Of a DNA stretch of 64,000 bases, positions 1-64,000 are shown one piece after another. Both the position numbers and the translations under genes were made by a program. Location of the stretch: positions 2,170,001 through 2,234,000 of the forward strand of contig OZ374564.1 of the NCBI GenBank assembly GCA_977862235.1. Reading direction: 5' to 3'. This DNA comes from Dudresnaya verticillata. Its lineage: Eukaryota. Numbering within the stretch: the stretch's first letter is position 1; each line of letters starts with the position of its first letter. The notes below the pieces were generated by a model, which worked only from the letters and a program-made list of their open reading frames with translations, did no database searches and had not been told where the DNA came from.

Positions 1-415
1 CTTTGCGCCGTTTATACTCGTCTTGAGGAAGCTCTGCATTATGGCGAGGGCTCATGCCGTGGGCCTGCATAGAGGCAGTAACGAAGGGAAGAGTGCCTCT
101 CTTGCGCAGAATGAGATAAAGAATCTCAAACAATAGATGGGAATGGGACCCTTGCGTCTAGTGCCATCGGCGAAATGGGTAGTGGCGTGTGCCAAGGCTA
201 CTCCACAATGCGGTTCTGTAGGTTCATGAAGACAGTTCAAGTAACAACAAAAGGCGTTGGCGGTGCTCAGAAGAGCTGCTTAGCTGTGGCTATTGAAATC
301 TTGCGAAGGGAAGGAATCCTCGGTATGTACAAAGGCGTCAATGCTGTAGCGTTGCGGCAAGCAACGAATTGGGGATCTCACTTTCGGTTCTGCAGAGTTG
401 TTGAGTCCACCGCAG
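1..415 (+). pseudogene. YHM2: Mitochondrial carrier (SLC25) fragment, citrate/oxoglutarate carrier YHM2-like, frameshifted and truncated
   Basis: LWRGLMPWACIEAVTKG (~39-90) in one frame, then GVCQGYSTMRFCRFMKTV...EGILGMYKGVNAVALRQATNWGSHF in another. These resemble the Yhm2 motifs GLIPWAWIEASTKG and KGVNAVAIRQMTNWGSRF as recalled. Similarity ends near 415. Confidence 0.7.
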
Positions 416-757
416 GAAGGATGGCTTCTTTCGATAGTATCGTAAGGTATCATACTTTTCAATCACTGGCAGACTCACCTCTGGGCTCGTTCAACACAAT
501 GCGAGAGAGAATTTTCTCAGCCTCATTGCACTCTTGCAACTCCCGTGGCGTGTCGGGAAAGCTCCGAGTACGGAAATCTGCAGTTAGAAGAACGGGGCGC
601 CGGCTTTGGTGAGCAAAGAAAGGCGGACGCGGTGTGTTACACGGGCCCAGTTGAAAGGCAACCTAGATGGCGCAGGAAACGGCTCGGGTCGTGACGTGCG
701 CTCAGAAATATTTACTAATCGCGGCTACAGTGCCATGGAGGTTCCGGAACAGGCCTT

Positions 758-1800
758 CTAGGATTCGGAGCGGGAGGATCGTGGGCTGGATTGGGCCTCC
801 ACGGATGTAATCACAGTTTCCAGGGCAAACAAAGCCTGCGATAAGGCCAATGTGACACTTCGATGAACTCGACGAAACATACTGCCAACCATGCGCAGAG
901 CTGCTCTCTGCAGAGGGGCAACCAGCTGACGTAGCTCATCCTGAGCGCTCCTAAGTTGCTGTAATTCTTCTTCAAGCTCAACGAGTTGCGCTTCGACATC
1001 TTCGAGACTGATGTCTTCCGTTTGCATCAGGCTTGTTCCGTGACTTCAGACTCCTAGTTTCTGCGGGCAAGGTGGCGCTGCAAAGCCGCGATATGTACCC
1101 TGGCTTCTGTAAGTTTCTCCAGGATGAAGACAAGCAGACGGTTGATTTGACACACAACTGGCCACCCTAGTCGCTGAAGCTCACGCGACAAGTACGATAC
1201 CGTCACCCGAATGGTCCTGTTCTCCCCCTGCAGTGTAGCTATTCTCTCCTGAGCGGAATGCAGCCTCCCTTCTCTTGTCTCTTGATACATGTTGTGCATA
1301 AGGTAGAGTCTGGAACGTTTGTCTCACGGCGAACTTCAAATTTTCAGACTGGTACTTGATGCACAGGTTGGTGCATGTTCGCAAACTGATGAAAAGCCAG
1401 CTGTAGCCCACGGCAGCTCATTGTATTGCGTGGAATCTGTGACTTGTCCTTCTTCTGCAAGAAAACTTACGGGGTATCGATACGTAAACATCAACGCAGC
1501 CGGCAGCCGGGGTCGTACTTCTCAGTCACTCTCGATGCTATTTCTTATCCTTGACGCCCATCAATACTACCCGCTTGTGGTCGCATGGCGGAATAGAGCA
1601 GTCTGCAGGGCGTACCCTTGCAATACCGAGTACTGCTTCTTGATTGACGGGGACTCGAGATTCACGACTTGTCCGTTCTGATTGGTAATATGGCACGCTC
1701 GTCTCTCGAATCAGACTGTTTTGTTCGCACTGGTGCTGTAGTGTATGGCGGAATGGAGTGGTGCATACAGAGCGAGAGGGAAGCCCTTCCAATACCAGTC
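758..1800 (-). other. Cluster of short degenerate ORFs including two coiled-coil-like peptides ('cargo B')
   Basis: ORFs 758-1027 and 1054-1299 are rich in heptad Leu/Glu/Gln/Arg. Layout and the motif RYPVSFLAEEG weakly resemble 31048-32119 (KYPCSFTGQEE). Confidence 0.3.
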
Positions 1801-2080
1801 GTTTTAACTGCGATCCGTAGCAACTCTGGGCATGCGCAAGCCTGTCATGCAGAACGCCCCACCGCCACTGGAACAGTATTATATCGGTGTCGTTTCAGAA
1901 GCGCCCTCGGCCCTCCCGAATATTCCAGCTCTTTCTTCAGAACAAGTAGCGCACAGCTATCGCGCCCTAGCGGGAACATCGATTTTGTTGCTTCACTTCG
2001 CCCGCCCTGAGTGCAAGGAGCATCTTGCACTAGTGAATTGAAAAAGGCTCAGACTCCCCTGCCGAAAGGGGTAGTAGGAC

Positions 2081-5000
2081 ATGGCCCAAGTCTCATCTGG
2101 GCAGGTTTCGAAAGCAGCAAACGTTCCAGTTCAGAACGACGACGACTTCGGCGATGAGCTGCTTCCCGGAACAAAGCCCGGCGCACGAGTCATGCTCACT
2201 CTCAACGGGGAACACGTTGCTACAGCAACCCTGCTACGACCTCATGATTTTAGGGAGGGTGCCGTTGATCCCAGTGGCCGATTCAGCACATACCTGCACG
2301 GGCGCAACCTTGGGCCTCAACAACGTGATGGAGAAGTATGGGTTGTAGTTCACCTCGTCCGATGCCTCCACAACTGCAATTCCTACGAAAACCCGTTCCA
2401 GTACAAACCGGGCAGTACGCCTTGTCCGGAGACACTAAGTCGAATGCAAACTGGAACACACGCCTGGGACCTATTCCAGATTGAGGATCTCGTAACCATC
2501 TACAATAAAGAGCGCAGAAAAAGCTCAGGTGCGACTGTCTCCGGAGTGGAAAAACGTGCGGTGGCTGACGCTAACCCACTAACACCCCCTTTGCTCATGG
2601 TTCGCAAATCCGCTCCTCACCCAAAACAGCAGCATGGTGTTGAAGAAATGGCAGCGGTTAACGGCCTTCAACACCACCGCCAGAGAAAGTCAATGAAGAG
2701 GAAGGTGTCACAAAACTTCTGCAATACACACCTGTACGCCGGCCACCTATGCGTGAACGACCCCAGAAACCATCCAAGAATAACGTCCCGGACGCCTTAC
2801 CAGTCTCTTCGGCCCCAATGTCTCTTAAACCCACGACTCCACCCGTGGAAGAGAGAGATCCTCGTGTAGGCGTGACAGACACAGGCGATGCAGATCTGAA
2901 ACAAAACTCTGCTAGGGCTGTCGGATCTATTCCTTCTCGAGGAAAAGGATCAAGCGACGAAGAGAACTGCATCATGCCCCAGCCATGCCCTGCACACAAT
3001 GTCAGACGTACGACTGAAAGCAGTTCGGGTTTTAGTAGTGGCGCACCAGAAACCGACCCTGATGCTATCCCGGCGGTGGCCGCGAGTACTAACACAAAGG
3101 GCGACATGGAACGAACGTCAGGTGCTGATGGCTCGGAAATAGAGCACGGTGAGGAGCAATCAGATGCTGCGACGTTGGATCTGGTGAGCGACGCAGAGGT
3201 GAAAGGTGGAAGTGATGGAATATTAGAAGACGAAGATACTGGAAGCGAGCAGGAAATTGAGGACCTGACCAAGGACGCGGATTACGTGCCGAGTACGACA
3301 ATTTCACGAAGACGCACGGCAGCATATGAGGATGAACGGGTCCCCAAAACGCCCAGAGTTGCTGAGGATGAGACCAATGGCTCCCGAAAGAGAAGGTACC
3401 GCTTCTACGCAAGACAAAGAAAGAAGTTGAGGGTTGGTGATACTGCATTGCAAAAGCGTCGCAATGCTGCTCTGGAAAGGCTTGATGAAAAGGACTGGGG
3501 CTCCAAGGAGTGCTGCATGCGGAAGCAATGCTCCAAGAGGGTATCGATTGTGTACATGAAAGCCAAGATTCGCAAAATGTTGCGTATGGACGCCCATGAT
3601 CGACGAAACTATTTGCACGGGTTGTTGCAGCGACCGGGATGGAATTATTACTTCGACGGTAAGCCAGTATGCTACACGTTCCTGGAGACGGCGTTTGGGT
3701 TTTCCAGTGACCTGCAATATTCAGTCAAACAGTTTGGTGGAAGCCGGCCTATGGAGGGTGACAATGCCGTGCCGTACCAGCCTCCGAGTGAGGGCAGGGA
3801 TAAGGTACTAAGTTACCTCAACCGGCTTGCTGAGATAACAGCAAGCTGCATGCCCGACGCAGATGAGAAGCATCTGCCGTACTTTGATAAGGCTGCGGTC
3901 TACGAGAACTTCCTTCTGGACCAGGAGAGACTGTATCCTGGAAAAGACCCGCCTCGACTAACCTACTTCTACCACGTCTGTAAGCAGCACCGCAGTGACA
4001 TAAAAGGCCGCAAAATCCAACGCTTCACAAAGTGTTCGGAGTGTGAAGAATTTCGTGCTGGACTTGCCAGGGCCGGTACAAACCGCAGACTTGCGGAGCC
4101 GTTCCTGCTCCGTAGAAAGGAACACTACAAGCTGGTTACAAAGGAGAGGGTGTACTACAGGGAGAATACGGAAAAAGCTACTTTGTATCCCTCCGAGTAC
4201 TGCTCACTAATAATTGATGGCGCGGACCAGAAAGCGTTCGGAGTACCAAAGTTCGTGGTCAGCACGAAGGCTACGCGTGGACACGCCATAGCAACCAAAG
4301 TTGTGGGCGCATTGGAACACGGATCATTGAAGCACCTATCCCTGTTCGTCATGACAGGAGAGTTTGAGACCGGCGCAAATCACATGATCGAAACAGTCCA
4401 TCGCCTTCTCACAGTCAAGCATAACCATGGCACTCTGTAGCCTACGCTGTTACTGAAGCTAGACAACTGCACACGGGAGAACAAAAATAAGTACATGCTT
4501 TCTTATCTGGAGTGCTTAGTCGCGTGGGGTGTTCTGCATGAAGTGCAGATTTCCTTTCTCCCAACCGGCCACACCCATTCCGACATCGACCAGGACTTCA
4601 GTTGCACAAGCAAGAGGGTCCGATCAAAAGACATGCCGACCATGTCTTGCCTTCTCCGCGAACTAAGCATGTCATACACGCCTCGTCCATCGGTGGCAAG
4701 GTTGCTTCAGGTAGCCAACTTTTCCGGGCTGTGTGACAAGTATGCGTGTATTGGCAAGACGGAAGCATTCTCACACTACAGATTGTTTCGTATTACTCGC
4801 CAACGTGGTAAGGGAATGGGCAGAAAAGCGAGATTCCGCACACGATGCCTCGTCAAGATTCAGTGTGGAGATGAGTGGAAACCACTTGTAACAGAAGCAC
4901 GTGGCAACTCTCTCAAACAGGAAGGCTTCATACTATTCACCCCTGACCTCGTTAAGACGCCAGAGACCATAGCGCGATGCCCACCTGATATGAAGGAGGT

Positions 5001-5561
5001 CAATGATCGCATACGTTGCACCGAAGTCCGAGCGCTCAAGGCGTCGCAGATCGCCGAACTGGAAAATCTTAGGGATCACGTCTATAGAGATCGAAACGAA
5101 CCTTTTCACTGGGACTTGGATCACGCCCCGGAGACAAATGGGAAGCTGAGAAGGGACAGTAGACAGCATAGAGCCCCGAAATGCTTCCGGAGATACCAGA
5201 AGTGGAGCAACTACCCTCACAGGACCTGACCTACAGCCACAACAGAATGGTGGCCGTCAATTATGTTCAGGCAACCGAGCAATGTCCTTTTTACGTGGCA
5301 AAAGTGATGGAAGTTGTGAAAGGGGACGATGGAAAGGTTTCGAAATTGTTGTTGCGGTGCTATGAAGCCAAACACACCGGTAATGTTTTCAGTGCAGCTT
5401 ATAAACCTTCGTTCTACAAAACTAGGCGTGGGGTCGCAAAGGAATGGGAAGAAGACGTCACCGTTGATTGCGTACTTGTGGAGTTTGAGTCGCCCACTCG
5501 AAATAACCGCCTGCCGGTTGCAGTACAGAAGAAGTTGCGGGAATGTCTTCACAAGCAGTAG
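2081..5561 (+). pseudogene. Sola-like (DUF7869-type) DDD transposase with N-terminal LHG/W domain and C-terminal beta-barrel domain
   Basis: Motifs KCSECEE, IIDGADQ, LKLDNCTRENKN and FLPTGHTHSDIDQDFS. In-frame TAG at 4438-4440 and frameshifts near 2800 and 5200. Confidence 0.8.
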
Positions 5562-5773
5562 CATCCACAACATTTCACACCCGCACCCAGATTGATAGCA
5601 ATGAATAGATAGAGTACTGAGAAGGTGTAAATCTAGGTGTGTAAATCTACTGAGACAGAATGGAAAGTTAACCTTATGTCTTCTGTAAACTCACTTCGCG
5701 CTTGTCTTCAGTCGCGATGCTATCCGCGAGGGGGCTGCTGCGGCGAGTGTCTCATGAACTTGTGAAACAAGCG

Positions 5774-7400
5774 CTAGAATATTGACTCGGTGTCGCTCGG
5801 CATCCTCCGACTTGGTGCGTCCCATTTGCAGTCCAAGAAAGTTTCATCTTGGCTCCGCAAACCATGTGCCTGCACGAAGAGGAGGGATGATGAGAGGTAG
5901 CGTACTAGGCCGGTCGGTGCAATAGTGATGCGCATTAAAATGCCCAGCTCAGTGGCTGGTGGGTTCCTCCATGGAGGTGCATTGAACTGAAAGAGGTGAT
6001 TGAGGAATGGAATTCCCGCTTCCAACGCGGAACAAAGTTGCGCAAACCGCCCGATGGAATCCTGCACCCATTCAATGTCGGAAGGTTCATCATCTTGCAC
6101 CTGATGCATGCGCTCGTTCGTGTCAATGTTTTCCCGAATGGCAGAAAGGGCTCTTCCTATCCATTTTCGCCCAAATTGGCTATCATTAGCTCGGACCGAC
6201 TCTGTGTACCAGTTGGCTAGTTGGGCATTCCGCCCGGCATGCGAGAAGAGCAGCAAGGTCATGGAAACCTGTTTCTTTGTTGCTCTCCTCAGCGATGGGA
6301 AACGGGTAGTACTGGTATGTGCCGCGACTGACAGAAGTGGCGGAGATGACTCGTTCCGAATGAGTCCGTGTCGCGTGCGTAACTAAGGATGCGAATCTCT
6401 GATGTTTCCCGACCAACCATGACGGTTTCGGCTGCAGTATCCGAACTGACGCTAAGCTCCGACACATGAGACTGCTGCGGTTGTAACTAGGGTATTACTT
6501 GACGCGAGCTACAAAAGCCCAACTGTACGCGGAGTTTGTGGGCAGCTACGATTTCCCCCGTAAGATTATCCCAGTTGTTGCGCTTCTGTTGCTTTATGAA
6601 TTCGAGAAGGCTGAACAAAAGCAGCTACTGCCGTTCTGTGAATTGCCGCATGAGCATACCCACGTATTGGGATAGGGTTGGGTCTTGCCGGATCCGCTTC
6701 ACGCCCTTGGCGACAATTTCGGTAGATTGTACCTGCTCCCACATTCTCTTCCCAGTGAAGAACATATACCCCATTAATGGCTGCCTTCTTCTCAGGCTTT
6801 AGATGTACTTGAAAAGGCCCATGACAGATGCGTGCGCGCATCAAGGCAGGTATCTCTGTCGTGAGCACATCTGCGACGGCCCCTAACCTTATGACATAAC
6901 GATTCCTGTCAACCACGGAAAAAAGACCTGGTACCTCTGGCTAAGGTAGAGCTTTACCAAGTTAGGAAACAGATCACTGTGAAACAACGCATCTTGTGAT
7001 TTGCACCATCACTATTGGCACTACCCATGCACTGAAAAGGCCGTCGCAGGCGCAAGCCCGCTGCAACGGCTTGACTGCGCTTCCTCGCTTCTTCTGGAGA
7101 CTTCTGGTTATCTGTCGCTCTGAACAGGTGGAACCGTTCTGTGTGCAGTCCTGAAAGGCTGCTGACGCCTCGTAACCTGCATCACGCCCGGCGTGCCCAC
7201 GCATGAGCTCATCAAGCACAAAATATGTGACCGGGACACCCGCAACTGGTCCGATAAACGGGACGCAACGCAAAAAGGCATCCCATGGCACATAGCCAGC
7301 AGCAGTGCCGCACGTGAGCGGTCCATAGTGATGAAAAGCCAAGACGTGGCGTTCTGCATAGCCAGGGAAGCCTGCCGTTCACGCGTGGTCATGATGGCGT
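5774..7400 (-). pseudogene. Unknown-function gene ('cargo A'), frameshifted
   Basis: Peptide pieces VPWDAFL, FPNLVKLYLS, RYVIRL and LSLRRRQPLMGYMF have counterparts near 21.3-21.9, 26.2-27.2 and 37.2-37.7 kb. Confidence 0.4.
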
Positions 7401-7859
7401 AGTCTTCGGACTGGTGGACTCGCTGGCGCGCATGGCGGCACGACTGGAGGTCGCAGTGAGGGCGGGAGGTACATGCAAGAGGGAGCCGGCTATTCGTACA
7501 GGCGCGGCGGGGTGGGGATATTGGCAGCGGCGAGCCGTTTTGGGGTTGATGCGCGATGCGATATGGAATGCGGGGAGGAGGTGCTGCGCGAGGTGCGCGT
7601 CGCACTGGGTCTTGGATTGGAATGATGGGCATGGGAAGGGGTGGTACTAGTACCAGCACGTAAGTGCGTGAGCACCGCCCGCAACTGGTTTACACCAGAT
7701 TTACCCTGACAGTCAGGCAGTACCAGTCGTGCGGGGCGGCACTGTGCCTTGAACACAGCTCAGGGTGGGCCGGGGATGCGGCGAGCGGGGCCAAGCGTGC
7801 CGAAGCATGAGGGTCGGTGCGCTGGCAGGCGCGCCCGGAGGGCAGCAGGCGGCAGTGCA

Positions 7860-8110
7860 ATTTCTGGGTAGATTTTAATTCGGAAATTCCGAAAGTTTCG
7901 AAACTTTCACGAAAGTTTCGGGGACATTTACCCGTATATGCGGCATGCTGTAACTCCGCAACCGCGCGTGCTATCGCGAAACGGATTACACTATTTTTCT
8001 CAGCTCCCTCTCTCCAGTCCAAAAACGTATAAAAATCGCCATTCTACGAACCTTTTTTCAGTCTGATTCGGAACACAGATTCTGAAATCCCGGAAATCTG
8101 TGTTAAGGGC
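7860..8110 (-). repeat. AT-rich terminal/subterminal block X with palindromes
   Basis: Reverse complement aligns with 25632-25870 and 41121-41345. Contains an 18-bp palindrome GAAAGTTTCGAAACTTTC (7891-7908) and a 10-bp inverted repeat (8072-8081 / 8095-8104). Confidence 0.6.
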
Positions 8111-8159
8111 GCACGCACCACACGAAATCGGGCAACAAACGAAATGGAAAATTTTAATG

Positions 8160-9921
8160 TGAAAACAATAACGCGAAGGCACCGCCAGCCAGGCGGCGCC
8201 CAACAAACGAGAACCCGACAAGTGTGTACCCCAGCACTACGAGCGCCCACGAGGCAAACCAAGCACAGACGCGACAGACCGTCTCCCACGTCCTCGCCCA
8301 GGCGTGCCACCCACGGCCAAGTCCGAAACTCGCCACCCTTACGGGCGGCGGACGCAACCGCCTCGAGGGTGACGCCCGCGAACGTCAACGACGTGTCTCA
8401 AGTCGAAAAAGTGGTCGCCCGCAAATACGAGAGAAGAACCAGTCGTCAAAGCCGGAGTTGGGCTACGTTTCGTGCACGACGCGCTAATCGCAAAAAAATG
8501 ACTCCGCCGCTGGGCGCGGCAGCCGCACTCAGGAGTCGCAGCAAACGCGTCCAACGCGCGGCGTATCGCCAACCTAGTCGTCCCCGACGCTAACCCAACA
8601 TGCCCTACGTCAAGGACGAAAAGCCAACCGACAAACGGCTCCCCAACTACATATTCGCTTAACAAGCGGAATCACGATTTGAACAAAACGACTAAGTTGG
8701 CATGAGAAAATGGGCAATCCCAAAAGGGCTTACGCTACTGTAGCGGAATCAAGAAAGGAGAAAAACGCCACCAAGGCGGCACCGCCCCAAGCTTTTACGC
8801 AAACGCTACTACAGCGAACAGACAACAACAGCGTCTATACGAACGCGACCCGTCGGCTACATACTATTCGCTATCGCAGCGCTCTACATCAAGCGGACAC
8901 ATAAGCAACTACGTTTTACAAACGGTCAAGTTTATTCGGGCTTCACAAGCGAGGGTAACCCCCGTGCCCGTATGACATTCCACTACGACCTACGTCGTGA
9001 GACGCGGCACTAACCATCTATGACGTATGAATCCCTCGCTCGCCGCCCCGCTGCGGGACAAGCAGGGCGACCCCACACGCACTCTCGCGCCCACGAACCG
9101 TTCTTAACGATCCAACAACGCTACGGCTTTTCCGTCGCAGACGGCCCAGATGGCCATCCCCGACGCCATTGGCGGATTCTCTTAACGGCTCTTCGCAGAG
9201 GTCGTCCTCCGTCAGCGACGGTGCGCTCGAAGCTGGGGCAGGGACGGACCGCAAGGGACCCGCCACAACCACTGCTGTCGAAGTCGCGACATCCGCCGCT
9301 GGCGACGCGCCTGGCTCACAACCCGCCTTAGGCGACGACTGTTCGTCAGCCGCCATAGGCGCAGCATTAGAGTCATTATCCGCCTTAGGCGCTACACCAG
9401 GAAGCTCACTCGCCTCTGGCGGCGGAGCATCCTCAACCGCCTTGGGCGAAGTCGACGGCCCCGGCACCTCCGGTGACGGGACCGCATTAACCGCCAAAGG
9501 CGTTGAACGATCAACATCCGTCACTGACGAAGAGGCCACTGGAGCCTGCGGAACCGCCGCAGGTGCTGCCACCGCACTCATCAACGACGTTGGACCAAAC
9601 AACGCCGAAGGCGGAACTCAAAGAAACGCCCTAGGCGGTAAGTGCACGCACGCGTGCACAGATACGACGTCAACGACGGGGTTTCACGCACGCCACTGGC
9701 GAAGTTAGTCAACGACACGTCTTCGACGGGAATTGTTCCTACGCCAAAGGCGGGGGGAAACTGACCGTGCGTCTTTGACGGGGCTCAACCAACTCCAAGG
9801 GCGGGCAAACGCAGACGCGAAGGCGCGGGTGACAGACACGATCGGCGCTGGAAGAGACGCGGACGTAGGAAGGTAGGCAGGCTGAAGCAGGTTGACGTGT
9901 TCGCGTTTTCGGAGGGGGTCG
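8160..9921 (+). mobile_element. 3' internal remnant of a plus-strand LTR retrotransposon, with antisense Ala/Pro-rich ORF 9018-9602
   Basis: Ends in the purine tract GGAGGGGG (9911-9918) just before an LTR. A decayed chromodomain-like start (QVEKVVARKY) lies near 8400. Confidence 0.5.
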
Positions 9922-10836
9922 TGTAGTGCCAGGGGGGGTCCCCTTTTTCGCTTTCAAGCGGGTTGATGTCCTGCGTCTACCGACGGACGACCGCCAACGG
10001 CGCGCTCAACCCGCCCGCGGCGCAAACACGTCACCGACGCATGCCGCTGGCCGCTCGGGCCAGAACGGCTCGCCTGGCGTGCAGACCGCACGCCTGAACC
10101 CGGGACACTGTACGGCGCCACGCGTACGCGCATGGCGCAGTGGCGGGAACGTTCGCTGTAAGCGTGGCCCGAATCCGGATCCAATCGGGATCCCACATCG
10201 GGATCAGACATCGGGATTAAGAGGTGTAAGGCACGCGCCTGTAAGCCTGGCGCATCCGCATGGCTGGCCCGAATCCGGACTGGATCGGGATTGGTGCGGA
10301 TCGAGATCGCACACGCCATGAGGCGCATGCGGCTGTAAGGAAGTACATCCACGTGTAGGTGTAAGGACTCGAGCGGGGAAGCTATGCGTGATCTGTCAGG
10401 AGCGCGGCTGCATGACGGACGGATCTGTCAGACGCGCCTCGGGACAACACGTGTCCCGAGTTCCCGCGCGGCGCCTACACACGCGTCGCCGCCGCTAGTT
10501 AGTTCTATACCTAGTTGATCCGTCCCAGACGTTGAGGTAAACTCCCGGCAAGCCGGCCTTTGTCCAGACTTCCCCGTTCCGCACGCGCGTACCCTACCGC
10601 TGCCTACGGCTAAGCGTCTACCTCCCGTGCTTCCACGTCTCCACCCCTCTTTGACGTGTTCCCTTTTTGTTCTCTTTTGTTCTTCCTTTTCGCCTCGGGC
10701 GTTTACAGTCCGCCCAAGGCGTGTCAACTGCTCTACCACAAGCCACCCAAGGCGAGGCTACTCACCGCCACGGGCGTCGCTACCCACCGAGCCCCGAACT
10801 GCTCGGCGGTGTTCCGTCTAGGACGTTTGCACTACA
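9922..10836 (+). repeat. 3' LTR, family A (915 bp)
   Basis: Inverted termini TGTAGTGC...GCACTACA, PPT upstream, and full-length homology to the reverse complement of 15202-16101. Confidence 0.9.
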
Positions 10837-12510
10837 GTAACCAGCGAGCAGTATGTCCAACGTTCGTTGAAACGTAGCGGGTGCGTTCGTGAGACCCAAT
10901 GGCATACGCTTATAGCGGAACAGTCCGGCGTGGCACGTGAACGCAGTCTTATCGCGGTCTCGCGGGTTGATCGGCACCTGCCAGTACCCACTGTTACAGT
11001 CTAGGGTGGTGAAGACTTTTGCTTCTCCTAGACTGTCAATGCATTAGTCAATACGCGGCAGCGGGTACGTATCCCGTACGGTTACTGCGTTTAAACGGCG
11101 GTATTCTACGCAAAAGCGGAGGGTCCCGTCCTTCTTGGGGGCGAAGACCACTGAAGACGCCCACGGCGATTGTGCGGGTTCGATAACCCCTTGACGCAGC
11201 ATGCGGTCCACTTCCGCTTGAGCGAGTTGTCTTTGCTTCGGCCCCGCTCGGTAAGGCGGGGACGATATCGCTCTAGAGCCGGGTAGCAAGTCGATATAGT
11301 GCTCCGTGGTTGATATTTCTCCCAACGAACCGTCCTACATAGACGAATACTTGCCTAACATCTCCTTAAGCCGGCCTTGATGCTCGGCGGGGAGATGTCC
11401 CAGGTCCAAATCGTCTACTGACGGGGGCTTGGCAGTGGTTGCCTCGATAGACTTCGTGAAAGTATCCGGCTGTGCCGCAGTGTTATCGTTCGTTTGAAAA
11501 CGGAAATCTTGGTTTGCCTTCTCCTCCTCGGCCTGTTCCTCTGTGAGGCCCAAAACATCGGGTAGACTTACGTGACTGGGGAACACTGCTGTCGGATGTG
11601 GTAACGCCGTCGGGACGACTTGGCCCTTGGCTAACGCCTGCGGGCGAGGAGAGAAGTTGGCAACCAGAATGCGAAACGCTTTTAGCAGCTCTACTTGAGC
11701 AATCCCGTTCGTAACGGCCAGACCTTGTTTGTCGTACAGAGTTCTGAACGGTTGAATGGTGATGATGCCGGCGCGCTCGGTGGTCACCGATACCCATTGT
11801 TGCGCCTTAGGCGGGATGATCGCGCGCTCGGCGACTCGGATCTTGGGCGACGTCCTCCCTTCGGCCTTGCCGTATTCCTATTCCGTTGGTAACGGAGGAT
11901 ATGACGGGGGTCGGCGCAGCGGGCGGCGCGTTATAGGGACATGAGTCCCGTCATCCAATTCAACCTCGCGACTTCGCGGATATATCGCTTCGACGAAGCG
12001 GTCGCAAAAGTCGCAGCCGAGTATAACCGGCGCAGCGAGTCGTTCGCGAACGATCAGTTCCAACTTGACGACTCTCCGTCCCAGACGAACGGCCAGGTGG
12101 ATGGTGCCTCTTGTCTGGATCGCCTTATTGTTGGCGTCGGCTATGACGGGGAGGCTCTTTGCCACGATGCGTGATCGCGCTTCCAGCGGAATGTCGTCCA
12201 TGCGAATGAAATTCGGACCAGCCGCCGTGTCGAGGACAGTGAGTTTACGTGTAAAGGTACTGACGGTTGCGCCCAAATCGGCGTACACCTTATAGGTCCT
12301 CCTGGCCATTACGAACAACTGCCTTCGCGCCTGGGGGGGCTGGTACCTTCGACATGGGCGTTTTAATGACGTCTGTGACGACTCTATCCGCCCGTTGGCG
12401 TCATCGGTAACTAACTTCGGGCCCTCATTCCGTGTCAGCACCCGAGGCCTAGGCCTCTCTTCGCGGTGTGACACCCCAGTGTCAGGATTTGGTGCCCGAG
12501 TTAGTTTTTC
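10837..12510 (-). pseudogene. pol: pol fragment (aspartic protease plus N-terminal RT)
   Basis: LTVLDTAAGPNFIR, VILGCDF, PYRAGP, YPLPRID and LDCNSGYWQV, with several stops and frameshifts. Confidence 0.9.
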
Positions 12511-15100
12511 GCCTGCGGCGGTGGTCATGGCGCTGCATAGCGATTGACCATCGTCGGATGACGCTCTGCCGCGTGCGGCATGGGTCAGTCTCGTGGCGAT
12601 TGTGGTCGTGCAGCACGGCGAGCAGCGTCGCGGGTCGCGTGTTCCTTGCAAAGTACATACGCATCTGCGGGGATACCAGCCTTATCGGCTTCGGTTAGTA
12701 CTTCATAGTTGGTAATAACCTTCATAAAGTCGCTCATGCGGAGGAAGCAGTCCGGCGCGATGCGTCAGCGAGCAAAACATTGGTGGCACACCAGCTGCCG
12801 ACGCGCGTCTTGACGGGGCGGACCTCTGTCCTGCCATCCGGGCCTTGCCCGGTGAACGTGAGAGGCATACTCGGAATATGGAACGCGTGACGCGGGCACG
12901 ACCGAGCTCCCAAAGGCGAGAGCGGGGTCCATTTCCCTCGCGTCTTCATCATCGACGTAACTGTCCGTCGGTAGAGCCGAAGTTGGCACCGACGCTTGCT
13001 CGTCTGCCAAGTAGAGGTCGCCTTCGGCGTGTGTTTCCATGTAGTCGACAGGGCGGCTAGCGTCTCGGAACTCGACGGAGGACTCCGTTATCATAGCGCG
13101 CGCTCCAGGCTTTGCGCCTCTCGTCTGTGGACGCAGTACACCTCGGGCATCGCCGATGGCGGGTCGCGATGTGCGTACGGCTTGAGCCGATGTCAGTAGG
13201 TCACGTCGTGCTGACGCGGAACCGGCCCTGCCGTGTCGTGCGCGGTTGGCATCCCCTTCGTCCTGCGCGAAGTGGACCAGCCGCTCAAAGGACAACTCCG
13301 CCATTGGCGTTTCTTCTCGGAAGCGAGCGACCAGGGACCTGATGGATGGGTCCAACCCGTCGATGTACAGCGTCATCTTTTACCAATCGGGATATACGTT
13401 ACCGCAAAGAACACACGCACCGGCTAGCCGCATCCCATAGGTCGTCTCGTCCTCGCCTTTCTTCTGGACAGTCGACCGTAGGGCGAGGACAGCGTCCCTG
13501 ATCGCCGCTGGCGTAGCATACGTACGAAGGAAGTACTGTACCGCCTTCGGATACGAGGACACCCCGCCGCGATAGCGAGAAGACGTCGACTTGACGGAGC
13601 GGAATTGCGTGGCTGCCGTAACTCGCAAGAAGTACGACAGTGCGACGAACGCTTGGGCTTCGCTCATCTCCACCGTATCGGCTTCATCCGCGAAACGCGT
13701 CAGGAACTCCAGGACCATGACAGGGTCGCTGCCGTTGAAGGCGGCGTCCTTCATGGTCAGCTCCAAGCTCTTAATATGGCCCTTGAACTTACCCGTGTCG
13801 CGCCCTGAGCGTTTTTGCCCTACGTCTTTGAGACGGTAAGTCATGTACGATAATAACTGATCGAAAAGGGGGTTGGAGGGGCGTAGCTCCTTCAACCCCT
13901 TGAACCGCTTTCCGCGAGGTCTTGCGGCACTGCCGAGAGCTGGGAAGTCGTCGTCTTCAGACGAAGCGTCTGACGACTCTCTGTCACTTGACGAGTCCGA
14001 AGCGGACGAGGACGAGTCCCCATGTCGATGACGGTTCTTCTTCCGTCCATGACGCAGCTTGCGGCGGCGTCTCTTCCGATCCTTGCGTCTGTGACGATCT
14101 TCGCACGAGCTCTCGTCACCCGACGGTGGACCGTTGCGCCACTTGGCGGTTTCGAGACGCTCTAAGCGAGTCGCCAGTTGCTGAAAGCGTTGGCGTGAGC
14201 TAAGCTCAGAGTGCGAATGAACCGTTACTACCGGCGGTGGTTGTGTACCCTCGCCTTGGACGTTTTGGTTCGTCAATAGACGGTCGAGGTCGGAGCGAAG
14301 CCCTTGTAGGGCGCCGTCTCGATTTTCTTCCAACGTCTGTAGACGACTTGCGATTCCTCCTACACTGTCGTCCAGCAACCCGGCGAACCTAGCGAGCATA
14401 GCATCGTCTTCCAAGACGCATACCTCTCGGATCCGTCCGCGTGGTATCGTTAAGTTACTCACGCGGACGGCCGAGGGTGACGCCGTTGGCGGTTGGCTTT
14501 CGCGGTTTGACCAGTCGGGCGTTCCTTGCGCCCTTTGGCTCGGCGACTTCGGCTTAGCGGCGAACAACCGGCACTGCTGTGGGGAGTGGGGCAACATGCC
14601 CTGGGTGTCAATGGGTCGTCCGCGACGTTGCGCTCCGCGGAGTGCCCTTGATCGTCGTTGACAGGGATAGTTGGTTGATCCGGAAGTTCCGGTTGTCCCT
14701 CGACGATGTCGGCTTGTGTTCCGTCTACGACGTCCTGTTGCTCGGCTTGTACTGTATCAGCTGAGTCAACGTAGGAGCGGTAGGTGCGGAGGGCCGATCC
14801 TTCGGGGACTGAGGTGCGGACGACGACGGGGATGCGCGTCGGCGGGGGAGGTAATTCTCCTCCGTTGAGCGACGCGTGGGAGCCTGCGTGGCCGTGGCCC
14901 GGGGTAGCGTCGGGAACGCTGACGCGATCTCCGGGCTTACGAGGCGCCCAGACCTCGTTGTCATCCGCTGTAGCGACCGTTCCGACGCGGGGACACTCCC
15001 AGGCGTCGATGACGGTCTTCTTGAACTTGGGCCTCGCGACGGCGGCGGTCGTGAGGCCATAATGCAGTCGTAGAGTTGCTTGAACGTCGTGGACGATTAC
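12501..15100 (-). pseudogene. gag: gag, frameshifted
   Basis: FNGSDPVMVLEFL...MSEAQAF, homologous to the gag proteins at 50594-52501 and 56270-58720. Confidence 0.8.
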
Positions 15101-15181
15101 CGACGAACGTCTGAAGACGGAAAGTCGAAGACGGAAAGTCGGACGTCGCACGACGGAGTAACTCGTTGAAACGTAGCACAA

Positions 15182-15199
15182 TTCTAGGTCGGGAGACCA
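15182..15199 (-). promoter_or_regulatory. Primer-binding site TGGTCTCCCGACCTAGAA
   Basis: TGG-initiated 18-mer 2 nt after the LTR end, 17/18 identical to the PBS at 56200. Confidence 0.85.
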
Positions 15200-15201
15200 G
15201 A

Positions 15202-16101
15202 TGTGGTGCAAACGTCTGAAGACGGTACACCGCCGAGCAGTTCGGGGCTCGGTGGGTAGCTGCGGCCGTGGCGGTGAGTAGCCTCGCCTTGGGCGGCTTG
15301 TGGTAGAGCAGAGGACACGCCTTGGGCGGACTGTAGACGCCCGAGGCGGAAAGGAAGGGAAAAGGGAACAGAAAGGAAACACGTCAAGGACGGTGATAGA
15401 CGTGGAAGCACGGGAGGTAGACGCTTGAGCCGTAGGCAGCGGTAGGATACGCGCGTGCGGAACGGGGAAGTCTGGACCAAGGCCGGCTTGCCCGGGCGTT
15501 TACTGCTACGTCTGGGACGGCTTACCTAAGTATAGTACGGTGGTGCGGCGGCGGCGGTGCGTGTGCGTAGCGCGGGAACTCGGGACACGTGTCGTCCCGA
15601 GGCGCGTCTGACAGATCACTCATCGCATGCCGCCGCGCGCCTGACGGGCTGCCGCGCAACCCGCTGCGTGGGTGCTTACATGCACACGTGGACGCGTGTG
15701 CCTTACAGCTGTGCGCGCGCGTGTACTGTAGAGCGTGCGCCTTTGATCTAATCCGATACTTGTCTGATCCCGATCCCATCCGGATCCGGGCCAGCAATGC
15801 GAGCACTCGCAGCCTTACGCGTATCTTACACCTCAGGCGATCCGGATGGCCAATCTGGATACCGGATCCGGATCCCATCTGGATCCTTATTACAGTGCCC
15901 CGGGGCGCCATGTCGGCCCATCACCGTACAGTGCCCGCGTGGCGCGCGCCGCGCAGCGTGCGCGCGCGCCCCAGTGAGCCGTCGATGACGTGTGCGCGCG
16001 CCAACGGCGGTGGTGAGCGCCGGTGGCGGTTTCTCCGTCGGTCGATGTATTTGTTGCTGCCCGCTTTCAGCGAAAAAGGGCTCACCTCCACTTGCACCAC
16101 A
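15202..16101 (-). repeat. 5' LTR, family A (900 bp)
   Basis: Perfect 10-bp inverted termini TGTGGTGCAA...TTGCACCACA, followed by a PBS. Confidence 0.9.
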
Positions 16102-16692
16102 CAGAGGCGCTCCTCGTTCGTGAGTAGGAGCGCAGCGGCGCGTCATAAATCAGCCAATACGAGGTGTCCAACTGGTGTCATTACAATACCACGTGTAAGC
16201 CACGTGTACAGCTGTAACGCCACGTGTACACACGTGTACACACGTGTATCCCACGTGTCATCCACGTGCCATCAACGTGTCCAGCGATGAAAGGACAGTT
16301 GTCCTGATTAAGGGACAGTCTGTCCCGCGAAAAGAAGGGCGCTCCTGTAAGCCCTTCCGCTGACAGCGTCCATACTGCCACATTTGGGTTTCTTTCCCAG
16401 TACTTCCCCCTACGGCTTCCCTCTTTCCCTAGCCGCCTAGGCTTTCCTTTTCCCTTCCCTACCGACAGCTTCGGGCCACCCCACGACGGGGACGCAGGGA
16501 TCCGGCCGCTGCCGTCCACGTGGTCCGCCTCATGCGCGCTCAGGCTTTGACGCGGTTGATCGGCGACCGTTGACGGCGCACGCGGCAGATACCACCGCTC
16601 TACCACCTACTGTTACCACCCTTCGACTGGTCTGGGTGCGACTACGAGACCAGCCGCGCTAGACGTCAGTTCGACCTGACGTCTATGCCACA
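16102..16692 (+). repeat. Partial LTR, family C (3' part)
   Basis: The 3' end GACGTCAGTTCGACCTGACGTCTATGCCACA matches the ends of 19567-20340 and of 24724- (minus strand). Confidence 0.75.
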
Positions 16693-16986
16693 GAGATAGC
16701 CGGAGGGACCGGGTCGGTCCCAGCCAGGTCATCGATATTTTCGGCAGCGGAATATGTGTGAGTATCATAGGTGGACTGAGTAGCTGACGCACCTGGTGGT
16801 TTCACCGAGCTCGTTAGCACACCTCCCGAATGCCCGGAACTGCCGGTCGAGGTCCCTGGAGTTCCACCTCGAGGTGCTCGAGGTGGCAGAAACTGGACCA
16901 GTAGCCTTTCCTTGTAGAACGCTTCCAACTTGCGCTGGTAAAATGCCTCTTGTTTCCAAACTCCGCACCGTGATTGTGCATCCCGT

Positions 16987-17425
16987 TGTAATACAGTGAA
17001 GGGCTTACAGAAGTGGGCCCTCTGCCCTCGTGTATGCGCTGAAATAGCGTTACCTATAGGGCGCCAACAGGGACAAGACGGGTGGTCTATGATTGGTCCA
17101 AGTGTCACCCTGGTGGTCAGTAGCTTAGTACATGTCTATTTATTTTATAAATTATAGCTTAGGATAGGGGCGTGTATATAGCCCAGTATGAGGGGTGCTG
17201 CTGACACTGACAGTCAGAGTACCATATAAGGGTATCTCCCGTAGCGGTCGCTGTACAGCAAAGGAAAGCACCTTCCGGCCCCAACTACGTCTCCAAGCTA
17301 TCGGCACCGCAGCACACTTGTCACCCGTGCCCGGTTAACCGCCCTCCCAGTGAACTACCTTCAGTATCGTGCTTCCAATCAGGTTACGTGCCCTCGTCTA
17401 CCCTCTGGGTTCCTCCTGCTCTACC
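16987..17425 (+). repeat. Probable LTR fragment of another family
   Basis: Begins TGTAATAC, has a TATA-like TATAAG near 17226, and 17331-17377 recurs at 25583-25628. Boundaries uncertain. Confidence 0.35.
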
Positions 17426-17479
17426 ACCGCTACCAGGTACCCGCTCTGTGGCTTTCTCATTGAGTGCACTCTTTGCGTT

Positions 17480-19560
17480 CACAGCAGACCAAAAAAGGTA
17501 CTTCCTTACACCCGTGAATAGTAGGTGTTTGGGCCCAAACTTCCCATGCCCTATCACCCTGCCGAAAGTCTCACACAAAGATGAAATCTCATGGAGCATT
17601 TCCCTGCACAGGCATTTGACGTCTGAGACATCGAAACCTCACCTTCACGCCTCCGCTGTTTTTCTGACATACTGCTTCGTGAATAAGAAGCCACTCTTCG
17701 CAAACTGGACTGCATATTCCACATAGTTCTCAGTGCGCCCGAGTAGATGTAATGTAATATTTTTGTTAACTCTCCGCCGCGCTGACCTTTCGTCCGGCGG
17801 AAGGAGGTTAGGGACTGTGGAACCTTCATCAACCGCGGGGGCAGCATTGAAGCTCTGAACCAGAGGGGCGGGGTGGTCTTCAGCAGTGTTTGCAGCGGGT
17901 TCTGCAGCCGGCGATGCAATAAGCGATTCTGTTGAGGCTTTGGAGGTTGCAGTTCGACATGAAATGGGAGGTGGTGTGGGATGATGAGGGGATTGCCCCT
18001 CTGCTCTGCAACTCATTATCTGCTCGCTTCTCTGCCCGCGTAACTACAAAGTTAGGAATGCCTCGCTCGAAACGATGGGCGATAGGTCCAGCACGTCTAT
18101 CATTTTCAGGTCCTGCAGACAGACGCCGAGACACGTACAGTGGTGGACTGGCTCGAGGGCCTTTTCTCATAGCATTCAATTGGACGGGCACGTCGCTGTC
18201 ACTGTTGGAGCTGGACCTGGAGCTCACAGCACGAGGCCTACCGCTCGTGAGCTCTGCTCCACGGGGTATTGTCCACGGATTCGTCCTCACTCGCGAAACA
18301 TACTGGCGACGTAGTGCCCTCTCCTCCTTACGCCGTTCTGACACAGACGGCACAGACGACAGCGCTGTAGGCTGTAAAAACATGTCCATGTCACTATCGC
18401 TGCTGCTGAAGATGGAATCCAGCCGTAATCCAGATATATCCATCTGGGGGCCTCCGGGCCTGAGACCAGGCGCCGAGCTCGGTGGCAGCCTTCGCCGACT
18501 CCGACTCGGTGCGTTCGTTGGTACTATACGTGGCTGTACTGAGCGGAGCTTCCTGACTCCGTGTACCATCTGTCGGGGGCCGTATAAGCTCTAGAAAGCC
18601 CTCATCGTCGTTAGAACGTTCCAAATCAATTGGAGGGTGCTCACACAAGCCGTATGCCTGCCTTGCCCTGACTTGTACAGAGTTTTCATCCGAGTCTGGC
18701 ACTATTTTTAGCGCTCTCGTCGACGGCGGTGTAACGCTGGGCTATGAAAACTTCCATTGTGAGGCCAGCTGAGAGAAAAGAACACGCTCGATGGTGTTTC
18801 TACTGAAACCACCCTCACGGTTCGCCAGACATGTCTTCAAATGAGCGAACAGAGCTCTAAAGGACCCTTTCCAGATCTTCCCAGTGATAGATGGGCTATA
18901 GTGCGGGTGATACGCGTCAAAAGGAATGTCATCAAAAAACCGCGCATACCTGCCCTGTTCAATCGTATACAATCCGCAATGACATAGAAACCTCAGCTAT
19001 GCGAATCCTGTTGCTTCACAAATCCCAAATGTGAGCGACTGATCATGATGCTATTTGGAGACACAGACAACAATACCAAAGGGAACAGCTCCCGAACCAG
19101 TCCGGCAATCAGTTCCAAACGCGCTTTGGGGGTTCCGAGCCGGGGCACATGGCGAGACTGTCACCCCAGTATAACACGCCAGTTCCTGTTGGTTCCGGTG
19201 TCGCCTCGTTTGCAATATCGTCATGGAAGCCGACGTCCAAATGCACCATACCGAAATGGAATTCATGGCATACCAAAAATGCTTCTGTGGTGCGCTTCTG
19301 GTCGCTGCTTCACAGTAGCTGACGAATGCCCAAGTGGCATCCCTGCTTCACATACCAATCTGCGCTTGATTGCAGGCCTTGTGTGATGAGAACTGTAGTG
19401 AATACGTGACGCGCAACGCTGACCGTCGGAAAAAAGCCCACGGAATTCACGCTGAGTTCTTTCATGAATGTGTTGTTCATGTTTCCAGGGTGTGTCAGAT
19501 GAAGCCAACCTGATGTTCCACTTGAGTTGCGCTCTTGTCCACTCGGCGCCACAGTTTTGT
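17480..19560 (-). pseudogene. Ulp1/C48 SUMO-protease domain followed by a MuDR/FAR1-type zinc-finger domain (Mutator-like remnant)
   Basis: CHEFHFGMVHLD...VLYWGDSL (~19150-19280) and KQQDSHS*GFYVIA (~18975-19020, catalytic Cys codon now TGA). Stitched across frameshifts: YAVQFAKSGF..VRFRC..KCSMRFHL..WEV..IHGC (17510-17730). Confidence 0.6.
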
Positions 19561-19566
19561 AGTAGC

Positions 19567-20340
19567 TGTAGTATAGCTGTCAGCACCCTACCAGCAGCGG
19601 CTGTAAGGTATGCTGGCAGCCCTGCACTGTAATAGTGCACACGATGACGCCCGCTGGCGAGTCGTGGTTGGGCAGCGTGCCCTTAGTTTTTTCGTTGAAT
19701 TAGTAGCGGTCGACCGCATTTCTGCCGGCAGCGGCCGCGCGCCGTGTCGCACACGGCGCGCCCCTGTGACACTCTCCGGCATCGAGCCGTTGAGAGGGCC
19801 GCTGCCCGTTACGCCCCGCGCGCGCCCACGGGTAACCGTTACCCGGACGTGTCGACACGTGCATGGGCGCGCGCTCGCACACCTCCCGCATTGGTGTTGT
19901 GGGGCGCACCTACCGTAGAAGTAGTCGTAGTGCACATAGTGTAGGGTATTTAAGACGGTCGGCCATCGACGGCTCAGTAAACCGGGCAAGCAACAGCTCG
20001 CGCTGAAGCTTGCCCCCAGCCTTTTCGGGTTCGATCCCTTTGCCTTACGCCAGCGGGCGGTTTCCCTTTTTCCCCGTGCCTCGCTAGGCTTTCCCCTTTC
20101 CTTTTCCTTTCCGTCGGCTTCGTGCCGCCCTTCGACAGGGACGCTGGGATCCGGCGGCTGCCTACCCACGTACGGTACGCCCCGTACGCGCTCCGGCATC
20201 GACGCCGTCGATCCGCACCTGCGGGGCGCACGCGGCCGACACCGCTCTACCAACCCCAACAGCTACCCATCGACGGGTCTGTGTGGCGGCTTCGGACCAG
20301 CAAGTATCAGACGTCGGATCGACCCGACGTCTATACTACA
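19567..20340 (+). repeat. Solo LTR, family C (774 bp) with TSD GTAGC
   Basis: TGTAGTATAG...CTATACTACA, with GTAGC at 19562-19566 and 20341-20345. Confidence 0.95.
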
Positions 20341-20361
20341 GTAGCGTACGAAAAAGCCCGA

Positions 20362-20559
20362 TCGTCAGCATCAGCGAAACAACCCGCGTCTTCCATTCTA
20401 CGGAGAAACGTACTGCGCCGGGCCTTACTGCTTTGATACGGATGCATTACGAGGGGGTGGTCGTCAGCATCAGCGAAACAACCCGCGTCTTCCATTCTAC
20501 GGAGAAACGTACTGCGCCGGGCCTTACTGCTTTGATACGGATGCATTACGAGGGGGTGG
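20362..20559. repeat. Exact tandem duplication, 2 x 99 bp
   Basis: 20362-20460 is identical to 20461-20559. Confidence 0.95.
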
Positions 20560-20917
20560 TGGGCTGGGGGGACAGGCCGTGGCCACCGCCGGCGCGCAGA
20601 AAATGATGCGGAGGTACAGGCTGGCTGGTGGGTGGTGGATGGCGGGGTGGGCGTGGGGGTGGGGCTGATGCCCATGACCGCGGGTGGGAAGGGCAGTCCG
20701 TCAACGCGCTGGTGCACCCCGGATTATCTTCCCGCTGTTTGAAATTCAAACCGGTTCCGCACGGGTTGTTTGTCATGTTTTGGCACCGCCACCGGGTCGG
20801 ACAGGCGTAACGCCGAACGTCCAGCATTGCTGGCCTGTCGGGGGTGTGTGGGGGGCGCGGGACATGCGCCGTGAGAAGGATGATTAGGATGATTAGATGG
20901 AGGCAGGACACGCGTCC

Positions 20918-21035
20918 TTAGCTGGGGACGAAACGGATATGGGGCTCGTGATTGGCCGAGATCGGTCAGTCAACTATCTGGGGACGAAAAGAGTGGAGCC
21001 AATTGGATGCCAAGTTTAGCTGGAGACGAAACGCT
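20918..21035. repeat. Three spaced direct repeats TA(G/T)CTGG(G/A)GACGAAA
   Basis: Copies near 20918, 20975 and 21016. Confidence 0.7.
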
Positions 21036-21299
21036 ATTGATCAATCATCGGGCTAGGGACCAACTTGATTGAAACCCCTGGCACCCCGGGTGCCAAGGTA
21101 CATCCCCGCACCCCCTCCCCTTTTTTGAGTTTTTCATAAAACCCTTGGGGAGGCACGTGACCTTCACCCCTGTAATGCTCTAGTCTTGAAGCGCCTCCAA
21201 CAGTGCGGATCCGGAATCCCGGTACGCGAGATCTCAAGCTCTTTACCCATGTCCCCATACGGCGCCTAATATTTTCCCCAGATCACTTGATATATCCGC

Positions 21300-21950
21300 G
21301 CGCGCCAACCTTGTGTTATGATGCCGTTCACAGCGTTTCACCACGCCACCCCAATGCCCCGACATCGTCTAGCACTTCTCCCCCGCACAGTACAGTTTGC
21401 GCCCTCGGTAAGATGGGGAATACGCACACGCATTGCACACAAACTTCGCCCAAAGTTCGAAATGACCACCAGAACCACCGCCCTTGGCATATAAAAATCA
21501 TTCTCAGCTACATCTAAGAAGGCCCACCACGAGACTACGTACAATTCCACAATTTTACCACTGCACCCGCGATATACCCACCATCGTTTCCTTACTGTCT
21601 TCTCTTATGCTAGAAAACAGATATCGACAGAATTTGTATGCCATTTTGCGACGCAGGCGAGTGAGACGGATTTTCATCGCCATTCGTATATTATCCCTTT
21701 GTATTTGATGCACTGCGCTCGGAGTGGAGTCTAACACGGTACCGCAGGAATGTAACAGGATCCTCTGGTTCGAAGGGAAAGTATTCGCGACAGTCGATGC
21801 AGAGAGAAACAAAAAATTGTGGTGAAGTGAGTTCCGGTATCCAAGACGGTGGGAATGGATATAGTGCGACCTGAACCGTTGTGAGAGGTGTGAAGCATAT
21901 GAACGCGTACATGTACCCATATCGGTGTTGTGCTCATTCCTGTGTGCAAA
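21300..21950 (-). pseudogene. Fragment of unknown 'cargo A' gene
   Basis: RYRVRLHSERSASNTKG and RLTRLRRKMAYKF resemble YRVSFNGELLSNTRDG (37.6 kb) and LSLRRRQPLMGYMF (6.8 kb). Confidence 0.4.
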
Positions 21951-21959
21951 TGAGCATTC

Positions 21960-23259
21960 TTGCAGCTGTACATGTACAGCAGTGCAGCGCATCAACCTAG
22001 CGGAGGAGTTGTAGTGTTTATTCTTTATTTTTAGTGAGTATCTGTACAGTGTATAGAGTAGCGCGCCTGCCAATGAGCATTTCACGCATGTCCCTGTCGG
22101 AGATTGGGACCAGCAAGGCCGGTTCCACAACGGGGTCAGGCCATCAGGGTCTGACCCACACGGACCGGACCGCTCAGTGCCACCCTGACTTGTATATCAG
22201 GGCGGCACCACAGCTGCTCCTAAGATAAATGGACGAGCAACCCTTGATCCTCAAGGCGATTGCAGCTCTTTCCTTTACGGTTTTCCCCTCTCCGAGCCGT
22301 TTGTGGTCTACTACCACCACCGTTACGGATTCCTTCCCGGCACTTGTACCACCCCCTTGTCTGTTGCTTCCCAATACCGGTTTCGGTTAGCCGCTCGCTA
22401 GTCTCCCTGTCGGTGCGAACTGATCTACCGCCCTGCGGAGGTAGTGTCGCTCTCGTGCCGTGAAGGGAAGTAAGGCCAGCTGTCCGTTATGTGGTGCAAC
22501 GCCCGGGCTCCCTGGACATGGGTTTTGATAACCCTTTTTCTGTGCGCGACCATGCTCGTCCGCGACGCGCACTGGCAAGCTCGGATCACCCATTGGCCAG
22601 TGGTCAACCACCATAGCGGGCCCGCCGTCGTCTTTACAGGGCCTAACTCGCCGCGTTACAGACACCGCCACGCAATCGCGCGCACGACACGCGCAACACG
22701 CGTGAAACGTGCACACACACGCACGCGCGCGTCATTACAAGTCTTACATCGTTCTGGCGTCTGTGTACAGTAGGTAAACTGTGCTACTGTAGTGTTAGTT
22801 TGTTGTACTCTAGGGTTAGTTTATTTCCTAGTGTACAGTAGCCCTAGTCTCCATCGCCGCGGCGCCACTGCCGGCGGTGGGACTTAACGGGCTAGGAACA
22901 CCCTCCTACAGTATGCGTAACCAAGCTTTGGTACCACACTGAGGGTACCCCTACCTCCGTGCGCTTGGTAAGAGAAGCCATCGCGGAGCTAGGCTACGTA
23001 CGCCTGTGGTGCTGACACCTCTTCCCCTTCGTGCACACACGCTACGTTGTGCAGCGCTCTCGCCTTCAAGCACACTACGCGTTCACACTGGCTTCTGTGT
23101 GTGTTTACAGTCCGCACACTGGGGCCTTCCCCTTGCTCTACCCTACTACGCGCCGATGACCGCGGCTACCCTCCCACGCCGGACTCGTGGGTGTGCTGGT
23201 TGCGACCCTCACTCGGAGGGTTGCACTACACGTTACAGAATCGCGTGGGTTTCACTACA
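21960..23259 (+). repeat. LTR-like repeat, family D, interrupted by a solo LTR
   Basis: 22000-22400 aligns with 24220-24610 and the repeat ends CACTACA at 23259. The 5' boundary is approximate. Confidence 0.55.
22490..23230 (+). repeat. Solo LTR (741 bp) with TSD CGTTA
   Basis: TGTGGTGCAA...TTGCACTACA, with CGTTA at 22485-22489 and 23231-23235. Confidence 0.92.
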
Positions 23260-23386
23260 CCAAAAAAATGACTAAACCCCGTAGGGAAACCTCCTACCTC
23301 CTGATCCGAGGCTCAAAAACGGGAAGCAGGAGTTTCATTTAGGACCTTGCTGTGATCCGCAATGTTTGATCTCACTTTGATATAAC

Positions 23387-23757
23387 TGTGAAATAAGCGC
23401 TGTTAGCAAATCAATTCCGTGGTCCACGTCAAAATAATTGAGAAATACGAATTTCGAAGGGACTTTGTGATTACGCTTGCCACGGTGGCCCACTCATTTA
23501 TGCGCTGCACTGTATTCGAGATTTCTACAACCTATCATTCTTACCGCTCTTTCTTGCGCAAACGACTCTGAGGCCCACGGTGAGCGTGGCACGCTCAAGC
23601 GCACTGCGCCTCCGTATGCATTGCTGGTGTATCTTGTATCCCCCACCATACGCGAGACTACTGTTCGCAGGCTCCGAGGCCGTTGCGAATTAGCCAAGTG
23701 CGAACCGTCTCCCGGGTTGACGTGTATTAGTGCTCTTGTAGTAGTATTTATACAGTC
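23387..23757 (+). repeat. 5' part of an LTR related to 55355-56198
   Basis: Shares AAAATAAT.GAGAAATACGAATTTCGAA, CCTCCGTATGCAT and CGAACCGTCTCCCG. Cut by the family A LTR end at 23758. Confidence 0.8.
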
Positions 23758-24070
23758 TGTAGTGCAAACGTCCTGGATGAAACACCGCCGAGCAGTTCGG
23801 GGCTCGGTGGGTAGCGACGCTTTAGTCGGTGGGTAGCCGCGCTTCAGGCGGTAGTGGTAGAGAGGTTTACGACGCCTTGGGCAGACTTTAAACGCCCCGG
23901 GCGGAAATGAAGAACAAAAGAAGACAATAGAAAACACGTTATCGACGGGGGCTGATCGTGGAAGCCTGGAGAGCTGGACGCGTGAGCCTTGAGGCCAGCC
24001 GGTAGGTATGCATGGCGTGGAAGGGGTAGTCTGGACTAGAGCCGGCTTTCCGGGATTTACTCCAACGTGT
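23758..24070 (-). repeat. 3' part of a family A LTR
   Basis: TGTAGTGCAAACGTC...CACCGCCGAGCAGTTCGGGGCTCGGTGGGTAGC, as at 15202-15260. Confidence 0.85.
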
Positions 24071-24169
24071 GGTGAAGTGGCCGCTGTGAGATTCCCGACG
24101 CCGGTTGAGCCGACTCGCGACCGGTGCACCGGTGAGCTTGCGCCAAAAGCCGAAGCGGAGTGCAGCGGC

Positions 24170-24723
24170 ACCGTAGCACTGTATGCCTGGCTGGAACCTG
24201 CGGCGCCCACCAATCGGAACCAAGTTGTTGATTTATTTTTAAGTAGGTAACTGTAATTATTCTGTACAGTAAGTAGTGTAATGCCGGCCAATAGGAATGC
24301 CGAGCACGTCCACAACGTGGACTAGGACCAGTAGGGCCAGATCCATCCGATGGACCACACCCATCCGGGTCTGGCCCTCACGGACCGCGCCGCGGGGCAT
24401 CTCTCACACTATTTAATGTTTGGTCACCGCGGACACTGCAGTAAACCGGCAAGCAACCCTGGGCAAAGTCCTTTACCCTAAGCGTTATCCTCGTACTCCT
24501 TCACGGTTTCCCCGCACTAGTCCCGTCCACGGATATCTCTATCTCCGTCTCTGTGTAACTGCTCCGACACTGTACGGTTCCCCTTGTCCGTTGCTTCCCG
24601 TTCCTTCTTACTGGCAGCCCACGGTACTCCCTTCGGTCTACTAACTGAGCTCTACAACGCCTGTTTCGTTTGAACACTCCTTATTGGGATTGTCTGATCA
24701 GATCTCCTTACAGGTGTGCCTCT
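24170..24723 (+). repeat. Second family D LTR-like fragment
   Basis: Shares GGGTCTG.CCC.CACGGACCG and CCCCTTGTC.GTTGCTTCCC with 22147-22372. Confidence 0.55.
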
Positions 24724-25470
24724 TGTGGCAGAGACCTCAGGTCGAACTGATGTCTAGCTGCGCTGGTCGATCAGTCGCGTCCGGGCCCCTCGACGGTTCA
24801 TGGCAGCTGTGGTGATAGAGCGGGGGTGTCGGACGCGTGCGCCGTCGACGGTCACGGATCTACGGCGTCGAAGCCTAAGCGCGCACGGGGCGGACCGTAC
24901 GCGGGCGGCAGCAGCCGGACCACTGCGTCCCCGTCGTGTACGACGGCGGCACAAATCTGACGGTCGGGAAGGAAAGGGAAAGCATAGACGGTTGGAGGCA
25001 GGGGAAAGTCGTAGGGCTTAAGACTGGGAAAGAAACCCAAAGCAGAAAGGGACAACCCTGCGTTTGCTGGCTTGTCCTTGTTTACTCTTGCCCAGAGGAG
25101 CGACTACTAAATAGACTACAGTGCCCGCGACGGCTCCAACCTGGGAGGTGCGCCAGCGTGCCCCGATACGCGTCGACGCGTCCGGGTAACGGCAACCGGG
25201 GGCGCGCGTGATCGAAACGGTCCACACGTACTCAACTGTTGGACGCCGGAGTGTGCGCACGTGTGTCACCCACTCAATGGCTCTACGCCGGAGTTCATGT
25301 GCACGGCGCGCGGGACGGCAGGGCGCTCGACCGCCGTTTACACTAGACTGTACTGTACACTACAAAAAATAAAAGTACAAGTTACACGGGAGTGTCAGTG
25401 TCCCACACGTACACACGTACGTGCGGGCGCCACAGCGCACTTCCTTACAGTTCAGCGGGGCTTCGGCGAC
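24724..25470 (-). repeat. LTR, family C
   Basis: Reverse complement aligns along 19600-20340 and ends TGCCACA at 24724. The 5' end is approximate. Confidence 0.75.
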
Positions 25471-25631
25471 ACCGGCTGAGAGCGTGCACACAGCGGTGCA
25501 CACGTGATGCATCTGGTCTTACAGATGCGCGGGCGGGGCACAGCTGGTCTCACCGCTATGCGACCCCCCTCACTACATTATACCGGTTAACCGCCCGCAC
25601 AGTGAACCATCGTCAGTATCGTGCTTCCGTT

Positions 25632-26030
25632 TATAACTCTCGTTTCCCGCGTTCCAGAATGTCCTCTCGAAAACAGACTGACATAAAACGCTTCGAAAGT
25701 ACGTGCGTTCGAAATGGGAGCATCCCCTGAGTACGCTAGTGCAAACGAAATGGGAAACGGAGGAGTAGTTCGTGCGTTATGCCCGTTTGCGGGTTAACCG
25801 CCCAGTGGGTCTGAAATAATTAATTTGTGGGTAATTTTCGAGAAAATGTAATTCATAAATCGAGGCAACCCCGGATACTTCCTTGGGCGCCTCACTGCCC
25901 AGTACACGCTGCTGCAACATTGCAGAACAACTCGTCAGTCCATCTTCGCGCACCCCTCAGCATGCAAAGTACTGTAGCCGTGCTATGACTTCCCTTCCTC
26001 ACCGCATTCCCACCTAACTTCGCGCATTAG
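25632..26030 (+). repeat. Terminal/subterminal block X
   Basis: Direct homology to 41121-41530 (GGAGTAGTTCG, CAGTGGGTCTGAAA, TACTTCC.TGGGCGCCTCA, TGCAGAACAACTCGT). Confidence 0.8.
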
Positions 26031-26199
26031 TCAGAGCTCAACAGCACGCTACATCATTCTCGCCGCGCTCTCTGCTGTTCCCTTGGATTCGGGACCGGTT
26101 CTGCGCCGCTGCGCTCGCGCGCTGCCCTCGCCCGCGTCACCGTAACCTCGGTTCGTTGTCCTCCAATAACCAAGCACACCGCCAGAGTACCACAATTCC

Positions 26200-28300
26200 T
26201 GTATCACCAACGCTACAAGTTGTGCTCGACAGTGCAACGGCATTCATGTAGCGCTTTTGCCATGGACTACCCTACTCTCCGTCTATCTACTGCATGCGGT
26301 TCGGAATGCGACCTGGGACCGATTTTTGTCCGACCTTCAGCGGGGTAACAATTGACACCTCGTTCCGTGCTCCGGATACATCGTACTCCGTCTGTGTGTT
26401 TCCTTTTACATGTAGCGAGCAGTAGCTCGCCAAACACAACCGTTGCCATCGTGACGCTGTAAACCACAAACGCCGACTTCTAGCAGTGTACCTGAACTGC
26501 AGTGCACTCAACACGCTCTCACATAATTTTCCGCACCATGCTTCCTTACTCGCGCCCGTTCCTGTCTTCAAATGCCTCAGCCTCATACACATACACAACT
26601 ATGCCCATCCTCAATTTTCATCAACTACAACTCCTCACTTTCCTTTACTTTATACCTTAGTCAGCTTCAGACTCCGGGTCTTCCTCATCCACGTCTACCC
26701 CCACCACCCCAATATAACCGCTATCCCCTCCAGCACCACTTTCACCGCTTCCCCAACTGCGACTGCATCCACGATCTTGAATCGCGCCCGCCCCACCAAG
26801 TCCATACGAAGACATATAGCATCACTGATGTGACGCCTGGCTCGCGCCCGAGCTTCCGCTAGCTTAGCGCGCAAATGTCTCTGGATCTCCATCACCAGTG
26901 CTTCCGGTACTTCACTACAACTCTCCATCTAAGTCGTCTTAACCAACCCTCACACCAGCACTGCATGGCTCCATTCTATAGACAGAACCGGACACCAGTC
27001 TGAACTTCAGTTGGCCTCGTTTACTCCAACTCTACACATCCTCGCCATGATAGCGACACCCCTGCAGCGTCGGGAATCGGTAACATCCGTACCGTACTTA
27101 GTCTCTGTATGTCAACCCTTTTGCAGACGCGTCGAGTCCCAATCGATGGGAGTCCCCGGTCGAGGCATGTTCTGAATGTTCATCTTTGAGATTCTGCGCT
27201 TATCTTCACGTACATTGCGAACTGCTGCCTAATACTGTCGACGTTTCCGTGCTGACATCTGATCCATTCCATAATCAGAGGGTTTGGAGTCACATCACGC
27301 AGCTTTTGCATTCCTCTCTCCCTTGCTTCTCTCAGGAAGCTGCTCAAGACGAAATCTTTCCCGCGCCCTGCCGCATTATACCCCCATCTTTCCCTATTAT
27401 ATTTGTCATAAAATTCTTAAAGACGGATCTGTCGCAGAGCTGGATCCCCAGAGTTTCTAGTCCGTCTATTTCCTTCCCTGATCCGCAGAAGTACATCAAT
27501 ACACCCTCAATTCTCGACGCCCCGATCCGTTTCACAATCTCGTCTGGAGGCTCTCCTTCCTTGCAAAAGTCGGCTATATGCAGACGTTCCATTTTCTCGG
27601 CCAATTCCACGACATCAAATGCTTCATTCTGCAACTATTTCACACATCGACTTTGCAAAGCCATAAAGGTATCCCTGCTCGATTTGGATATCTTCCGTAC
27701 TGTCATCCAAGTTCCAGGTACGTTTCGAGTGTAACAGCTTGCAGTCCTCAACAACTGAGCGTGAGCAGCTTCCGAGTCTCGACGAATGGTTCTGCATGTT
27801 GCCGTGCCCAGCTGAACATCACTGTGTCTGGCTGCGCTGTGCGCCAGAAATTGGGATCGTAAGCTGCTGTGAGATATGTACCACAGGTTATCTGGTTTCC
27901 GCTTCTCTCAACAAGGTATCTGGGAAAGAGCCGTGGTTAATCACATGTATTCGGGATTCGGTTTGCCCGCGTATTAGTTTTCACACGTGTTTGTACACCT
28001 TGCTGTCCTATATGAATTTCGTTGACGGGAATCAGATTCCCCCGTCCACCTCCGTTTCGGTTGCACTCGGACTGTACGGTCGTCCCGAGGGCAGTTACAT
28101 GACGTAAATACATGTGTCTTTATTCCGTCGTTGAAATAAAGCACCCAGGATCTCCTTCCGATACATGGTGTGATGCTCGTCTCCAAGGCGTAGACTATTG
28201 CGGTAGTCTGTGCGGTCAACGCGGGAATCTCACTTGCCACCTTGCACGCCTCTTCCAGGTTTGATTAAGTTCTTGACTTCTCTCGATAATCCTTCATAGC
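26200..28300 (+). pseudogene. Heavily decayed 'cargo A' gene
   Basis: ATWDRFL vs VPWDAFL, WPRLLQLYTS vs FPNLVKLYLS, and PSLDEW vs PSDIEW occur in the same order as in 7400->5774. Matches are short. Confidence 0.35.
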
Positions 28301-28328
28301 CATCTAGGTAATCACCGTCACATTCAGA

Positions 28329-30936
28329 ATGGGTGCTGGGAAGCGGAAGTCGAGAGGTGCTGGACATAACCAGACCCCTCGATCGACACAGACCGCAAAG
28401 GCTCTATTCGTCGACTTAATGGATGGTTCCGTCAACACAAGAGTAGAACCCGCTTCCTGTATTCCATTGACGGCCATTCGTCCTATTGTGAGGTCTGGAG
28501 TGGAGCGATTAAAGGCGGGCTTTGATGTGTCGCGCAAGGACCTCCACGATCCTCGAGCTATTGAAATTGGATATTTTCCTGGCTCTGACGCTCCCATTGT
28601 AACTAAAATGTCTGGGTTGTTTCTATATTTTGGTAATTGATCACTTACAAAAAAGTTGAACAAAGACGGAACGTCATGCTCGCAAAAAGAATCCATGGAA
28701 ATGTCAAACAATCGGGCGAAATGTTATGGAGTAGTGGACTGGATTCACATGCTTATAGCTATCATTGCACTTCGGGAGGAGGATTACGAGACCTGGAAAA
28801 CTTTGTCATGGCCTCTTACTGTTCTTAGAGGAAGCCATAAACTGCAGCCACGTCGACAATTAGCTCGTCACCAGAATGACAAGTCCGATTCTTCATTCTA
28901 CATCGAGACTACTTCCTTCGAAACTCCTCGTGGCCTGAGAGAGGAGGAAGATCGTCTCACAGAGGTGAATGGCGGGAAAATTACGAATGCCGCCAGAATT
29001 GCTGACGCCTATGACGGATGCAACAATTTCAGTGACAATACTGTTAAACAGACTGCCCAGACTGTCCTTAGACTTTACCACGCAGAAATTGACACAATCG
29101 GAGACATCATTAATGAGGAAAGGGAGGGCTGATTTGGTGTCGATTCGAACTACAGCTGTGGATCACAAGGACATCAGTAAGAGTGCGAACTGTCGAGTGT
29201 ACCGCAAGTTCATCCATATAACATATCCCAAGTCCGCTACAGTGTTCATGAACGCGTCGAAAGCCCCGGATGGCGTACAAGCAGAAATGGCGACTTTATA
29301 CCGTTTGAGAGAATTGCACCGTTTACATAACTTCAAACCGCTGTCTTACCGGTAAACCGTGGAACATTTTCAGAAGGCCTCCGCCGATTTTCGCGAGGTG
29401 ATAAGTTTGAAGCTCTCCGGGAAAGTGACGAGTGGCCAGATTCAATGCAGGTGCTTCACTCGAACCTTCTCAACACACAGAAGATGGATGATGAGGTTGC
29501 GGAAAATATAGGAAATAAAAAGGACATTAAGGCATCTATACTGGAATTGTACAGGGATGTCTGTCCCCAGAAAGCTTCTGTTAAGGAGAGAAATCGCGCC
29601 GACTTGCTTAAGAGCATTGGAGGAAATAAGACAACACATGGTTCAAGACAGTGTCCAGATAATGCCTCTCTGGAAGAGCCGGACTTGCACTGTGATAGTG
29701 CCGAGCGCAATGATTGTGGAGATACCACTCCTTCACCAAAACCCGGGGCACATGTTGATAAACAGGATTGCAAGTCTGTCGCCGCTGGATGTCTTGACAG
29801 TACTACTAGTTCCGGAACAAACACTTCAGAACGGCAGGAAAAAGAGCAAGAATCACTAAATGAGGATGGGAACGGTGGTACAACATATGAAAACGAAAAG
29901 GGGACCTCCAATAGCCAGGCTGGAGACACCGGGGAGGCCACGAATGGCCATCTGGAAGGAAATGCGAAAAATACCCGATCGTCCGCGTCTACCATACAGT
30001 CTGAAAAGCTCAAAACATTAGTTACGGAAGGCGTCGATGTATTGAATTCAATGACGATCAGTTGCCACCACATGAGGTAGAAGGCGTATGACAAGTCTGT
30101 TCGAAAAGACGCGAGTCCACTATTCGACCTCGTACGCACGGACCCTCCGTACTGAATACCGCCTATTTGTTCGAATGCTGGTACATCTTACGACAATTAA
30201 ATCAGCGATGGGGAGATTAAGCAACTCATCGCATTCTGTCCAAAGGTCGTTAAACCCGGTCATTGGGTTTTCATCTTCTGCAGTTTCACTAACGTCGCGA
30301 AGTATCAACGAGCTCTGGTTGATGCTGGGTTAGACTGGCCATAATATTCCTTCACTGTTTGCAAAGATACGAGGGCATTTCAGGGACATCTAAATGACAA
30401 CCCACAGAATGCTACGGAAATAGCCGCATTTGGTCGCCGTCGGGGAACGTACGGGGAAACCTTCAAGCCTGAACTCTCCAGTCCACTTCACGTCTTGGGA
30501 AGAAAAGATCGAAAATGTTCGCAACATTCTCAAGTGTTCCAGTATCGAGACAAAAGCTGCTGAATCCAATGCCCAAATCCCCTGTTCTGATAGAGGAGAA
30601 GAACGTGTTGGCTCTGATGGAGGTCATGAAATTTTCGGTACCGATGCTGGACGCGTTTTAGATGCCTACGGAGGTACCCTGACCACTTGCATTGCAGGAT
30701 TGAGAACGGGGCGTCCGACAGTGGGCATGGAGCAGAACCCCGCAACATTCAAGCCGGCATATGTTCGCTTGAAGAAAGTCGCAGTCGATGTGTGTAATGA
30801 AAAGCAGCGCTCTTTCCTACTCACTGTCGCCAAACAGCAACACCGTGAAACGACTACTGATACTGATTCCTCTGAGAAGAGACGGAAGGGAGTACCGAAT
30901 CAGGAAAATGTGATAACATCAACTGTAACAGACTAG
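28329..30936 (+). pseudogene. ParB/Srx-like domain fused to a beta-class (N6_N4_Mtase-type) DNA amino-methyltransferase
   Basis: N-terminal IRPIVRSGVERLK...PIV...YGVVDWIHMLIAI (28725-28760; each deviation from DGxHRL is one base). C-terminal FDLVRTDPPY (DPPY at 30141-30152), KVVKPGHWVFIFC, EEKNVLALMEVM and GRVLDAYGGTLTTCIAGLRTGRPTVGMEQ (motif I at 30655-30687). Multiple stops and frameshifts. Confidence 0.85.
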
Positions 30937-31047
30937 CAACCCGCGAAACAGGAACCAAATAGTCCGGAAGGCTCTGAATCTGATCCTCTTCGGGGTGCTT
31001 AGAAGGTATTTCTGCTTCAAGACGGAGGTAAATTTGGAACAGTATCT

Positions 31048-32119
31048 GTGCAGTGTAATGCTGAGAATTCCAAAATGACTGAGACTCTCCAAGGAGTGTC
31101 ATTGTCGAAGTTTTCGAGGGAAGGAGAACATCTAGTTTCTCTTTACGAATTCAGCGCATTATCTGGATGTGAGTCCCGGAAGTATCCGTGTAGTTTCACT
31201 GGCCAAGAGGAAGTACCAGAGGCACCGAGTGGTAGGCTGGTGGGGTTCTTCGGATGGGACTTGCACAAGTTGGAATCGGTTTATTAGTACGACATTACGG
31301 TCTGAGCAACCTCCGAGATGCAGATTGGGTATAATCGCCGGGCACGAGCTTTTCAGAATCCTCCGTTCGCAGTATTTATTCCAGATCGAGTGCGGCTTTA
31401 CTTCCATGGCCTTGAGATTCCTGTAACGTGGACAACGACATGCAATATGAACTCCTCAGATGTACAACGCGACTGAATTCCGAGTCTTGACCCCTCGACC
31501 ATGTTGCGTGAAGTTCAGAAGCTTCGGACAGAGGTTCGTGAGATGCTGTCGTTCATTGATGAGGCACCAATGCGCCTGGATGCCATTTATAGCGATTTTT
31601 ACCGCATAAGAAAGGTGGTTGTATAGGTGCTGAGGTTTCCAAGGCAGGATCGAGACAGACTACGTTCAGTTGAAGAAAGGTTGGGAATTGAACACATAGA
31701 AGAGGTGGAAATCGAGTTGGATTCAGGTCCAGAATCAAAACGTTTAGCCCCTCCCGTGTGAGCGCCATTGCACTGCACACCGAAGTGCGCAGTGATAAGG
31801 GGCTGTAAGAGAAATCAGAATGACGCGTCAAACGCTCCCGGAGCTGAGAGGTAAGATTGACGAACTCCGTCTGCAGGCTCACCAACTTCGAACGAGAGCA
31901 AACTATCTCGATGAGCAACTCAGAGCAGTTGCACAAGCGATGAGGGAGATTGTGTATGGTGAAGGTAGGAGAGCTGCTAACGGGCTGAGCATCATTAGAG
32001 GGAGCATTAGGGCCCTATTAAGGACGATTAAGAGAATGTATGGCCCACTACAGAACGAACAGAACCCCGGTTTGGATGGGGGGATATACCGGAAATGTTT
32101 AGCCTTCGGCAATCGTTAG
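31048..32119 (+). other. Cluster of short degenerate ORFs including coiled-coil-like peptides ('cargo B')
   Basis: 31820-32119 is heptad-rich. Weak similarity in layout to 758-1800. Confidence 0.3.
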
Positions 32120-32566
32120 AGTGATCCTGTGTCTCGCGAGAAACTGCAGTTAGTACATGCTCTGAAATAGAAACTGCGTTCTGTTGCATCCTTCTATGTC
32201 GTTTCACGTTCGAGAATCACGACACGCACCCGTATCCGTGCTTGAAATGACATAAGTACGAACCCTCTCACTATTCCCATGGCCACCAAAAGCAGAGAAG
32301 GGAACAGACAGTGCAATCGACGGTAATGCCGCGGAGGACGACTCCTTGGGCTGTGCGCTGTGCGCAGGAAATTTGGACTTGCGAGTACGTTTCTGCTTCA
32401 CATGGGCGCCGGCTCGAAACCCGACGCGGGTTCAGCAACTATAGCCTCGGCGCGAACAGGAAGAACCGGCCGCAGTGTGCATGGCGCGCGGCATGGTGCG
32501 CGAGGTGCACGCACAAATCTGGCGACGAGCGCCGACCGGAGGCAGAAGGTGTAGACCGAGCCCCGG

Positions 32567-32872
32567 ATAGGTTTTCATAGCATGACCTTGCAGAAACCTA
32601 AAGACTAACATGAATATTGACGAATAGGTTTTCACGGCGCGCGAGATCGAATATCTGCTTAATAGGTATTTCTACACTGAATCTGGAAATGCCTATATAG
32701 GTATTTTCCAAATCACTTTCACAAAACCTAATAGAATAGGTTTTCCTGTCGGCGCGTCAGAAATAACTTTATAGGTATTTGTAAGCACGCAAAAAGAATA
32801 CCTATTAGAAAGGTTTTTGCGTCGCCGGGTCGAGAAAACCTAAAATCTAATATCAATATTGCCGTATAGGTC
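32567..32872. repeat. Array of ATAGGT(T/A)TT motifs in both orientations
   Basis: About ten TAGGT/ACCTA cores in about 300 AT-rich bases, as seen in subterminal transposase-binding arrays. Confidence 0.7.
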
Positions 32873-34203
32873 CTGGCGGCTCGCATTCCCAGAGACATAT
32901 CCAGCCCACATATGTGGCCGCCCCATGGGCACCTCGGATGCATACCGGAGAAACGTCCGGTGGCCGACTACTCCCGCATACCAGTCGCGTCGAATGTCCT
33001 CACCGTTTCCTCGCCGCCGCGCTTGCTGCGCATCCCGCGTTCTGACTTGTTCGCCTCGGAGACTGTGTCGCGCTGGCGGCGGAAGAGGTGTTCCTGTCGA
33101 CGCATTCGGTGCCATGGGTTGAAGCACGGGTCGTCGGAGTGACTTCATCGTGGAACATCGCACCGCGTGCTACCAACCGCGTCAAGCAACCTCCTCTCCG
33201 CGCCGCTCTCGTAGCTACCATTTTCTGTTGGTTGTGGCGACACAATCTCACCCTCCCTGTTAGAGGCATGCCGAACAATGCATCGCTCATTCTAGATGGC
33301 TTTGTCCAGTCGTGTGTTTATCCCGTCGTACACTACGGTAGTAACCACCGACTTGCAGGGCCTGCAGCAAACCGTATACGTCGTACTCGCTGTTGATGCC
33401 CTGGCGGAATACTATGAGAACTTCTGCTGTGCTTCTGATATTGCTTTGGGGAATAACCTATGGAGTGAGTGAAGATGTAGAAGAAAACCGAGAGTAACAG
33501 CGACGACGAGGATGTGGACAGAGGTGATGAAGTAGGTTTTCTTGTCTTGAAGGAAGAGGGACTTGGATGCATTTGTCGATGCCATCCAATACTTGAGCAC
33601 AGTTCGGACGCATTATGCGTCGCAGTATGGGGCGCACTGAAGCCATTGCGGTTGTGGGCGTCAATGCTTTGACGACACGCATTTTCTTCCATTTTGCGCG
33701 ACCGCTACGAAATGAGATCAATCGTCTCGACGCTACAAGCTGTACCTGGGCTCCTCGAAAATACTTTTCTCTGGCACTGCGCTCAGAGTATGAAGCACTA
33801 GAAGAACGCATGACTTCACTCGGGCGCACGCTACCGAGTCTTACCGAACCCCGACGGGCGCTGCTTCTTCCCGACCATCGCGTGTGTATCCCCGTTATTC
33901 TCGACCCGATTCTGATGGATGGACCACTGTTCTTGATTCCCATCCGCCCGCTCCTCCGTCGGCTTTGTGCCCAGATGTAACCGACACTGCGATGCCTGCG
34001 GCTGAGTAATGGAAGAAAAAACAACCCTCTTTCAAAAATGCCCTCGTCCGGACATCGTCTTTGCACTTCGTATCCCCACCGTCAAATATATTCCAAATTG
34101 TCTTCGTGCGGACTGGCACGCTTAATGCTTCCATCTTTTTAACCGATTCGCAGTCGCATCTACATGTACTGAAAAAGAAGAACGCTTCGCTCGTGTTTGT
34201 GCT

Positions 34204-36465
34204 GTGGCAAAGCTCGTGCTGCGGTTTAATGGACGCGGAGAACCCAGAAATGGCAATAAGGCTGCACTGATTCGCCGTTTGCGTGACCGCATTCAACTGG
34301 CAATTCGCGGGCAATGGAATGACCTTTGGGAGCAAGCCTCCAGTGCCTTTCCCTCGCTTCCCAATACTTCTTGCCAACCTACAGTTGATCCTTTCCGCCA
34401 ATGCCGTCGGTTTATGGTCGAGGGGGCCATCAGTAAGGCTGCACGCGCTTTGTGCTCTACTACTTCTACTGTTATTGCTAATCCCAATACCAAGACGGTC
34501 ATGGAATCTCTTCACCCGCGTCAAAAAATTCCAGTTAAACCCCGCTTGCCACAATCACTCCCAGCTGCATATACATTCAACGAGGCGGATGTAAGACGGG
34601 CTCTTAGAAGTCTTCCAGTACACAGCTCACCTGGCCCGGATGGTCTCCGTCCGCTTCATCTTAAGGCGTTAACGCATGCCCCGGGTGGTTCGGAGCCATC
34701 CCACTCTGCAATCGTGGCTCTGACCGCCTTTGTCAACAAATGTGCTACGGGCTCTTCACCTCCTCGCTACAGTGCCTGGTTTGGGGGTGCCTTGCTTCTG
34801 GGTCTTCCGAAGCACCCATCGTGTGTTTCTAAGCTTCGTCCTATTGCCATTGGTGGCATCCTTCGTCGTTTCGTTGCCCGCCTGTTGATGAAGAAGATTG
34901 CCCAGGACAATGCTATTCGTGAATACCTTCTTCCTCATCAATTTGCAGTGGGGATCCCTCATGGAGCCGAATCTATTATTCACGCCATACGTTCTTTCGT
35001 GGAGTCTAATACTGAGCAAGACTATGTCCTTCTTAAGCTTGATGCCACCAACGCTTTTAACTGTGTTGAGCGTTCTATTATTCTCAGTGAAGTTATCAAA
35101 AGAGCTCCTGGCATTGCAAAGTTTGTGCATTTCCTTTTCTCGACTGAACCCGTTCTTCTATTTGGTCAGTTTCAGTTGTTCAGTCGGACAGGTACACAGC
35201 AGGGTGATCCCTTGAGCATGCTACTTTTTGCTCTTGCGATTCATCCCCTGCTCATCAACATGCTCTCTACGTTCGCCTCCATCAAACTTCTTGCTGCATA
35301 TGCTGATGACATTCATGTTGCTGTTCCGCGTTCTATTGCTTTCGATGTTATCCAGTTTCTAAAGACCCAAGGCCCCAAAATTGGTTTCAATCTGCACATA
35401 GCAATGGGGAAAACAGAAGCTTGGTGGCCTTCTTTATCGTCCCGTCGTGTTTCTCGTTCCCACTCCCTAGGTTGTCCTATCAAAAATCATTCTTTTATCA
35501 CAGTTCTGGGCGCCCCTATTGGCAGTACTGAGGGCTGTTTACAACATCTAAGAACTAAGCATGAGCCCATCAAATATTTCTGGGCCCAACTGAAGCAGCT
35601 TAATGATCCTCAACTCGGTTTTCATTTATTACGGTACTGTGCTGGAACTTCCAAGCTTTCATACCTACTGCGATGCACTCCCCCGCAACTAACCCAAGCC
35701 ATTTCATTAACACATGACTGTGGCATGCGTGGAGTGTTTGAACACACACACTTTCCACTGTCGGATGAATCCTGGGATATGGTTTCGCTTCCCATGCGAC
35801 ACGGTGGACTAGGTCTTACAAATGCCCGTCACATTGCCCACTGCAGCTATATCACCTCCGTCTTGTCCTCTCTCGCCTGGATTCGATGCCTGGTACCTTT
35901 TGATTCTCCTGCTTTGCACCATTTCCTCGCCCCGTCTCTTCATAACATTAGCGAACAGCAACTACTCCATGAAGATCGTGAAAAATGCAGTGTTTCTTCT
36001 ATCTTGTCGGCCGCATCTTCCATAGGCCATGGTGTCGTTCCCGCATTGTCCCAAGATCTTCTTCCCTATATTCAACGAAAATTGCGACACGACCTCATGT
36101 CCCAGATGACTACTCAGCATAGCTCTCGTGCTCGAGTACGGATTCAATCTACCTATACTGTCAACTCTAGCCGCCCTTTCAGTGCCCTCCCATATGCATC
36201 TTCTTCTACCCGCGTGCAACCCGACATATGGCTCACCATGCTCAAACTCAGACTGGGTGTGGCGATCTTCCGTGGTGATCGCCCTTTTCCTGCTTGTCTC
36301 CATGGCACATCCGCTGAAGTTCCACTCCTTGATATCTTTGGACACCATGCCACAATCTGTCGATCGGGAACTGGCAGCATTCGCCGCCATGATACCCTCC
36401 GAAATCAACTTGGGGCTTTTTTTCGTAATACTGCTCGGAACCATGGCGTTACTGTTCAGCTTTAA
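34204..36465 (+). CDS. Reverse transcriptase of the CRE-like element (open fragment of a disrupted ORF)
   Basis: SSPGPDG, LRPIAIG, QFAVGIPHGAE, LDATNAFN, GTQQGDPLS, AYADD, GGLGL and DIFGHHATIC...RRHD. Confidence 0.9.
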   Translation: MAKLVLRFNGRGEPRNGNKAALIRRLRDRIQLAIRGQWNDLWEQASSAFPSLPNTSCQPTVDPFRQCRRFMVEGAISKAARALCSTTSTVIANPNTKTVMESLHPRQKIPVKPRLPQSLPAAYTFNEADVRRALRSLPVHSSPGPDGLRPLHLKALTHAPGGSEPSHSAIVALTAFVNKCATGSSPPRYSAWFGGALLLGLPKHPSCVSKLRPIAIGGILRRFVARLLMKKIAQDNAIREYLLPHQFAVGIPHGAESIIHAIRSFVESNTEQDYVLLKLDATNAFNCVERSIILSEVIKRAPGIAKFVHFLFSTEPVLLFGQFQLFSRTGTQQGDPLSMLLFALAIHPLLINMLSTFASIKLLAAYADDIHVAVPRSIAFDVIQFLKTQGPKIGFNLHIAMGKTEAWWPSLSSRRVSRSHSLGCPIKNHSFITVLGAPIGSTEGCLQHLRTKHEPIKYFWAQLKQLNDPQLGFHLLRYCAGTSKLSYLLRCTPPQLTQAISLTHDCGMRGVFEHTHFPLSDESWDMVSLPMRHGGLGLTNARHIAHCSYITSVLSSLAWIRCLVPFDSPALHHFLAPSLHNISEQQLLHEDREKCSVSSILSAASSIGHGVVPALSQDLLPYIQRKLRHDLMSQMTTQHSSRARVRIQSTYTVNSSRPFSALPYASSSTRVQPDIWLTMLKLRLGVAIFRGDRPFPACLHGTSAEVPLLDIFGHHATICRSGTGSIRRHDTLRNQLGAFFRNTARNHGVTVQL

Positions 36466-36507
36466 CGCAACTTTTCCTACCTAGAGGAGACTGGGGATTC
36501 CCGAGTT

Positions 36508-37014
36508 ATGGCGTCTTCTGCACGCACTGCTTCAGAAAGGCGTCGCGATTCCCGTCAATTACAACGTACTGAAGACCGTTTCGAAGAAGACCGACGTGAC
36601 CATCTTCGTATGGATCTCTATGTTGATGACCCTGCGTTTGCTCCCCTCCCGCAAGCATTTGACGTCTCCGTGGTGACACCACACCATCCAACTACACTGT
36701 CCAAAACGCCTCGCTCTCAACATCAAGCTATTCACCGCCGCGAGCAAGCTAAAGCCCGTCATTATCGTCGCTTATGTTCCACTAACCGGATAGAACTCCA
36801 TCCTATGGTGATGGACATCTATGGTGCCATTGGTTCTGGGTTCGATCGAGGCGCTCAACGCGTGGAGAATTTCCTAGCTGCTATGAAGGGCACTTCGCCG
36901 ATATCTGAGAAACTATCTCTTCTCACGCACCTCACCTCTCTTGTACTTCAATCTGTCGCGGTGGCTGTTAACCGCCGTTTACTCTTCGACCGTCGCCTTT
37001 CAGATGCGTTTTAG
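36508..37014 (+). CDS. Restriction-like endonuclease C-terminus, frameshifted from RT
   Basis: RMDL..., FDVSVV, RREQAKARHY and HPMVMDIYGA. Confidence 0.8.
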   Translation: MASSARTASERRRDSRQLQRTEDRFEEDRRDHLRMDLYVDDPAFAPLPQAFDVSVVTPHHPTTLSKTPRSQHQAIHRREQAKARHYRRLCSTNRIELHPMVMDIYGAIGSGFDRGAQRVENFLAAMKGTSPISEKLSLLTHLTSLVLQSVAVAVNRRLLFDRRLSDAF

Positions 37015-37149
37015 ATAAGCCCCCTTACGGGGCTGTAGTCTTTCCTATGCATAAAGGTCTCCATCTCCATTTAAAACCAAGCAGGAGGTCTTCGCGTACG
37101 TATTACAAAACACAAGCCTTCCTTGCATACCTTAAGGGACAGCGTCATT

Positions 37150-37750
37150 GCTGCTGTTAGCGGTTGCCGGCCATATTGCCTCAGGTACAAACAGTTTCAG
37201 TGTAGCTGTTCGTCTGCGTTTCGCCAACGACAGATATCAGGGATATGAATATAAGCCGGCTAGGCGAGTCAAAGACGCAATGGGATACGGCAATGAGTCC
37301 ATGAGATGAGACAATGACCGCATGGCATGAGATGTGGGTATCGTCTAGTGGAAGTACGGCAATGTGGATTTCTATGCGCATGTCACGCGACCATCTAGAG
37401 ATACTAAACCTTTTGCAATACACTTCTGGAAACCACAACGAGCGCACTTTGAAATACAAGTTGTTCCTAGTGCATGCGATAAAGCGGTATGGGTGTGCCA
37501 AGATGGAAGTTGAGAAATTGTTTTGTCGTGCTCGCAATATGTATATACACGAAGCACGAATAGTTTCCGTCGCGGGTATTAGATAGCAATTCGCCATTGA
37601 AAGAGACACGGTAAGCCAATAGTAGCCTGATCCTCATGAAAACTCTATAGAGCTTCATGGAGAATGTGGCTTTTGACGCAAATGCCACAGAAGCGCAGGT
37701 TTGTAGACAGGTTGTGACTTAAAAAGCGGGAACGTCGTCTTTCGTAAGAC
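37150..37750 (-). pseudogene. Fragment of unknown 'cargo A' gene
   Basis: YRVSFNGELLSNTRDGNY resembles YRVRLHSERSASNTKG*Y at 21.7 kb. Confidence 0.35.
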
Positions 37751-38129
37751 GTAAGGGCGGGAGATGAAAGCAACTGGCCATTGTCAAACGAGTTGATTTG
37801 CGGAGGTACAGGAGCATTCTGACAAGAGAATGAAGGACTAATACCTCAATCAAACAAAGCTCTTAGCCACAGCCAGCAAGACGTGTGCTGTCACTATCTC
37901 CACATCGTTAATGTTTTGTGTGTCACACTACTCCAACCGTCTAACTCGCAGCCTGAGAGAAGAGCAAAGCCACTCTCCCAACACGCGCTTGCCCGCGACC
38001 GCCAACCGCAAATGCAGCAGGCTCGCAATGCGCCCGCTGTCAGACTGGAGCTATCTTGATGGCTCTCTTCAATGTGAGTAGATTCCAAATGATCCACCAG
38101 AAGCGTTAAAGGTTCAATGGCCTGTATTG

Positions 38130-41117
38130 CTACGATTTCTGTAGGTAGTCTCGGATATTCTTCTTAACTGTTTGGGGCAGTAATCTATTAGAGAGCTTCT
38201 CAAGCGCAATGAGGACAGACGCGGCATCCACATCGTCAGTCCATACCTTCTTGGTTCTGGCGTAGACAGCATGTGCGATATTTACCGTCCCACGCGTCCT
38301 GCCCTTAACCAACCTCATACCACCTGATTGACGGGGTGCACACGACTCCCGCGCTATCCTTCTTCCAGCCCTGTACCTGCGCGATCCAGAAAGGCACAAT
38401 ATTGTCCTTAATTTTCAGGACCACGAAACGGTTGACCCCATACGTCAAGTCAGCACGCCGAGCATCATGCTCAGCGTCATCCTGCTCGTCGGCGTCTCTA
38501 TCTGCATCCTCCACCAGTTCCCTATCGCTTTCAACAACTTGCTCCAACTTTCTATATACACCCTTCTTCTCGAATACCTGTGTCAGGTCCCAATGCAGAG
38601 GCTCCTCGAGATCGCGGAAGACCTAATCGCGCAATGTTTGCAACTCCTTTAGCTTCGCAGAGTCATTGATTCGTAGCTCCTCTGAGCGTAAGCGCTTGCT
38701 TACTTCGTCTTTGTCTAGAGGGGAGATCATCACAGTGGCAGGTGTCATTTACAGCTCGGGTGGCAATAGTAAGAAACTTGTTGAGGTCCCTTCGTTTTCA
38801 GCGGCCCCCACGAAGCCTTGCAACCCACTCTCACTTTACACCTCGTCTTTTAATAACCTGTAGTAGCGTCCAGTTCCGATCGTGAGAATTTGAAGTAGCG
38901 AAATGGAGAGAAAGTCTGAACACCGCCAATACATTAATCCTGTTTGCACAGTCCTGACTAGTTCGCGATGTGTCGCATGCGCGTTGATATGGGCTCGGAG
39001 GGGCATGACTGACGGAGGTACTCCATCAAGGCCTGCATGGTTACTGCGTCGTGACCCGACGCCTCCTGGAGGTGCAACTAAATATTTGATCGATGTTGGC
39101 ATGTGTGTGCTCGATTGGCAAGAGACACATATGCACTTCAGTGATAACCACCCACTATACAAGCGACTCCAAGTATGCGAGTAGGAAACTGTCTTTGTTC
39201 TCCCGTGTTCAGTTGTCTCCATGTATAAATAGAGTGCCCCGCACTTCCCCTGTATCCCATTTGGTTGCTAACAGGCGGTGCAAAGCCTCAACGATATGGT
39301 TTGCACCGGATTCGAACTCGGCAGTCATTGTTAATAACGAATATAGATCTGCAGCCCCGTGGTCCAGTACTCCTATTAGCTTAGCTGACAGCTCGTGACC
39401 AGTTGTAGCTTTGGACCTGACATGGAAGTTTGGCATACCATACGCCGATTGACCTCCACCATCACTAATCATTGAGCAATACCATGTCGGCGAGAGTTTT
39501 GCCATGTCACATTTCTTCCGGTACGCGATTCTCTCCAGCCTTACCATCTCTATATGGCGCCTGCAACGTTCTCGCAACCCCTCTGTCGCCGTGTGGTCCG
39601 CACCCCCAGACGTCATACCGGCAAGTTGGTCCCTCACAGTCTCTCACTCGGCACACTTCGCAAATCGGTGCTTTTTGGGCACTTTGATTCTTGAACAATT
39701 TGTAGTCCAAATGGTGTAGAAGTAACTCTGAGGGGAGGCGTCTTTCCTCGGTGCAATTTGGAAAGCTCACGCACAAATACCTCGTACACCACCTATTTCT
39801 GAAAGAAGCGGAGATGGAGCTCGTCTCTGTCTAGAATTGCGTCAGATGTAGCTTCTGATAACCTCTCTAAGAAACTCACAATACGTTCAAGAGCGTCTGT
39901 TGAAGAATCACAAAGGCTCCTGCCCGGGGACAGCGCTCCTTCGGGCCTGTCTCTTCCCTTTCGTTGACGATTTAAAGTCTCTCGAAAATCCAAATGCCCG
40001 TTCCAGAAACGTGTAACATACAGGTCTGCCATTGCGGAAATACATATTAGAGTCGGGTTCCACGAGGCTTCGTAGATATGCCCACCGAACTGCTCCGTTC
40101 ATTCCAATGGTACCCCTCGCTTATTCCTGAAGCATGGTTTCGACTGACAGGATATCCATGAAGGAACCTTTTTGCTCTCAAGGTCTTCCAGCCGTTTAAG
40201 GCGCTTGTTGGCCATCAAAGGTGCACTACGGTTGCCGTTCGGCCTGCTGTTATAAATGCAGCATGGCTTCTGCCGGGTGTGCTCTTGTGCTATGTCCACA
40301 TCCCCCTCTTCCCGTCCTGGGCTACCAGCATCATTTTCCTCCCTACGAGGGATGGGCGCCTTCTTTATTTCAACTGGTCCTTCTGATTCCACACCCTCCT
40401 CCTCTTCCGGAGTATCGTGATCGTTGCGGTCGGCCTCCGGTACGTATGCCTCGTCGCCAGCTTCTTCTGATTCCGAAGCGTCACGCGTACTCCTGTGCAT
40501 TTCTGTTCCGTTGTTTTGATGAACAGTCTTAGTCTATCTGCAATATTTGAGATCTCTGTTTGAGGTCGCCATGGCGGTCTGTTTCGAGGTGTGTATTGCA
40601 GAGGTGATGCTGATAATACTGGCGGAGGTGTTGTTTCCAGGGAATCGACAGTCAGCCTCTTTCCTCGTTGGCGACCCTTAGGCGGGGTTTTCACACAACG
40701 TTCCTTCCCGGGTAGACGGATCGCGGGGAGGGGTATGTCTCCTCTAGTACTGGAGCGGGCGGCGACATGTTTGTTGCGCAGCTGCGCCACATCCCAGACA
40801 TTTATTCCAACCTCAAGACCGCGAAGAGTAGCAGGTGGATCTTCGACGCCCTTCTAGGTGTAACGGTAAGTATTCGAAGAAAAATCTTCTTATATCTTCT
40901 CCTTGTAAATGACCGCCAATGTTTGCCCTTCCTCCTCGACCTGGTGCAGATAATGCCCATGTAGTCTAGTGCAATAGCAACCTGTGCTGTCAGCTGCAAT
41001 AGCCTCTGGAGGGGCGAGTGGCTCAATGCTGCGGACTATCAGACATTTGTCGAGCAACTGAACACGCCTTCGACTAGGGGAAGAAAGAATTTCCTTCTCA
41101 TTATTACCTTCAAGCAC
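38130..41117 (-). pseudogene. Sola-like transposase copy 2
   Basis: ISDGGGQ, FESGANHIVEALHRLL, HGDN*TRENK and C-terminal PFWIAQV...RWYE. Close nucleotide homology to 43984-46196. Confidence 0.85.
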
Positions 41118-41120
41118 CGC

Positions 41121-41530
41121 AAAGACTGGTTTCCCGCATTTCAGAATGTACTTTCAAAAACAGTCTGAAATAAAACGCTCTAAAAGTACCTGCGTTGGAA
41201 AGGGGAGAGTCCCCTGAACACGCTGGTGTAAACGGGATAGAAAACTAAGGAGTAGTTCGCGGGTTATATCGGTTTGCATGCCAACCCGGCAGTGGGTCTG
41301 AAAGAATTAATTTTGCTGTAATTTCTGATATTTTTTAATTCCGATTTTGAGGTAACCTAAGTTACTTCCATGGGCGCCTCATCGCGCAGTATACGCTGCA
41401 GCCGCACAGTATACGGTACCGCAACATGCAGAACAACTCGTTAGTTCGATACAGGTCACACTGCAACTTTCAGAGTACTGCAGCACTGAAATTTAATTTT
41501 CCTGGCCTCCCTTCCACCTATCTGGGTGCA
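41121..41530 (+). repeat. Terminal/subterminal block X
   Basis: Direct homology to 25632-26030. Confidence 0.8.
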
Positions 41531-41656
41531 TTATTCTCCCGAAGAATGCTCGTCCTGCGCGGCGAAGGAGCGGGGGTCAAGTATGTTAGCTTGTACGTTT
41601 GTACGGCAAGCGCTTGGAGTTGCATGGGACCGGCACCGGGGCTGACGGATAAAGCT

Positions 41657-43560
41657 CTACCCATACTGGAGCACGATTTGGGAACCGGAAACCGTACTAG
41701 AGCAGTCAGCGCGCACCCCTAAACTCAATTCTGCGTTCAGCAGTGGCACGCCTATTTTCTTCCCTATGTTTGCATTCCGAAGTCGAACTGTTCCATCACG
41801 TGACCCTGAAACCACTAGAAAGCCATCCTTACTTACCGCCACCCCGCTCACAGAGCCTATCCCACCCATCCTAGACACTCCATCTTGTTCCTTTCTCTCT
41901 GCGTCCCAGACGCAAACGGTTCTATCAATTGAGCCGGACAATACACGAATACAGTCATTGGTTATCAATACACTCAAGACCGAGCCAGCATGTCCGGCTA
42001 GAGGCTTTCCAACTTGGTTCCCAGCCTCAGCATCCCACACGCTAATTGTACTGTCACGAGATCGTGGCACGACACGGGCACTGTCCGGGCTCACTGGCAC
42101 GCTATAAACCCAGTCCATGTGGCACCCCAGAGGCTCCTTGGCAAACAAACCTTGGTCAACATCTCACACACAAACTATCCTGTCAGATGACCCAGAAACG
42201 CCACGCCCAGAGTCCCTACTTACTTCCGTGCTCATGACAAAGCCTGTATGGCCCGTAGCATGCCTTTGAGTTAGCCGCCCAGTCTCAACATGCCACACTT
42301 GCACTGAGCCTTCGTTCGATACTGACACCACACGAGTGCAGCTGGCAGTCAATGGGACACCCCATATGAGATCTGCATGAATAAAAATAGGGGGTGCAAC
42401 ATCTTCTCCTGTCTCCGTACTACAAATATGAACCGTCCCATCACATGATCCCGATGCCGCAAACGTTCCTTCTGGACAAATTACAACGTTTTGCACCTTA
42501 AAGATGAAGCTTTCAAGTTGTCCGCATGGCTACGGAAGGCATCGCATACCAACCGCTTGTTCACACAACCGCAATCCATTGTCTGCATGGCCATGGAAGG
42601 CATCACATACCAACTTGCCGTTTTCTGTGCTCCAGAATCGACCCGACCCATTCGAGAAACCCATGGAAACAAAGTGAACATTCCTATAAATAGCTGCGAA
42701 AGTTGCTTAGATCCTCGCATGAATCCGTGTAGCACTTGAACTACCAGTTCCAAGTGTGTTTGTCCCTGCGACATTAGGTCCCCGGTGCTGTCCACACCCT
42801 GTGAGATACGCAATCATTCCGACTTCAACCTCACAATATTGCTCTCCTCGAAATCAAAATGTCGTGCGACAAACCGTTCGGTCCTATGTTTCTTCCTACG
42901 ACTCATGGCTACTTGCTCTTTGTTGCAGCATGCGCATGACATCATATGCCACTTGAAACGTTTCTAGAAGTGCGTCATTCGCTCCAATTAAGCATGGCAT
43001 CAACGATTTAACCCGCCGTTTTGGGGCACATCTCTCAACCTCATATACCAGCTTCTGTAAGTGTGCGGTATTTGTTCCCGTACTGAGCAACCTCGTGTAC
43101 AACCGGAACCATGCTCGGACCGAAGTTTCGGCTTTGTGAGAAAGACGTATGCGAGCAATCTTGCACACAGTCTTCAGCAACGCAGCACCTATGCTTTCCT
43201 TCCAGTCCGACGCACTAGATCGATCCCCCGATTCCCATCGAACTCAGTGCTTCACAACCTAAACCGTATCTTTGTTCAAATGAAACGACGTTCCCTTGAC
43301 TCGCAAGCTCTTCACCTCTTGCTGAATAGAGGTGGTGACTTCCATCACATTTACGACCAAAGTTACTTGCTAGTATATAAAGTCGCATCAAGATGTTGCT
43401 CTTAAGATAGTTAGACTTGCAGGTTCCATCAACAACAAACAGACATTAATATGGCTGGATCCAGTCCTGGGCGTTCTGAATGACAAGATCAAAGTGTCCC
43501 TGTCGCAGCTCTCGTGACAATCGTTTAACTACACATGCACCAACTGCTTGAAAAGCTCCT
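41657..43560 (-). pseudogene. WD40-repeat protein, possibly the C-terminal part of an NB-ARC/WD40 gene
   Basis: Repeated GH..V.SV..S.D...VSGS.D.TV.VWD units at 41720-42500. The upstream helical region is decayed and the NB-ARC assignment is inference. Confidence 0.8.
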
Positions 43561-43983
43561 GGATTAGCTCGTCAGCCGTTCCATTCGCTCTAAGCTTAGT
43601 ATGAACCAGGAACGACGGGAAAATGGAAACACAGGATTAACAAAACAGCAACCGACAGTGCAAAGAGCGATAAGACTGAAGACACGTTACAGTCCGTGGT
43701 GCTTGCCTATGATGCGAGGGCATCGCCGCCCATCTTCACAGACGCCTTAGGTCGAGATCTGTTGCGTGACCTCGTTCTGAAAATCCTCATTCTGAAAATA
43801 TCAGAACCTCCTAGAATCAGACTGGAAAATCAGGTGCTTCCACACCACTCAGCGATATCTTTCAGACGTACCATTAGCCCCGTCGCCTGCCCTCGTGTCC
43901 CTACTACTAATTACCAGTGGTTTCACCAGCTGGAAGGAGACCCCCGCAACGGGGACCGTAACAGTTGACGAGTTGCAACAGAA

Positions 43984-46196
43984 ATGTCAATGTCTTCAGT
44001 TGGGATGCCTGAAGGCAACGAGGGGAAGGAATATGTTACTTCCTCTACTCGAAGCCGTGTTCAGTTGCTCGACAAAGGGCTGATAGTCCGCAGAATTGAG
44101 CCGCTCGCCCCGCAAGAGACTAGTGCAGAGGACAGCACAGGATGCTATTGCACTAGACTACATGGGCAGTATCTGCACGAAGTCGAGTAGGAAGGGAAAA
44201 CATTGGCGGTCATTTACAAGGTGAAGATAGAAGAAGAGTTTGCTTTGAAGCCATACCGTTACACCTATAAGGGCGTCAAAGATCTTTCTGCTACTCTTCG
44301 CTGTCTTGAGGTTGAAATGCATGCTTGGGACGTGTCGCAGATGCGCAACAAACAGGTTGCCGGCCGCTCCAATAGTAGCCCTCACACACAAACCCCCGCG
44401 ACGCGTCTAAACAGTCGTAAACAGGCCGTTAAAACACATACCGAGGCTGGGACACGAGGAAAGAGACTCACTATGGATTCCCTGCAAACAGCACCGTCGC
44501 CGGCATTATCCGCGTCACCTCTTCAGTACATACCTCGAACCATACCTGCATGGCGCCCTCGGCCACAGGTTTTAAATCTGGCAGATGGACCTACTCCGCA
44601 AGCCGAAGAATCTATTGACGAGGAATACGTACCGGGGAGTGAGTGGGACGATAAAGATACGCTTTAAAAGGAGGCGGGGGCTGAAACAGAAGGACCAGTG
44701 GAACCAAACGCAGTGTCCAGCCCTCCTGGGGAGGAAAATGATGCTACTAGCCCAGGGCCAGAAGAGGGAGATCTGCACAGAGCACAAGAGAACACCCGGC
44801 AGAAGCTAAAACCCCTAAAACCCCTAAATAGACGGTACGTGTATCTGAACAGGCCGAAAGGAACTCATTCCGTTTCTTTGATGGCCAACAAGCGCCGTAA
44901 ACGGCTGGAAGACCTTGAGGGCACAAACATGGATCGTGGGTATACTGTTAGTCCAAACAATGCTTTGTAACAATCGAAAGGACATATGTTCAGGAGGAAG
45001 CGAGGGGTACCATTGCAATGAACGGGGCAGCTCGGCAGGCATATCTACGAAGCCTCTTGGACCCAACTCTAATATTTACTTCTTCAACGGCAGACCGCTG
45101 TGTTACACGTTTCTGGAACGGGCTTTTGGATTTTCACGGAACTTGCAGTCTTCAACTAAAGGGACGAGACAGGCCCGAAGGCAGGCAGTCCCCGGTAAGA
45201 GTATGCGAGATGCTTCCACAGACTCTCTTGAACTCATTTTGAGTCTCGTAGACAGGTTAGTGGCAGCTACATCTGACGCAATGCGCGGCAGAGACAAGCT
45301 CCATCTGCCCTTCTTTCAAAAGCAGGCGGTTTACGACGTCCATATGTGAACTTGCGAAATTGTACCCAGGAGAGACGCCACCCTCTCAGAGCTACTTTTA
45401 CACTGTTTGGAATACACATTTCGCAAGGATCAAAGTGCGCAAAACGTACCAATTCGCGAAGTGTGCCGAGTGCGAGACTGTGAGGGACCAACTTGCCCGC
45501 ATGACCTCAGGGGGTGCGGACCAGACGGCGACGGAGGGTTTGAGAGAGCGCCGCAGGCGGCATCTAGAGATGGTAAGGCAAGAGAGAATCGAGTACCAGA
45601 AGAAATGCGACATGGCAAAACTGTCTCTGGCAAGGCTATTGCTCCATGATTATTGATGGTGCTGATCAATCAGCTGACGGTCTACCACACTTCCATGTTC
45701 GATCGAAAGCGACAACAGGCCACGCACTGGCAGCAATATTGATAGGAGTGCTGTACCACGGCTGTGCAGACCGATTGTCATTATTAATACTGACCGCTGA
45801 GTTCGAATCCGGTGCAAACCATATCGTTGAAGCGTTGCACCGTGTGTTATCAACCAAATGGGACAGAGGGGAGGTGCGTGGTACTCTATTTCTGCAAGGA
45901 GAAACTATACGAGAGAGCAAAAATACGTTCCTACTCGCCTACTTGGAGTCACTCATGTCGTGGGGGGTATTCACTGAAGTTCATATGTCTTTCTTGCAAA
46001 TCGGGTACACACCTGCCGATATTGACCAAAAATTTAGTTGGGCCTCCAGGAGGCTTCGGGTCCACGACTCAGTCACCATCTAGGACTTGATGGAGGAATG
46101 TCGTCAACCATTCACCCCCGAGCCGATAGTGACGCGCATGCGACACATCTCGAACTGGTCAGGACTCTGCAAACAGGAAAATGTAATGTGTGGGTT
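43984..46196 (+). pseudogene. Sola-like transposase copy 3, 3'-truncated
   Basis: FAKCAECE, IIDGADQ, RESKN and GYTPADIDQKFS. Homology to copy 2 ends near 46196 at Gypsy 2. Confidence 0.85.
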
Positions 46197-46199
46197 GAT

Positions 46200-49100
46200 G
46201 TAGCGCGGTTAGGGGCGCGGTTCCCGAATCGATGGGGCTTGGACCAGTAGACGGATTCTCCTCCATGATAGTAGGGGCTTCACCCCGAGCATCCAGTGGC
46301 TCGTCAGGTGAAGGCGCTAGCGTCACTCTGTCTAGGTAGACTGATTCCTGTTCACCCTTGACTTCAAATACTACCACATGCGTTCCACGATCCACAAACT
46401 TATATGGGCCCAGCGCCTTAGGAAATACTTTGCCTTCGCGATCCAAACCATCTGCGTCTTTCACCGGAGTCTCACGCTCTAGAAATACCCAGCTGCCAAC
46501 CCGAATGAATATTCCGGTTAGCAGGGCGAACCCGTTAGTTGAAGTCAGCTTGATAGCTCTTCTGCGCGAGCCTCAAACGGGGGAGAGTTGTGTCCATCAA
46601 CCGCTCTAATCGCTCTAATAAGTGTTTCTTGACATTAGTTGCGGGGACGTTAGCAACCTCCACCGTCTCCAATCGCTCCAGTAGCAGGGAGCTCGGGGGA
46701 CTTGAGATCACGATATCGAAAGGGGACAGCCCCGTGGACTTGTGCACAGTGGTGTTGTACGAGAACGTGAGTGCGTTAGAAAACGCATCCCAGTCGCGCT
46801 GATTCTCAGCGATGCATTGCCCTAGCCCGGCTAGAATGGTGCGATTAAAACTTTCGGTCTGGTCTGACCGTTACTTTGCGGGTGATATGTAGACGTAAAT
46901 AGATTACGCACTCGCAGAATGCTGCAGATGTTCATGAGGAACTTTGAGGCAAACTGGGACCCATTGTCCGATAGCACATACCACGGCGGTCCATAGACAT
47001 AAACCCAGTGGTCGCAGAAGGCCTTAGCGACTATATAGGCCGTAATGTTCTTGAGCGGAACAGTCCGGGTTAGCTTTGAGAAGCGATCCGTAATCAAGAG
47101 CAAGTACTCATTTCCCTTGCTTGACTTGGTCAATGGACCCAAAATGTCAATCTCGACAAACTCCAATGGAGCAGTGGATGGGAAGAGCTTAAGAAACGAA
47201 GTATGCTTCCTGAGCTTGACTCGTTCTTTCGCGCACTTACGCAATTCCGAACGATTGCGTAGACGGCCAAGGCCATATCTGGCCAATACACTTGCCGACG
47301 CAGGTTGTGGAACATACGGGTTCCCCCAGGGTGGCCAGCCAGGGCCAGATAATGGGCCAAGTGTAGCACCCTTTCGCGAAGGGGGCGCGGGTATGAGAAA
47401 CTGTATGTCCCCATCCACATAGGCTTTGCGGGCGAGGATCCCTCGTTCGTCTTCCAAGTAACATCCGGGGTTTCCCATATCGAGGCGCTTCTGCACGTCT
47501 TGGCAGAATGAGTCTCGTTTTTGCTCTCGGAGCAGCTCCTCTACAGTCACTTGTGAGACGCTGCCCTCGACGGCTCGCTTCTACACCGCTGTGGTGATGA
47601 ATATCTCGTCCATGTGACTGTAATCCTCCATGGGTTCGACTTCCCACGCCTCTAGGGGCTCTCCTTTGGTGGGTGTACCCGTGGACAGCATTGCCTCCGC
47701 TGGAGTCATTCGGTCTGGACTGTCTTCCTCCTCGAGTATGAAGCAAGGTATCTCGAGATCAGGCTCCTTGTGGGTATGTCCCCACGTCGGGAGGCGAGAC
47801 ACTGCGTCGGAAATCTGGTTCTTACGCCCCGTCCGGTATTGGACCGTGAAGTCATATTCTAAAAGACGCAGCCTCCATCTCGCCAAGCATCCTGACGCCT
47901 CAGACATACTCATGATACAGCGTAGCGCTTGGTGATCCGTGAAAAAATCGAAGTGAGACCGTTCCAAATAGGGTCGCAATATCTGCACTGCCCATACGAC
48001 CGCGAGACACGCTTTCTCTCCTACCGAGTAATTCTTCTCAGCTTTCGTCAGAGAACGGCTCCAGAAGCCAATAGGGTATCGATCACCGTTCTCATCTGTC
48101 TGCATCAGGGCAAAGCCCACTTGATAGTCGCATGCGTCAGTGTCGACTGATAATTGGCGTCCCACTTGCGGTAGTCAGAGTATGGGCGGACCCACGAGTG
48201 CTTTCTTCAGGAGCTAGAAAGAATATCTTTGTTCCTCGTTGAACGTCGAGAGGTTGAAATCCACTCTCTTTTGCAGTAATGCATTAAGCGGAGCAGCAAC
48301 TCTCGCAAAGTTGGACACGAACGGCTTATAGACGTTATACAAGCCGAGGAAAGAGCGTAGCTGCGTTCGCGTACTTGGTTCCCTAAACCAGCCGATGGCT
48401 TGCATGTTCTTCGAGGCGACCTCCAGGAGGCCAGGGCGGACAACGTGTCCCAGATACTCGACGCTCTTCGCGAAGAAGTTACATTTCTTCAACTTCAGCG
48501 ACACTCCTGCGTTCTGGAGCACCTCCAAGATTTACTTTACGTGAGCAAGGTGCTCTTTGACGCTTTTGGAGAAGATGATGATATCATCCAGATATACCAA
48601 GCACGACTTCCATCTCAATTCAGACAGGAAAATGTCGACAATTAGCTGGAACGTGGCTAGTGCGATACATAGCCCAAAGGGCATACGGCCAAATTGGAAG
48701 CATCCAGCGCGACAAGTGAACGCCGTCTTCGGCTGGTATTCCTTGGCGACCGGTATCTACCAGTAGCCATAATTACAATAAAGCGTTGTGAAGAACTGGG
48801 CATCTCCCAGAGAGTCCAGACACTCGTCGATACAAAGCAATGGATAAGAATCCTTGATCGTTACTGCATTAAGCTTTCGATAGTCGACGTAAAAGTGTAG
48901 GGAGCCATCACGCTTATTGAACAGCACGAATGGGCTCACGAATTCTGACCGAGCGGGTTGCATGACCCCTGCTTCCAACATCTTAGTCACTTCCGCTTGT
49001 TCAACCTGTCGAGCTTTGGGACCTTCCCTGTAGGGTGGTGAGAAGACGGGCTTCGTCCCCGGCTTGAGCTCGATACGGTGCTCCGTGACTTTGATAGTCC

Positions 49101-50299
49101 CGAGTTTACCACTCCACCTTTCCGAGAATGGCCGGAGCATTCTGCGTACTCGACGCTGATCCTTTGGTTCCAGGTGGGAATGGTTTAGGTCTTCGACCGT
49201 CATGTTGGCGACCGAGGCCATAATTCCTGGTTTCGGATCCGTATCCGGAGAAAAGGCGGTAGCAAGCCCTGCCCCCCCACATCGAGCGACAGCTCGTTGG
49301 GTTCGTGAGGAGAGGATGAGGCATCTTCGAAGGACAGAGCGTAAACGGGTGTTGTGGACGGAGCCGGAATGGCGTGGCCAATCTTCTGGCGTTTGGCCAG
49401 GAGTTGAGGCCCTCGAGAGAAATTTGCGACCTTGACCCGGAACGGCCGGTTAGGTTGGACGTCGATGATGCCATTAGAGGCGACGAGACCCTGGCGGTCG
49501 TAGAGCCGCTGGAATGAATCCATGAAGTGAACGACTCGCGCCGGGCACGTGACCGTGACCCATGCTTCTGACGCCGCGGGTATGACAAGCGAATGTGCCA
49601 CTCGGAGGTGTTGCGGTTCGGGAGGAGCTGTGGGAATATCCTGTGGTTCCTCTGGGCGCGAAGCTCGTGGAAGTCCGCATCGTCGGCGTAATATCGGGTG
49701 TATGGACCCATTACGAAAGACGGCGCGTTGGCGTTTGATTCATAAGTTATCGATATGGTGGTCGATGAAGGCACAACCTAGGATCACATCCACTGCGAGT
49801 TCTTGAACGACGATGAAAGGTTGCCGAACCGTGTAGGTTCCGATTCGAACATACAGGGAGATATTCCTAAGGTAGTTAGTTTGTGCCGTGAGGCTGAAGT
49901 TAGATTCAGGATGGACCGGCCAGAAGCGATCTTCTTTTGATCCTCCGAGGAAAGGACACCAGCTCGTATGAGGTTGGGGCCCGCCCCTGTATCCAGGACG
50001 GAAAGGACACGAGAGAGGTCGTCAAGAGAGGTCCCAATGGACGCTGCCACTTTATTGTTATATAGCGACAGCGCGCATATGGGATCCTTACAATACTCAT
50101 CAAAGGTTCGTCCTCGAGGTAGCCCTAGAGGGCGAGTTAATATATTTTTCGGGAGGAGGTTCGCTTCTGCTTCCGGTTCCGGCTGATCCATGAAGAACGG
50201 GGATGGGTGGTCGTCCTCGCTTGATCGGTCGGGGGACCCCGGGTCGAGTAGCAAGAGCTGCGGGTCGACGGGATCCAAGGCCACCCAGTCTAGTTTTTC
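46200..50299 (-). pseudogene. pol: pol (protease, RT, RNase H, integrase)
   Basis: LDTGAG, DYRKLN, YLDD, DTDAC, FTDHQAL, IDILGP, SDNG and GPY, with many frameshifts. Confidence 0.92.
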
Positions 50300-50593
50300 G
50301 GCACACAGCTGTTTCTTGCTGATGGGGATGCCGGGGTGGGAACGGTCTGTGACCCAGGTGAGGAGATTGTGGATTACTCCGCGGCCTATCCACAGAATGG
50401 TTGAGCGTTTCTGCGAACTGCACCTGGGGACCTGCCGATCGGGGCACCCCCTGTTCTCCTGGTGAGGGCTAGCGGTTCCCTCGTTGAAATTCCGACGTGA
50501 ATTTTGGGGACCTTGATGCGAAGGACGCATCTCATTCGCGAATGAAGGCGAACGGCACACGATGGCCAGCCATTCCCGTTGCTCCCTGGAGAG

Positions 50594-52501
50594 TTATGCG
50601 TAGTGGTTACGTAGTATCTGCAAGAAGCCACGCTCATCTGTTCGGGCCAGATATGGGCAATTGGGCTTTTTATGCCCGATACCCAGACATTCGAAGCAGA
50701 TATCATTCGGCCTATCTTCCACCACAAGCCAGCCGGGACGCTGTGTGTGAGATGGTTGGGCCCACGAGGGAAGCCTCGAATTATGGTTGGATAGTACCGC
50801 ACTGACGGAGTCATAATAGCTGTCCGTAGCGTCAGACGGGGCTGTAGACCAGACGTCCGAAGCGGTTACGGACGAATCCGGCACTTGGCTGTCGCTGGCC
50901 GCCACTACTGCGTCCTCAGAATCGGAACTAGGCCCTGTAGAGCCACCAGCGTCACTTGAGCCGACCTCAGTGTTGGGACGTCCCTGTTTGACCAGTACTG
51001 CACGGCTGGCCTTCTTGGATTTAATGGAGGACTTCTGTCGCAACATCGAAGTACCAGAGACACGCTCTCGACGACCAGCACCCATGAGGGCCCGGTGTGA
51101 GTCACCTTGGGCGGTAGCCAATTCCACATAGTCGCCAAGCCTATCTGTTCGCGGGTCCAAACCCGAATTGCTCAGTAACGGCTTTGCGGCCCGCAAGAGT
51201 CCACGGATAAACCTGGTGATCAGGTCCTGTTCCGTATAGACACCCGCTACCTTTCCAGCCTTATTCTGGAGGCGTCGTAAGAAGGTAACTTCGTCTTCAT
51301 CCTCGGCTTGCGCCATACGGTCCATTTCCGTGGCTATCATGTCGATGTACACATCCTTCGCATATGTGCATAGGAGGTATTTTACGGCCTCGGGGCACTC
51401 GGAGAATCCTCTATTACCATCTTCGGCCACATTGAAGTTGGCTTCGAACATATCTCCCGCATCCTTATCTAGGAATTCGGGGAAGCCAAGAATTGCCGCC
51501 CCCTCGCTTATCCTGGCTTGGTCCAGTTCACGCTTTGAAGCGGCTAGGAAGCCAATGATCGCCACTGGTTCGCTTCCGTCGAACTTGCGACTCTTCATCA
51601 CGGACTTAATCCTCTTGATCTTCTTCGACGTGTCCTCAGTGACTTCTGGACCCCTGTACTGGTCCAGGTTCAACAGGCGATAGCGTCGAGAAGAGAGAAC
51701 CTGAATGAAAGCCGGGTTCTGCGGAGCGAGTTCCTTAACGTCCGAGTGTCTGGGTCCTCGCCAAGATGGGCGCAACGACCTCCTCGATGGGGAACTATCC
51801 TTTTCGGAGAACTGTGGCTGACGCCGCTGCACCGACCGACGTTGTTCGTCTCGGTTTCGACTGGATTCAGTCACTTGGCCCGTACGGCATGTTATGCAAC
51901 CTGAATGTGCAGCGCGCGGGTTGTTAACATTCGAATGGTCATGTACCGATTCCACATCTGAGTCTCGCCTAGGGCAATGACGTCGCCTTTCCCGAGTCCC
52001 TTTCGGCACCGGACTCCGGCGACGCTCCACCTCAGGAGTTAAGTCCTTCTCCAGAAGGCATAACTGGAGACGAGTCTCGATTATGTTGATCCGACGCCAT
52101 TCCTCGGCTTGCTCCTTCCTTACGAGCGCAATTTCTCGGTCCTGTTCTACGCACGTGGAGTCATTTCCATTGAGACGAAGGGTCTGAATTGCGCCGGACG
52201 CTTCTTCTCGTGAGAGTTCTACTACTCGAGTGAGGGACTCAAAATCTCCGTGGATCGTCTCCACCCGCTCCACGAGCGACTCTATCCTTGCATCGAGTGA
52301 TTCCATTTCATCCGCCACCCTCCGTCCTGTATTGGAGTGGCGGATGCGGCTAGTCATTTCCTCTTGACACAAGGTCAGAATCCGCTCATCCCGCCGACCG
52401 GCTGACTCATCAATATAGCGTTTGATACGCGTGAGCGTTTCATCAGCCTGTACTGCGGCAAGCGGCCTGAGCTTCGTCGCAACAAGGTGACCAGCGCCCA
52501 T
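50594..52501 (-). CDS. gag: Gag with CCHC zinc knuckle
   Basis: FDGSEPVAIIGFL, ISEGAA and CFECLGIGHKKPNC. Confidence 0.85.
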   Translation of the reverse strand: MGAGHLVATKLRPLAAVQADETLTRIKRYIDESAGRRDERILTLCQEEMTSRIRHSNTGRRVADEMESLDARIESLVERVETIHGDFESLTRVVELSREEASGAIQTLRLNGNDSTCVEQDREIALVRKEQAEEWRRINIIETRLQLCLLEKDLTPEVERRRSPVPKGTRERRRHCPRRDSDVESVHDHSNVNNPRAAHSGCITCRTGQVTESSRNRDEQRRSVQRRQPQFSEKDSSPSRRSLRPSWRGPRHSDVKELAPQNPAFIQVLSSRRYRLLNLDQYRGPEVTEDTSKKIKRIKSVMKSRKFDGSEPVAIIGFLAASKRELDQARISEGAAILGFPEFLDKDAGDMFEANFNVAEDGNRGFSECPEAVKYLLCTYAKDVYIDMIATEMDRMAQAEDEDEVTFLRRLQNKAGKVAGVYTEQDLITRFIRGLLRAAKPLLSNSGLDPRTDRLGDYVELATAQGDSHRALMGAGRRERVSGTSMLRQKSSIKSKKASRAVLVKQGRPNTEVGSSDAGGSTGPSSDSEDAVVAASDSQVPDSSVTASDVWSTAPSDATDSYYDSVSAVLSNHNSRLPSWAQPSHTQRPGWLVVEDRPNDICFECLGIGHKKPNCPYLARTDERGFLQILRNHYA

Positions 52502-53179
52502 TCGGTGGATCTCCGATTCTGTAAAGCACCGGACATCCTCCTAATTGGTATTCGTTCGGGTCGGCTGCCCATATACGGGCGCCGAGTCGACTTCTGTCGG
52601 TGCCGCGTAATCGGTCAATCGTCCACTGGGGAGGTGCCCTGATTCCGGCATAACTTCTGGACCCTGGTCCTCATTCCCGTCCACTTGTGTGGGTGGTTGT
52701 GGTTCTGACCGGGTCATTTTTCCTTCTAACGTGACTGAATCCCTTCCAGGGTTCGGCATCAAACCGGGAGTAGTCCCGAGAACAAGGTCGGGCCTAGAAC
52801 GTCCAACCAGTGGCGGTCGTTCGCTGGTTAATCTTGGTTCGGGACCGTCTTCATCGGGGGCGTCGCCGTCGATATGGTGTCGCCCCAATCGCCCGTCCGA
52901 AGGACTGCGCCCTAGCGCGGCAGTCCCAGAAAGGGTAGTAACGCCCGAAATACGGACTGAGGAAAGACTTCCGGCACGACTGCTACCACGGTCGATAAGG
53001 CTCGGCCTGGTTGTATCGCCATTCGATGCCGGCATCTTTCCGATGGTGTGAGACTAATACCCCGTCCTAAAATAGGTAATAATTCCGGAAGGACCGATTG
53101 GTCGATGGGACTTTTTCCCGATGCACCAACCGGCGTTCCGTAAGTGTTTCTCGCACGACACGATGCTTCGAAGGGGACT

Positions 53180-53561
53180 CATTTTCAGCTTGAGCACGGT
53201 GCTCGTACGTAAGCCTTGGTAGAATTCAGGGCTACCAGCGATTTCTCCAAGAGGACTCTCCAACTTGTGCGCTGGAACGGCCTGTACAAAAGAACGGTCT
53301 TTTACCAGGATGCACCGATAACCTGTAGAAGCAGTCTTGAGGGGGGTGTCAATCACGCCCTCAACGGAAGCATTTTCAGCTTGAGCACGGTGCTCGTACG
53401 TAAGCCTTGGTAGAATTCAGGGCTACCAGCGATTTCTCCAAGAGGACTCTCCAACTTGTGCGCTGGAACGGCCTGTACAAAAGAACGGTCTTTTACCAGG
53501 ATGCACCGATAACCTGTAGAAGCAGTCTTGAGGGGGGCGTCAATCACGCCCTCAACGGAAG
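53180..53561. repeat. Tandem duplication, 2 x 191 bp, in the Gypsy 2 leader
   Basis: 53180-53370 vs 53371-53561, with one visible mismatch. Confidence 0.95.
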
Positions 53562-53794
53562 TTCTATATAGCAACTAGGGCCGGTTGTAATTCAAAGAAT
53601 AAACGTGCTCGCCACTGATTTGACGCTACGCAGCGGCTTGAGATGGAGCGTAGGAACCGTCAACAATCCTGACTAGGGTTTCAACGCCGGTTGGCCAGGA
53701 AACTCGTCTTTGACTCGACACAACGTCTTGAGTCTTGTACTCTTTGAGTTAACCAACCAGGGTTGAGGAAGAAAGGGAAACCAACCCAGAACAC

Positions 53795-53812
53795 TTCTAG
53801 ATCGGGAGAAAA
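53795..53812 (-). promoter_or_regulatory. Degenerate primer-binding site (TTTTCTCCCGATCTAGAA)
   Basis: Adjacent to the LTR end; a variant of the PBS at 15182 and 56200 that has lost TGG. Confidence 0.7.
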
Positions 53813-53813
53813 A

Positions 53814-54410
53814 TGTAGCACAACGGGTCCAGCCCAGGAAGATCAAGGAAAAAAGGACACCTGTCCGGAACCGTCGTGCTTATGAGTAGCTCGGGTGTGG
53901 TAGAGGCTTGGTAGAATGGCAGTAGGCCAGGAAAAAGGGAAAAGGAAAAAGGGGACGCGACCCGGTATTCCGCAGGGAACCTGCCGTACGGTGACGAGCC
54001 TGTAGTTGGCGTCCAGAAAGGGAACGGGAAGCGCCCGGAATCCAGAAAATGGTCAAGACCGAGATACTCCCCGTAGGGTTCAATCAGGGGTGCCCTGCTA
54101 TTCAGGGGACCAATATATATGGCTTGTGCCCGTGCTAGTACTAGCTAACACAGTGTACTGTAAAAAATTACATTGAGCAATGGGAGGCGGATTCACGCCC
54201 CTGTGGTGGCGTATAATCGGGAAATATCCCAGCGCCACACCAATGGTAGTGCGTCAGTTGCGTATCTGAGGCGCAGGTGAGTTCGCGGCAGGCGCCAATC
54301 ACATGTCTCATCCTGGCGAAGCCCAGCAGTGGCAACGTCTCACAGGACATTGGCCCGTTACAACGTACAGCGTAGTATGTCCGCTTGGCGCAAATCGCCG
54401 TTGTACCACA
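53814..54410 (-). repeat. 5' LTR of Gypsy 2 (597 bp)
   Basis: TGTGGTACAA...TTGTGCTACA (8/10 inverted match), TATA-like run near 54113, and adjacent PBS. Confidence 0.8.
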
Positions 54411-55354
54411 CGGCTCCAGCCGTAGTCCCAACCTCATCCTCACGCTTTTCTGAAGAAGAATCATCTTCTGTCACCGCTAGTAGCGTTGGATTCGGAGGAG
54501 CTAGGAGTAGCACAGGGGCGACCGGCGGCCGCCTAGGACTGGTTAAATCTGCGCTGTATTCAATCCACTTTGCCTACCAAACATATGCTTTATACCTGTC
54601 AAAAGCTGTCCTTTCGAACGTCTATCGTTAACAGTCGCAGTCAGTATCTTTTCGGTTCGGTATACCGACTGAGACTCTCAGTCGCTTCTCCGTCTCTGCT
54701 TCCCTTTTTTGAACTTTGCGCTTCCTCTCCGCATACGCTTTCTGACTGGTCACTCGATGATCTTTTCATCATTTCGTGATCTTTGTTGCGGACTCTTGAG
54801 TTTCGCTTGCCTCTCCGGAGCTGCTATCTATCCTTTGTTGCTCACACGCCCAATCTGCTCTGTGACCTGCAACATTTCGAAGTCCACAAGCTCTCCCTTT
54901 CAAAAGATGCATTCAAATCGTCGAGAGTAAATTCCGTTTTCCATGTGGATGACAGTTCTGTTTTCCTTCCTCCAAATGTTTTCTCCTCTCCACTACAAAT
55001 CTGGGAATGTTCTTTATAAGCGTCCAGATATACTTCAAGTTGAGCCCCGCACGTGTTTGCGGCCTAAACGGTGCGGTCAGGGATCCCTGGGAGTGCGATA
55101 TTAGCTCTGGAAAACGGCCTGCTGTGCTTTCAGAAGATTCCAATAGTGTGATGAAAGAAGTGCCTTATAGATGTATAAGCGCTCCTCTCCAGTTGGGATG
55201 AACCGAACCTATCCACTAGGGGATATCTGTACAGTCAGTGTTCGAGGTCCATTCCGACGGCTACTAGTTCCTTCTGTGCTTCGTTCTGCCTATACTTCAG
55301 GCACAGAATCGCCTTCCATTAGAGGCGGGGGACTAGCTTTTTCTTCCATGCTGG

Positions 55355-56198
55355 TGTGGTATAGACGCTATCCGTGAAACGACTCCGCGGTCTACGTGAA
55401 AATAATCGAGAAATACGAATTTCGAAATGACTCCGTGAATGCGCACGCCACGATGGAAAACGGATTACAGCGAGGCATACGGTGCCTGCGCCACGATGGC
55501 ATACGCATTACAGCACGCACGTGATACGAAATCGCTGACACCTCCGGACGAATCCCGATCCGACTTCGTGATCGCGCGCGCCACGATGGCATTCGCATTA
55601 CAGTGCGCACCCGATACGAAATCGCTGACACCTTCGTGACTTTCCCGTTGTTTCCCGCGCGTAACGGCACCGGGGCCCACGAGACACGCACACCTCCGTA
55701 TGCATCGCTGGCGCACTCGGCAACCGCCACCGTACGTGAGGCGACCGTTCGCTGGCACCGAGGCCGTTACGAATCATTCGAGTACGAACCGTCTCCCGAG
55801 TTGACGCGCATTCGTGCTCACGTAGTATTACTTAGCCAGTCGTCTGGCACAACCTCCGAGGGTTTCCGGCAAGCGACTAGCGCCCGGACCTCGGAGTCTT
55901 CGGTAAACGCCTGTTTCTTCGAGTTCGGTGTCTTCGTCTTCGTGACCGCGGATACGGTCGAGCCTCGCTTTCGATAGCCCCGCGCACCCGGAGTCATCCC
56001 CGGTGATCGATCGCTCGAGTTCTCCCTTCCGCACACGAATACGTTGACACCGTGGTCCTTCATGTTGGTCGCTCCGCTCTACCACGCTACCAACCCTTTT
56101 CGTTTCTTCGTTAGGCTACGAGGCCATTCGTTAGGCTCCGAGGCCATTCCTTACAGTGCGAGACTTCCCCGCGTCTCCGTGGACTTCGTTATACCACA
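55355..56198 (+). repeat. 5' LTR (844 bp) with internal ~55-bp repeats
   Basis: TGTGGTATA...TATACCACA. CGCCACGATGGCAT.CGCATTACAG...ATACGAAATCGCTGACACCT occurs near 55488 and 55579. Confidence 0.92.
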
Positions 56199-56199
56199 C

Positions 56200-56217
56200 T
56201 GGTGTCCCGACCTAGAA
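56200..56217 (+). promoter_or_regulatory. Primer-binding site TGGTGTCCCGACCTAGAA
   Basis: TGG-initiated 18-mer 1 nt after the LTR. Confidence 0.9.
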
Positions 56218-56269
56218 CGTGGTCCCGAAGTTTCGCATTTATTCGTAATTCATTTCTATCCGAGACACG

Positions 56270-58720
56270 ATGTCTCACGCTCCGAGTCGTCCCGATTCGC
56301 CGGTACCGAAACCCGATGACGTACCGATTCCGGAGCTCCCGTTGTTCGACTCGAACGCGAGTGACCGAGAACCGTTTTCTCGCACTCGCGCTTCACGAAT
56401 AACGGTACCAGATCTTCGCACAGACTCGCGTTCGCAGGCGCACGGTAGCCAGTCCGACTTTTCGTACACGTACACTCCGTTGGAAATCGTTCCTTCGGAT
56501 ACCGTCGATCGACTCTTCTCGATGAAGCACGTCTCCGGTTCAGAACTACGTTTACTCCACGAAGAGGTCATCGATGCGCTTTCTACCGCGTACCGTATCA
56601 CGCAGCTTTCGATTCGTAATACGCACAATCGAGTTCACGAAGAGTTCAACAATCTCCGCGCTGGCAAGGTCCGTAGGATCGAAGACTCACTCGAGAGTCT
56701 CCGGGATCTCGTCTCGGGAGTCAGCAATCGGTTTCTCGTGATCGAGCGCAACGTATCCGCCCCCGTGGGCAAGGCGAGTCACTCGCTTCCCGTTCGCAGC
56801 TCGCACGCATTCTCCGAGGAACAGTTGAACGCTATTCGTGAAATCGTGTCCGCAGCGTTACCGAAGTCTCGAAGTCGCGAAGATCATTCCGAAGCCCGTC
56901 CTGACCCCCGCAATTCGCCGCTAGTTCAACCCCGTGCAAGGCCCGGGTGCCCAATCTACGTTACCGAAAACCACGTATCCGAATCCGTCCCCGCACGCTT
57001 TATCGAATCAGGCAACCGATGCCTCCGACAACCCCCGTATCAACCCCGCAGTATTCCGATATTCGCTCCAACAACCGATGTCCCCCGGAGGACCCGTAAT
57101 CGAAAATACGTTAGCGCTCGCGGGACCCGTGTCATCGTTCTGGCACTGGGACCGCTCGCGCCGGGCGTCGAACCGATACCGACGCTCATTCCCGAATTCG
57201 CGCGGGCCGTAAGCTATCGATCGTATCGACTCACGAATTCGTCACCTCGGGATAATCAACACGAAGTATTCCGAGGTAACACGTCGAAAACCGTTTCACG
57301 CATGCGTTCGATGATGCCGAGACTCGAGAAGTTTACGGGACGCGACCCGATTAAGGTTCTCGCATTTCTTCGTGATATTCGACAAGCGCTGAACGGAGTC
57401 GGGCTCACCGAAGGAGCAGCGGTTCGTACGATTTCGTGGTTTCTCGATGAGACCGCGCTCAAGGTGTATCAACACTATGCCTTCGGAGGCGTTCGTACGG
57501 GCAACCCGGTTTGCTGGTCCGCGATCGTGAACGTGTTACTACAACGATTTCTCACGGAAGACGTAATCGCAGACGCACACGATCGCGTGATAACCGCGAA
57601 GCAGAAGTCCGATGAAACCGAGATGGAGTTCGCGACTCGTTTGCAAGGCTACGCGGATGTCTGCTCCGGTGTCTACGATGACTCTTCGTTAACGCACCAG
57701 TTTATTCGTGGATTACTACCTACTACGTATCCTATCGTGGCCGACCAGGTACGACGCCTACCGCTGTCCGAGCAGAAGAATTTTATGAGCGTGCAACGAA
57801 TCGCGCAAGCCGAAGGCACGACATTCCGAGCTCGCGAACTACGTGACAACGCGGCCCAACAGTCGCGTGATTCGAAGAACCGAGTGTCCGCTACGTACCC
57901 GAAGAGTCGCCAAGCGCCCGGAGGCACGATGCTTATCGAAGCTTGCGACACTCCCGGGAGTGAATACGAGTAACCCATGAACGAAGATCCGCAAATGGCC
58001 GTGATGATGATTCGTTCAGGAACCGGGTCCACATCCGCTACACCAACTACTTCGACAACGGTCTCCGTGGACGATACGTTAGATCTCACGATTCGCATCG
58101 AGCGTTTCGTACCCGCACGTGTCCCACCGATGACCCCGGAGCAAATCGAGATGGCGCGTTCGATGATACCGAAGAATCAAGATGCGCGGCCGTGTTGGTT
58201 CTGTCGCGAAATCGGTCACCTCATGTATTCGTGTCCGTATCTCACGAAGGAGCAACAACTCTATTGCGCGTACCAGAACTACTTGTACCAACTCGAAACG
58301 AGACCGTATACGCGTAATAACTTCGTGAATCGCGGCGCATCAAGAGGGAATTCGTTCGCGTCCGTTGACAATCGAGGTCACCGTGGACACGACTCCCGAG
58401 GATCACGTGACAATCGCGTAAACCGAGATCTTCGTCAAGGCGATACGCGCTACCCGAGGGACCGAGCCCAGCGTCAAGTCAGCTTCGAGCGTCGAGGGCC
58501 GCCGACCGTCCTCTGCAATCCGAGACACGCGCAGGCCCCGGGCCGTCAACCGGTTCTCGCAGTCCGTGAAGACGTTGACGCGATTGAGCCGAGTCACCCG
58601 AACCTGCCCTCGGAGGCTTACGAAGACTCCGCGAACAACGGAAGAGGTGATCGATCAACCTCCCCATTGGACGCGGACGCTCGCAATTCGGATTCTAGTT
58701 CGAGTTCGGAAAACGAGTAA
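56270..58720 (+). pseudogene. gag: gag with one in-frame TAA (57971-57973)
   Basis: The two ORFs are in the same frame. Motifs FTGRDPIKVLAFL and CWFCREIGHLMYSC. Confidence 0.9.
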
Positions 58721-61700
58721 AGGCGAAGACGCCCGTTGTGTCACGTACTTCGTCTGAATCCGTTCCCCGAGACAATCCGCGTATTCCGATTCCGAGAGCC
58801 GCTGCGATGCGAAGGAAGCGCGCTGCACGACGACGAGACCGAAAGCGATATCGAGTCCTCGTGAAAGACGCTTCGTGCGAAAACAATTCGAAGAAGATAC
58901 CGATCTCGAAGATCGAACCCGAAGTTACCACCGAGGGATACGTTTGCTTGATGACTTCGGAGATCTTCCTCGTGACCGGATCCATTGGCCTCGATGCCTC
59001 CGTAATGACCCCGCATACGATTGCAGTCGATACGTGTTCCGGTTACAACCTAATAGCCCGGGCTGCGTTACCCACCGGTTGGGAAGCGAACGTGTCCACG
59101 ATGGAATCAGCTCCGAGGCTCGCGTCCGTTGATCGCACCCCGTTGCGACTCGATGGTATCGTTTACCTGACAATCCGCCTTGGGAACGTTCGATACCGCG
59201 TACCCTTCGTGGTTGCGGAGAAACTCGCAGTCGACGTTCTCCTTGGAACTTCGTGGATGGACGCGCATTTACGAAGTATCGAGCTCAGCCCACGGAGGCT
59301 CATCACGAAGAGTGGAAGCACGATTCCGATTATCAACTGCATTGCTGGATCGGCTCCGCCCGCAATTAATTCGAAAAATCCGAAGCAGAAATCCGAGAAA
59401 ACGCTATCGAAGCGACATCGACGCGAGCTCCACGATTGGGACCGAGACACCCGTACCATTCGTTTGAACCGCCGCGTCACCATACCGAGTTATTCGCAGA
59501 AGCTAGTCACCGTGACCTCGGAAGCACTCGGACTAATTCATATCGAACCGAAGACTTCGTTACAACACCGACACAGAGTACGGTTAACGAACTGGATACA
59601 CGAAGTCAGTCCGAATCGCGAGTTTTCGGTGTTGATGGCGAACTTCACGGATAAGCCTCGAGCTCTACCGAAGGGAACTGTCATCGGATACGCAGCTCGA
59701 AACCCGCTCGCGATTCTGACACCCGATCGCGAAGTCGCGGATTCGTTTGCCAAGGTGCTCAACATCTCTACGCTATGCGAGCACGACGACTCGAAGTCAC
59801 CCGAAGAATCCGTATCCACCAAGGAAAAACCGCTCACGAAGGGCGCCGCGACTGCAGCAGCAGAAGCCAATTCGAGTTCCCGCGATTGGGAAGAACGCGT
59901 AGATCTTTCGAATATACCCGACGAAACTATGCGAAACGAGGTCCTCGAGATGCTACGTAAGCACGAATCGATGTGAAACGGAGACCTCGGAACGATCGCA
60001 GCCACGGAGCATCGGATCGATCTACAACCCGGGACTCGACCTATTCGTTCGATGCCCTATCGTCAAGGGCCTGTAATACGTGAAATCGTCCGTAACGAAA
60101 TCGACAGTATGCTAGAAGCCGGAGTAATCGAACCAGCCACCTCGGAGTGGGCGTCCCCCGTAGTCCGCGCACCGAAGAAAGACGGACCACTTCGTTTTTG
60201 CGTAGATTACCGAAGACTCAATACGAAGACGCTATCCGACGCGTACCAGCTTCCCCGGATGGAAGATTGTATCGATTCACTCGGAGACGCTTCTATTTTC
60301 TCTACACTCGATTGTAACAGCGGATACTGGCAGATTCCGGTTGCCCCGGAAGACCGCGATAAGACTACGTTTACTTCGTTTCTCGGAACTTATCGTTATC
60401 TTAGTATGCCCTTCGGATTGAAAAACGCGCCGGCTACGTTTCAACGCGCACTCGACATCATTATATCCGGAGTCCGTTGGCAGTACTGTCTCGTTTACCT
60501 CGATGACGTGATCGTTTTCTCCACGAATCTTCGTGAACACATCGCGCATCTCGATCAAGTTCTCACGCTACTTCGCAACTCCGGGGTTTCGCTCAAGATG
60601 AAGAAGTGCTTCCTTTTCCGAAAGCGAGTCGACTATCTCGGACACGTGATTTCCCCGGGGAAGCTGAGTATGGCCGAGAAGAGCTCCGAAGCATTCCGAT
60701 ACGCGAAGTTCCCGAAGACACTCACGCAAGTCCGTTCGTTCCTCGGCGCGTGTAACGTATACCGAAGATTCGTGAAAGACTTCGCGAAAATTGCGCGACC
60801 ATTGACGAACATAACGCGAAAGGACGCGGATCCCGACTACGAAAATCCCACGGAGGATCAAGTTACCGCATTCGAAACGCTCAAACGGAAGCTCGTGTCA
60901 CCGCCGATACTCCGGTTACCGCAACTCGGGAAACGTTACATTATCAATACGGACGCGTCTGCGTATCAACTCGGATGCGCGTTGCTACAGGAGCAAGATA
61001 ACGAAGAATTCCAACCCGTGGGCTACTGGTCGTATTCGTTAAACGATGCCGAGAAGAACTACTCCGCAACCGAGCGCGAATGCTACGCAGTCGTATGGGC
61101 GGTTACTTCGTTGCGTCCGTATATCGAAGGGACCCGGTTCACCGTTCGTACGGACCACGATGCGCTCCGATGGCTTCTTTCTCTGATCGATTCGTCCGGG
61201 CGACTCACGCGATGGAGGCTTCGCTTAGCCGAATTCGACTTCGAAATGGTGTATCATCCCGGTCGCGTCCACCAGATTCCCGATGCCCTCTCGCGATTGC
61301 TACTTCCGCATCGCGAACAACCCGCAATCGACGACGAAGTTCCTACGTTTGACTCGGATCAAATTGCAGCGAAGGACGAAGAACGTTTCCGCAACGACAT
61401 TACGAAAACCATCGAAAACGAAAGAGACCCGGTTCTCATTACTACGCGATCCCGCAAACGTCAATCGAAGCCCACCGCGATTCGCCACGACTCTACGCGA
61501 AAGACTACACCCGCGACACGCGTACATCGAGCAGGCACTACGCCACGACCCACGGAGATCACCACGGATTCCTAACCCCACAATCATACGTGCCACGAAG
61601 GCTGCGAACACGAACACGACGCAGAACTACGTGATGAATACGCAGGCCAAAAGTATGTCTACGATGAATGCGACTTATGGGACGATATCGATGACGATGA

Positions 61701-63330
61701 TCCGTTTGACCTTTATCGAATTGACCCCAACGAAGAACCGAGTGACCTCACCGACGTGAAACCCGTGGACCTCCCTGCGCCGATTACGGTAACCGAAATC
61801 CTCCATGGACAACGTATTGATTCGTTCTGCCAAACGGTGCAATCACGAAAATCGAAAACGAAGGACAGTCTCTTTCACGAAGATGGCGACGGTCTCCTGC
61901 GACGAACGCACCCAACGATTCCGAAGCTCACGCAAATCGTATTGCCCGAGACGCTCCGACCTCGCTTGCTCACGCTGGCGCATCATTCGTTACTCGCTGG
62001 CCACCCGGGGAAAAATCGTATGTTCTACTCACTTCGTGAAACGTATTACTGGCCTTACATGGCAGCCGATATCGCATCCACGGTTCGTAACTGCAAACAT
62101 TGCGCCAGGAATCGAATCCGTCTCCGAAGGAATCTTCATCGCTTGAAGCTCTTCCCCGCTACGCGCCCACTCGAATCGGTCGCGATTGACATCTTAGGCC
62201 CGTTGCCACGAACGAAATCCGGACGCAAGTTCATTCTCGTGATTACGGATCGCTTTACGAAGTTGACCCAGGTGGCCACACTACGAGTAATAACCGCGTA
62301 TCACGTGGCCGTTGCCTTTTGCGAAGTTTGGATATTCAAGTACGGACCGCCAGACTCGGTGCTCTCGGATAACGGGAAACAGTTTACTTCGAAGTTCTTT
62401 CAGGGCGTCTGTCGCTTACTCGGGTTATCGAACGTATTCACTTCCGCGTATCATCCGCAAACGAATGGACAAACCGAACGCTATAACCGCACTATCCTCG
62501 CGATGCTTCATAACTACGTGAACGACCACCAAAATGATTGGGACCGCTACGTTTCCGCGTTAACGTATTCATACAATTGCCACGTTCATCGGTCTACGAA
62601 GACAACTCCGTTCAATCTCGTTTTATCGCGACCGCCGCCCGAGTTCACCGTGAAACTTCGCTCCCGGAAGCATCGACCAAAACCCACGGAGGACCTTCGC
62701 AACGATTTCGTTAAGCGACTCGATTTCGCCATCGGTTCCGCACGTACTTCGTTACAGCGAGTTCAAAAACGTTACAAACGCGACTTCGATAAGCGCATCC
62801 GCCACACGAAAAGCCGCGTCAAACCCGGAGACTATGTGTACCTCGATACCCACGATGGGAAAACGAAACTCCCGAAGATGAAATCCCCCGCGGAGGGGCC
62901 GTACAAAGTGCTCTTCAACGACACGCGAACACTCGTAATCGATCGCAAGGGCCTCGTTGAACGCGTCTCCGCGGACCGCTGCATCTACGCGCCACCTCCT
63001 ACGAATTCGCGACCGTCGATTACGCGACCCGAAGACATTGCGGAAAAGGTCACCGAAGGCCCCGAATACGTTGTCGATCGCATCCTCGATCACTCGACCG
63101 ACGACGCCGGAAAATTCGTGTTTCGTATCAAGTGGGACGGCTACGCGACGCCTACGTGGGAACCTCGTACGCACGTGCCCGAAGAACTCGTTTCGCGCTA
63201 CTTCGCAAGGCTTCGAAGCCAAGCGGACCCGCGTGATCCCGTGCTACTCGCCCACGAATGGCTCTCCGACTGGGACCCCGAGTGGTTCCGTGGCCCCGAC
63301 TTCGTGCTCCGCAAATCGTCGCACGATTAA
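58708..63330 (+). pseudogene. pol: pol: protease, RT, RNase H, integrase, chromodomain
   Basis: VDTCSG, YLDD, NTDAS, HH-CC, IDILGP/SDNG/ERYN, GPY and YVVDRILDH..IKWDGY..TWEP. In-frame TGA at 59974-59976 and a frameshift near 61.5 kb. Confidence 0.95.
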
Positions 63331-64000
63331 CGCTCCCGCTCACCCGGATTGCGCGTCGCACTGTCCTCACCACTCGAAAGGCCCCGGAGCCACACCCCGC
63401 TCTCGCCAGCCACGCACTCACTACGTAGCTGCTCATTTCGATTGCCTCGGAGCATCCGATCGCCCAGTGCCGCTCGGCGCACATCGCAGCCCAACTTCGT
63501 GATCCTCGACTTCGTATTTCACGACGTCGCGCACGACCACAGCCCCGACACACACACATGCCTCGGAGCAGATGGCCGCCACCTCGCACATGACGCTACC
63601 GCAGCTGCGCACTCTCGATGACACGCGACACACGCCAACGCAACCCGCCGCGCCACTCTCGGCCGCGCGCCGCACGACACCGAGGTCCTCGGAGACGACA
63701 CGCCACCGCATCAACGAGACGCGATCACGACGCACTTGCCCTCACGAAGTTGCGCTCCACGCCGTCGGGCGGTGTCGACCACCCCCGCCCCAAACCAGCT
63801 CCCCTCGTGAAATCCGCAAAGGCGCACCGCGCGCACCCGGTTGCACCGCGGCACTCGCATTACAGGTGCTGACACCGCGACGGACGGACGGACACGGTGC
63901 CCGATCCGTAATTTGTCATACGCGCCTGACGTCATACTTCGAGGCCGATGCCACCCGCAACGCGCACTTCGACTTCGCAACCCGCGCCTCACTTGCGACA

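What the first reader, a model, noticed from the sequence alone, without database searches (positions are those of the whole stretch)
25632..41117. Candidate large Sola-like transposon carrying the methyltransferase as cargo
Seen: element 1 read from 8110 leftwards is block X, cargo A, then a convergent transposase. From 25632 rightwards the order is block X, cargo A, ParB-MTase, small ORFs, a motif array, a CRE insertion, a second cargo A fragment, then convergent transposase copy 2. The start and the relative orientation are the same. Inference: about 11 kb (excluding the CRE) may be one multi-gene DNA transposon coupling a DDD transposase to a DNA methylase, a combination I do not recognise as described. 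The alternative is adjacent fragments of separate insertions.
Basis: inference. Interest (0 to 1): 0.85.

Follow-up and report, generated by a model that had tools for sequence, protein, structure and literature searches.

The report
Decayed Sola transposon with ParB-methyltransferase cargo
This stretch holds the broken remains of a cut-and-paste transposase gene and a broken ParB-plus-DNA-methyltransferase gene that likely formed one large Sola1-type transposon, a gene pairing already reported in the brown alga Ectocarpus, so it is a further dead example of a known kind whose proposed self-methylation is still untested.

Summary
The family-level idea holds, but it is not new. The window has a broken ParB-like + beta-class N4/N6 DNA-methyltransferase gene (28329-31287, +, DPPY intact) convergent with a broken DUF7869 DDD transposase (T2, 38133-41122, -). 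The two genes travel together elsewhere. They sit on the same DNA in 5 of 28 related loci with at least 2 kb flank (divergent, tandem or convergent). Five of 17 long methylase contigs share an exact length with a transposase contig (null mean 0.06). The window's two genes group with one such pair. The pairing is published: Sola1-1_Ec32 (PMC12477816), with similar accessory genes in red-algal Plavaka elements.

'Cargo A' homology was not detected by five methods. Position 41117 is not an element end: a sister copy (block X, WD40 fragment, T3) cuts T2 at its 5' end. Block X is probably a long terminal repeat found on either side of transposases. No TIR pair or TSD was found, so that 25635-41122 is one element remains inference (about 0.7). 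Extras: a palindrome array follows the methylase here and in 3 of 5 relatives; one subclade lacks the catalytic motif.

The parts
25635..26040 (+). Block X copy 2; likely the long terminal inverted repeat at the 3' (downstream-of-transposase) end of element A. Exact first base uncertain by 2-4 nt
   Evidence: 76% to 41126-41402; three-way alignment; begins just after a 46-nt repeat end shared with 17331-17376
26040..28320 (.).
   Evidence: No Pfam family above cut-off (HTH_23 E 0.012 only); no Atlas hit for 27347-27634; no homology to element 1
28329..31287 (+). Broken ParB/Srx-like + HTH + beta-class N4/N6 DNA methyltransferase gene with a C-terminal domain of about 110 aa; 8 in-frame stops, 4 frame changes
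   Evidence: Profile hits; DPPY 30141-30152, DAYGGT 30661-30678; folds shown on intact homologues; stops counted
30976..31278 (+). Domain shared between the methylase C-terminus and the transposase N-terminus
   Evidence: Profile E 1.4e-13 here; also hits T1 2117-2482, T2 40997-40773, T3 44128-44349 and 6 of 62 transposase proteins
31290..32550 (.). Short ORF remnants of unknown nature
   Evidence: No Pfam family above cut-off
32567..32873 (.). Array of ATAGGT(A/T)TT / AAACCTA inverted units; candidate parS-like site, or a subterminal array ending ...TATAGGTCC
   Evidence: 7 matches against 0.45 expected; repeats listed
34204..37014 (+). Nested non-LTR retrotransposon ORF (RT; one in-frame stop at 36463-36465); 5' boundary between about 32880 and 34200 unresolved
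   Evidence: RVT_1 E 4.2e-11; no TSD found
37040..38130 (.).
   Evidence: No Pfam hit on the + strand frames; no homology to other intervals
38133..41122 (-). T2: broken DUF7869 DDD transposase, 3' end complete, first codons and 5' end missing
   Evidence: Profile E 7e-104; many stops and frame changes; best full-length match P0005
41122..41540 (+). Block X copy 3; likely the 5' terminal repeat of sister element B, which interrupts T2
41660..42813 (-). WD40-repeat gene fragment inside element B
   Evidence: WD40 E 8.7e-17
43980..46188 (+). T3: broken transposase of element B, cut at 46188 by a Gypsy-type integrase region
   Evidence: 76% to T2 over 2248 nt; DUF7869 E 1e-22 and rve hit at 46834-47550
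2081..5561 (+). T1: least decayed transposase (element 1), one stop in the core plus frame changes
   Evidence: DUF7869 E 3e-35 and 7e-44; stops counted
7844..8105 (-). Block X copy 1, distant; likely the 3' terminal repeat of element 1
   Evidence: nhmmer E 3.8e-5

Best explanation
The stretch 25635-41122 is likely the surviving 3' part of one dead Sola1-type cut-and-paste transposon that carried a ParB-methyltransferase accessory gene, later interrupted by a non-LTR retrotransposon and cut at its 5' end by a sister copy.
Shown: the broken genes, their domains, the repeat array, the three X blocks, and linkage of the two genes in related DNA.
Inferred mechanism when intact: the DDD transposase would bind the long X repeats at both ends and move the element (X lies 3' of T1 and T2 and 5' of T3, as a terminal inverted repeat would). 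The accessory protein would load through its ParB/HTH part on the palindrome array downstream of its own gene and methylate nearby element DNA (N6-adenine or N4-cytosine), marking the element for expression or protecting it from silencing. I put one element at about 0.7, the family-level gene link at about 0.95, and self-methylation at about 0.4. This copy can do none of it now.
For: Direct linkage: L008 has an intact 929-aa ParB-MTase-like ORF and an intact 912-aa DUF7869 ORF on one 8182-nt contig. L012, L013 and L021 have Pfam N6_N4_Mtase above cut-off beside DUF7869. L017 has a DPPY fragment at the contig edge. L021 has the window's layout: convergent genes with palindromes between them.
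Indirect linkage: 5 of 17 distinct methylase contig lengths of 6000 or more equal one of 21 transposase contig lengths; null mean 0.065, maximum 3 in 100,000.
Congruence: the window methylase falls in a 5-row clade with P0085 (SH-aLRT 96), and T2 in a 10-row clade with P0005 (96). P0005 is T2's best match, and both proteins have contig length 8748.
Domains: three Asp, a His and a CxxC are invariant in 40 of 40 transposases. MTase fold matches M.BceJIV, M1.HpyAVI and CcrM (Foldseek E 4e-10 to 3e-9). The N-terminal fold matches PadC (Z 9.6, rmsd 2.4, 97 aligned) and pNOB8 ParB (Z 8.8, rmsd 3.9, 168 aligned).
Precedent: a 282-bp imperfect TIR and the same gene pair in Sola1-1_Ec32.
Against: No partner TIR and no TSD in the window, so the boundaries are not proven. 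About 4.7 kb inside the stretch is unassigned. Cargo A homology was not detected. The closest intact locus with DNA (L008) is divergent, not convergent. The methylase is optional: only 1 of the 5 closest loci with at least 2 kb flank has it, and L007 lacks it over 5.2 and 4.5 kb of flank. Contig-length matching gives false pairs: 2 of 42 short lengths matched (null 0.42), both too short or from different sources. Both trees are quick searches without bootstrap, on decayed partial window rows. Only 15 of 37 full-length homologues have exact DPPY and the 10 of the L008 clade lack it, so methylation cannot be the whole function. L012 shows no clear array downstream of its methylase.
Confidence: 0.7

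Rival explanations
1. A mosaic of separate insertions of the same family: X2 and the methylase belong to one Sola-type copy, T2 to another that landed nearby, as happens in this nested region.
For: Three transposase copies and three X blocks lie within 45 kb, and element B inserted straight into T2, so the family nests locally. The nearest intact locus is divergent. No TSD ties the ends.
Against: T2 and the methylase both group with the same inferred contig pair. The convergent layout with an array between the genes exists in L021. No extra X block lies between 26040 and 41120 (only a weak E 0.043 piece at 27781-27884).
Confidence: 0.2
2. The methylase and array are the end of a different element nested inside an X-T2 copy, terminating at ...TATAGGTCC (32873). 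Accessory genes of this kind move between transposon superfamilies.
For: The array ends in a sequence whose reverse, GGACC, equals the start of an insect Sola1 TIR (PMC3845634 table passage). In L008 the inverted units lie at the contig end. Plavaka accessory genes are reported on several TE families.
Against: No matching left terminus anywhere in the window (best outside match 15 of 24). In L013 and L021 the palindromes are internal, between the two genes. The methylase shares a 110-aa domain with this transposase family.
Confidence: 0.1

Closest known systems
Sola1-1_Ec32 of Ectocarpus (PMC12477816; read: passages, section 5 part 2, supplement rows)
   Same: Giant Sola1 element with a 1104-aa ParB-like + N4C/N6A methyltransferase gene on the strand opposite the transposase; long imperfect TIR (282 bp); nested insertions; the authors propose self-binding and self-modification.
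   Different: That element is 21,549 bp and complete with a 4-bp TSD; this one is truncated and broken. Whether its genes converge or diverge is in a figure I could not see. No sequence comparison was possible, so orthology is not shown.
Plavaka (EnSpm) elements of Bostrychia with PAG1-3 (bioRxiv 10.1101/2025.02.11.637652; read: passages; supplements not seen)
   Same: DNA transposon with a PF01555 methylase gene, a ParB-domain gene and inverted-repeat arrays beside the ParB gene; accessory genes move between TE families in red algae.
   Different: Different transposase superfamily. ParB is fused to a 2OG oxygenase and the methylase to SET, in separate genes; here ParB and methylase are one gene without SET (L013 and L021 do have methylase + SET).
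Sola2 transposases (PMC3627910; read: passages and supplement 2, part 1 of 2)
   Same: Three Asp in the same order, with an F-x-x-x-H-x-x-x-x-D type third motif.
   Different: Motifs differ (DFAENY, SDG..QYKN, FFATSHGK..CD against IIDGADQ, LDNC.RENKN, FLP.GHTH.DID); cargo is Fanzor1; TIRs are 12-21 bp.
Bacterial beta-class amino-methyltransferases (M1.HpyAVI, M.BceJIV, CcrM) and bdelloid N4CMT
   Same: Fold and motif order, DPPY before the SAM-binding motif.
   Different: About 20% identity; no ParB fusion in those structures; whether the target is N6A or N4C cannot be told from this.

Membership tests
Sola superfamily (Sola1) | DDD catalytic triad transposase | tested here: met
   Asp at 273, 355 and 395/397 of P0003 invariant in 40 of 40 aligned proteins. 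T2 keeps the first two and the last Asp. That Sola is DDD is recalled; the defining paper was not held.
Sola superfamily (Sola1) | Sequence clusters with Repbase Sola1 transposases | not testable with these tools
   No Repbase sequences held. DUF7869 appears in 0 papers of the library. Motifs differ from the printed Sola2 alignment, so Sola1 is by elimination and recall.
Sola superfamily (Sola1) | Terminal inverted repeats at both ends of one copy | tested here: inconclusive
   X lies 3' of T1 and T2 and 5' of T3, but no copy has both ends in the window; none of the closest loci showed a TIR pair.
Sola superfamily (Sola1) | 4-bp AT-rich target site duplication | tested here: inconclusive
   Flanks TTAA, ATAA, CAAA (or 2 nt further out) are compatible, but there is no paired end to compare. 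AWWT/AWDT from PMC3845634.
Sola1-1_Ec32-like elements with ParB-MTase accessory gene | ParB-like N-terminal domain | tested here: met
   On intact homologues: PadC Z 9.6, pNOB8 ParB Z 8.8; ParB, Noc and Srx fill the top Foldseek ranks though E > 0.001; DndB in 5 of 20 members. The window copy matches the profile at E 8e-67, but its DGxHR motif is decayed.
Sola1-1_Ec32-like elements with ParB-MTase accessory gene | N4C/N6A methyltransferase domain | tested here: met
   PF01555 above cut-off in intact homologues; window fragment weak alone (E 0.011); DPPY and DAYGGT present.
Sola1-1_Ec32-like elements with ParB-MTase accessory gene | Accessory gene on the strand opposite the transposase, inside the element | tested here: inconclusive
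   Opposite strand is met; 'inside one element' is inferred.
Plavaka/EnSpm with PAG cassette | EnSpm-type transposase and a three-gene PAG cassette with methylase-SET | tested here: not met
   The transposase is DUF7869; no SET hit in the window gene or its near homologues.
Sola2 | DFAENY / SDG..QYKN / FFATSHGK motifs | tested here: not met
   Compared by eye.

The most novel reading that the evidence does not exclude
Sola1-type transposons across distant eukaryotes carry a portable self-marking cassette: a ParB clamp loads on a parS-like palindrome array just downstream of its own gene and spreads N6A/N4C methylation over the element. A domain shared by the methylase C-terminus and the transposase N-terminus couples the two proteins, and one subclade has kept the clamp while losing catalysis. 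This would be a bacterial-style ParB/parS system reused as a eukaryotic anti-silencing device, with intact members (L012; P0085 with P0005) ready to test.
Probability: 0.3. Interest if true: 0.7.

Novelty: new member of a known kind. Interest (0 to 1): 0.3.

Why it matters
The window copy itself is dead and the gene pairing is in print, so it matters little alone. The added value is comparative. The pairing recurs in three layouts and on divergent transposases. Palindrome arrays follow the methylase gene in the window and in 3 of 5 relatives examined. A catalytically altered subclade exists. A shared domain links the two genes. These give concrete substrates and intact proteins for the published but, in my searches, untested idea that such transposons methylate themselves.

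Tried and rejected
No whole genome is held, and the loci's records are not searchable, so other genomic copies and empty sites could not be collected. No sequencing run was listed.
The word-seeded search with the broken MTase fragment found nothing among longer proteins; HMMER found 53. Viral contigs: no relative in 3 scans.
Cargo A homology was rejected after five methods. Atlas: no usable hit for 5777-6382 or 27347-27634, which shows neither absence nor novelty.
Block X was not found in any of 84 loci. No TSD for the retroelement. No partner terminus for the array.
The L015 methylase-profile hit was dropped as low-complexity linker. L026 and L028 were counted apart: near-identical, ParB-like + OTU, no methylase Pfam hit. 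Length matches 4334 and 3394 were dropped as chance.
A sequence search of the PDB with the N-terminal profile found no ParB; only the fold search did. The wide structural search of the full-length model was not obtained. The shared 110-aa domain has no Pfam hit; its likeness to En/Spm TnpA-type domains is recalled only.
The transposase tree's label test was not significant (63 of 500 shuffles as low), so methylase-linked transposases are not shown to cluster.
Earlier findings: none returned. Bao et al. 2009 and the journal version of the Bostrychia paper were not held; Iyer 2011 was not read. Bostrychia Supplemental Table 6, not seen, may already list red-algal Sola elements with these genes.
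Full report
Setting. The window is dense in decayed mobile elements and looks eukaryotic; a red alga is my inference from the element types and the literature, not a tool result.

What is in the sequence. Self-comparison shows three copies of one transposase: T1 (2081-5561, +), T2 (38133-41122, -) and T3 (about 43980-46188, +). T2 and T3 are 76% identical over 2248 nt. All three hit DUF7869: T1 at E 3e-35, T3 at 1e-22, a T2 piece at 0.006. Block X occurs three times. X2 (25639) and X3 (41126) are 76% identical over 277 nt; X1 (8105 leftwards) is distant but real (E 3.8e-5). Between X2 and T2 lie a broken methylase gene (28329-31287), a 7-copy ATAGGTWTT array and a non-LTR RT ORF. About 4.7 kb is unassigned.

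Cargo A. I found no homology between the interval beside X1 and any interval in the finding, using blastn, tblastx, phmmer, nhmmer and a frameshift-tolerant alignment whose positive controls scored 91 and 206 against a background of 54 +/- 7.7. The best cargo score was 64.

The right end. T2's homology to T3 stops where X3 begins (41122-41126), a few codons into the ORF. X3 is followed by a WD40 fragment and T3, which is cut at 46188 by a Gypsy-type region. So 41117 is a break made by a sister copy, and element A's 5' end is lost or lies beyond the window. X sits downstream of T1 and T2 and upstream of T3, the pattern expected of a long terminal inverted repeat. This is inference, since no copy has both ends here.

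The proteins. T1 found 59 relatives among 7195 candidates. In 40 aligned sequences three catalytic-type Asp positions, a His and a CxxC are invariant. The methylase fragment found 53 relatives by HMMER, many of them 800-1100 aa. A model of P0085 (mean pLDDT 77) matches beta-class amino-methyltransferases. A model of the N-terminal domain (pLDDT 86) matches ParB/Srx folds followed by an HTH. Exact DPPY is present in 15 of 37 full-length homologues; the 10 of the L008 clade have AIPS-like replacements. A domain of about 110 aa ends the window methylase and begins all three window transposases and 6 of 62 transposase proteins.

Linkage. The metagenome scan kept the best 80 of 509 confirmed stretches and the genome scan gave 4. 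Of these 84 loci, 28 have at least 2 kb of flank on a side. Five carry a methylase domain: L008 and L012 (divergent, intact), L017 (divergent, cut by the contig edge), L013 (tandem) and L021 (convergent). Two more (L026, L028) carry a ParB-like/OTU protein. Among the five closest loci with such flank only L008 has it, so the gene is optional. The window methylase groups with P0085 and T2 with P0005 (quick trees, partial rows), and both have contig length 8748. Inverted or palindromic units lie just downstream of the methylase or ParB gene in L008, L013 and L021; L026 has a direct tandem array and L012 none that I could see.

Mechanism. Shown: domain content and linkage. Inferred: the transposase acts on the X repeats, the ParB/HTH part binds the array, and the methylase marks element DNA. 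The last step is about 0.4 likely, lowered by the catalytically altered subclade and the decayed ParB motif in this copy. With 8 stops and 4 frame changes in the methylase and many more in T2, this copy is inactive.

Comparison with what is known. PMC12477816 (passages, section 5 part 2, supplement rows) describes Sola1-1_Ec32: 21,549 bp, 282-bp imperfect TIR, 4-bp TSD, and a 1104-aa ParB-like + N4/N6 methyltransferase gene opposite the transposase, with the same self-modification hypothesis. The Bostrychia preprint (passages) reports methylase-SET and ParB-oxygenase genes with inverted-repeat arrays in Plavaka elements, moving among TE families. PMC3627910 (passages) notes methyltransferases in virus-borne Mariner elements. 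PMC4738411 (passages) lists other ParB-linked and transposon-linked adenine methylases but not this one. PMC3845634, PMC4455052 and PMC5751038 were read as passages for Sola features. It works like Sola1-1_Ec32. Formal Sola1 membership rests on the DDD motifs and exclusion of Sola2; TIR pairing, TSD and Repbase clustering were inconclusive or untestable.

Verdict. Observation partly confirmed; interpretation right at family level, unproven for this copy's boundaries, and not novel. New member of a known kind; interest 0.3.

Noticed in passing
window 56270-63330 (+): Little-decayed Gypsy-type LTR retrotransposon region with gag, RT, RNase H, integrase and chromodomain.
   Followed up: no
window about 10800-14600 and 48600-52500 (-): Two related decayed ORF sets, partly similar to 59400-60500; probably further LTR retroelements, no Pfam hit above cut-off.
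   Followed up: no
window 115-609 (+): Mitochondrial-carrier gene fragment (E 7e-6) upstream of T1; may be captured host DNA like the WD40 fragment in element B.
   Followed up: no
window 30976-31278, 2117-2482, 40773-40997, 44128-44349: An unnamed domain of about 110 aa at the methylase C-terminus and the transposase N-terminus; P0005 has it while its inferred contig partner P0085 lacks it.
   Followed up: partly
L008:338-3124 and P0066-P0077: A conserved subclade with intact ORFs whose catalytic DPPY is replaced by AIPS-like sequence, suggesting a non-catalytic role.
   Followed up: partly
L013:2360-5743 and L021:4516-5970: Methylase + SET fusions beside DUF7869 transposases, the PAG2 architecture on a Sola-type element; ParB-like motifs lie in upstream reading frames.
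   Followed up: partly
L026:711-4283 and L028:3-1151: OTU protease + ParB-like protein divergent to the transposase, with a 22-nt tandem array at the contig end.
   Followed up: partly
L017, L034, L059: Repeated long palindromes scattered through loci of this transposase family.
   Followed up: no
L081-L084 and P0049: This eukaryote-type transposase occurs on short contigs of bacterial MAG records, probably binning contamination.
   Followed up: no
window 7891-7920: Palindromic GAAAGTTTCG units in the inner part of X1.
   Followed up: no

Follow-up and report, generated by a model that had tools for sequence, protein, structure and literature searches.

A dead gene for a predicted ParB-like domain fused to a DNA methyltransferase, likely from a large transposon, in the genome of Dudresnaya verticillata

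The methyltransferase pseudogene and its surroundings

The window analyzed here is a stretch of 64,000 nucleotides of Dudresnaya verticillata (contig OZ374564.1, positions 2,170,001 to 2,234,000, forward strand), and all coordinates given below are positions within it. The window consists of repeat-rich eukaryotic DNA with chromodomain gypsy elements, three DUF7869 genes and a LINE-like reverse transcriptase at 34126, in agreement with the eukaryotic mobile-element setting proposed in a preliminary description of this DNA made from its letters alone. Fragments of a mitochondrial-carrier gene (115-609, + strand) and of a WD40 gene (41660-42163, - strand) lie among the repeats. The gene studied here and the motif array downstream of it comprise the following features:

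28329..31287, + strand: pseudogene with ParB-like, beta-class DNA amino-methyltransferase and C-terminal beta-barrel parts, about 980 codons, colinear with homologue P0005
28401..29603, + strand: ParB-like region, a predicted nucleotide-binding domain and a helical region (homologue model, Foldseek, viral ParB/Srx matches)
29604..30020, + strand: polar low-complexity linker (composition; poorly conserved against homologues)
30021..30780, + strand: beta-class N6/N4 DNA methyltransferase domain (motifs; homologues match PF01555 and phrog_67)
30967..31278, + strand: C-terminal, mostly beta domain of about 105 aa with no Pfam family (19-homologue profile, E 3.3e-15)
32567..32872, both orientations: (A)TAGGT(W)TT motif array, candidate subterminal binding sites

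The intact homologue P0005 (1015 aa) was aligned with the window from the ATG at 28329 to position 31281, with 353 identities in 958 (37%; tblastn E 3.6e-105), and covered the whole pseudogene with no need of an intron. An intron considered near 28611-28640 was ruled out, as the P0005 alignment continues through it. In the same alignment, which was carried across frameshifts, four frameshifts are located near 29125, 29400, 30512 and 30643, and eight stops at 28638, 29353, 30078, 30153, 30198, 30342, 30934 and 31000. The methyltransferase gene is therefore dead, as the preliminary description had already stated; the end that it gave, 30936, falls about 350 bp short of the actual one near 31287. 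A profile of the family scored 627 bits on the X-read window copy and -4.8 on the reversed sequence, a match far beyond chance. Thus, 28329..31287 is one real, single, dead gene, colinear with its homologue, with three domains and 12 lesions. The GC content of the methyltransferase segment (47-49%) lies within the range observed along the window (46-64%).

Several other repeats were observed in the window. Directly past the motif array lies the LINE-like element (33000-37014, + strand; RVT_1 E 4.5e-11), whose C-terminal D...DV pattern has what we take to be the look of a CRE-type endonuclease. A 5-kb segment at 20058-25041 is flanked by inverted repeats (20084-20252 and 24813-24987, 77%); an end related to that of this segment is found at 16383-16693, and 99 bp are exactly duplicated in tandem at 20362-20559. 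At 15901-16600 there is a cluster of ACACGTG, six in 400 bp, possibly another subterminal array.

Domains and homologues of the encoded protein

All the beta-class methyltransferase motifs listed in the preliminary description were recovered in the order given there, distributed over three frames. Based on six-frame translation, FDLVRTDPPY lies at 30123-30152 (DPPY at 30141-30152) with a stop directly after it, KVVKPGHWVFIF starts at 30243 in the frame of the ATG at 28329, a second frame contains EEKNVLALM, from about 30593, and a third has VLDAYGGTLTT...TGR...VGME beginning at 30655. Motif IV (DPPY, 30141) thus precedes the SAM-binding motif I (DAYGGT, 30661), which is the beta order. The broken pieces of the window copy matched Pfam N6_N4_Mtase below its cut-off (E 0.0057 and 0.027; 17.1 and 14.8 bits) and no ParB family, and the window's own methyltransferase piece retrieved no PDB sequence. 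In contrast, intact homologues reached 46-49 bits on PF01555 against a curated cut-off of 26.7 (P0005, E 3.7e-12), and homologues matched phrog_67 in PHROGs (E 8e-21). When the family profile was searched against PDB sequences, beta-class adenine enzymes came out on top (5hek, 4.7e-19; CcrM, 1.4e-9; RsrI, 6e-5), with the 4mC enzymes far lower (PvuII, 0.0037; N4CMT, 0.084). From these sequence comparisons 6mA appears a likelier product than 4mC.

Concerning the N-terminal half, the AlphaFold model of homologue P0075, built with an alignment of 85 sequences, had a pLDDT of 94. A Foldseek search of the PDB with this model returned ParB or Noc proteins as all of its top 11 matches (probability 0.92-1.00; best E 0.0023, TM 0.29 by query, 226-315 columns), so the ParB-like N-terminus of the preliminary description holds. 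Sulfiredoxin (Srx) and PadC ranked below ParB/Noc. Viral ParB/Srx proteins dominated the named BFVD matches of the model, and the Atlas pointed in a similar direction. No Foldseek match of the model reached E<=0.001, and the assignment to ParB therefore rests on the agreement among matches; window pieces and/or homologues gave no ParB family match in Pfam, PHROGs, NCBIfam or PDB sequences. The N-terminal half is thus predicted to adopt a ParB/Srx-type fold closest to ParB/Noc. GxxRxxA is the nucleotide-binding arginine patch of ParB clamps. At the corresponding site near 28737 the window copy reads DWIHMLIA where P0005 reads DGTYRLIA, and the patch is therefore damaged in the window copy. GxxR is present in 23 of the 55 full-length homologue rows, the four nearest relatives included, and absent from the other 32. 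The linker that follows had been described as acidic and of low complexity; the low complexity was confirmed, and the acidity proved to be only mild, with 42% of S/T/G/N residues, 17% of D+E and 10% of K+R.

The C-terminal domain is modeled as mostly beta (pLDDT 81). A profile built from 19 homologues, window sequence excluded, matched the window at exactly four places, one in the tail of the methylase gene and one at the start of each of its three DUF7869 genes (2171-2485, 40770-40997 and 44035-44352; E 1.9e-14 to 3.4e-19). Among the full-length homologues the domain was found in 15 of 55 rows, most of these 15 having helped to build the profile. A fold search with the domain gave nothing significant, only weak eL27-like ribosomal, MazF and PWWP barrel rows (best E 0.29). 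A resemblance to the C-terminal domain of plant En/Spm TnpA (DUF8039/Transposase_23) was considered; none of 23 members gave a Pfam match of that type at E<=0.5. Some relatives (P0023, P0028 and L001:1665-3128) have a cysteine-rich, PHD-like tail where others have the barrel, so this end of the protein carries a swappable module. Neither this domain, nor the link to DUF7869, nor the existing description of this architecture in algal transposons figured in the preliminary description.

Relatives of the gene were collected by several routes. When the N-terminal 267 residues served as query, two relatives were recovered among 2569 candidates, and one cluster contained intact 1015-aa proteins. Using P0005 as query, phmmer retrieved 963 clusters with E<=0.001, of which 137 reached 1e-30; 151 homologues were examined, namely 150 listed of these 963 clusters plus P0002, and the 22 homologue clusters that were looked up all lie on contigs shorter than 15 kb. 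In 54 of the 151 the N-terminal regions and the methyltransferase occur in one reading frame, the rest being partial by the coverage rule, so the fusion of a ParB-like domain and a methylase in a single gene, which had been proposed from the window alone, is found in intact form elsewhere. Neither the 740-residue X-read nor a two-sequence alignment retrieved a further relative in word-index searches. Pattern scans, in which only close relatives are detectable, found none in viral contigs or in 185,579 prokaryote genomes; a metagenome scan with P0005 found none either, and one with a seven-sequence alignment found two short loci, with no transposase in either. Concerning phages, the best 20 of the 74 matches of P0005 are confined to the methyltransferase, with 20-28% identity, and none of the 74 records covers 80% of P0005. 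From these comparisons, the horizontal origin suggested in the preliminary description would apply to a distant ancestor only.

In a FastTree phylogeny, P0015, P0005 and P0016 form a group with the window copy (99% support). These three keep both GxxR and DPPY and, together with P0017, are intact and intron-free with both motifs present. Since DPPY is kept in the nearest relatives, this lineage is predicted to be probably catalytic, and the enzyme was probably maintained in it. The wider family presents a different picture: among 55 full-length rows, which are the top of one search, motif IV reads DPPY in 12, DPPF in four and SPPY in none, and 39 lack the motif. On a quick tree of the N-terminal half the motif label changes eight times, at least four of the changes being forced by strong branches, and the SAM-binding motif is kept in 27 of the 36 scorable rows without motif IV. 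Open frames of some full-length relatives may be young pseudogenes. A joint loss of GxxR and DPPY was also considered; the raw counts were strong (12 rows with both, 28 with neither, 11 and four mixed), but independent pairs did not support it (four to six pairs, median p 1).

The DUF7869 genes, an inferred inversion and the motif array

The DUF7869 genes of the window, one of them in two pieces, are located as follows:

2078-5226, + strand: decayed DUF7869 gene, starting with the domain common to the methylase tail
38927-41536, - strand: decayed DUF7869 gene (copy B), starting with the same domain
25639..26032, - strand: piece A, the 5' upstream region of a DUF7869 gene, cut at 25639, 74% to the upstream region of copy B
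44000..46188, + strand: piece C, decayed DUF7869 transposase-like coding region (PF25273 E 1.7e-22), with the shared domain at 44035-44352

All three genes show a CxxC followed by D...DNC...GHTHxD, which we take to be the build of a Sola-like transposase. From this build and from the dispersed copies, DUF7869 would be a Sola-like transposase; a literature search on DUF7869 found no publication. Piece A, which shows no codon-position bias and is divergent from the methyltransferase gene, corresponds to copy B up to copy-B position 575 (74%), and piece C corresponds to it from position 578 (80%), so that the two abut within 3 nt. AGTT is present at both cut ends (25635-25639 and 43998-44001), the likely inversion breakpoints, which fall a few nucleotides before the probable ATG near 44005. 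By our own arithmetic, the chance of such abutting on a reference of about 2.6 kb is well under 1%. Pieces A and C are therefore likely to be one DUF7869 gene split by an inversion of about 18 kb (25639-43999), or else the split reflects a misjoin. With the inversion undone, the methyltransferase gene would lie head-to-head with the split DUF7869 gene, with 2.3 kb between it and piece A. No methyltransferase gene accompanies the other two DUF7869 copies.

The array sits 1.3 kb downstream of the methyltransferase gene and contains nine of the ten TAGGTWTT matches of the window, in which 2.05 are expected overall; ATAGGT occurs eight times in 400 bp, where no 6-mer exceeded six in 2000 shuffles. 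These repeats are likely candidate subterminal binding sites. No second TAGGTWTT array was found in the window, nor were terminal inverted repeats or a target-site duplication for the methylase element, which is cut by other insertions.

The regions on either side of the gene were also inspected. The 2.3 kb between the divergent genes (26033-28328) gave no Pfam match in six frames and contains, at 27782-27808, 27 bp that weakly match the DUF7869 upstream region in inverted orientation. A candidate promoter motif common to the methylase gene and copy B was borderline (score 43 against a shuffle maximum of 42), and that between the methylase gene and piece A was not significant. Between the gene and the array, two short and partly broken frames with a coiled-coil look (31330-31760 and 31820-32170, + strand) gave no family match; they are possibly further accessory genes.

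Related systems and proposed role

The gene is a new, dead example of a kind of accessory gene recently described in algal transposons. In the available part of its description, the accessory gene of Ectocarpus Sola1-1_Ec32 encodes a ParB-like domain and an N4/N6 DNA methyltransferase in about 1100 aa, lies opposite to the transposase strand in a giant DNA transposon and was proposed to bind and modify its own element (PMC12477816). Genes of this type unite the two domains within roughly 1000-1100 aa, and the gene reported here (about 980 codons; 1015 aa in P0005) agrees with this in domain content and size. The opposite-strand arrangement holds here only after undoing the inferred inversion and if DUF7869 is a transposase. 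Elements of the Sola1-1_Ec32 type have terminal inverted repeats and a 4-bp target duplication, whereas neither was found for the window element, whose copy of the gene is dead and which is itself broken up. The portion of the Sola1-1_Ec32 description at hand makes no mention of a C-terminal domain common to the transposase N-terminus.

In Bostrychia as well as further red algae, methylase (PF01555) and ParB-like domains occur on Plavaka DNA transposons in the genes PAG2 and PAG3; inverted-repeat arrays lie beside the ParB-bearing PAG3 in Bostrychia, and such genes are shuffled among transposon families (bioRxiv 10.1101/2025.02.11.637652, available part). As described there, PAG2 combines the methylase with SET and PAG3 combines ParB with a 2OG oxygenase, whereas the window gene joins ParB and methylase in one protein. 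Neither SET nor oxygenase was found by Pfam in P0005, PF01555 being the only match on P0005 and P0014, and no Plavaka transposase was found near the methylase gene. Table 6 of the preprint may already list the ParB-methylase architecture.

The N-terminal fold of the homologue model is like that of the bacterial ParB/Noc CTP clamps, at 11-14% structural identity, and the beta motif order and DPPY are those of N6-adenine enzymes (DpnA-type 5hek, CcrM, RsrI, MboIIA). The gene differs from these proteins and from phage ParB-methylase loci in its extra helical region, its linker, its barrel and its eukaryotic setting; moreover, no match among the best 20 of the 74 from phages spans both halves. Chlorophyte-type Dam with a ParB-type HTH is also a prokaryote-derived amino-methyltransferase of eukaryotes, yet it belongs to the non-permuted M.EcoKI/M.TaqI group, unlike the window gene (PMC4738411, in the part available). 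Bdelloid N4CMT is prokaryote-derived too, but its motif is SPPY, it carries a chromodomain and it works for the host (PMC8885841, available part).

We consider it fairly probable that the dead gene comes from a large cut-and-paste transposon and that the intact protein bound the array of its own element and N6-methylated adenines of that element. By analogy with bacterial ParB, the ParB-like half would load at the TAGGTWTT sites and spread along the element as a CTP clamp; the methyltransferase would write 6mA along it. By such marks the element could be recognized as self, which would favour its expression or set the timing of its transposition, and through the shared barrel the methylase and the transposase may be brought to a common partner or site.

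Unlikely, though the most probable of the alternatives, is that the protein chiefly helped the transposon structurally by binding DNA, to hold its ends or to regulate the promoter of the transposase, with methylation dispensable: the 39 of 55 full-length relatives without [DNS]PP[YFW] keep long open frames, the motif label changes repeatedly on the tree and most scorable motif-less rows retain the SAM-binding motif. Against this, the window copy and its nearest relatives retain DPPY and motif I, and the structural and enzymatic roles are compatible. It seems still less likely that the gene belonged to another mobile element (e.g. Mutator, Plavaka or a non-autonomous one) and lies near piece A by a nesting accident or a misjoin. 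The 2.3 kb without Pfam match between piece A and the ATG and the missing element ends would fit this, as would the movement of such genes among transposon families (bioRxiv 10.1101/2025.02.11.637652, available part); but pieces A and C meet to within 3 nt and each cut end carries AGTT, the divergent orientation matches the Ectocarpus layout, the C-terminal domain of the methylase gene recurs at the start of the DUF7869 gene, and a misjoin would still leave piece A adjoining the methyltransferase gene.

That the product was N4-methylcytosine, as for bdelloid N4CMT, we regard as improbable. Some DPP(Y/F) beta enzymes make 4mC, and PF01555 spans both chemistries. The Ectocarpus paper, in its available part, leaves the product open (PMC12477816); yet adenine enzymes top the ranking of the family profile, and the motif here is DPPY and not SPPY, the latter being that of most N4C enzymes and DPPY that of N6A enzymes (PMC8885841, available part). 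Bacterial, phage or giant-virus DNA, present as contamination or as a recent insertion, is very improbable. Although no intron is required, both domains are of prokaryote type and the homologues derive from metagenome and Logan contigs, the gene carries 12 lesions, its GC content fits that of the window and its neighbours are chromodomain gypsy, LINE-like reverse transcriptase, mitochondrial-carrier and WD40 sequences. The phage records and the pattern scans of viral contigs and prokaryote genomes given above also argue against it. The likelihoods stated for these readings do not all concern mutually exclusive ones.

It is rare for a transposon to bind and modify its own DNA: VANDAL is the sole established case named in the available part of the Bostrychia preprint (bioRxiv 10.1101/2025.02.11.637652), the algal ParB-methylase genes being so far predictions, and a literature search found no functional test of a ParB-methylase transposon protein. 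Far more tentatively than our reading of the single gene, and with considerable doubt, the family could be a widespread one of transposon-borne ParB clamps that carry a 6mA writer over their own element, dock the transposase via the shared barrel and have repeatedly turned into methylase-dead scaffolds, which would make it a self-marking and end-holding system of active and pseudo-enzymes. A single dead copy adds little by itself. What can be tested are the additions made here, namely intact homologues with both motifs, a candidate binding motif, a domain common with the likely transposase and a count of catalytic losses; of these, the shared C-terminal domain and the frequency with which the catalytic motif has been lost most deserve to be followed.
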